A stretch of 64,000 bases of DNA, taken from assembly GCA_051362555.1 (NCBI GenBank), contig CM120641.1, positions 39,500,401 through 39,564,400 of the forward strand. Reading direction: 5' to 3'. The notes under the pieces are model-generated. The model was not told the origin of the DNA and made no database searches. It saw only the letters and a program-made list of their open reading frames with translations. Shown piece after piece: positions 1-64,000 of this stretch (position 1 is its first letter; each line of letters begins with the position of its first letter). This stretch comes from Lingula anatina (taxonomy: Eukaryota > Animalia > Brachiopoda). The position numbers were made by a program, and so were the translations under genes.

Positions 1-99
1 TAATGCGCGAAAAATGATCGAGGACAGTGGTGTGAAATGAAATTTCTGACCGACTTTTTAATGTATTTTTCTATATTTATATAATAATAACCATTGCAA

Positions 100-634
100 A
101 TGGCCCATCAAGGTGAGTAAAAAACTTTTTGTCGTTATAAATAATACAATAACAATTTTATAAATGTATTAATGCTACTAAGAACTAATTCTATTTCAAT
201 ATTCATTTTCAATATTGCTAACTTGTAAATGTTTCTAGGTCAAAGAAAAACATGGAAGGGATCTCATCTAAGGCATTCCTCGGCATCAGGAGACAATTTG
301 CGCCAACTTGTGTCACATCTGCCAGACGTTGTAATACACACGGAACACCACCGGCCCATGCCTTACGACACACAGTTTGAGGCTGTCTTACTCTTTGTTG
401 ATGTCTCTGGATTCACGGATCTATGCGAACGCTACACCAGCTTGAGTAGTAAATCAGGAGTAGATCAGTTAACACGGACACTGAATGCCTACATGGGGAC
501 ACTGGTAGATGAGATTCTCACTGCTGGAGGCGATGTCTTGAAATTTGCAGGTATATTTTATAAATTTTTTTATAGCGCCCAGTCACTAGCTGTTGTGGAC
601 ATTTTAATGAAATATTATTATATATTACATTAGA

Positions 635-692
<58 letters not shown>

Positions 693-3600
693 GCAGCAAC
701 ATAGTAATTGGTACCACTGATCTTCAACAGGTACTATGGTGATGCCAAAATTGGATAGTTGCTGCATTACTCTCTCATGTTTATTGACAGATTTATTTTT
801 TTCTTTTTGATGTCATACTGGCGATATCAATCAGCACATTCACATTCACTCTCTTATGTTAAAACAATAGTGATTATTAATTAATTAATTAATACTTTTC
901 AAGCTGACATTTTTGCCTCTTTAGTTATGATCACAAGCACATAGTCATGATCGTGAATTTGACAGTGTATTTTGAATTTCTACCTTGTTAACCCAGGTGA
1001 TGCAATATTGGCTGCTTGGAAGTGCACACGACCAGATGAAATAAGAAAGAAAGTTATTCAAGTTGTGAAGTGCTGTATTAACATCCAGAGGACATGTGGT
1101 GAATATCAGACTGATGTTGGAGTAACACTACGAGTGAAGATGGGTTAGTATGTTATCTGCAGTTTGTATATTCATATATATTTTATTGTGGTACCAGGTA
1201 GATTGATGAATGTAATTGTTAAAAAAATTGTCTCTGTGTGCATTATGTTTTCCCTCATTGAAGACATGCATGCAAGAGTAGTACAATTATAATGTTATTT
1301 TTGGTATATTTTAAATTTAACCAATCTTATGCTTGTTGGAAGTCCCCTTCTCACTCTTTCCATTTTCACTTTATTGAAATATTTTTCTGTGTGTAGATAA
1401 AGTAGACATCCAATCAAGCATTCAAATTTTAAAAAAATTCATTTTAATCAATTGTCTGTCCCTTTTACAGGTGTTGCAGCTGGCAATACGACAATCAACT
1501 TCATAGGTAACAAGGAGTACTGCCACTATGTATCCACAGGGCCAGTGGTAGAGGAAGTGAACAAAGCAGAATCCTTCTGTTGCCGTGGAGATGTTGTATT
1601 ATCTCCTTCCGCATGGCAGTACTGCAACAAGAGGGTCATTGACCATGAAATTCTGTCGGACGGGAAACATGTCAAGGTAAAAATCCTTAGTACAGCAGAC
1701 AACTGTTTTATTTTCTACTGTAGTCAGACATGAATTACATGTATGCAGTGGAATAAAAGGGCTGAATGTATTGTTAAAAATGGAAAGGATAGAAATTTTC
1801 GCATGGATATTGGGTAGTCTATCATGAGTAAAGGTGTTAGTGAAAAAAAGAAGAAATAATTGATGAGTATAAATGCATAATTAATTGTTTTAAGTGCTCT
1901 TTGATCCACCTAGGTTCTTCATGTGATGGATTTTGATGCATCCAACCCTTATGCCAGTGCAGGCTCAGACGCAGGTAAATAAATCACTGAAACAATGAAT
2001 GAAAAGGTATACAATTTTTTATATGTAATGCTTTGTTTCCACTGTAATTCAAAATGTTACTTTTTTAACACCAAAGAGAATGTTTTTCAAATCCTGTATA
2101 AAGCCATATAGTTAATTGCTAGCTTGGACAGAGTGGAATTGTGTAGTATATTAAGCCAAAACATAACAGAAGCTGTCTGCAATGATTTTTTATTTAATTG
2201 CTTGATCCTTTTTTTTTTAAGCTGGGACCAAGAGGCAACTGGATCCCCTGCGACCACCTGGATCCCCTCAGACAGGGGGAAAAAATGTCAGAGGTAAGGA
2301 TCTTTATTTTCATAAATCTCATTACATATATGAATAATTGTATTTTATAATTGCCTTAGTAATATCATTTTAAGACAGAAATATGTGCATAATAGATGAA
2401 GATTATATGAAAAGAGATATAATTTTAATACAAACACAGTAAATGCATCATAAGTATAATGTTTGTCATGTGGGATTTAAAATGCACATTAGCACTGAAG
2501 TTGTGGCTCAGTTTACATTATTATTGTTTTTTGCAGTACAAATTGATGTTATGAAGATGATGGCAAAGCGTCTTGGGGTCAATCTAGACCAGGTGTTAAG
2601 ATTGTATGTGCCAAAACCTGTGCTAAGAAAGGTAGGGTATTTGTATAAGTATATGTCTGTAATGCTAGAAATAACAATTGGCTCTGCTGGACCAAGACTG
2701 ATGATTTTTTGGCAGGGCCAATAGAATCTGAATCTCTCAAAGGGACAGTTGTGTTTTGTAAAATTGGGACTTAAATTTAAGGGATAAAATTAGCTTTTAA
2801 AATCTACTAGCCATGGTGGATTCTGGTCAGTGAAAAATTTAAGAACATATATGATACTACAGAAATGTACTCCTGAGAGGAGTGGTCAGTTAACATGTTG
2901 GTGTATTATGGTAAAATTTGAGGTCTGCTCATTAAAGGCTTGTCATTGCATATCTTATAAGTCACTGTGATGCATTTTTATACTTTTGCCAGCACTTGGC
3001 TCTGTATGCATATTTCTGCCAAATATTTAAAAGTTTGTTTTTGCAAAAGAAATTAATGTTTTACAAATTTATCACTAATTTAAAAATATTTATAACTGTA
3101 TGTATCTAAAACAAATAACTTCCAATTTGCCCCCTGTATCTAATTTTTGTACTATGTCATTCTAGCTTGATGATAACTTGCCTACAGAATACATGTCTGA
3201 GATGCGTCTGGTGTCCATTGTGTTTGTTAACTTAATGCTGTCTGAAGACCAGACAACCAGTACTCATAGTCTGTTGCAAGATGCCCTGGATATCATCTAC
3301 CCTGAAGTCAGGTCATTTCAAGGTAAGGACCGATAAAATTGTCAACTAGGTGAACTTGTGGTGACTCTGTGTAAACAGGGTCAGTAGAAGAATTTTATTT
3401 TTGTTTTTTAAACAAATGTTTGAAGTGCATGGTAGCTTAATTTTCGGGTTGTTCTTAGTTTTTTATTGTACATGTTTATGTTTATGTTTATGGACGGCAT
3501 TCACTGTACTTATGGGGCAGATAAGGTTAAAACTTACCAGTAATGCATAATTTCTACAAGAAGATTACTTTTTCAGGGTCTTTGAACAAAATATTCATGT

Positions 3601-6600
3601 TTGATAAAGTAAGTATTCCATTTTTTTACAAACCTGTTTGACATAGTAGCTTTCTGTTAAGTTGTTAACATGTGCAAACCGTAAAAACATGAAAAAATAT
3701 TTTTATACCTTTGACCCATGACTCAAATAAACGATTTTTTTTAATATTAAGATAATTTTTGTACGCTGCTCTATATGATATTTAAATGTGGCTGTTATAT
3801 TAATCAGGGGTGCACCTTCCTGGTCCTGTTTGGTTTACCTGGCTTTAAACATGAAGGGGACTGTGCCCATGCCTTGCAGTGTTCTTACAGACTGAAGAAC
3901 AAACTGGACATGCATAAAAATATTACGTGAGCCTACTTTGGCTTTTTCATCCACTATGTGGACAAGGGTTTTTTGTTTTAATTGGTTGAAAGTCTGCCAT
4001 CAGAAAATTATAAACAAATTGTTTTGGTAGTCACAGTATGATTGTTTATTTTAAGATCTTAATGAAAACAAAAAAAAGCATGTACAATTTTAATTATGCC
4101 CAATTTTTTTTCTTGACAGGCAGACCTCCATAGGCGTGACTACAGGTAACTCATTTTGTGGAGTTGTGGGACACAAGGATAGGCATGAATACACAGGTAA
4201 AAATATATATACATACGTAAAAAAGATGCATAGAGTGAGCCAATATTTTTTTAGACAAGTTAAAAGTATCAAGGCAACAGGACAATCTGGATTAAGATAT
4301 TGTTAGTTTTAATTTACTGCTTTCAAACCCATGTTTAGATAATGCAAATATGCACTGTTTTGCATGCTTCAGAAATTTGCATTATCTATGGCATTTTACA
4401 TATGTAGTGAATCACTAGTATCACATATATTTTTTTTTTACTATTTACAAATTTAATTTATGTTAAATACCATCAAATTGAAATATCACACGTATGTTTT
4501 ATAGTGTTCACTATCACTAAAAGATTTGTGTACAACTTTTAGTCATAGGTCGTAAAGTGAACATGGCTGCACGACTGATGATGTATTACCCTGCCATAGT
4601 CAGCTGTGACAATGAGACATTTACTCACTCCAAACTGAACCGATGCAACTTCAAAACCATGCAGGCAAAAAAGCTCAAGGGGATGCATAAGATTGGCATA
4701 GTTAGGGAATACACTGAGGAAGGGAAGTAAGAAATAGCAAAGGGAGAGTAATAAGATGTATCAGGTTACTTTAATTGTTACAGTAGAGTCATATGTTTTG
4801 TTGTAAGCTAAAGAGCTTAAAGTATCTTTATTGAAATGTTTGTTTGTTTGTTTTTGTACCTACAGTTATTTACTTTTTGATGAGTTAACATAGCATAATG
4901 TTAGATGCCATTGATTTTTTTTACTAAAATTATCTTTTGTTTTCTAATTTTCAAAGAGAAAACATGGCTAGTGATGTTCAAACATTTGAATATCCATTAC
5001 TTGGTAAGTCTATATTTACTTGGCATACAATAAACAATCAACCCTAGAGAGAAAATATTTAGTATGTTACATATATACAAGCAATATAATGGTTTTGTCA
5101 TAAATGAATTTTGGCTTATTTTCAGTTGGACATGTTTGGAATGTATTTGTGAATAGCAATAGATGTTAGTATAATGTGCTTAAAACCTCATGTTTATGTT
5201 AAGGCAACTTTGCGTATACTTTTACTAATCCAAATTTTCTGTCTTTTGCTGGTCATAATTTTTTTCTCTTTTTTTTTGCTTTTCCAGGCCGAGAAAAAGA
5301 GATGGAAATTCTTGAGGCAGAACTCAAAGCAATGAAGGCTAATGGAGAAAATCACAAGATGCTTGTAATTCGTGGGGACTCTGGAATGGGCAAAACTAGA
5401 GTTCTGGATGCCGTCATCAACAGAGCTTTGAATATGAACATCAAGTTAGTCTTAGGAATTTTTGTATACAAAGTCTGTATATCCTAATGTTATTCTTCCA
5501 AAACCCAAATAAGAGTTAAATTAGAAAAATAACTATTAGATTTTTATAATGTTTTTTATGTTATTTAATTGTTGTTTGATAACTTTTTTCAGTTGGTTAT
5601 TTTGACTTGCAGTTTTTGTTTATGTAACCATCTGATAGTAAAATGTTATATAATTTTTCTCCAGAGTTTTTTCATGCACTTTGAATTTGAATGATACCCA
5701 GACCCCTCTGTTTCTTGTGCGGAACTACCTGTATCTGATGTTCAACATCCTTCCAAGCATGAATCATCATGAAAAAGAAAGAAAGCTCTCAGAAAAATGT
5801 GCTGGCGTGCCAGAAATATTAGACAATCTTTATCTTCTAAATACTTTATTGGGTCTCAAGGTAAAATTTTTAAATCAACCTAAATCAAATGGCAAAAAAT
5901 ATTGTGTTCAGCAATTCAGTCTTCTTTAAATATTGTTTAACATATATATATATATGTAACTGTACCACTTAATTAATTTTTGTTGCATTTTACAGTATAA
6001 CCCTAGATTGCAGATTACTCTCCTGAAAGATTACATTCTTGACATTTTATTTTAATCATTGGCAACAGAAAAGATTCTCTTACACACAAAACCTATTAAG
6101 TAATTATGCTTTAGTTTCCAGCAACCATTAGTTATGTGACCCTTGAAGAAAGACAGAAAGCCTTGCATGAGTTGTTGCACAGACTAGTTCACCAGGTAAG
6201 TTCTGAAATACATTATGCATTGATAGTGGTCATGATAGTTTTCAGGCAGCATGTACATTATGTTGTTTTTGCTTCTAGTTTATTTATTTAAATAAATATC
6301 ATTAGATGTAATTTGCTGTCATTACAATGCTAGTAATTAAAAAAAAAGTGTTGTCAAATATAATATCATTGTAAGTTTTTGACAGAAAATGTATGAGCAT
6401 TGTTCAAACCAAAGTGCAAATGTCACCACATATTACCTCTTACACCATCTGCTCCGTGGTTTGATTTCCAAATTTTGCTCTCCAAATTTTCAGATCAGTC
6501 TAGAGACTGGGGTAGTCCTGTTTGCAGCAGACGACGCCCACTTCATTGACGCAGACTCCTGGGAGTTTCTAAGCGACCTTGGGATTGATAACAATGCCTT

Positions 6601-9334
6601 GGTGGTCCTTGCCATGTGTCCTCTCACAGAAGGCAAGGGGTGCAAGCTTGCCCTGGATGCTCTCAAAGATCCCAACACTATATCTGTGGATATGAAGGGC
6701 ATAGACCCAAAATGCATGTCAGCTTTAGCATGTCAGATTTTGAATGTGGCAAGGATACCCAAAGAAATAGAAGCGTGGGTTCATTCCATCATTTTTTTAT
6801 AACACTAGCTGATAAATTAGGTGACATGATGTCGCTTGTTCATGTGTATCACACTGTATTGTTTCAATTTTATGGAGAGAGACTTTGGTATTCAGATGTT
6901 GTGACATGCCACTGGTTCTAAAATGTATATATAACAACAGTAATCACACAGTCTCTGCATGCTCACAGTTAGTGCTGCAAAAGTTTTCATGTCCATGTTT
7001 CTGTTCCAGTGTGCTGCACAGTCAGAGTCATGGTAACCCCACCTGGTGTGAGCAGCTACTGAGGGAGATGTTCTGCAGCAAACGTTTACTGATTGTGGAA
7101 GATGATGGTTCCAAGCACAGCGTAACTGTGGCACCAAACCCAGCTCTCCTTGTCAAAAAACAGCAGCTAAGAGGGAAAGATTTGGTAGATAAAAAAGACT
7201 GGCTCATGGTAGGTATCAAACTGACATAGACCAAATTTTCACAATACAGAATCATATTACAAGTGCCATACTGTTTTGAGAATATTTGACATTATTTTCA
7301 CTTTTTATTAATTTATTTATTATTTTTGTAGCTGTGGTAAAACTTTCAGGAATAAGAATTGTTTGATATCATTGACATGTGATTGTAAGCTGTATAATAA
7401 ACAAATGATTAACTACTTCTCTTTGGAATGCAAAAAAGATATAAATTAAATCTTTTTAATCATACTTACACAAAGAAATTATACACATATATATGTTTAT
7501 GTAAATAGTGTGATGATAACATATTTTGAAAACATATGATGCTCAAGATGGACATCAAAATATTTTCAGCTTTAGGTTATAATTGCTGGAGAAAAGTTAC
7601 TGCTTTATTCTGTGTATGTATCCCAGTTGATAAAATTCTCTGAAATTCTGTGAAAAGCTCAGTTTTGCCTATTGCTAGACGGAGGAAATGACAGAGCTTG
7701 CAGAAGCTGGAGAATTGAATCGTGAAAGCGGCACCTCACTTACCAGGATATGTATTCTAGCCCCTGGGGCCAAAATAAATGAAGTGCGCACTCCAGATTC
7801 CATGAAAGGTAGGGGCAGGCCTGTGGCCAACAATTTCAAAAAGGGGTTCTTTTTCTGAAAATTCGGACCTTTTTACCCCTTCAGCTGACTCATCTTGAAA
7901 AATCTCACAAGAGAAATGGATTCTAAATGTAATTTAGATTCAGAGTAGAACTTTCCATCCAAAACAGCAGTTCTTTTGAACCTCACACCTATGTGCCTGA
8001 GGGTAATGATTATTGTGTAAAACACATTTTAGTTGATAATGATAGAAATGGTAAATGCATAACTTTGACAATGAGTTTCCATTACAATGGCATGATATAG
8101 AATCTGGATTAAGCTGCTATCCTGTTAGATAATTACAAGGTCAATGTTTGTTGTTTTATTAGACGATCAAAGCAAGTTTTAAAATAAAACAGATAATGTA
8201 TAACAATACTGTATAGCAATGAGAAATTAGAACAACTGCATAACACATTTTGAAGCCTGGTGTTTTCATCAAAACCAAATTCCATCTTTTTGTTTCTTTT
8301 AATTTGTTAGGTATGATCATAACCAGAATTGATCGGATGCAGCCAACTGACCAGATGGTTCTGAAGTGTGCCTCTCTGATCGGAACTGTTGTCTCACGGC
8401 AAATGTTATTAGGCGTAGTACCAGGTGCGACAGAAGCCTCCATCACCAGCTCTCTGAAACGACTTTTTGCATCTGGAGTGCTAGAATGTGCATCCGTCAA
8501 CAAAAGTTCAGAGCAGAAAAACATAGTGTCCGAGGCCAGGTGTGACTGTATCCAGATAGGTACTAGTAGTAAGACTGAGGTTGATCCAGCACAGTGCTGC
8601 AGACTGATGAAATTCAAATCTGTTCTGATGCAGGAGACTGCCTACGAATTGTTTCTAGACAGTCAGCGCAAGAATCTACATGAAAAAGCAGCCATGTTTC
8701 TGGAAACCATGTCCTATGACTGTGCAGCCTGTCAGGAGTCAGAGCAGAATGTTGATCAAGTGAACTTGACATATTTTGTCAATTTGGATAAGAACAAAAG
8801 TTTGAAAACTCCCACTCCGAGCAAAATGCCAGTCTTGCATATTATAACAGAGGAGGAAGAACCACAGCCATCAGTGGCCTCTTTTAAGCCAATTCCTTCT
8901 TGTAAGAATTCTTTATTTTTTCAAAAATATTTGTACATAAATTTCTACATTTGCTGCATTGTATCAATCCTCTTCCCTAGGTAGCCACGAATCCTACTGC
9001 TAGCTCCTGTTTTCCTGCTTATTTGAAATTTAGGAAATTTTTGAAATATAATTTTTTGGCTGCACAAATCTAGATAATTGTATTTTAGAAATGCTGATTA
9101 TTGTTTGTTTCAGTTCACATGCGCACACGACGCCACAGTGAAGTTGCTGCCCTTCAAACTATGGTACATTATGTTGGAGCAAGAGAGCACCAAAATGTAA
9201 TTGAGAGAATGAAAGCAAAATTGGCAGGTTCTGAAGATCGTTTGCAAAGCCTTATGGATCTGACAGATCCTCAGAAACAGAAGGCAGATGATTTAATGAA
9301 CCATTGGAACAATCTGGATGGTTTTCTGAGGTAT

Positions 9335-9389
<55 letters not shown>

Positions 9390-10350
9390 TACAAGAAAGT
9401 GAATATTTATATGTTAAATTGTGCTTTAGCAATTAAAAAAAATACCAAGAATGTTTGAGAGAGCAAAAAAAAGCTCATGATAATTTTAAGTAATTTTTCA
9501 GTTAAAAAAGATTGCAATAAAATTGGTTAATGCTGTTTTACAGAAACAAGGCCACATCTTCCAAGGATACCAGCATGTTTCAGAAGGCCAGTAGTTGTGA
9601 GTGTGACAGTGTCCTCACTACAGTGTATCCTCAGCTGGTCAGACATTGGAAAGAGACAGGCAATGTCCATAAGACACTCCACTATTTGACAGAAGCTGGT
9701 GCTGCTTTCTTGTCAAGAAGTGAGCCTATACAGGTCAGAAGAATATGAATTTATCTGCTTACAATGTGCAACTTCACAAAAAATTCAGGATTCAAGTTCA
9801 ATATTTATAAAACTTTACAGTGAAGGAAAATCTGTTTTTGAATTATTACTAGACCTTATATAACCACTTTAATAGTGTAGACATATGTAATTACATGTAC
9901 CCAGTGCATATGTATTCTGCTTGACCTTATTACAGTTTTTATGCAGAAGAAATATTTTGAAATGTCCTTAATATTCTAAATAAGAATGTTAGATGTCTTA
10001 CACACACCTTCCCCAGTTTTCTCTAGCTTTTTGAACCTCTTATCTACCTTTTCAGGCACTGTCCTATTTAAAAGAGGCCAGGAAGATGCTGGAGTCTGTT
10101 GACCAGCATTTCCACCCTCTGACGGGAGTGGAACTGTTTGAGGAGGCAGAAATAGAAGCATTGGAGACGAAGAATGATAAAAGGGCTCGCATTGAGAGCC
10201 TTTTGGGAGAGGTACTTTTCATATTTAATTTGCTTGTTTCACACTATGAAAGGGAGAGATGGGCCATATAGAGGCTTATCTTTGCTAGCTTTAAGGTGAA
10301 CATTTGCACATCAGCAACATTGTGTGTCTCATATTAATTAATTAATTAAT

Positions 10351-10397
<47 letters not shown>

Positions 10398-13300
10398 TGT
10401 TTTTATGTCTGCTCATTTGTTCCGTCCTTTTTTCTTTCCTTCTTTCATTATCAAATACTTGATTCAAGATTCTGTAGATTTTCTATATTGAAGAACTGTA
10501 TTTATAAGGCATATATACCATATTTGTTCTTATTTATTTTACCCATAGGCTTCGTTTGCTACAGGAGACTTAGAAGAGGCAGTGTACCATTTTACTCAAG
10601 CTTTACATTACCTAGGTGTACTCCAATTTCACAACAAAGTCTTTGTAGGCCTACGCATCTTCTTTGAAGGCATTGAGCAGTATTTCCATCTCAATGATCC
10701 AACTTCTTATATCGGATATGGAAAGTAAGGATATTGAGGAACTGGGGATGATGTGTGCTTATATATTACCTGTGGCTTCTTAATACATGCCTATGGTAGA
10801 ATGGCAATTATATCAATACTGACATATTGATTAAGTCATTTGATACACTAATTTTGCCAGAAAAGTAAGATTTCCCATATTGCATTGCATTTCCATTTTG
10901 TGAAATAAAAATATCATATTGTATGATTTCTATTGAAAATAAAACTCTTTTTTCAGCCCGGAAGATTGTAAAACCCAGCTGGAGATAGCCCATTGCTTGT
11001 TCCAACTTTTCCATCATTATATAGAGAAAGGAGATGTGACTAGAGCCTTGGCAGTTGCACTGAAGCAGGTTAATGTTGTTGAAACTGTTGGAGAGCAGGA
11101 GGGCTTACACCAGGTATGGATGTTTGTACTGCAGGGTCGTAGTAACCACATTCAGCAGCATGAGATTTGCCGATTCTTGTACTTAAAAAAAGCATTTCTT
11201 TTGATCTTTTTTGTGTATTTTATATGATTGTATTCCCAATTTTTGTTTATTAAAAATTAATTCAAATTTTTCATTTTGATTCACTGTTAGTTGATCTTGT
11301 ATTTCAATTATCAAACCAGTAAGCAACTTCAAAAATATTTAGTTTTGAGATGTTAAAATATTTGTTGCATTTTCAGCTGGTTGTAGCGTACACCTGTATG
11401 ATGGACTGCTGCAGATTGAAGAAATGGAGAGGTCTTGCCAAAAAATATGAGGCTATGGCACTGAAAAGGTAAGTATAATGATCAGACTTTCGAGGCCAAG
11501 TACCCCTATTTTAGATAAATAAAAGAGTAAATTGTTTGACTTCCACTTTTTGTAAATAATAATTAAATACTGACTTTAGTACCATTCTACCAATGAACAT
11601 TTTTTTAAAAACTGATATTATTAAGTATGCTATATAAAAGAAATATCTGAGTTTTCTGTTATTCCTTCTTTTGCTTATTTAGATGTGCGAATATCCTGTG
11701 TTCAGACTTTACCCCAGACAACTTGGTTGTAGTAGCAAATGTTTTCTGCACATGCTTGGAATCTAGGTTGGCAAATGGGGACATTCAAGGAGCTGTAGAG
11801 AGCGGTATGTCCCACTCATCTCTCATCTAAAGAAAGGCAAAGTTGCAAACCTAAATGATCACTTAATACATAGATGTACAGTTGGTCATGTTTTTCACAA
11901 TTTGTGCATGAAATAAGTGTCAGATGGGCATTTTTTTTTCTGAAATTACTATTAAAAAAGAAAAAGACTTCCACAAGATCAATTCAAACTAGGTACATTT
12001 TAGTGCATTTGTAATCCTTGCCATAAAGAAAGTTATTTTGTCAGAACATCTGCAGCTTTTTTTTTATAATTGCTTTACTGCTTAGAAGTGCATGCTGACA
12101 TCATTGCAATATTAGTATTGAATCCTTTAGGGGGATCTGCCAAAGTTATTGCTGAAATGCTGAGAAGTCAGGATATGGAGGTTGAGATTTGGCCATCCCA
12201 GGCATCTGCACTGCTGTACTTAGATCGGTAAAGTTCTTGTGAAAAAGGTGTACCGTATGCAAACTTGCATTATTCTGTAGTATGCAAGCAGAATCTAGAA
12301 GTGAGCATGGTGGTAATTACTTTAATAACTAAATAAAAACTCTATGAAGATCTGCTAAAACTAGAGAGAGAAGAATGGTTGTAATTTTTTTAGCCAAATC
12401 TTAGTTTGGAACATATTGAGAATTTTCTTGATTTTGTTGGTTAATGAAGTTTTCAGCATGTAGCTCTCAGTTCTGTTATGGGTTTTGTAATAGAAAACAT
12501 GTAAAATTTTAATGATGATGCATTGTGTTCTGCTTCTATACCTGATGGTGAGGAGTACAGTTTCTTGTTTGAGTAGAGGTAGAGACAAACCTCTTTCTTT
12601 TAGGTTTGTCAGCTTGCAAAAGGTATTTACTGACAGAGAGAATGCTGTGAAGGCATCTAAACAATATGGTAACCTATGAAATTAATGACATAATATTATG
12701 CCTTGTTTTTCAGTATTTCAGAATGTGAAACAGTGCTGGAACAACTTGAATCAGTTGCAATTATGTCCAACAATCCACTAGGAAGAGCATATTTTATTGC
12801 TGGTTGCTTGGACGTAGGATTAGATGCAGGTAAGAATCATAACCTGTTTTATCCTAGGAAGATTTGTCCAAGACATTGTATTAAATTCTTTTCCAGCTCA
12901 TTTTCCAACCAAATCAGTGCAAGTAAGTGAAAAATGTTTGAGACCCTTTCTATTTTTTGTCATTTTGCTTATTTTTATGTACAGACACAGATGTGTCTGT
13001 ACATATAGCCATCATCTGCGTCTGTCGTCGCCGTCGCCGTCGTCGCTGTCGTCGCCGTCGCCGTCGCCGTGCACTTTTACCGATAACACGATAAGTGGAA
13101 AACCATTTTGCCTTTTGATTTGAAACTTGCAGAACTGATGAATATTCATAATACGCAGGTCAAGTTCGAAAATCAGCATGATCGGGTCACTCTTAGGGAA
13201 TTTATGCTGTTTTTTCACTTTTTTCAACATATATGCAGCACCGATAACACGATAAGTGGAAAACCATTGTACCTTTTGACTTGAAACTTACAGAACTGAT

Positions 13301-16300
13301 GAATATTCATAATATGCAGGTCTAGTTCGAAAATCGGCATGATTGGGCCATTTTTAGGGAATTTATGCTGTTTTTTCACTTTTTCAGCATATATGTAGCA
13401 CCGATAACACAGTAAGTGGAAAACCATTTTACCTTTTGACTTGAAACTTACAGAACTGATGAATATGCATAATATGCAGGTCAAGTTCGAAAATCAGCAT
13501 GATTGGGCCATTTTTAGGGAATTTATGCTGTTTTTTCACTTTTTTCAACATATATGCAACATTAATAACACAATATAAGAAAAATTGTCATTATACTCAC
13601 AGGAGTGGTCAATCTTACAAAAATGCAGGTTGAGTTCGAAAATCAGCGTTATCGGGCCATTATTTTAGAAGTTATACTGTTTTTTTCAAATTTCCACAGA
13701 TTCAATTCTTAGGCATGTTAACAGTCTCATTATTGAACTAATAAGATACGTAACAGTGTTTGTTTGATATTTCCTGCATCTTTACAACATTGTTAGTTGA
13801 TTATGTAAAAATGATGGTAAACTTGTTATCATGTATTGTGTAATCAAGTGTCCAAAACGGAAATAAACTCATATCATTGCAGTTTGTCAGATTCAATCAT
13901 CCACATCTGCCATGATGACCATGATGGGAAAACCGTGTTACTTATGATTGTCAAACTTTCAAAAAAGAAACACAGGACTAAAATGCAGCCCAAGTTGGAA
14001 AAGCAGTCTAATGGGCTTCTTTTTCTGGAAGTTATACATTTTAGTGAAATATTCATTATCTTTTTGGCATATTCATTGTGGGACTCGGAGCTCCCATGGA
14101 CATGAAGCCGGATGGTAATCAAATTTTCTACATGTTCATGCTATTTATAGTCAATAATCAAAAATTGGTGATAATTATTCTATAATTTATTATGTAATGT
14201 TACATCAAAATTGACAATAATCTTTTTGCACTGCTACTGCAAACATTATGAAAAGAAAACTGTGTTATTTATTATTATATTTAACTTAAGAGTATGATTT
14301 TTAGGATTGGCATGCAGTTCAAATTAGAAAGCCAGGTCAATTGGGTTATCATTTATTATTGAATTTAATGCAATTTTGTGTGAAATTTCATTTTTCTCAT
14401 TCTGGCACTTTCTAAGTATAAACTTGAACTCTGATGGGCCTGAAGCCTTATGCTTTTACTTTCGTCGGTGTTACCTGTTGTGCAAAATTAAAATTTGATG
14501 TTGACTGTGCAGTTAAACATAATGTATTATTGCATCAGAAGTGGTAGTCTCCTATGTAGTAAATGTGCAGTAGCTCAGTATTGTGTTAGAGAATATCAGT
14601 GTTGTGAGTGTTGAGATCTCGGGAGAATACTGGAGACTTGAAAAATAAAGTATGGTGCTGGGAAATCAGACTTGGTGTCTTGTTGGTTTGAATCTAAGAA
14701 CATCTTAAAGAACATCACATTGGCGACGAGGAATTATGGAGGAGGAAGAACCCCAAGCAGTAAACTTGACGCATATACCAACTTTTCCACCTTTCATCAT
14801 CAGACAGGAACCGAACACCGTCTTTAAAAGATGGGGAAAATGGAAGGAAAGATTTGAAAACCTCATGGTTGCACTGAACATCAAAAACTCGCAACAGAAG
14901 AGAGCCATGCTTTTACATTTAGCTGGTGAGGAATTTTTAGACATTTTTGAGAATCTGCCAGACAGAGGGGACTCATATGAAGATGCGGTAGCTTCTTTTG
15001 GACAGTACGTAAGACCTCATCATAATCCTGAGTTTGAAATTTACAAATTTCGAAGCTGTAAGCAAGAACCTAGTGAAACCATTGATTCATACCATATCAA
15101 ACTAAGACAAATAGGAGCCAACTGTGGATTTGAAAATTTGGACAGAGAGGTTAAGTCACAAATTATACAAGGATGTACATCCCATAAATTGAGAAGAAAA
15201 GCTCTTAGTGACCAGACTCTCACTCTGAATAACTTGCTTACACATGCTAGAGCTTTAGAGCTGTCTGAGCAAAGATCCCATATTATGGAAGGCGATACCA
15301 GTCCTACCACAGTCTATGCCGTGAAAAAATCAGCACAAGCCCAAGCACCTAAACCACACAAGCCAAGTCATAACAAGTCGAAAACACAGCCAAAACAGGG
15401 TTTCAGGGAGTGTTGGTTCTGCGGTGGAGAGTACCCACACAAAGGAGTTTGTCCTGCCAAGGGTAAAATCTGCAGAAAATGTAACAAGTTGAACCATTTC
15501 CAAATCAAATGCAGAAGTAAAGAGAACAAAACAAAACCTGATCATGCTCCTATCAGTACTGTAAATGAAAATAAATGTAGCAAGTATATTATTGCTTTAC
15601 AGGTTAGCTCACAGTCTATTGACTTTGAGCTAGATACTGGTGCGTCTGTCACGTTGATTGGTCAAGATTTGTATGAATCAAAGTTCAAAGATCACCCTTT
15701 ACGTCAATCAGATTTGCATCTCACATCTTATTGCGGCAATCCTCTTAGTTTATTGGGGGAAATAACAGTCACAGTGAGTTACAATGACCAGTCTGTAGAC
15801 CTACCATTAGTAGTGGTGGAGGGATCTAAACCTGCATTGTTGGGGCAAAATTGGTTAGAGAAAATAAAGTTAGATTGGTCCAATGTCTTTTCTGTACAGA
15901 GTGACCCAAAGTTAAAGTCACTTCTGTCACAATACAAAGATGTATTTGCTCCAAGTCAAGGGTCAATCAAAGGTTTTGAAGCAGATGTTTACATTCCTGA
16001 AGGTACAACTCCCATATTCAAGAAAGCTTATAGTGTACCCTACCCTCTGCAAGATAAGGGCAAATCTCAGCTGTTGGAGGCAGTTGAGAAGGGTCATTAT
16101 ACCAAAGTAGAAAGTAGTAAGTGGGCGAGTCCACAAGTCACTGTTGTAAAACCATCAGGGGATCTGAGGTTATGTGGTGACTATAAGGTCACAGTTAATA
16201 CAGTACTAGACAAAGACCCATATCCACTCCCAACTATTCAGTCAGTACTGGCCAAACATGCAAAAGGGAAATTCAGATCTAAAATAGATTTGCGCGAAGC

Positions 16301-19300
16301 ATTTTCACAGTTAAGATTGAGTGAGAAGTCAAAACAATATCTCACGATTAACACTTTGATTGGTTTGTTACGCCCAGAGCGAATGCCGTATGGTATTACG
16401 ACTGCTCCGCAGCAGTTTCAACGCGTTATGGATCAAGTGTTGGATGGTATTGAGGAGGCTGCTTGTTCTATTGATGATATACTCATCACTACTGACACAG
16501 TAGAAGAACATTACATAGCACTACAACGTGTGCTGCAGAGACTCCGTCAGTACAATATCCGTGCACGTTTGTCAAAGTGTAGTTTCATTCAGAAACGTAT
16601 TGATATTCTTGGTCATACACTGGATGAAAGTGGTATACATCCAAGTGCCAAGAACATAGAAAATATCATGAATATGCCCAAGCCTGAAAATGTTTCAGAG
16701 CTCAAGTCATTCCTGGGAATGTTAAACTTTTATGGGAAATTCATAAAGAACATGTCTACTCAGGTGTCCACACTAAACAGGCTCTTAAGCAAAAATGTAG
16801 AGTGGAACTGGACAAAAGAGTGTGATGCTGCATTTAATGCTGCCAAGTCTGCTATTTCTGCAGAGTCCTGTCTCACACCCTATGATCCAAAACGGCCAAT
16901 CGTATTAGCTTGTGATGCATCATCAGTGGGGATTGGTGCAGTCATAAGTCATATTATGGAAGATGGTTCTGAACGCCCCATTGAAACAGCCTCTCGTACT
17001 CTTTCTAAAGCAGAAAAGAATTATGCTCAAATTGAGAAAGAGGCTTTAGCCATCATATTTGGTGTGAAGAAATTCCACATGTATTTATATGGAAGAGAGT
17101 TTACTCTTATTACAGACCATCTGCCTCTTGTGAAAATATTCAATTCACATACTGGTATACCGTCATTAGCTGCAGCTAGAATGCAACGCTGGAGTTTGAT
17201 TCTGTCAGCTTACAATTACAAGATAAAATATAGAAAGTCTGCTGACAAGGCAAGTGCAGATTGCTTTTCACGGTTACCAAATAAAAATTCTGAGCCTAGT
17301 GAGGATAACGAGTTTGTTGTCCATTGTGTGTCTTTCACAGAAGAATTACCTGTGAAAGCGAGTGATATTAGCAAAGCCACTATGAAAGACCCAGTTTTGT
17401 CCAGAGTGTATGATTTCACTCTTAATGGTTGGCCAAGCTATGTCAAAGACGATTCTTTGATGCCTTACTTTAGACGCAGAAATGAACTTACTGTTGACCA
17501 AGGTTGCATACTTTGGGGATTACGTGTCATCATACCACCTTGTTATCGTGACCGTTTACTTCGTGAATTACACGAAGAACATCATGGGATTGTTAGAATG
17601 AAGTCCTTAGCTAGAGGGTACTTGTGGTGGCCTGGACTAGATTCTGGAATTGAGTCTTTGGTCTCTGGATGTGATGAATGTCAATCAAACAGAGCCTTGC
17701 CAGCTGTTGCACCACTGATCCCATGGTCTTTCCCTTCACGTGTGTGGGAGAGGGTCCATATTGATTTCTTTGAGAAAGACAATCGTTCTTATTTGATACT
17801 GATTGATGCATATTCGAAGTGGATAGAAGTAGAAGAAATGCAATCTACTACTGCTTCGAAAACAATTGATGTTTTACGTTCGTGGTTTGCAAGAGCAGGT
17901 TTGCCTGAGATTATTGTGTCAGATAATGGACCACAGTTTACCTCAGGGGAGTTTCGTAAATTCTGTGAAATGAATGGAATAAATCACAAACTTATACCTC
18001 CGTACCATGCAAGCACGAATGGTGCCACTGAGCGTTCAGTGCAAGTTATCAAACAAGGGCTAACAAAACATATGTTAGAGAATAGGGAAGGTTCCCGCAG
18101 TCTGAGATTATCCCAGTTAATGATGCTGTATAGAATAACTCCGCATTCAACAACTGGTGTCAGTCCTTCTGAATTGTTCATGAAGCGTCAGATTAGGTCA
18201 AAATTTTCTCTTTTGAAACCCAGCCTTTCTATGTCTGTTGAAACAAAACAGGAAAAGCAATGTCAGTATCATGACAAACGTCCCAAGTCGCGTCACTTTA
18301 ACCTGTATGATAAGGTCAGAGTTCGCAATTTCAGAGGGGGGCAAGAGAAATGGGTTTCTGGTTGCATTGTGAAAGTTTGTGGGCCTCAGACATATGTTGT
18401 ACAAATTGGCAGATCGAAACGCTTTGTGCATATTGATCATATAATTGGTCCCACTGTTTCAAATGAAATGCCATTTTCTGATGAAGTTAATGTGACACTA
18501 CCTTCGAGAGAAAATGTTGAATCTGATTATCAAACAAAGACTGAATTTGAGCAACCTGGGCCAAGGTTTCATTCAGAACCTGTTCAAATTGAGCATGAAT
18601 CAGGTGATACAATGGACAATAGTGATGCAAAATTACCTGACAAATCTGAAGCTAGCAGTACATTTGTATCTGATGATGTTGAGGCTAGTCCTACTGTTGA
18701 TAAACAACCAGTTCGCAGATATCCACAAAGGGAGCGCAAAGCACCTGAGAGACTAACTTACACTTGACTGAGAAATATTTCTGTCATTAAAATTTTCTAG
18801 AGACATATTGTCTTACATGTAAGATGACCAAGGACTGTTAAAGGATTAATGAGAACTGTTGATCTGTTTACACTATGAAGTGATTATTTAGAGTGCCTCT
18901 GAGTATTTGTAACATTTTAGTTTATTTAGTTTTGTCATTATATAAGTAAAAAGAAAAAAAAAAATTTGCACATTTAAAGTCATTGTGGTGCATATCTCAA
19001 GAGGGAGAGATGTAGTAAATGTGCAGTAGCTCAGTATTGTGTTAGAGAATATCAGTGTTGTGAGTGTTGAGATCTCGGGAGAATACTGGAGACTTGAAAA
19101 ATAAAGTATGGTGCTGGGAAATCAGACTTGGTGTCTTGTTGGTTTGAATCTAAGAACATCTTAAAGAACATCACATCCTATTTTGTGCATTATTGTTTTG
19201 TGCTCTGAAAGACCTTTGAGAGGGTCAGTCTATAAATTTCCCTTGGGTATCACTTCGCTAATTTCAGTTATAAAGTAATTTGCCTAATTGATAGGCTACA

Positions 19301-21697
19301 TAAAGCACACTTGTGATTTGAGATTACATAAAGCACACTTGTTGATATTTCCCTGTAAACTCCCATAGGTTAAGCTCTCTGCTAGATTAATAATAAGGAA
19401 GCAGTGATAATTATGCAGGTAAATTTTGTTTAATATTGCAAATAAGTTATATATATATATATATCAAACTGAAAGATTAAAAGTTTGAATAGCAGCTTCA
19501 TTGGAATTATATTTACCTCTGCCAAGGAGGTTATATTTTCACCCCTGTTTGTCATCAACATAACTCAAAAAGTTATGGACCGATTTTACTGAAATTTTCA
19601 GGAACTGTCAGAAGTGGGCCAAAGAGGACAAAAATCAATAATAATCAACAATTGCTACCTTGGCAGAGGTCTGCACTCTCGGAGTGCTTTTCTAGTTTTG
19701 TTATGTTTTCCTTTATAATTTTTTCTCAAACACTTGCATTTGTGACTTTTAACTCTCATCCGCCTGAGACTCTGACATTTCTGTATTTTCACATAAGCAG
19801 TTGTATTGTTTTTTATGTCTTTAAACATTATGTTACTTATGTAATATTATTTTATGCACTGTCATCATTTTTCAAATATTGAGACTTACATCATGTGAAT
19901 TTGAACTCTCATGGTCCTGAAACTGTAATCTTATTGAAAGGGTAGATTGAGACCATCTTCTGGGACTTCTGGAAGACAGTCAGGTTATTAAGTTTATATT
20001 GCCTGGTATCTATTTTTTCTTCTGTTGGAAGACCATCAAAATGGAGGATGGATCAAAATAGATACTTTGGAATCCTGTCAGAGAATATCTCTGGGTCCGC
20101 TCATGTTATTGACCATTTTACCTGTTGTGCATGATTATAAAATTCAGTGTTGACTGATAGTGCTATTATAAGCATTATTTATTATTGCATCAAAATTAAC
20201 AAAATGACCTTTTTTGCATCTTTATTTTCTGTTTTTTGTCTGTACATTTGACAGCTTTGCTGCCTTGTTTTATATATTTGTAGCTGCTTAAGTAATGTAC
20301 TTTTGTCTTTTTTTTTACTGTATTTTTCTCTGTATGTGTTCACTGTAGGTTACTTAGTGCGTCCTTTCAAACACTGTGTGGACTTCTGCACAACTGCAAT
20401 GAAAGATCCCAACCTCCAGAGAGACAAGGGTATATGCTTTTACCTAGCTGTAGACCTGGCTCTCTGGTACATTTTCCTCTGCTTTTTTCATTTTCCATCC
20501 TTCTTATTTGACCTCTACATAAAGAATGTCTTCCAGCAAATTATCAGTTTGAAAATGTATACTAAAATACCTGCACCTTTCATATATAGAACCAAAATAG
20601 TTATACAGTAATGCATTAGTATTTCTTATAGCATGTTTTTTCTTCTCTCAAATCAGAGCAAAAGAAAAGTATTTAAGGATATTACAGCTGCAGTCCCTAG
20701 CACACCACGTCACTGATCATAATTTTTTTCCTGCAGGTTTGCAAGAATTAACCATTGGAAAGAATCCGATACCTGGTTTGAGAAAGCTTTGGAATGTCAG
20801 CCTCAAATTCTGGAAACTGTCACCTGCTTCAGGACCGTCTATGCCATGGTGAAGATGTGTGAATGTCGTCTGCTTTGTGCCAATAAGGCTGGTAAAAGAC
20901 CATTTGCTGATGCACTTCTCAAAAAGGCACAAAAGGTAAATTTCATATAGATCTACATCTACAATGGATTGGTTGGAGTGTCAAATGTTTTTTTTTCTTT
21001 CTTGAAATAAATATATTTATTTAAATTACAAGGTTGATGTAGTAACATTGATCTTTTATACAGGACCATCCCTTCATGATAAGAGATGAAGAATACAATT
21101 TTACCAAATGCATTTATCTTTAAAGTTTATTCAGATTATATGCTCATTTTTCCAGTCATTAAAAAGCCTTCAGAAGCAAGTTGGAATGCTTCAAGTCCTT
21201 CAGCCTCGTATGTTACATATGGAAGCATACCTCAGTGCTCTGAAAGGTAATCTACAGAGGGCTAAAAAATTGCTGACACAGTGTGAAACTGTCAGCAGTG
21301 CCATGGGGAACATTCTGGAAACAGAGTGGGCTGCTTGGTCTCAGAAGGTAGGATGTACATTTCAATGAAGTATTTCATCCAATTTTTGGCTAACTATTTA
21401 ATGTTAGTCTCATGAAAAATTATGCTCATTAAACTGATGTTCTACTTCATTTAAATGACACTGGACCAGTTTTTATCAAAGTACCAAACAAAGAGGAAAA
21501 AAATTAGCAATGCACAATTGTACCATTTGTTTAATTTAATATTTCAGGTATGGTTTGACCCAGCGTATGCTGATCATGAGAACGCATTCTGGATGCAGGG
21601 AGGTGTGACCAGAGTTCAGTCCATAGACAGCACTGGAACTGCAGCTAGTGTGAGGTTCTCTCTGCCACTGTCATCTGTGACACCGAATACTGCTTAG
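100..21697 (+). CDS. ADCY10: Soluble adenylyl cyclase (adenylate cyclase type 10), ~30+ exons
   Basis: ATG at 100 (MAHQ G|gt, 100-112) splices in phase to 239-550 (LLFVDVSGFT...VLKFAG) and 997-1143 (DAILAAW), forming catalytic domain C1. Then 1471-1676. C2 exons ~3166-4725 read FVNLML, NKIFMFDKGCTFL, CGVVGHKDRHEYTVIGRKVNMAARLM. P-loop GDSGMGKT at 5374-5397. Walker-B-like FAADDAHFID at ~6520. Large exon ~8311-8901 (RIDRM...LKCASLIG, QETAYEL). TPR-like C-terminal exons to 12714-12829, then 20349-20466, 20737-20935, 21155-21347, 21548-21697 (TAG). GT-AG borders throughout. Confidence 0.95.
635..692. repeat. (ATT)n microsatellite, ADCY10 intron
   Basis: Direct ATT run; produces the spurious poly-Ile ORF 518-727. 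Confidence 0.95.
9333..9390. repeat. (ATTT)n microsatellite next to an ADCY10 splice donor
   Basis: Direct tetranucleotide run. A similar run lies at ~10349-10398. Confidence 0.9.
13080..13680 (+). repeat. ~160-bp tandem (satellite-like) array inside HINE copy 1, ~3.5 units
   Basis: CCGATAACAC...AAGTGGAAAACCATT recurs at 13080, 13241 and 13401, and in degenerate form at ~13561. Confidence 0.9.
14555..14719 (+). repeat. 5' LTR
   Basis: TGTAGTAAAT...AACATCACA, contains AATAAA; identical to 19011-19175. Confidence 0.97.
14721..14732 (+). promoter_or_regulatory. Primer-binding site, complementary to the 3' end of tRNA-Ser(GCT)
   Basis: TGGCGACGAGGA lies 1 nt after the 5' LTR. Animal tRNA-Ser(GCT) ends ...UCCUCGUCGCCA (recalled, not searched). 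Confidence 0.8.
14736..18767 (+). CDS. Gag-Pol polyprotein, 1343 aa (gag zinc knuckles, protease, RT, RNase H, integrase)
   Basis: Uninterrupted ORF. Knuckles CWFCGGEYPHKGVC and CRKCNKLNHFQIKC; protease LDTGA; RT LRLCGDYK, KIDL, MPYG, SIDD; RNase H LACDAS...IEKE...ITDH; integrase HEEHH...CDEC, HIDF, SDNG, ERSVQ. PR-RT-RH-IN order is Gypsy-type. Confidence 0.97.
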   Translation: MEEEEPQAVNLTHIPTFPPFIIRQEPNTVFKRWGKWKERFENLMVALNIKNSQQKRAMLLHLAGEEFLDIFENLPDRGDSYEDAVASFGQYVRPHHNPEFEIYKFRSCKQEPSETIDSYHIKLRQIGANCGFENLDREVKSQIIQGCTSHKLRRKALSDQTLTLNNLLTHARALELSEQRSHIMEGDTSPTTVYAVKKSAQAQAPKPHKPSHNKSKTQPKQGFRECWFCGGEYPHKGVCPAKGKICRKCNKLNHFQIKCRSKENKTKPDHAPISTVNENKCSKYIIALQVSSQSIDFELDTGASVTLIGQDLYESKFKDHPLRQSDLHLTSYCGNPLSLLGEITVTVSYNDQSVDLPLVVVEGSKPALLGQNWLEKIKLDWSNVFSVQSDPKLKSLLSQYKDVFAPSQGSIKGFEADVYIPEGTTPIFKKAYSVPYPLQDKGKSQLLEAVEKGHYTKVESSKWASPQVTVVKPSGDLRLCGDYKVTVNTVLDKDPYPLPTIQSVLAKHAKGKFRSKIDLREAFSQLRLSEKSKQYLTINTLIGLLRPERMPYGITTAPQQFQRVMDQVLDGIEEAACSIDDILITTDTVEEHYIALQRVLQRLRQYNIRARLSKCSFIQKRIDILGHTLDESGIHPSAKNIENIMNMPKPENVSELKSFLGMLNFYGKFIKNMSTQVSTLNRLLSKNVEWNWTKECDAAFNAAKSAISAESCLTPYDPKRPIVLACDASSVGIGAVISHIMEDGSERPIETASRTLSKAEKNYAQIEKEALAIIFGVKKFHMYLYGREFTLITDHLPLVKIFNSHTGIPSLAAARMQRWSLILSAYNYKIKYRKSADKASADCFSRLPNKNSEPSEDNEFVVHCVSFTEELPVKASDISKATMKDPVLSRVYDFTLNGWPSYVKDDSLMPYFRRRNELTVDQGCILWGLRVIIPPCYRDRLLRELHEEHHGIVRMKSLARGYLWWPGLDSGIESLVSGCDECQSNRALPAVAPLIPWSFPSRVWERVHIDFFEKDNRSYLILIDAYSKWIEVEEMQSTTASKTIDVLRSWFARAGLPEIIVSDNGPQFTSGEFRKFCEMNGINHKLIPPYHASTNGATERSVQVIKQGLTKHMLENREGSRSLRLSQLMMLYRITPHSTTGVSPSELFMKRQIRSKFSLLKPSLSMSVETKQEKQCQYHDKRPKSRHFNLYDKVRVRNFRGGQEKWVSGCIVKVCGPQTYVVQIGRSKRFVHIDHIIGPTVSNEMPFSDEVNVTLPSRENVESDYQTKTEFEQPGPRFHSEPVQIEHESGDTMDNSDAKLPDKSEASSTFVSDDVEASPTVDKQPVRRYPQRERKAPERLTYT
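19011..19175 (+). repeat. 3' LTR
   Basis: Preceded by the polypurine tract and followed by TSD TCCTA. Confidence 0.97.
19512..19697 (+). mobile_element. Small HINE/Helentron-type mini-element nested in HINE copy 1
   Basis: Begins TTTACCTCTGCCAAGGAGGTTAT and ends CCTTGGCAGAGGT-CTGCACTCTCGGAGTGC-TTTTCTAGTT: 13-bp subterminal inverted repeat plus 3' hairpin. Also present at 26905-27142 in copy 2. Confidence 0.7.
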
Positions 21698-23233
21698 AAC
21701 CCCACATAAGACTTATTGCTAGAATCCACAAGTCATTGCATTGGTCTTAATGAAGTATTGTCTGTGAGCTATTTTCAAAGAAGGATTTTTGTGATAATAG
21801 TTTTTATCAGTTTTATTTTCATTTTCATAGCTTTTCTTTTACATATTGAAGCAAAATAACTTGCTGTGTTCTGTTTAAACAATTTTATTCCCATAAACAA
21901 AACTTTTTAACAGATGTTTTCTATTTGGCAAAACATGTTGATGAAATAAATGTACATTATATATAAGGACCATCACCTGTACAATAAAAAATATCACATA
22001 AAACCCATATATATAAATTCGTCTTCTTCCTTCTGTACATAAGTAGCTATTCCAACATCTATTTTAATAGCACAATTATATTTTACTTTCTAAAATCCCA
22101 ACACATTAAAATATTTCTTATCAAATGTGACAGGATTATTCTACACAATCTGAACTACACTAAACTCGATAGGCTGAACATTTAGACTACCCATCTTGTC
22201 AGAATAACAATACAGTTGACATGAAACTCTATCTCTTGTATATCTTTGCTTAGTTAAAAAGCAATTGCTTTTTATATCATGCAGTCATGTAATTAACAGA
22301 ATGTCTTTTGTACAATACCAGATTTTCACAATCAGTTTAACACACTGGTTGATATAAAAGCGTAGTCATCATGGGAAACTTTTTACCTGTGTCACCTCTA
22401 TTAACATAATCTAGCTGTGTAATGTGCCCTGTATTTCTGATGTGCTGCTTCTAGTTCATGTGTGCCAGGTGTGTACGAGTGAAAAAATAATAGTCATGTG
22501 CATGTTTTAAAAGTATTTTACATTACACCTTATTTGTATTTCTATACATGTATATGCAATTGTACATTAACAACAGTCCTAATCCCCACAACAAACAGAG
22601 ATCATTTTATTACAGGTCTTAATAAATAAATTCTCTAAAAATCTACATCTTACCCATCCCATTAAAATAATAACTACAGCAAACCAAACAGCCTAGGGCC
22701 ATTTTCCAATAAATCACATATGATGGTGCAGTACTGAAATTTTCCCTGTCTCTGTGTTAAGCATATTATACTTGAAGTTTGTCTACATCTAAATGCCATT
22801 TGATGGCCTAAACACAGTTCAATATGTGATATATTGCATCTTATACTGTTAGTCTTCTAGCTACTGTACAGTCGACTACATTAAATGGGAACCAATACCT
22901 CTCGAAGAAACTATAATACTTGCATAAAAAGTATCTCAGCATGTCAATCTATATGCAAATCTTCACAAAACTGCTTCTTTTTTATACACAACACAACTTG
23001 CACATATAAATTTAAGATGGGTATTGAGGCACCTTCAATAAATGACTAGAATGGAACATATAATTCAATTATGCTACATCTTTTGTATGACAACTTGGAT
23101 TTGGTGGTGTAAACAACTCCCTAGAGATATAAAAATACCGGCAATGGTTTGCAGTCAGCAAAAAATATTACATTTATCATCCAATAGCCCATCTTCTCCA
23201 ACAGACTGACCACTTTACTAGTAATCACAAAGT

Positions 23234-26200
23234 TCACCGTTTCCAGGTTTGGATTTCGTTGATTTCCCACTTCTGGTTTCCCAATGAGGCGTCACATGCT
23301 GCCATGACCAGCTTCATATTTTGCCCATCTGCCTGGACACACTGACCCCTTGTCTTGTGCCTTACCTGGTGAGTTGACTGAAATACAGACATGTACTGAT
23401 TAAAACTTTAGCATGCTGTATAAGAGACGGGGGCAAGAACAGAAAATGTTTACATTATCCAAGAAGAGCCTTATCCAGGCCTTCCCAACTACCAGACTCG
23501 GCACCTACGGGTCCAGTATAAACCGGTTTATCTGACCACACTACCCGTTTTCAAGGTGTGTGTCAGATCGCATAAAAGAGTATCAGCCACCACACCGATT
23601 TTACCTGGTGCGCGATGTGATGGCGATGATCCTAGTAATAGATAGACCCCGAGTCAGCGAGGGTTATGTGGCATGCACGAGTGCGAAGCACGAGTGGATG
23701 TCACATAACCCTCGCTGACGAGGGATCTATCTTATTTAGACCACAGGTCCATTAGCGGGTTATAACGCATTCATGCAAGACGTGCGGTTATGCGAGTTAC
23801 ACCACGTCTGAATCTTTTGTTCTTCATTTCCACCGTGGTCTAAAGCGGGGTTGGAAAGTAGTGCATCTCATCTACATTCATGCGCTGCTGCAATTTTCCC
23901 TGTTTATGCTAAAAATCTGACAATACCGCAATTTTTAACATAAAATTTAGGTTCGAACATAGCCAATGATCTGTCGGGGGTTAAATATTTTCTGGACGAG
24001 ATTCAGTGAGACGTCTGTCGCCATGTTGTCACTCGGAACTACACCAATGTCTCCGCACTCGACAATAGTATGGAGCTTGCGGAATGAGCCGAGGATTGCC
24101 GATTTCCATGTTGTTGTATTCATACGACTCCTACTTGAAGAAAACGAGGCGCGATACCCGGATGACAGGTAGGCTTACAAAATTTGTGATGGGGTATGAT
24201 ACTCTTTTATGCGATCTGACACACACCTTGAAAACGGGTAGTGTGGTCAGATAAACCGGTTTATACTGGACCCGTAGGTGCTGAGTCTGGTAGTTGGGAA
24301 GGCCTGTTATCCCTACCAAAATTTTACTGAAATGCCCCGCTGAACCATTTTATAAAAATTCTGCACATTGCTACAGTCTCTTTTCTTAAAAATGAGAATG
24401 ATCTGAAAATCGTATAACAATAAATCTGCCACTGTCAATAATATATTATTCAAACTCAACTTAAAGATACCCATGTAAAATATGGAGCAAACAATTATGC
24501 ACTGCTCATAGAATAATTCTGAAATAGTCCTACATAGTAACCTGTTGTGCAGAATAGAAAATATACCACAGCTTTGATCAAACTGGCCAAACACAATATT
24601 TCCTCAGTAAAATGTAACCCTTTACCAGAACATAAAGGTTTTACCTACCTCATCAAAATCCCAAGGTCCAGTTGGCATTACTGAGCAGAAGATAACTTTT
24701 GGCTGTCCACCAGACAGATCAATGCACCGCTCTCCTACTGCTAACTGACCTTTGGTATTCAGTCTAAACAGCTGAAATAAGAATCAAATTTTATTAGGAC
24801 ATCATTCAAAACTCTCTAATTTGGGTATTATGCTATGTAAACTATAAACACTACTGTATATCCTTTCAGTTTGGTTGCTCTCAGACAATCCAAATATTTA
24901 ACAATACAGTTTACAATATTCAATTCCATACCTGGTTTCCTCCAAAATGGTGGCACATACTGAGGCCCACAGTATTTCCCACTTGACCTCCCATAGTGTC
25001 CCAGCACAGGCGACCATTCTTTTCTTTAAACTGAGGAAAGAAATATGAAATTTTAATGATCAAACAAAAAAGAATTACAAGTATAAAGACTTTAACACAC
25101 ACTAAAAATGCCCTTTACAACTGCCACAATCCCAACCTAGCATTTCAACAATGACCAAATATTTTACATACATCTCATATATTTTAAACTGTTTGCTTTC
25201 ATTTTTCTTATCACTATCTAAACTTTAACTAATTGTAATGTAGTGTCACATGCTCCTAAAGACAGTCAATCCACTTCAATCATACTTTCTGAGACATTTT
25301 CACACTGTATTACTCACCTCACCCCACTTCTTGTTTGGTGGGGGTGGTGGGAAACGGTCATATATTTCATATGCAATATTATCCATAAACCACTTGAAAC
25401 TTTTACAATTGTGTTTTTTCTTAAACTCCAGCTGTTCAGAAATATTTCCAATTGGATATCCCCTGATGGTAGGCTCACGGGTGTAAAAATACTCCTTAAA
25501 TTCATCATCCAACCAAACTTCTACAACTCTCATATAATTCTGAAAGAAATGCAAAACAAAACTTTTTTTAATTATCACAAAAAGATACATATATGGTTTG
25601 TTTATATTCCTTCAATCTACTTCAAATCTTAAGTAAATAACAGATCAAACAAATAATTTTCCTAAAAGGTAGTTTTTGATTCACAGACAGGGAATCGTTT
25701 CGCTCCATTGAAAAATACTTACAAGTAAAACAACTGGAATCTTCACATCTATATTTCCAAATCCATATGGCATATGATTCCTGTAGACATGACCTACATG
25801 AGAACATGGCACCCATTCAATACTCCCACCACACTGCCAAATCTGGAAAGATATTGTACTTTATGTTAGTATCTATGCCTTAAAATACATTTATTGGTGT
25901 CCTGTACCATGCTAAGACTTCAAGAATTCACTCAAATGACTTATTTAAAAAATGTACTGTTGTGTAGAATTAAAGATTGTGTTCTCTTTGTACATTTTTG
26001 CATTTTTAGCCTAATTGACATTTTCACAAAAATTGATGAAAAACAGATTTAAAAATGATCACGCATTACCAACTATTTTCAAAAAACTTCAAATTTTCTT
26101 TAGTGGTTCAATTTAAGCATTTCACAATAAAAGCCTAGGTACATTCACCATAAAATGTTTTCTTGTGTAATATAAACGTCTTCAACCTCACCTTAAAAGA

Positions 26201-29200
26201 AAGTTCAAAGTTTTCCCCACCCCATATCATCATTCCTGGATCATAACCTCCTAATTCAAAGAAGTATTTTCTGTCCATTGCAAACAATCCACCTGCATGG
26301 GTTGGAGACCTGCAATGTAATTATCATTTCAAAAAACTAACAAGGCAGCAAAGCTGTCAAATGTACAGACAAAAAACAGAAAATAAAGATGCAAAAAAGG
26401 TCATTTTGACAATTTTGATGCAATAATAAATAATGCTTATAATAGCACTGTCAGTCAACACTGAATTTTAATCTTACACAACAGGTAACATGGTCAATAA
26501 CAGGAGCGGACCCAGAGATATTTTCTGACAGTATTACGAATCTATGTTGATCCATCCTCCATTTTGATGGTCTTCCAACAGAAAAAAATAGATACCAGTC
26601 AATATAAACTTAATAACCTGACTGTCTTCCGGAAGACCCAGAAGATGGTCTCAATCCACCCCTTCAATAAGATTACAGTTTCAGGACCATGAGAGTTCAA
26701 ATTCACATTATGAAAGTCTCAATATTTGAAAAATGATGAAAGTGCATAAAATAATATTACATAATGTTTAAAGACATAAAAAACAATACAACTGCTTATG
26801 TAGAAATACAGAAAATGTGCAGAGCCCCAGGCAGATGAGAGCCTGCCTGGGGCTAAAAGTCACAAATGCAAGTGTTTGAGAAAAAATTATAAAGGAAAAC
26901 AACAAAACTAGAAAAGCACTTTGAGAGTGCAGACCTCTGCCAAGGCAGCAATTGTTGATTATTATTGATAATTGATTGATTATTGATCCGGACCACCACC
27001 AAAAATTAATCATTGTCCTCTTTGGCCCACTTCCGACAGTTCCTGAAAATTTCTGCAAAATCAGTCCATAACTTTTTGTGTTATGTGGATGACAGACAAA
27101 CAGGGGTGAAAATATAACCTCCTTGGCAGAGCTTGAGGTAAATATAATTCCAATGAAGCTGCTATTCAAACTTTTAATCTTCCAGTTTGATATATATACA
27201 TATATATATATATATAAAAAACTTATTTGCAATATTAAACAAAATTTACCTGCATAATTATCACTGCTTCCTTATTATTAATCTAGCAGAGAGCTTTACC
27301 TTTGGGAGTTTACAGGGAAATATCAACAAGTGTGCTTTACGTAATCTCATTTAATGGCCTATTAAAGCAAATGACTTTATAACTCTGACATTAATCTAGT
27401 GATACCCAAGGGTAATTTACAGACTGACCCACTCAAAGGTCTTCAGGCCCATAAGTCACACCTTAAGAAAAGCACAAAACCATAATGCCCAAAATAGGAG
27501 ACTACCAATCCTGATGCAATAATACATTATGTCAACATCAACTTATGCACAACAGGTAACACAGACGAAAGTAAAAGCATAAGGCTTCAGGCCCATCAGA
27601 GTTCAAGTTTATACTTAGAAAGTGCCAGAATGAGAAAAATGAAAATTTCACAAAAAATGCATAAATACAATAAACATGATAATCCAATAGAGCTGGTTTT
27701 CTCATGAGCTGAAGGCCAATCCTAAAAATCGTACTTGTAAGTTTAAAATTATAATAAGTAGCACAGTTTTCTTTTCATAATGTTTGCAGTAGCAGTGCAA
27801 AAAGATTGTCAATTTTGATGTAACATTACATAATAAATTAGAGAATAATTATCATCAATTTTTGTTTATTGACTATAAATAGGATGGACATGTAGAAAAT
27901 ATGATTACCATTTGGCTTCATGTCCATGGGAGCTCCGAGTCCCACAATGAATATGCCAAAAAAGATAATGAATATAACACTAAAATGTATAGCTTCCAGA
28001 AAAAGAAGCCAATTAGACTGCTTTTCTAACTCAGGCTGCATTTTAGTCCTGTGTTTCTTTTTTGAAAGTTTGACAGTTATAAGTAACACGGTTTTTCCAT
28101 AATGGTCATCAAGGCAGCAGCATCAAAAATTGTTTTCTTCTATTTTGATGCAACATTACATAATGCTTAACAGCATAATGACCATCGATTTTTAATAATA
28201 AAATATAAGTGTCATGGATTTTCACAAAATGTGACTAGCACGGGTCTTCAAGCCCGTGGAGGTTCTAAGTCACACCTTGGAAATGCCAATATGTGAAAAA
28301 TTAAATTTTCACAAAAAACTGTTTAATTGCCAGAAAAATTTACCAAACAGACTGCATTGCCTACTGAAGCTGTATTTTAGACCCACATTTCTTTCCTGTA
28401 AGTTTGAGAACAGTAATTGACATGATTTTTGTTAAATGGTCATCATGGGAGCAGTGCCCAAAAAAGGGGTTTCTTCAAATTTTGATGCAACATTACATAA
28501 TGTTTAACAGCATAATGACCATCAATTTTTAATTATAAAATATTAGTATCATGGATATTCAGGAAATGTGACAAGCAAAGGTCTTCAGGATCATGGAACT
28601 TCAAAGTCACACCTTGAAAATGCCAATAAGTGAAAAATTAAATTTTCACAAAAAACTGTTTAATTGCCAGAAAAATTTACCAAACAGACTGCATTGCCTA
28701 CTGGAGCTGTATTTTAGTCCCATGTTTCTTTCCTGTAAGTTTGAGAACAGTAAGTGACATGATTTTCCTTAAATGGTCATCATGGGAGCAGTGCCCAAAA
28801 TAGGGGTTTCTTAAAATTTTCATGCAATATTACATAATGTTTTACTGCATAATGACCATCAATTTTTAATTATAAAATATTAGTATCATGGTTATTCAGA
28901 AAATGTGACTAGCAAAAGCCTTCAGGCCCATGGAACTTCAAAGTCACATATTGAAAATGCCAAAATGTAAACAATACAGCACTGTTCTGAAATGGGTTTA
29001 TTTCCATTTTTAACACTTTTTAAACATAAAACAACATAAACAGTTTACTGCCATTTTTATATGACCAATGAAGAAAATTGATGAGATGGGAAAAGTATCA
29101 ATAGAACAGTTTTAAATGTCCAACTTCCTCCATTCTGAGATTCTGAACATAGTGGATGAATACATCTGACAAACTGCAATGATATGAGTTTATTTCCATT

Positions 29201-32133
29201 TTTGACACTTTATTACACAATACATGATAACAAGTTTACCATCATTTTTACAAAATCAACTAACAATGTTGTAAAGATGCAGGAAATGCCAAACAAACAC
29301 ATTTACGTATCTTATTAGTTCAATAATGAGACTGTTAACATGCCTAAGAATTGAATGTGAGGAAATGTGAAAAAACAGCATTACCTTTTAAAATAATGGA
29401 CTGATTACGCTGATTTTCAAACTCAACCTGCGTTTTAGTAAGATTGGCCCCTCCTGTGAGTATAATGACAATTGGCCAATCTGTTTTTCTTATATTGTGT
29501 TATCAGTGTTGCATATATACTGAAAAAAGTGAAAAAAAAACAGCATAAATTCCCTATAAGTGACCCGATCGTGCTGATTTTCGAACTTGACCTGCGTATT
29601 ATGAATATTTATCAGTTCTGTAAGTTTCAAGCCAAAGGGTAAAACAGCTCTTCATTTATTGTGTTATCAGTGTTGCAAAAATGCTGAAAAAAAGTGAAAA
29701 AATAGCCTAAATTCACTAAAAATGACCCAATCATGCTGATTTTCGAACTTGACCTGCGTATTATGAATATTCATCAGTTCTGTAGGTTTCAAGCCAAAAG
29801 GTCAAATGGTTTTCCATTTATGGTGTTATCCGTGCTGCATATATGCTGAAAAAAGAGAAAAAATAGCCTAAATTCACTAAAAATGACCCAATCACGCTGA
29901 TTTTCGAACTTGACCTGCATATTATGTATATTCATCAGTTCTGTAAGTTTAAAGCCAAAAGGTAAAATGGTTTTCCACTTATTGTGTTATCGGTGCTGCA
30001 TATATGCTGAAAAAAGTGAAAAAACAGCATAAATTCCCTATAAGTGACCCGATCATGCTGATTTTCGAACTCGACCTGCGTATTATGAATATTCATCAGT
30101 TCTGTAAGTTTCAAGCCAAAAGGTACAATGGTTTTCCACTTATCGTGTTATCGGTGCTGCATATATGTTGAAAAAAGTGAAAAAACAGCATAAATTCCCT
30201 AAGAGTGACCCGATCATGCTGATTTTCGAACTTGACCTGCGTATTATGAATATTCATCAGTTCTGCAAGTTTCAAATCAAAAGGCAAAATGGTTTTCCAC
30301 TTATCGTGTTATCGGTAAAAGTGCACGGCGACGGCGACGGCGACAGCGACGACGGCGACGACAGACGCAGATGATGGCTATATGTACAGACACATCTGTG
30401 TCTGTACATAAAAATTAAGTTAATGTTTTCTTGTTAATGACAATGAAGAAACAATACCTGTCAGACTGTTTCCTTTACAGAGCATAGCGTTTGTTTTTTT
30501 TTTTTTCTAAATGGTCTGCTTGAATACTTTGTACCAAAAATGCTCCTTGTAAAGCATGTCTAATTACTGACTATTCAAAACTATTTTTTGACAAAATGGC
30601 AAAAAGTTGGCAATTTTTTCCTACCTATAAGGTTCACTGGAATGCTCTCTTCGAGCAAGTTCTTTATCAGGAACTTTTGATTCTTTATATAAAAATCCCC
30701 ATTCAAATATTCCTCTATGGTCCCCAGAACTGCCATAAACAGAGTGATAGCGGAAATTATTCCAATCTATGCCATCAACTATAGGTACAGCCATTATTGT
30801 TCTGAAATAAAGAAAAAGTGACAGCTGCTGAAGTTGTTTGCTAATGTTCAACATATTTCACATCCATCTTTAGCAAATTTGATTTGTCAAATAAACATTC
30901 AGCAAATATAAGTCCAAGTTTTAGAGTGTCAATGATGACTATATTACCTCAAAAATCAGGCACACTGACATAGGGTTGAATTTCTTAAACTCTCAAACTG
31001 GGATATGCCGCAAGTAAATATATCTAAACTTTATATCTTGTGATATTTACGAGTAGTTAGGTTCATTACTTAACAGAGGAAGAGCCCCATTTTCCTAAAT
31101 AGATAAAGGCCATTTCTCTAAAGTATCACTGAGATTTTGGATTTGAAAAACATTTGCAAAAGAATAGTGTTCTTTTTCCTGATATTTACTGACCTGTCAT
31201 ATGCTATTCTGGCCAATAGAGGGACAAGCCAGTTTTTATTACATTCACAATGTGCATCCAGAAACACTATAACATCTCCTTTAGAATACTTTGCTCCTAA
31301 AGTACGAGTGCGAATGAGACCTTCTCGCTTGGAATTTCTATACAATTTGACTTTATCTCTAAAATTTTTCAGAAGGTAATCCTCCAGTTTTCCTTGCAGA
31401 TGCTCTGAAATTGACAAAGTTGTAATTTCTTCAATCATTCTAGAAGCCTTAATAAGTCATGTCCATTAGGGTTCACTTGATTTTAGATGTCAACACTTCA
31501 AATTGATATAATATGGAAGTAATATAATGTTTACGTATGAAGACTTAGCACAGTTGTTATGTAATTTAAATTTTTTCAATGCTTGCATCAAAGTCTATAT
31601 CAAAGAAACAACTTTGGTAGAGATATTCTACACTCTTATTAAATCTTAAATAGACTATGATCCCATTTGGAAATTCATATTGAAAAAGTCCTAACCATTT
31701 TTTTTCAATCAATAATATTCCATACCACAGCAGATGTTAAGAACAAGCAATAAAGCCATAGCATAACTCACATTTACACAGAGCACTCATAAATGTGAGT
31801 TGCACCAGGAATGGGTCCATTGTTGTAGACAACCACCGTAGCGCAAGTCAAATAACACGACATGTCAGCCAGACGTGGTCAGCACCCACGTGTGCCACAT
31901 ACACCTTACCGACTTGTGATGTGTCTAATTACACCTACCTTTGTCACTGAAGTCATCCACCATGACCACTTCCCGCAGCAGATGAGGGGGACTAGTGTTG
32001 ATGACACTGTGAACTGTTCTCACTAGAGTACTGAAGCCCTCATTGTGAAAAACCAAGATGACACTGGCAGTGGGCAACTTCTCAGGATACTGCCAGTACT
32101 TACACCTGAACAGAAATTTAATTACTTTTTTTA

Positions 32134-32170
<37 letters not shown>

Positions 32171-33782
32171 GGTCCAATCACAATGACTTATTTCAGTAAA
32201 TGCAAGGTTGCCAACTTACAAATACTAAAATAAACTGTCATTGTTTTCAATAAGTGTTATTTTATTCTTTATAACATGCCAAACACTTGCTCATTCAGAG
32301 TACTGTAATGTGAGCAATCTTGTTTGATGAGCAGCTTTAGTCGGAAATCAGCAAATCTAGTGCCCCTCTATACACGTGGTTATATTATATGATCACTTGA
32401 ATGTTGAATGATTTGGGTCATTCCTTACATAAAGCACTTTTTTAGGGTTTGCGCCTTACTTATATGTATCAATGTGCCAACATACCATGTGTAGGATAAA
32501 TGAAGGTTTTCGCATCATACAAAACTTAAACATGCAAAAGACTTGAGCTGGAGAAAGGTAAATACATGGAAAAATCAAAACTTACTCATCTGGTCTTGTA
32601 TCTGGGATGTTTCTATCCATGGCAATCTTATCACTTGCAATCATATTGAAACCAAACTCTCTGATTGCTCTGTCAGCCGCTGTTTTTTCAGACATGCTCA
32701 CATATACAGGTTCCCCCATCTCTCCTGCAATTATAGGATATTATGTCACTCTAGAACATATTTTACCAGTTTATATGAGTTAGGTAAACATGCACTGGAA
32801 ATATACTTAATACATTTTGTATGTCTTTTTACAGGAGTACACTATTCTTTATCATGTACATCGCAAGTTGATTGACTGTTGCTCCAACTGAGGAATGGTA
32901 GAATTCTCAGTTATACGAACATGGGTATTCTTAAAAGATACATAATCACCTTAATTAAACTGGTTTAAGGTTTTCTTTAATTTGGTACATGCTTCAAAAG
33001 CTGCTGTTTTCTGAACAAGCAATGGCATTTTGAGAAAATAATGAAGTAGGTGACCTTAAAACAATCAGTTGGTTAACAAAAAATTAGAAATAAGTATCCA
33101 AATGTTAAACATTCTTCAGTTTTTTACTCCTTATTTCGTACCTGGTCCAGTCTTTGGCCTAGTTTCAGGTTCAAAGTTGCCCATGGTTCCTGGTCTAAGT
33201 GTTGCCTGTGGCCCATACTCTTTGGGTTTCTCTTGCTCTTGTTCTTCATTGTGCAAAGCTTCTTCTTTTTCATCTCTCTGGTTCATATGCTGGACATTAC
33301 CAGGATGGTCAACTACTTCTTCTATCTCATCAGCTTCACGGCGACCAGGCTGCTGTCCTTCAAACTCAATTTTCTTCCGTGCTTGCCCTTCGGGAGGATG
33401 GAGAACAGAATCTCCATGTTTGCTCTAAAGTTAATAAAGATAATTTTTTTAAGCAAGTAATAAATTATAAGGAATTAATGAATCATCTTTTCAAAATATT
33501 GGGTTACTCATCAATTACGTATTTGTTCCATTTCACTAATGAGTGTGCTGAATTTTTACAACATATTTAGTTATTTCATATTATATTTATTCTAGCAAAA
33601 TATAAATTCTAAAATCCCTTTTATATAATCCTATCATTTTTCAGATTTACCTTGCCCAAATCCTTCTTCCTTACTGCATGGCTCTCTTTGGAATCCAAGT
33701 GTGATAGAAGAATAGGTCCAACAAACACCAATGTAATGACTACTGCTCCAATCTTCAGTAAAAACTTGGGAGTCAACCTCAT
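23234..33782 (-). CDS. GALNT7: Polypeptide N-acetylgalactosaminyltransferase 7-like, 12 coding exons
   Basis: Exons (minus): 33782-33651 ([22 protein letters not shown] signal anchor); 33424-33142 ([16 protein letters not shown]7-like stem); ~32724-32587 ([15 protein letters not shown]); ~32105-31940 ([10 protein letters not shown]...VDDFS); ~31344-31193 or longer (FLDAHCEC, DxH motif); ~30801-30625; 26309-26192 (SPTHAGGLF...[10 protein letters not shown]); ~25842-25721 ([10 protein letters not shown]); ~25539-25318; ricin-lectin exons ~25031-24931, ~24772-24648, ~23377-23234 (NQKW...TGA). Confidence 0.95.
23476..24306. mobile_element. Non-autonomous DNA transposon (831 bp) with 110-bp TIRs and 5-bp TSD, in the last GALNT7 intron
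   Basis: TIRs 23476-23585 and 24197-24306 (CAGGCCTTCCCAAC..., one mismatch seen). TTATC flanks both ends (23471-23475, 24307-24311). No transposase ORF. Confidence 0.9.
26339..30414 (-). mobile_element. Helentron/HINE-like composite element, copy 2 (~4.1 kb, no LTR insertion), in a GALNT7 intron
   Basis: Reverse complement of copy 1: head hairpin at 30381-30410, GAC/GGC microsatellite, five to six ~160-bp units (~29500-30315), extra ~340-bp units (27812, 28142, 28480, 28818), nested mini-element at 26905-27142, tail AACAAGGCAGCAAAGCTGTCAAATGTACAGACA at 26339. Confidence 0.87.
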
Positions 33783-35544
33783 GTTTACTACCTTGGTCCA
33801 AAAAGTCCAAAATGAATGCCTGCAACAACCCTAACAAAAAGATATTATCCATTTATATATTCCAGTGTTTTGCTTTTTTTTTTGTTTTCAGTTTGAATGC
33901 AGTTACTTCAATATAACAAATTGTTAGTGTGTAAGCATGCACAAGGCAAATGTTTATACAATACTTTTTTACTTGGTATGTATATTATTTAAGCTAACAA
34001 GAAAGGAGACAACTAATACATTTACCAGGTTTTGCTTGGTGTACCATTTCGGTTTGAAATATGTGATTATATAAATATTTTCAAAATCTGTTATATTTAT
34101 GACTTTTGCTGACTGTAAGATAAAATACCATGGATCTGTATAAAAATGAGCCAGTGTTACTAATGTATGCAATGGAACCGATGTTCTTGTGTGCAGAACA
34201 TCTGAAATAAGAAGTCACAGGTCAAACAAATACTCACTGTGTTTTCTGTTCTCTTTCACACCTCAAATCCAGTTGACACACCCCTTTACCTTTTTGTACC
34301 TGTGGATAATAATTAGAATAAACAGTTATTTAACAGCATTTATTTCATATATTCACAATACATATATAGTTCTATTTTAGTCAAAAGTACAATCTCCTCT
34401 TTTTCTAATGAAACCTCATTCCAATGAACATTATTTATTTGGAGGCCCTTTTTGCTCTTCGTGTGCCTCTAAAATGCAACTTAGGATTTCACAATGCCAA
34501 CTTAAATATGCAATTAGTTACTCTCAAATTAGTTGACAGACACCACCAACCTCTGGACATCACATAGCTCTGGGCAAACCAACTTAAACAATTAGATTGC
34601 AAAGTATAACATCATTCTCCACACATTTTTTTTTTTTCATTTTTGTTGCTGGGGGAGGGGGTGGGACACATAATATTAAATCTGTTCATCATCATTCTAA
34701 CCAACAAAATCAGTGACATTGTTCAAAGAGGATGTGGTTAGATAACCCCAGCTGTCACAGCCCAGATTGAACTGGTGTGATTTTTAAAGTACAATTGGAA
34801 TAAATTGCCACACTTTGCTCTAGTATCAGCCAATGCCAATCAGAATATTTAAAAATGTTCTCCTTATAAAATGTTGATTTATTCATTCAGTCACTAAAAA
34901 TTGTGGTCTGCTGTTATTTATCTGTATATGTCAATCTATGTCATATTTATGGAAATAGTCACAGATCTCATGAGGCAAAGTACAGTAAGACATACTAGTA
35001 CATATGTACTAGTAAGTGTAACTCGATCTTGACTTGCCAGTCTTATTTTGGTTTCTTCAATGAATGAGCATTTGGTAAGTTGGAGGGGGGGGGGGGGGTA
35101 AAGCAAGATATACCGTCCAGCTAAAATGCATTAAATAACATACCTAATTTGTGAACAAGACAATATTGTTGCTCGATCTTCAAACAATTATAATTATATA
35201 GTTCATGCAGCACCACAATCTCTCCAAAATGGACGCACATAACCTAATACCAACACTTTAATGATGCACTAATATGATGAAGAATTGTTATTATATAGCA
35301 TCATATATTATTTGTTGCTGATGATGGTACCTTTAATTTCACAGACCACCTGAATTTATGGTCAGAGCGTAATTAAAAGCTTTTCCTTGAACAATTTATT
35401 TGACAACCAATGCTGTAATGCAGTCAACTCCTAATCTTAAATTATACATAACCTTACCTGTTTTCATAATATGTTCATTCTGCACAGATCATAGTCCAGG
35501 CTCAGTTTACGGAGTTTACAAAACATGCACACATTACTGGAGTG

Positions 35545-35565
35545 ACAACATGGCCCGGAAGTGGA
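35545..35565 (-). promoter_or_regulatory. Putative GALNT7 core promoter motifs (ETS CCGGAAGT next to YY1-like AACATGGC)
   Basis: CCGGAAGT at 35555-35562, just upstream of a minus-strand donor (CAG|GTAAGG at 35458/35457). A probable 5' UTR exon lies at 34299-34238. Confidence 0.45.
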
Positions 35566-36113
35566 TTTTAGCACGAGAGGGCAGAACACGCCAAGACAAG
35601 ACAATGTCGTCTTTTCCTTATCATGAAAAATCTCCCAGACGTCGAGACCTGTATAGGTACTCGAGCGAATAATCTCAGTACAGGCTCGACAGATGCATTT
35701 CATTTCATTTTTTGTTTATTTTAGACGCTTATGGTGTTTAAAAGACATAACAGCTAAAATTTAAACAAGCTAAGCATAGCAAATTTTAAGGTCGGCCTTT
35801 TTTGTCAAATCTACAGTGAATAAAACAACATCAGTAACTATTTCCTTTGGTCAATTGTAAATTTTCCCATATATCAATCCAATACCCAATATATTTTTGA
35901 ATTTTCAGAAAAAGGGTCGTGAAAAATATTTCCTTAAAATAAGAGCCAGACGCGCTTGTAAACAAACTTTTCAAATTGTTCTACCGGTACGTACTGTAGG
36001 TCCGTCCTCTTTTTATCATATAAAAAAAAAACAACAAGAAGGGCTTATTTATAAAGTTCCCATGTATCCCAGGGGCGAATACAGAGATATTTTCTGACAG
36101 TCTTCCTTACCAC

Positions 36114-36617
36114 CTTACTGTGCCGCTATCAGTAAGCAACACCACCACTTAAGCGAGATACTTTCGTGGTTTCACAACATCGTCACAAGCGAGACACTTG
36201 TGAACGTACTCTCTTACTGTGATCTGCCTGGCAGATACACACATACAAAGGCGAGACACCTTTGTAAGGACGAGACGTCCTCGCACAAAAGTGCACTTAC
36301 AATCTGCGAAAGCAGACACACACTCACAAAGGCGAGACACCTTTGATGAGAACCGGGTTCTCTCCACCTGGGGAAAACCACTTGCTGCTATACAGCATTG
36401 ACCACCCCCTCACACCCACCCCCCCTTTTTTCGGACTCTGCAGCTGATGAAGGTCACTTGTTGACCGAAGAGCGCTTTCTGCAACCAGTCCACCCCCTCC
36501 CCCCTCCAGGCTGTACGTCTCGTACAACCTTTCTCTGGTCACTTTCATACAGAGGTGAGACGCCTCTCTCTACACCACGCTGAGGTGAGACGCCTCATGC
36601 AGTACGCTGTACACAGC
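36114..36617. repeat. Cluster of short hairpins with a shared YGAGACR loop
   Basis: Hairpins at 36151-36163, 36183-36203, 36244-36266, 36267-36281, 36327-36345, 36512-36526 (inverted), 36551-36567 and 36581-36597, plus other stems. Confidence 0.85.
36433..36491 (+). ncRNA. Type-I hammerhead-ribozyme-like motif (minimal, palindromic stem III)
   Basis: GGACT-C-TGCAG [CTGATGA] A-GGTCA-CTTGT-TGACC [GAAG] AGCGCT-TT CTGCA-ACC-AGTCC. Bulged stem I, CUGAUGA core, 5-bp stem II, palindromic stem III. Fourth base of GAAA is G. Confidence 0.62.
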
Positions 36618-38464
36618 AACGCACACACACTCCATCAGATATAACTATAAACTGATATATCAAATCACTCTTTCACACAAACGTAACGAAGGAAAATCCA
36701 CGGGAATCGGAGCATCTCAATCCCGAGCGTCCCACTAACAATCTCTAAGCTTTTAACTAGGGGCGTTGTCAAAACACACGTCCCCAGGGGCCCAGCCTTG
36801 GATCGTGTTATTTTGATTAGAGGTAGTTTAACTAAGGCATGAGCCGACCACCCCCAAACAGAACTAAGAATTAAACCTGGTATCATTATTCACGGAAAAA
36901 ATTGGTCAGTTACCGGTAGCATAGCATTTCAAAACGTCTAGGTGGAAGGAAAGATTTAAACTATAAGGCCACTAAAGATGTCAACAAACAATTGTTTTCT
37001 ATTCATTTTGACAAAGGATGTTTAACATATTTAATACCTGTATCATTGTTCTTATCATTTATTATCATAATTCATCTATTTCGGTACAAATAGACCTACA
37101 TTTTTGCAATGACTATGAACAAACGATATATTGTTTAAATGAGGCGGTAAAACTACAAAAAATAATTTTCAAATATATTTTCACAAAGTTGTTTTAAAAC
37201 TTGATCATTAATACATTATATAATCAAGTGCTGTAGTCATAAGAGCAGTATTCTACAATGTATTTGGTCGTACCAGTGCCTTATTATACTTATGTTAAAG
37301 GAAATTTATTTTTCGTTTACATAGACAATTATTGTCCGTGTCTTCGAGCAACATATCCAATGTATGGAAATTTATCTCATGAATTTCCTGATTTGATGTC
37401 TTACTGCATTATACATGTATAATAGAAAGAATCGATTACAGCTGGGAAGAATTAGTCTATACTTCGTAGGCGGTGATAATTAAACCACATGAAATAGGTA
37501 ATCTCATTATTGATCTCTATTAAGTCTGTCAGACTGACTCAAATCAAGAAAGTCAGAGCATCTGCATGCATGAAGTATTTTTTTTTTCTTGTAGCAAACT
37601 TAATGGTTACGTGAACGTGATGCCCGGTGGTCGGCTTGATAGGTCGGGTGAACAACATAAACAGAAAAAAGTGCTAGGAAAGGTAAAACTTTCAAGACTA
37701 TAGTGTTCCATTTACTTTCGGTCTTTCTTTTAAATACTTGAAAGAATTTTCTGAGCGAGTTCTCATGGAGAGCCGAAAAATAGATACATGATAGGGAAAG
37801 GAAAATCAAACGTCTTAAGGTGTTACAAACATTTTGTTGTTTAAAAACGGCGTCAGAACTTTAGGAGAGAGAGAGAGACAGAGAGATTCTTCAGGTCTAA
37901 AGGGTTTTCCATTCAAAAACATCCGCATGGCTTACCTGAGTGAAAAGACCACGTTTATTTTTAGGAGACCCCTCCCCCCTCCCCACGTCAAATCAAAATT
38001 CCTTCAACGGACTTGTAACGTTGGCCCTACATCCCCGGTAAACTTATTATTTTTCGATATTTTGGAGAAACGGGTAAATTTTTTTTAGTCGGTTGCATTA
38101 GTTGAGGCGAATGGAGTGTTGCGCATAAAACAATCAATTGAATCATCAGAGAAATAGGCGATACGAAAACGCCTTTATCCATCTCTGATTAAAGAGCTTC
38201 CGATAGGGTCTTGATTTAAGTCTGGTAAGATAGCTGATACGTGCTGTTGAAAAGCCTATATGAGATATACATTTTAAGTGGTCGTAGTAATTAGAAAATG
38301 ATAAAACCGTTTTGATTATGGTTACAACGGTATTTTTGGCTGTAATGGCTCTAGCTTTACAAGAGAAACTACGGCTGTGCTCAGAATAGATTGGAGTTCT
38401 CGTAGCCTACTAGCAGGATTGATTTATCCAGCGGGGATTCTCGCTACGGCGCAGTCGAAGTAAT

Positions 38465-38584
38465 CAGCTTAATTGTCTGGCGCACCCCCTCGTAAATTAA
38501 AATACTTGGGTTAAGTCGGGACAACTTTGTGGTCCAATGTTGTTCATGTTGCTTTGCGAGGGGGCGTGCCAGACGATTAAGCTG
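38465..38584. mobile_element. Small foldback/MITE-like element upstream of QPCT
   Basis: 32-bp imperfect inverted repeats CAGCTTAATTGTCTGGCGCACCCCCTCGTAAA (38465-38496) and 38553-38584. Confidence 0.65.
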
Positions 38585-38919
38585 TTTTATTTCTCATATG
38601 CCAGTAGGCCCTACATTAAAAATGAATTATAGCCTACAGCTTATATATATTACCCAAAAGTGTAGGTTATATATATATATTTAATAAGCAATATAAGCAA
38701 TTTTAGTCTGTCCTTATGCAATTTTTGCCTTGTCTTGGATCCATTGTCGACGTTCAGAACACTTCTGGTAGGGCCTACCGTTTTCGTCTGCTGTGGTGTT
38801 ACACTAAATATCCCTCATCCTTTCATTTTTAAGTTAACGATGTCTATCACCTCTCAATAACATCTAATAGGTATGGAATTCTCAGGAAAAAAGGTTATGT
38901 GTCATTAAATGCTTTCTAT

Positions 38920-39035
38920 CATATTGACGTACATAATTTTATTCCACGATATACCAACTAAAGGAACACGTAGGAAGCTGATTGACGTACTTTCACAGCA
39001 CATGCGTATTGATAGGTATCAGCCGGAAGTAAGAT
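38920..39035 (+). promoter_or_regulatory. Putative QPCT promoter (ETS CCGGAAGT at 39023-39030; two TGACGT CRE-like half sites)
   Basis: Motifs lie 65-170 bp upstream of the QPCT ATG in a CpG-richer patch. Confidence 0.5.
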
Positions 39036-39093
39036 CCGCGTAGGCAAGTGCTGGCTGTTGTTCGGTCATATATGCAGTCTGACGTGAAGGAGG

Positions 39094-52042
<12,949 letters not shown>

Positions 52043-55000
52043 AACATGTTTATTAACACTTGCCATTGTATTTAGCTTTAAAGCATTTAGAATGTTGGGA
52101 AACTGGTTTTTGTAGGTTTATTTGTCATGATAGAAATGCCATTACCAAGAATGAAGTTTTGCCTGTTGGAATATTGATCTGGTCTTTGAAATGCACTCGC
52201 TTAATTAGTGCACACTGGGCATCATAATACGTTACAAGTACCTCGAACGTTTCACAACAAAGGCAAGATGTATAGCCTCTGCTCCTCATTGATTTTTATG
52301 TTTTGTGGGTTCATTCATTCCCAGCTTCTAACTTCCAAGCAAACATGTCTATTGTGGCATCATAAAGTGTGTGGTTTTCATGGCAACCTAATTAGTTTTG
52401 TTAGATCTTGTTGTGTTCAGTCAGATGTCATGTCATTTAGTTCCAGGAATTCAGTTTCCAAGCAGGTTAATTTTTTGTTGAATTGCCGAAATGCCTATAA
52501 AGTTAATCAATAGAAATCGCATGTTTCATCTCTGTTTTGATGTAGTTTGACAAATTCTTATATCTTCTTACCTTTTGGTTGCCAAGCACAGGTACAGAAA
52601 CTCATCTATGCACGTCACAATGAAAAGTGATGACAGGGTATTTTCAGATTTTTAAATGTTTATATATATCTTTAAGACTACAAGCTTAATTGGATGTTTC
52701 ATTATCATTTTTCTTTCTTTTGATGAGGGACGTACGTGCATAGCAGCCTTATGGTTGTGTTATATGTAGCGCTTAGTTGAAATATGAAATGTTGAAAATA
52801 ACTCAGTTTTCATGGATTTTAGCAGTTAAAATATTTTTGGTAGGCTATCACGATAAATACTAAGTACATATTGTTAGAGCATGTTTCTGAAACTACGTTT
52901 GAAAGAAAAATTTGGTCTCTCAAATTATTGTTGAGGAAATATATGGCCATGTATAGATTTTTTGTTTCTAATTGCCAAATTTCAAAGCAAAAATTCAGGG
53001 ACCATGAATGTGATTTGCACATAAAAATATTCATGTTTATGTTAGGTATTAGTATCTATGGTTATCGATTTGTAAGTAGAAAATTATCAGGGCGCCAAAA
53101 AAATTGTGTATAATTGTTATTGATTTTTAGCAACCAACACCCACAAACGGTCACTTTTAAGATGGAAGTCGGTTGTTATTTATGTATTTATTTATTTATT
53201 TAGTTTGTCAAAATAAAGCGAGTTGTTATGTATGAAAACCATCTGAGGATGTATGAAATATTTTCAATTGCTATGGATTAGCAGATGCAAAATTACGCAC
53301 AAATCTCCTCAGTAAAGGTGCGTTTCTAGTGAAGGTAACACGACCTAACTCAACAGACCGCCCGATTACGCTCACCTTGCCACTGGAAGTTCTGGTTTGC
53401 CTCTCTGTAGCACGGATACACGTCATCAGCGGCAGGGCTTCGCTGTCTCAGTTGAAGGACACAGTTACAGGAGTTGGCACACCTTTTCTAGAGACGTGAC
53501 GGAAGAATTTCGTGCCAAGCGAAACGGAAAGATTGATGGAGGAAATAATTTTGTTTTGTCATGCAGAGAAAGCATCGAAAACGCTATCAAAATAAGTGTA
53601 TAGATACTTCGTTCACAACTTCTTATTTGCTTGTAAAGGTTAGTACCTTGCGGGAAAAACGCCTGTGGGCAAACTTAAGGTTGGGGCTTCATTAGTATCA
53701 GCGCTTTAATTTACCATTCTTAATTCGAGTTGATATTTCAGAAGCAATGATTATGAATTTATAGATTTATGGAAAAAAAGCGTGGCAATGAAATGCCATT
53801 TTAACATGTTTTAAGTGAGGCTAAAAGCAGTATTGATTGTTGTGGATTGACTGATGTTGAGCTCATTTCCTTGCTTTTAATAAAACATTTAGTTTTGCAA
53901 TACAGTGCTTTTTTATCAATGCAGGTTAAGAAATGTATGATTAAGGATTCACGTTTCGGTTGTGATTTGGACAAACCTGGTCGCAGTGATATGTTTTAAT
54001 AATAATGCTTTCAGCGTGTAAATCCATCGATTTATTTCATCAATACGGTTCTGGATTCCTAACTTTTCATATCTTGTTATAATCATTCAGAGCTGATACA
54101 AGGTAACGTTCAAAAATCGCTACCATTTTCCAATAAATAACGCTGATCCCAAACCTGAAATTCAACGTGAGTTCTACTTTATCCCAGTTCAAACTTACAA
54201 AAACTCATTTGAGCAGTGCTTCGGCTGGGTTGTAACCCCTGCATTTATTTTTTGGAAAATATTCAATTCGGTTTTTTTTAATGTGTGATTTAACAAGGAC
54301 CTCGGGGTTGATTAGAAATTGTTGATTTATCGGTTCTCTAATCTATAATAGGATCCTGACCGCTAGACCACCTAGCAGTTAATTAATAATATCTGATGAA
54401 GACCTTCGCCCAGATTGGCCGTAAGTTCCTTATGTCTTAATGACGGTTATTTTGTTTTAGCGAAAGCGATGTTAGATTTAAAAATCGATCGAATGAAATG
54501 TTGAACATTTTGAATAAAGACAACTACAGAGTGGCTCTTTGTTTTATGGTTTCTTGAATGCATTTCATATTGACAATATTACCTGAATAGAATGCAAGTA
54601 ATATCCTGATTATACTTGTCAGCAGTTAACATATCAAATTAATTAATTTGTTATAATAGTTTTAAGCCTTGTTTTAATTGTTCCTAAGTTTAAGCAGGAA
54701 CAACCAAATTTCTTACTGTTCTTGAGATACATTCAACTATTTTGTATGATTATCTCAGAAGATGACAAAAATAATTATTTTTGTTTTTCATTTTTTTTTA
54801 TTGTGTAAAGACGTTGACAAACTGTTCAATAACGTGAAACTGTTTGTAATTTGAAGTCGACACCACGCACGCGATATTTCAGCCTTCCAGAACAAATGCA
54901 CTGATGTTGATATCCCCACCGTGTACAACTTGAACGTGCCAACTTAATATTCTAACAATTGTTTCCGTGAAGTCTAATGATTAATGTAAAGGACAATGGC

Positions 55001-58000
55001 GGCCTATTATACGTTATTCAGTCCTGTCCTTTGTGTTAGGAAAAGAGCATGGTTTTCCACTTTAAATATTTCGCCCAGCCATCTCAGCAGTAATTTCTGA
55101 AAGCTGACCTTACGGGCATTAAATGCTCGTTGGGCGTTAACAAAGGAAAGATTCTAGGCAAGTATCCCTTTATCATCAAGGTATAGCCTTTCCAAAACCG
55201 ATGAGAAATTGGCGATCTATAAACTTGTTTTGAGTTCTGAATATTTCATTTTTATCGTCACGAGTGAAATTCAAATTTGTATTTCACTTACGGGAGTGCC
55301 ACAAAAACTAAAAAATCGATTAGGCGCTACTTGAAATCGACGTTTTTGGATCACAATTTCGTGTGCGGTTTTGCCTATGGTTGACCTTGATAGTTACGAT
55401 AAAAGGGTTGATGCATGTATGTGCAGGGAAATTGAATTATATAACGCTTATGGTATACATTTAAAGACAAAAAGGGTGTCGTTTGTGCATTAAGAAATAA
55501 AGCTAATTTTGTGGTTAACCGACGCCGTATCACTAACATGTGACAAGATTATAAACATTAAAACCCCACGTGTGATACAATAAAAATCATCGAAATTCGG
55601 GATAAAATTAGAGGCTTAAAATGAAAAGTGTATGGTTTTAAAAACATGCGTTAAGTACATGTACACAAACCACTTCGTGTTGACCTTATCAATTTTTTAG
55701 ATAATTTTTTAACACATAAATAACATGAATTAATGTCGAAAAAAAGTTTCCGCCTCCTGACGAACCTCGCAACTCGTCCAATCCTGGTCAGTTGAACATT
55801 GTGCAGAAAAAATAAATATATTGATTCGAATCTTTTATCAAACTCGACTCAAGATGTTGGAATAAACCGTTTACTCGAAATTAAAAATAATTATCCAAAA
55901 TTGAATGTCCGTATTTGAATTGCTCATGACTTGTGTTACAGTTACAGGCCAACTCATTGGAGCTTTTGCATCAGTCTATTTGTTGGAAACTGCATAGAAT
56001 GTCAAGGATAGTACATGTATACCAAAGACCAATATCAAATTGACTAGATTCTGAGACGATATGAATATAATACTTGAGATAAAAGTAATTGCGGTAGAGG
56101 AGAAAACGTAGCGCTATTATGATATGATATTTTACCTCGTTGAACAGTGCTTGGTAACATGTGATGTCGAGAGAAGACCGACGGTGTAAAATATTCAGCC
56201 GAATTTTTATCATGAAAAGTGAGAAAGTTACATTGGAAACTTAAATACAAACCTTTCTTCGGTACAACATGATGTATATCGAGAAGTAAATAGATATAAT
56301 GAAATTGCAAAGCAGTAAAAATAAGGGATTTAGCAGAAGCAAGTTATAAGTTTAACACATGCAGTGCCAATACTAGGGAATAAAATAGCAATAGTGACAC
56401 AGACGAAGATAAAACATCTTAGAAACTGGTCCATAAAGGAGACAAATAAACGGGAGGGGGGAAAGTGAGGGGGAAGAGTCAGCGTAGAATATGTGATGGT
56501 GTGGGAAGACCAGACCAAACACAACAATGAAACCGGTTGGGAATATGAACAACCGCATAAATTACGATCATTCGTGCAGTCTTGATACACCGTAGACAAG
56601 ACACCAGACGGATGAAAGGACGTAACTTATTAAGCTTTCACATCATACAGTGTTTTGTATCGTAATGGATACTTCTCGCATAGCGTCTGGGGAAATCACC
56701 ATGCCAATCATGACTACGCCCGGGTACAGAGTTGTTTTTCAGGCACTTTTTTTTCTTTTAACTTCAGATTTTGAGACGAGTCTAATCTGGTGTATAGTTA
56801 TGTGTCTGTCTAAATGTCCTCCGTTATTGGGTTTTTGCATATCGCTGAGTGTGGCATACTGTTGTGGAAGCCATGATGAATAATGATTTGTCTGTAGCTT
56901 AGGTCTATGTCGTTACATCTAATGACGACATGTTACTGAACTGTGTGTTTGTGCTCGAAAATAATCCTGTAAATGCCATTGGAAACGTCATTGCACATTG
57001 CTGCCGCTGCGAAGGCTTAATGTCGCCCTTTTTTAAGACAAACAAAAAATAATAGACCACATCAACAAGATAATATCAAATTCCACGAGACTATAAAATA
57101 TATTGGCCACGAAAACAGGTAAACATAAATGCAATCGTCATAATGACGAGGGAAAAGACACCGTACACCTTCCGGATCCACTACAGCACGTGGCTCTTCT
57201 TCAACGTGTTAAAGCGGGATGCATGAAAGCAACATCTTTAAGAACACGAAATGAAACATCACATAAAAAGGTATCATCACTGCGGTAGAGACTAATTTAT
57301 TGAAGTTCTGCAGGCAATTATATATTCATATGCACACAGTACATTATATTATGGCATGCGACAAAAGAATACGTCGAGGATTGAGACTTATAATGTAATA
57401 TTTCATCCTATAAAACACCTTTTATGGTACGCTGACAAAGCAGCAAAGGAAATTTTGCGTAATCACGCCCCAACTCAGCGTGCAGATTCCATAACTGATG
57501 GATTCAAGAGGAAAAGTATGCCTAAAACCGTTCTTAGCGCGACTCCGTCAGCAGATAGAATGAGGTTTAAAAAAATACAACGTAAACTTGATCTGCTTTT
57601 GAGAAGTTTTTTTAAAACGCATCTTTTATTACAAAATAATTATCTCATTAACAAAGTACTATTAACATTGGTAATACAAAAATATACTATTTTATGTACA
57701 TATTTCCAAACTTGATTGGTTTATACTGTACATTCTTACGTGTTCGTGAGAGTGTATATGAATGCGCGCGAGTGTACGTGTATATTTGTGGGCTGAAGCA
57801 CATTGACTTGTTCAATATTGTGTCTATCTTTGGATATGTTTTCCTGGTTTGTTTATTGCCACCTCTGGATAAATCGTGTTGGCTTTATCTACTTACGATA
57901 TTTTGAAATACCACGCACGAGGTGTTTTAAACGGCTAAGTCCCAATAAACTTCAAATGGCAATAAGCCTGTATCTTTACATCAATTTGTGGATTATAAAA

Positions 58001-58469
58001 ACTTGATGAACATAAATTCGAAACCTTTTTTTCATTGATAAATATAAAAACAATGACAAACTCTTTTACTGAAGTTATATCTTTCCGGCTTTCCTTTTCT
58101 AATTCTCTTGAAATACTACAGTTTTGTTCATATAATCCCATAAAATGAAATACAGACTTGACATTTAATATGGAATATTTTTTCCAAATTATTTTTCATC
58201 GGTTTTTTTCATATTTTCATGACTTATAAATGAAAATATAATCTCTTTTATCTATCTCTTTGATGTCATTGTGACATCAGTTCATTAATTGAATTCGCCA
58301 GTGAAGCAAACAAAAATGCATTGCCTATTTTAAGTCGTACGACAACCATTGAAAGCGATATTTTGGATCTCCATATTTTCGAAATTATCGTCTTTAAAAG
58401 AGTTTTGCGCCCCCCAAAGGACCCTCATGTTAGTGTCTTGTCACAGCAACGGTTACTGTTACACCTGAC

Positions 58470-59344
58470 CTCATCTGGCTGCTACCAGAGCTTTCAAGTG
58501 GCAAGGCATTCCTTAGGATAGGTTTTTAGAGTTTAATATGGAAAAAAATTCCAGGCAACGGTCAAAACCTGTCCAATTTGGTTCAGTTTTGTTGTAGGAC
58601 ATGTAGGCCGTTAATTCGGAGAGTAATAACCTACCCATGTATTGTCTATGTGGTTCAAATATGGCGATTTTGATGACCAATGTATCTGCTCATTCCCTTG
58701 GTTCTGTAAGAAATCTGCCATTAAAAGTGCGCTGTGTGAACCGGCACTCTCATCGTGCAACCTAAAATTGTTCCTAAGTTCCCCCCTATCAAATGATAGT
58801 CAAGTGATTCCCAGATTATCCCTTTATTTGATCTGGTTCAGGTTTTCGTCGATGACTATCATTGGTGTTTTGGCACCAATGTGGTATTCACCCCAAATAC
58901 TGACGCTGTCAATGACCCTAGTCACTTTAGAAGCGGCACACGCCTTGTCGTAGGCCTCTGCAGGATGTCTGTAAACTCTGTTTTAACCAGTTAAGCGGTA
59001 CAGGTGAAATCTGACCTCAATAAAGAAAGCCACGCGGTTTCAGTGTTCTACCCAGAAACGGTCATGGTCCTCAATTCATTAGAGAAACAGATGATGCTGT
59101 TCTGCTGTTTACAGTGGCTTCCTCAGAGGTCGTTTGGTTTTCTAACCTGCTAAAACCAGTTTGATATTCGCTAAGAGCCTTGAAAAACGCGTTTTGGTCA
59201 CAATTTGCCCCTCATTCTGAACGGACTGGGTGGGTTTTGTTTAGTTGCAGCAGCATATCCTGAAGGACGGTGAGTCCTGTGCCCTGGTGGTAAGATGTCG
59301 ATACATTGGGCGTGGTCTCTGTGTAGGTACATCAGTCTGGGCAT
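58470..59344 (-). pseudogene. Decayed Tc1-family transposase
   Basis: Minus strand begins MPRL (ATG 59344). Later reads SVSIWGEYHIGAKTPMIVIDENLN...NFRLHDESAGSHSA...DFLQNQGNEQIHWSSKSPYLNHIDNTW (last motif 58679-58635). These match Tc1 VMVWG, QDDNARPH and WPSxSPDLNPIE motifs, with stops and frameshifts. Confidence 0.8.
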
Positions 59345-59823
59345 AACTTCATAAAACTGTGCAGACTATTCCGTTTGACACAATAATCTGTCTGGCAATG
59401 TCTGTTTTTTTCGCGCCATTCTGGCACAGATTAACATTTCTGTAAAACATTGTTTGACTCATTTTACGCACTGCAAAACTGACCGCTTACATGCAAAATT
59501 TCAAATTCTTCTATGCAGTAGTTGCCGACATATGGATACTTTTTTTGACAGAACCATGCTTTGCCAAAGCCAAGCTTTGACCAGCCTAAAGGAGCACTAC
59601 CCAATTAAATCACCGCATATTACACAATGCAGCAGTGCAACAGACTTGGTAGTCAGTTGAATGGTAGCGACACACCTGACTTCACACTTCTCCAGTCAGA
59701 TATCTTATATGAGATCTGAGTTTTATGAAAAAAAGAACGCATTTTTACCTAGGCATACCTTTCAAACTGAAATATTCCATATTAAATGTCAAGTCTGTAT
59801 GATAATGTCCTGCACTTCATATA

Positions 59824-62285
59824 TCAGAGGTCACTTGAAATTATGTAACAATCTTTCTCCATACTAATTTGTGCATGTTTTACTCTTGCAGTCCAAACAC
59901 AACCACGCACCAACTCCCTTTTATCTAAATTTTGCGGCTCGTGTAACCCAATGTTTGTTCCTTCATGAACTGAAGTGGGAATTAACCAGAGCGTGTCCAA
60001 ATTATCACAACTGTTTCTGAGAGGTTCTTGAAGGAAACCAGTCTCGGAAATTGGCTTATGTGAAACTGTGTAATTGCGAACACTTGTACGGGATCCCCGA
60101 ACATTCAGCATCTGAAAATTAAAAAAAAAGCACCATAATTGGATCTTGCAAAGTGAAAAAGAGAGGAGCGCAAAGGTAGTGGCGGATTAAGAGGGGGAGT
60201 CGGGGGTTCCTGACCCCCCTTCGATTTCTGGTCCGCTCTTGAAATTAGAATTTTGACTAGCTGAAGCATAGTTCTAAACCGTACCAATTAAATGGCACCG
60301 TTCGCCCTCTTATGCCCCTATTTCACACAGACCACGAATCCCACGAATCGCCAGAAATTATCAAATTTCGTGAGGATTCGTGAGATTTTGCACATTTTCT
60401 GGCCTAATTCGACACGCTCTACGATTCAGTTACGATACAGGTGCGATAGTGTTACGAATATTCGTGGGATTCGGCTGGAATCACACGAATATTGTCAAAA
60501 ATTCACTACGATTTTTTGGAATCGGGAGTTCGTGGCCAAAATTTTGAACAGCTCAAATTTTTTGCCACGAATTCCCGATTGATCAAGAATTGCAAGAACT
60601 GACTACGATTATATACGAATCTGTTAAGAACTTCACAAACTGATTACGATTCAACCACGAATCCTGAAATTTTTCAATTCCTGGCGATTCGTGGGATTCG
60701 TGGTCTGTGTGAAATAGGGGCATAAAATACCAAAATTTTTCGTCGCCCTTCAGCGGCCCAAAACCCCACGCCAAGTTATGATAATCCTGGACAGATTCTT
60801 TATTGATTAACACCTTCACATACAAGGCAAAATCAATGACAGCACAGGTAACTATAACAAAGCACAAACAAATAAATATAGATTATCATAATGTCCATAT
60901 GGATCCGCCACTGCAATGGCGTCTGTGAGCCTAGTGCTTCACATTTACAGTGTTACATAACTCTTCGTGGCGTCTGTGAGCCTAGTGCTTCGCATTTCCA
61001 GTGTTATATAACTCTTCACACACGCTACGCTGAAACCTTACACAAAGCAAGGGCTTCAAACAATCCCCAGTTACAAAACAACATACCTTGGTCTTTTGAA
61101 GGAATGCATCAAGCGCCTCACTACTAAAAGGTTCCGAGCTGTCTAGGGTGGGATCTTCCGTAGCGAGAAAGCAGCGGCCTAACTTATCATGCATTCTTGC
61201 CAAAGGCTCGGTTTTGATTACTATCAAACCCTGAGAAAAATAGATATATACATATAAATGTAATAATATTCTCCTTTCAAAAATTCATAACCCTTTATCA
61301 GTTTTCTATGTACAACTTTTATCTTTTGTGCTTTGCCTTACAGTTATCATGATGAAAATGACAATTGATTTATGTTCCCGTGGACACTACCCTATTTTTT
61401 GGGCTAATGCTATAATTTCACACTTCAGGGATGCCGAGCATATTTTACTACACAATTTAACGTCAGGGCGTCGTGCGTCGAGGGAACCATTTGAGTGAAA
61501 AATAATTCTAAAAGCAATGAAATAAAGTAAACACATTCGTCGCCGTGGAGAAGTAACTTACCCGTGAGTAATCATATATGGCTGTGAACTGACCCTCTGA
61601 GATGGTGTATTTGACAATTTCGTTAGCAGAGTCGAGATGTATTTGTTCTTCTACTCTTCCTGTTTCCGTCGTGTTTAAATGTAAGGTGTGCACCTGTGTG
61701 TGAGTAAGAAAAAAGTTTCATCAAAGGCATAAACATCTATACAGGTGCTGTTGTGTATAATGCAGTAGGCGGATGATACATTATAAAATGACTCCCTAGT
61801 GACGGTGAATAATGCGGTATTGTTGTGAATTGTTCCTAGCATTTTTTTTAAAGAATACCTGGTGTTTATTTTATCGTGTATAATGTCGGCTTTGATGTCC
61901 TTATTGTAAATTTGTTTTTTGCCCTTTAAAAACCGGCTCTGTTCGAGCGATAAACGTAAACACCTAGTTAATGTCACTTGATACATCATTTACCTAGTAT
62001 GTGTAAGGAATAGTTCCCATTAATACACAATAATAGGAAAAGAACACTGCAAATAGTAAATATTTACGTAATAGCTTTTTCTTCCTCATATTTTGATCAC
62101 TCACTTTCCAAACATCTCCAGTGGTTTGTTTTTCCGATATGATAATGCCAGCAATTACACTGCATAGGCCCGCCAGGATGAGGACGACGATGAGAATGAG
62201 GAAAACGACACATTTACCTGTAGATGCACCTTTCGGCTGTACTTCCTGTGAATATTAAGCAAGACAAATTAGAAACAAGGAGACA

Positions 62286-62339
<54 letters not shown>

Positions 62340-63220
62340 GAAGAGAAGGGAAGGATGGAAGGAAATTTGCAGGACATCAATATACATTGTGGTTTTGTCA
62401 CATTTGTGAATACAGGTCATCTGATAAGAAGCTATATTAATGACCATTCAGTGACCGGTAGCCTTGATTCGTGGACGGTGAGACGGGAATGGTTGTCCGT
62501 TTCCCATTACTGTGTACAGGTGGCATTCGTCCCATATACTAACCCTAATACTCAACATGTCAAGCTGACCCTTACTTATACTAATTATATGGGACCCTCT
62601 GGACTTCCAACCCGAGCTAGGACTACCATTCCTGTCACACCGGAGCTAAGCAGACGATTAAAAACATTAAAACCTTACAATGTGTCAGATACATACATTC
62701 TATCAACTTTAATTACAGTATTTAGATACAAATTACAAATAGAAATAAAACTAATTAATTAATTTTAAATTAATTAATGCTTTTTACCAGTATGTTCTAT
62801 CAGCCATTGTATGAATTTTAACTCTTCGGTATATATTAGACCCTTGCGCATGTATATATTTTGCATAAATGCCTATGGGTCGTAGTTCATTAGTATATGT
62901 AGTAAAGTTCCTTCATCCTTTCAACGAGAAAACGTTTTTAACATACGTGTAAAGGTAAAATTAATGATCATGAATTTTTTTAAAAATTAGGATGTGGCGG
63001 TTAATCAGTGTATTCACAACATTTATTTGCCGTGTATATTGGCACAAGTATTGTCTTAAACGTAAAATATATAACTTACCTCTTGATAGAAGCGGAATTT
63101 CGGCATGGCAATCATTGACATTTTGCATTTCTCAGTCACAGTCTGAACATGCAAATCCATTGATCGCTCATTATTTTCCTCCCCCAAAGTCTCTTCATCC
63201 ATTTTCTGGTGATTCCACAT
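59824..63220 (-). CDS. Type-II membrane BRICHOS-domain protein (~280 aa) with a C-terminal KR-preceded disulfide peptide
   Basis: In-frame phase-0 exons: 63220(or 63202)-63080; 62245-62105 (TM CVVFLILIVVLILAGLCSVIAGIII); 61693-61562 (EEQIHLD...AIYDYSR); 61230-61087 (GLIVIK...GRCFL); 60111-59824 (LRNSCDNLDTLWLIP...DKR ELVRGCVW...DCYIISSDL*). The conserved Asp, both BRICHOS Cys and the C-x5-LWL end motif are present. Start codon uncertain. Confidence 0.8.
60177..60913. mobile_element. hAT-like non-autonomous element hosting a nested MITE, in the last BRICHOS intron
   Basis: Ends TAGTGGCGGATT (60177) and GGATCCGCCACTG (60901-60913), followed internally by G/C-run GGGGGTTCCTGACCCCCC. No clean 8-bp TSD. 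Confidence 0.55.
60313..60722. mobile_element. MITE (410 bp) with ~47-bp TIRs and internal ACGA(A)T repeats
   Basis: TGCCCCTATTTCACACAGACCACGAATCCCACGAATCGCCAG... and its reverse complement ending at 60722. TA on both sides. Confidence 0.88.
60917..61017. repeat. 51-bp tandem duplication
   Basis: TGGCGTCTGTGAGCCTAGTGCTTC...TAACTCTTC at 60917 and 60968. Confidence 0.85.
62291..62336. repeat. (GA)n microsatellite, read as (CT)n just upstream of a BRICHOS-gene acceptor
   Basis: Direct GA run. Confidence 0.95.
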
Positions 63221-64000
63221 CTTCGTTACCCTATGCTGCCGGGGAAGCCGGCTCCTTACACGACTGTCTTTAGGGCACGTTAGACGCTGAATGATTAACA
63301 GTCTCAGGTGACACTGCGCCCGTCTCTCGCCTCTGCAGGTAGCACGAAGGGCCAAATTGGTTTGACCTGTGTGTGTGTGGAGGGGTCATACATACGACGA
63401 ACATGCATAATGGCTTTATTCACGCCATGGCTAAGTCGATCTATACGGTGACACGCTGTATAATGCACAAATAATAGACGTTCGTCAACTGGCTGAGGGC
63501 TTCGTTTTAATTTTTAGAGCAGATGTACTTGTCCCACTGCTGAGTGGAAACCGAATTTCAAGGACAAAAAAATAAACTGAAATAAAAAATAAATAAAAAA
63601 CAAATTGCAATGACTTGCTACAACTTTACAAAATTGGGATCATGCTTTGCATCGCATTTCAGAGTACTCCATTCGCTGAAACATACTACCAGTAGATTAA
63701 GTATATAACTAATATAAATGAGCATAAATGAATATAAATGAGCATTGTAGGTATGGGCCACGTCAACTGTTAGTTAATATAAGAGTCGACTCGTCTTCTT
63801 CTCGATAAAGTTTACCCGTATCGGTTTATAGATATTATCGGTGCATAGATATATTATATGGAATGCGGAATGTATGGCAGAAACTTATATCAAACCCTGT
63901 TGTCTGATGACAGCACCAAGAACTAGAAAATGATACGACTATAAGGACACAATAAATCGTTTACCCAAAAGTGAATAGCCTGGAGTTTGTCATCACATTA

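What the first reader, a model, noticed from the sequence alone, without database searches (positions are those of the whole stretch)
36114..36617. Array of hairpins with variable stems and a constant GAGAC loop, surrounding a hammerhead motif: candidate undescribed structured RNA or retrozyme-like element
Seen: eight hairpins share a loop but differ in stem: AAG-cgagata-CTT (36151), TCACAAG-cgagaca-CTTGTGA (36183), TACAAAGG-cgagaca-CCTTTGTA (36244), AGGA-cgagacg-TCCT (36267), CAAAGG-cgagaca-CCTTTG (36327), TGTA-cgtctcg-TACA (36512, inverted), AGAGG-tgagacg-CCTCT (36551), TGAGG-tgagacg-CCTCA (36581). Further stems are interspersed (CTTACTG/CAGTAAG, ATCTGC/GCAGAT, TCTGC-GAAA-GCAGA, GAGAACC/GGTTCTC, TGCTG/CAGCA), and a hammerhead-like core sits in the middle. 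Inference: different stems with retained pairing imply selection on structure rather than simple tandem duplication. The CGAGACA and TGAGACG variants are what CpG decay of an ancestral CGAGACG (C-G closing pair, GAGAC pentaloop) would give. I know no described element with this layout. It could be a non-autonomous Penelope-like or retrozyme RNA carrying multiple protein-binding stem-loops, or an ssDNA-folding element.
Basis: partly seen in the sequence, partly recalled or inferred. Interest (0 to 1): 0.85.

Follow-up and report, generated by a model that had tools for sequence, protein, structure and literature searches.

The report
Hairpin-studded Penelope-type ribozyme jumping repeat
The hairpin array is real and belongs to a repeated, protein-less element of an animal genome that carries a hammerhead (predicted self-cutting) RNA motif and is likely pasted by Penelope-like retrotransposons; that kind of element is known, but its interchangeable hairpins with one fixed loop, which likely serve as repeated binding sites, seem undescribed.

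Summary
Confirmed: eight hairpins with a GAGAC-type loop (8 against 0.03 in 2000 shuffles) and a type I hammerhead at 36433-36491. Contigs of four DNA runs show a repeat family. The element is 36104-36860, with depth about 8-32 times the flank over the hairpin blocks, about 190 over the hammerhead and about 100 over a 3' block that ends sharply. It has no target duplication, terminal inverted repeats or poly(A). Other copies skip or swap hairpin modules and join head-to-tail. The hammerhead has the features of Penelope-like elements, and the family carries the canonical core A that this copy lacks. Best reading: a 5'-shortened, non-coding passenger of a Penelope-like retrotransposon (retrozyme-like). 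The hairpins are accessory modules, partly plain duplicates. Family variants tend to avoid them, and CpG decay in this copy is not supported. RNA reads are few and come mostly from other copies. Not shown: cleavage, circular RNA, the partner element, a ligand for the loop. New variant of a known kind.

The parts
36104..36860 (+). The element: one 5'-shortened copy of a non-coding hammerhead repeat family
   Evidence: Depth far above the flanks throughout, falling from 5860 to 75 across 36860; loose ends at 36104 and 36857-36860
36070..36103 (+). Left end of a separate very-high-copy short repeat (MITE-like), fused to the element at a few shared bases; probably the insertion target or a recombination partner
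   Evidence: 102-149 contigs per run have unrelated sequence before 36070, most continue after 36104-36106 with the other family's sequence; window copies at 26501 and 20102
36114..36397 (+). Hairpin block 1: five GAGAC/GAGAT-loop hairpins (36151, 36183, 36244, 36267, 36327) plus other stems, joined by A/C-rich linkers
   Evidence: (36240-36385 z -5.6); depth 9-32 times the flank over 36115-36346, 2-5 times over 36347-36404; modules skipped or replaced in other copies (table 5)
36303..36316 (+). GNRA tetraloop hairpin; loop GAAA here, GCAA in other copies
   Evidence: 36309 A>C in 342 of 1110 DNA depth and 9 of 9 X18 reads
36433..36491 (+). Type I hammerhead: distal stem I 36433-36437/36487-36491, stem I 36439-36443/36479-36483, core 36444-36450, extra A 36451, stem II 36452-36456/36462-36466, GAA 36467-36469, short palindromic stem III 36470-36477, predicted cut after 36478
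   Evidence: Read from sequence, stems I and II; depth about 187-189 times the flank; 36470 is A in 15825 of 15944 DNA depth and 39 of 42 RNA reads
36492..36510 (+). Pyrimidine tract ending in CAG/G: possible 3' splice site just after the hammerhead (inferred, low confidence)
   Evidence: Pyrimidine tract plus CAG also in loose ends of other copies in X4, X15, X12; no spliced read listed
36512..36757 (+). Hairpin block 2: inverted-loop hairpin 36512-36526, GAGAC hairpins 36551-36567 and 36581-36597, further stems; missing or replaced in other copies
   Evidence: depth 8-16 times the flank over 36521-36694; joints 36504>36756, 36565>36750/36751, 36579>36715
36758..36860 (+). High-copy 3'-terminal block, predicted recognition and copying-start domain
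   Evidence: Depth 93-130 times the flank; varied sequence before 36759 in other copies; 3 contigs begin at 36827, 34 bp from the end
36836..36860 (+). Small terminal hairpin (GGC-ATGA-GCC, 36836-36845) followed by a 14-nt A/C-only run at the fixed end
   Evidence: similar small hairpins near the end of PAc and at the end of the Hydra-2_Amil consensus; absent from 5 other Hydra consensi and found in 0 of 127 metagenome segments

Best explanation
This is one copy of a multi-copy, protein-less repeat family carrying a type I hammerhead motif, and it is likely a 5'-shortened passenger copied in trans by the reverse transcriptase of a Penelope-like element (PLE), with the GAGAC hairpins as interchangeable accessory modules that likely fold in the + strand RNA and likely present one fixed loop many times to a protein. 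Steps. (1) Shown: multi-copy family, fixed right end, other copies extend further left, head-to-tail joints, modular swapping of hairpin blocks, PLE-type hammerhead with a canonical core in the family. (2) Inferred from published PLE biochemistry: the PLE protein nicks AT-rich DNA and starts reverse transcription inside the RNA, at the A/C-rich end of the 3' block, which gives a fixed end without poly(A); copying stops early or jumps to a second RNA, which gives 5'-shortened and tandem copies. (3) Inferred: the hammerhead, with its short palindromic stem III, cuts best when two copies pair, trimming tandem transcripts; this copy is probably impaired by its G at core position 15.1. (4) Inferred: the hairpins arose by duplication of one ancestral hairpin and are reshuffled by template jumps; they are not needed for copying, since most family members lack them. 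My odds for the parts: PLE-dependent retroposon about 0.75; hairpins kept as RNA structure about 0.6; the loop itself read by a protein about 0.35.
For: Family and ends. No target duplication, no terminal inverted repeat, no Pfam match in the 4 open frames of 75 codons or more over the element. Head-to-tail joints from the 3' end back to three different inner points (36854>36240, 36860>36450, 36860>36499), one restarting about 6 nt after the predicted cut. Hammerhead traits named for PLEs in PMC4209133 (helix I of 4-5 bp, extra base between positions 9 and 10.1, G10.1-C11.1, palindromic helix III) are all present; PLE-X1_cBra is tabulated with the same stem III letters as the family here. The same core and stem II start sits about 95 nt after a GIY-YIG frame in L034. 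PLE copies are 5'-truncated partial tandems with a 30-40 bp tail (PMC8557442); 3 contigs start 34 bp from the end. PAc starts copying inside the RNA at an AC-rich stem-loop (PMC11167929). RNA-side signs: + strand folds better against shuffles, unpaired bases are 70% A/C, GAAA/GCAA swap, two G-U pairs are Watson-Crick in other copies, 2 of 27 listed variants fall in the eight hairpins (21% expected, p 0.05) and 7 of 27 in any stem (47% expected, p 0.02). Among the paralogous hairpins 43 of 48 cells pair and 14 cells change on both sides.
Against: No autonomous partner was found or could be searched (no genome held). Only one hammerhead in this copy. No pile-up of read starts or ends anywhere, including the predicted cut (table 6: none), on very few reads. 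Listed loose ends at 36860 are only 4-6 contigs per DNA run, far fewer than at 36070. The joints are single contigs, several with 'between: not known'. Summed contig depth is not a copy number (tool's warning). The 27 variants are a best-supported subset (40 rows of 160, those in 36104-36757), and 5 of the 7 in stems break the pair of this copy's fold; no two-sided change between copies could be phased. The paralog covariation is partly circular (hairpins were chosen for pairing) and inflated by register shifts. The terminal-hairpin likeness is post hoc and absent from 5 of 6 Hydra consensi and 127 of 127 metagenome segments. The surroundings of this hammerhead are C-rich, unlike the AT-rich ones in the metagenome loci. 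In X15 the 6 reads on the 3' block lie on the opposite strand from the 4 on the hammerhead.
Confidence: 0.62

Rival explanations
1. Same element, but the fixed loop has no function: one hairpin was duplicated recently within a subfamily, and template switching during copying perfected or flipped the stems, so that 'constant loop, varied stem' is a mutational pattern.
For: Two pairs of hairpins are plain duplicates; hairpin blocks are about tenfold rarer than the hammerhead and 3' block, so they are dispensable; one loop is inverted inside a self-complementary stem, as hairpin micro-inversion would give (mechanism recalled); one loop reads GAGAT; the depletion of variants in the hairpins is only p 0.05.
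Against: GAGA is invariant in 8 of 8 hairpins while each of six stem positions shows 2-4 pair types; seven of eight loops face the same strand as the hammerhead; linkers vary more than hairpins among copies.
Confidence: 0.2
2. A classical non-LTR retrozyme: tandem hammerhead-to-hammerhead units give abundant circular RNA, and the GAGAC loops stabilise the circle, for example by kissing the complementary GUCUC loop at 36517-36521.
For: Type I hammerhead, non-coding, highly folded; joints from the 3' end back into the hammerhead region; the inverted loop is exactly complementary to the others.
Against: One hammerhead only; the stretches before 36400 and 36846 are unrelated, so no tandem unit here; the inverted loop is changed in 262 of 441 depth at 36518 and by insertions at 36517 and 36520; 1-9 reads per million in three RNA runs, though two are poly(A)-selected and would miss circles.
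Confidence: 0.1
3. A DNA-level element (hAT/Harbinger-type MITE or rolling-circle Helitron-like element) whose hairpins fold in single-stranded DNA or are transposase sites, and which captured a hammerhead from a PLE.
For: The copy begins with the end of a MITE-like family, and the 3' block starts with the same seven letters; that family also has a GAGAC-type hairpin (19949, 26652); one loop is inverted; rolling-circle elements also give one fixed end and tandems (recalled).
Against: No terminal inverted repeat or target duplication; other copies do not carry the MITE-like end (loose ends at 36104); the hammerhead is the most conserved and abundant part; GNRA swap and A/C-rich linkers point to RNA; a 3-4 bp stem at one of 82 sites is expected by chance.
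Confidence: 0.08

Closest known systems
Pseudo-LTRs of Penelope-like elements with minimal or variant type I hammerheads (Cervera and De la Pena 2014, PMC4209133; Craig et al. 2021, PMC8557442; Frangieh et al. 2024, PMC11167929)
   Same: Hammerhead with short helix I, extra base before stem II, G10.1-C11.1 and palindromic helix III; fixed 3' end downstream of it in A/C-rich sequence; 5' shortening, partial tandems, hint of a 34-bp tail; no poly(A).
   Different: No reading frame; C-rich rather than AT-rich surroundings; 380 nt from predicted cut to end in this copy; arrays of same-loop hairpins, not mentioned in the parts of these papers that I read and absent around 118 of 118 metagenome loci with the same core.
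Animal non-LTR retrozymes (Cervera and De la Pena 2020, PMC7229834; Li, Clavereau and Pollet 2026, bioRxiv 10.64898/2026.07.22.740005)
   Same: Non-coding, highly folded, species-specific repeat with a type I hammerhead; proposed to be non-autonomous PLE derivatives; solitary monomer copies are common.
   Different: No tandem unit with two hammerheads in this copy; body is modular and differs between copies instead of being one repeated monomer; abundant circular RNA not shown.
Non-autonomous Chlamys PLEs such as MRC1 (PMC8557442, passage)
   Same: Non-coding passengers that form pseudo-LTRs and head-to-tail insertions and share the 3' end with a partner.
   Different: Green algae; most Chlamys lack a hammerhead; partner known there, not here.

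Membership tests
Non-autonomous Penelope-like element (pLTR derivative) | Type I hammerhead of PLE type (short helix I, extra base at 9/10.1, G10.1-C11.1, palindromic helix III) | tested here: met
   against the descriptions; core A15.1 present in the family, not in this copy
Non-autonomous Penelope-like element (pLTR derivative) | Fixed 3' end downstream of the hammerhead, 5' truncation, no poly(A) | tested here: met
   Depth falls 5860 to 75 across 36860, varied sequence behind 36857-36860 in 7 of 7 runs laid; other copies extend left of 36104
Non-autonomous Penelope-like element (pLTR derivative) | Partial tandem (head-to-tail) copies | tested here: inconclusive
   Three back-joints from the 3' end, each in single contigs of 2-3 runs; none in this copy
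Non-autonomous Penelope-like element (pLTR derivative) | 30-40 bp optional tail | tested here: inconclusive
   3 contigs of X8 begin at 36827, 34 bp before the end; no copies ending at 36826 are listed
Non-autonomous Penelope-like element (pLTR derivative) | Inverted 5'-truncated copy next to the insertion (frequent, not obligatory) | tested here: not met
   No long inverted repeat of the element in 34500-38500
Non-autonomous Penelope-like element (pLTR derivative) | 3' end shared with an autonomous RT + GIY-YIG element of the same genome | not testable with these tools
   No genome held; no PLE frame among 99 of 106 window frames scanned
Animal non-LTR retrozyme | Type I hammerhead in a non-coding repeat | tested here: met
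Animal non-LTR retrozyme | Tandem units, at least two consecutive with a complete hammerhead | tested here: not met
   One hammerhead; no tandem repeat here. Other copies not readable in full
Animal non-LTR retrozyme | Self-cleavage and abundant circular RNA | not testable with these tools
   Three RNA runs, two poly(A)-selected, 148 reads in all
MITE / cut-and-paste DNA transposon | Terminal inverted repeats and target-site duplication | tested here: not met
   none for a left edge at 36070 or 36104
Plant LTR retrozyme | Type III hammerhead in two LTRs, 4-bp target duplication | tested here: not met
   Type I layout, no LTR pair; definition. The duplication search covered 5 bp and longer only
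Helitron-like element | 5' TC and 3' CTRR ends (recalled, from no call) | tested here: not met
   The fixed end at 36860 reads CA on + and TG on -; the family's other end is unknown
Any family already in Dfam or Repbase | Full-length match to a catalogued consensus | not testable with these tools
   Libraries not available; Rfam gave no match

The most novel reading that the evidence does not exclude
A Penelope-dependent RNA parasite that builds arrays of one fixed-loop hairpin as repeated docking sites for the PLE protein (or a host RNA-binding protein), and shuffles them as cassettes around a hammerhead by reverse-transcriptase template jumps: a natural, multimerised recognition signal that would reveal what a PLE enzyme binds.
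Probability: 0.2. Interest if true: 0.72.

Novelty: new variant of a known kind. Interest (0 to 1): 0.42.

Why it matters
How PLE proteins choose their RNA and where they start copying is only partly known: one element has been studied in vitro, and its binding motif was narrowed only to a 172-nt region (PMC11167929). A short non-coding passenger with a fixed 3' block, a canonical hammerhead and optional arrays of one loop offers a compact natural substrate, with built-in variants that have or lack the arrays. If the loop is a binding site, it names the signal. If not, the family is still a clear case of hairpin modules multiplying and reshuffling in a retroelement RNA.

Tried and rejected
Rfam at gathering score over the window and at E up to 10 over 35500-37300: nothing meaningful. 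No tRNA-like head in the window; no B-box pattern in 36001-36900. No second copy of the hairpin array, hammerhead or 3' block in the window. Viral contigs, three patterns: 27, 2 and 2 loci, all isolated chance matches. Prokaryote genomes, end motif: 7 loci, none matching beyond 21 bases. Metagenomes, hammerhead pattern: 118 loci (scan cut at its limit), PLE-type hammerheads of other organisms, none related beyond the core (longest match 26 bases) and at most 2 hairpins sharing a loop (81 of the 118 segments were full length). No RNA holder listed in the run index; this is no evidence on expression. No RNA read on the right flank 36869-36930 and 5 of 148 reads 99% or more alike, so transcription of this copy is neither shown nor excluded. 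Rejected ideas: that the ATG at 36839 opens the partner's frame (it is the loop of the terminal hairpin; the peptide start has 0 hits in the supplement of PMC8557442); that the element starts at 36070 (that end belongs to another family); CpG decay in this copy; a conserved GAGAC/GUCUC kiss (the partner loop varies). A spliced form using the acceptor at 36509 and a donor-like CAG/GT just left of 36104 in other copies is not among the listed joints. I did not search the protein databases for a partner PLE, since hits carry no DNA context. Literature searches for the layout: 'GAGAC loop' + 'hairpin' 0 papers, 'GAGAC' + 'pentaloop' 0, 'hammerhead' + 'Harbinger' + 'non-autonomous' + 'transposon' 0, 'Lingula' + 'hammerhead' 1, with the word only in a reference. 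The library lacks most subscription papers and Repbase Reports.

Full report
Setting. The window is AT-rich animal DNA (about 35% G+C) with scattered exon-like frames and repeats. No whole genome is held. Earlier AI notes on this genome call it the brachiopod Lingula; I did not test that label. All ten runs that hold part of the stretch are of one coded organism.

Observation. In 36114-36617 there are 13 hairpins of 5 bp or more (shuffles 2.9 +/- 1.7), 8 with a GAGAC or GAGAT loop (0.03) and 7 sharing one 5-mer (1.07, maximum 3); 0 of 2000 shuffles reach any of these. All 7 GAGAC/GTCTC words in the region lie in stems of 4 bp or more, against 2 of 82 elsewhere in the window. Hairpin number alone is exceeded by 3 of 252 tiles, but the two tiles over the finding lead for a shared loop. 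The stems are partly duplicates: a 34-nt module occurs twice at 91% and a third time at 62%, and the last two hairpins share 15 bases. Across the eight hairpins GAGA is invariant, 43 of 48 stem cells pair and 14 change on both sides. This count is partly circular and includes register shifts.

Hammerhead. 36433-36491 reads as a type I hammerhead: 5-bp stem I with a distal 5-bp extension, CUGAUGA, one extra A, 5-bp stem II opening with G-C, GAA, a short palindromic stem III, and a predicted cut after 36478 (read; stems I and II also). This copy has G where the core has A15.1. The family has A in 15825 of 15944 DNA depth (26 contigs) and in 39 of 42 RNA reads. PMC4209133 (parts 1-2 of 4 read) lists a short helix I, the base between 9 and 10.1, G10.1-C11.1 and a palindromic helix III as marks of PLE hammerheads that act as dimers with low activity. 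The table in the supplement of PMC8557442 (parts 1, 2, 49, 52, 53 of 59 read, plus two searches) gives PLE-X1_cBra the same stem III letters. A metagenome scan with the core and stem II ends gave 118 loci; 3 of 9 long frames tested match GIY-YIG or RT, and in L034 the hammerhead lies about 95 nt after the GIY-YIG frame on the same strand. None of the 118 has a hairpin array: at most 2 hairpins share a loop.

Family and boundaries. Contigs of four DNA runs and one of them again with three RNA runs show flanks at single-copy depth and a repeat between them. Against a flank depth of 80.7 in X8, block 1 is at 9-32 times, the hammerhead at 187-189, block 2 at 8-16 and the last 100 bases at 93-130. 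Summed contig depth is a rough relative measure, not a copy number. The right end is fixed: depth drops from 5860 to 75 across 36860, and sequence behind 36857-36860 varies in all seven runs, although only 4-6 contigs per DNA run are listed at that point. The first 34 bases (36070-36103) belong to another family at over 1200 times the flank depth, two copies of which lie in the window. Other copies of the element continue left of 36104 with a different sequence (2 contigs each in X1 and X8, 4 reads in X18), so this copy is shortened at its 5' side and fused to that repeat at a few shared bases. There is no target duplication, terminal inverted repeat or poly(A).

Modularity. Joints show copies that go from different hairpins of block 1 to the hammerhead, from just after the hammerhead or from block 2 to the 3' block, and from the 3' end back to 36240, 36450 or 36499. 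The last restarts about 6 nt after the predicted cut (one contig each in X1 and X2). Three contigs begin at 36827, 34 bp before the end. Each joint is a single contig per run and several have unknown sequence between. Taken with the depths, the likely picture is a common short form of hammerhead plus 3' block, and subfamilies with added hairpin modules. PMC8557442 (passages and section 11) describes PLE insertions as 5'-truncated partial tandems with an optional 30-40 bp tail. PMC11167929 (parts 1-2 of 4 and supplement 1) shows that the anole PLE protein starts copying inside the RNA at an AC-rich stem-loop downstream of the hammerhead, and found no reads ending at the cut site. The end here is a small GGC-ATGA-GCC hairpin and 14 A/C bases. 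A similar hairpin lies near the end of PAc (letters extracted from a figure) and ends the Hydra-2_Amil consensus, but not the other 5 Hydra consensi nor any of 127 metagenome segments; I noticed it after the fact.

Is the structure kept, and as RNA? The + strand, which carries the hammerhead, folds better against shuffles (z -4.9 against -2.8), and its unpaired bases are 70% A or C. Of the 27 listed variants in 36104-36757 (from the 40 rows shown of 160), 2 fall in the eight hairpins where 21% is expected (p 0.05), one at a terminal pair and one in the inverted loop; 7 fall in any stem where 47% is expected (p 0.02), two turning G-U into Watson-Crick pairs and five breaking a pair of this copy's fold. 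A GAAA loop is GCAA in other copies, both GNRA. No listed row restores a CpG at a loop, so CGAGACA and TGAGACG appear to be family states and not decay in this copy. The inverted loop is the least conserved, which speaks against a fixed kissing partner. Two-sided changes between copies could not be phased.

Expression. 10, 35 and 103 reads were laid from 9.5, 12.4 and 11.1 million records (1-9 per million). Five of 148 are 99% or more alike, most run on into unrelated sequence, and none covers the right flank. In X12 first mates lie mostly on the - strand, which would mean + strand RNA in a usual stranded library; X15 is split by block and X18 looks unstranded. No starts or ends pile up. This looks like read-through of scattered copies; two libraries are poly(A)-selected and cannot show circles.

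Mechanism. I commit to a non-coding passenger of a PLE (confidence 0.62 for the whole reading): transcribed on the + strand, copied from a start in the A/C-rich end of the 3' block, often cut short or joined to a second template, with a hammerhead that trims tandem transcripts when two copies pair. The hairpins came from one ancestor by duplication, move as cassettes, are dispensable for copying, and likely present one loop repeatedly to a protein; that last step is the weakest (about 0.35). Rivals: the loop is a neutral by-product (0.2), a classical circular retrozyme with kissing loops (0.1), a DNA-level element (0.08).

Comparison and novelty. It works like a PLE pseudo-LTR derivative and like the animal non-LTR retrozymes of PMC7229834 (passages and section 14) and bioRxiv 10.64898/2026.07.22.740005 (parts 1-3 of 5; its supplements could not be seen and may list related families). 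It fails the retrozyme test of two consecutive hammerhead units in this copy, and the shared end with an autonomous PLE could not be tested, so I file it as a probable, not proven, non-autonomous PLE. Earlier notes of this scan report several such elements in other animals, so the class is common; none of them holds all the words of this layout and no look-alike sequence is indexed. Searches for the loop in print gave nothing, within a library that lacks most subscription papers and Repbase. Verdict: real, explained in outline by a known class, with one undescribed trait (swappable same-loop hairpins). Interest 0.42; new variant of a known kind.

Noticed in passing
window 14554-19176: LTR retrotransposon of Gypsy-type domain order: two identical 167-bp repeats around an open 1352-codon frame with protease, RT, RNase H and integrase matches; looks recent.
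   Followed up: partly
window 26501-26665 (+) and 19940-20102 (-): Two copies of a ~165-bp MITE-like repeat with imperfect inverted ends and a near-duplicated flank, inside a 1.1-kb inverted duplication. Its left end gives over 1200 times the flank depth and it carries a short GAGAC-type hairpin near its right end.
   Followed up: partly
window 36071-36077 and 36759-36765: The MITE-like end and the element's 3' block begin with the same seven letters, and a CCACCCCC motif recurs before and after the hammerhead and at the very end (36400, 36488, 36846). Unexplained.
   Followed up: partly
window 36492-36510 and loose ends at 36104: Acceptor-like pyrimidine tract and CAG after the hammerhead in several copies, and a donor-like CAG/GT upstream in other copies: possibly an intron of about 410 nt holding block 1 and the hammerhead, recalling the intron next to the hammerhead of Penelope. 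No spliced read listed.
   Followed up: partly
window 12971-13904, 27494-30415: Composite repeats with a (CGTCGC)n microsatellite and 161-bp and 337-bp tandem units; they resemble Helitron-derived satellite carriers of molluscs (recalled). The 161-bp unit matches the hammerhead core pattern; I did not check it for stems.
   Followed up: no
window 5203-5484 (+), 31121-31456 (-), 45873-46268 (+): Exon-like frames matching AAA_16, Glycos_transf_2 and Peptidase_M28; the element lies between the last two, with no coding match nearer.
   Followed up: no
L034:2500-3492, L056, L092: Animal-like PLE fragments in metagenomes: GIY-YIG or RT frames beside hammerheads with the same extra A, in the same strand (L034) or inverted (L056, L092); several loci hold two hammerheads on opposite strands.
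   Followed up: partly
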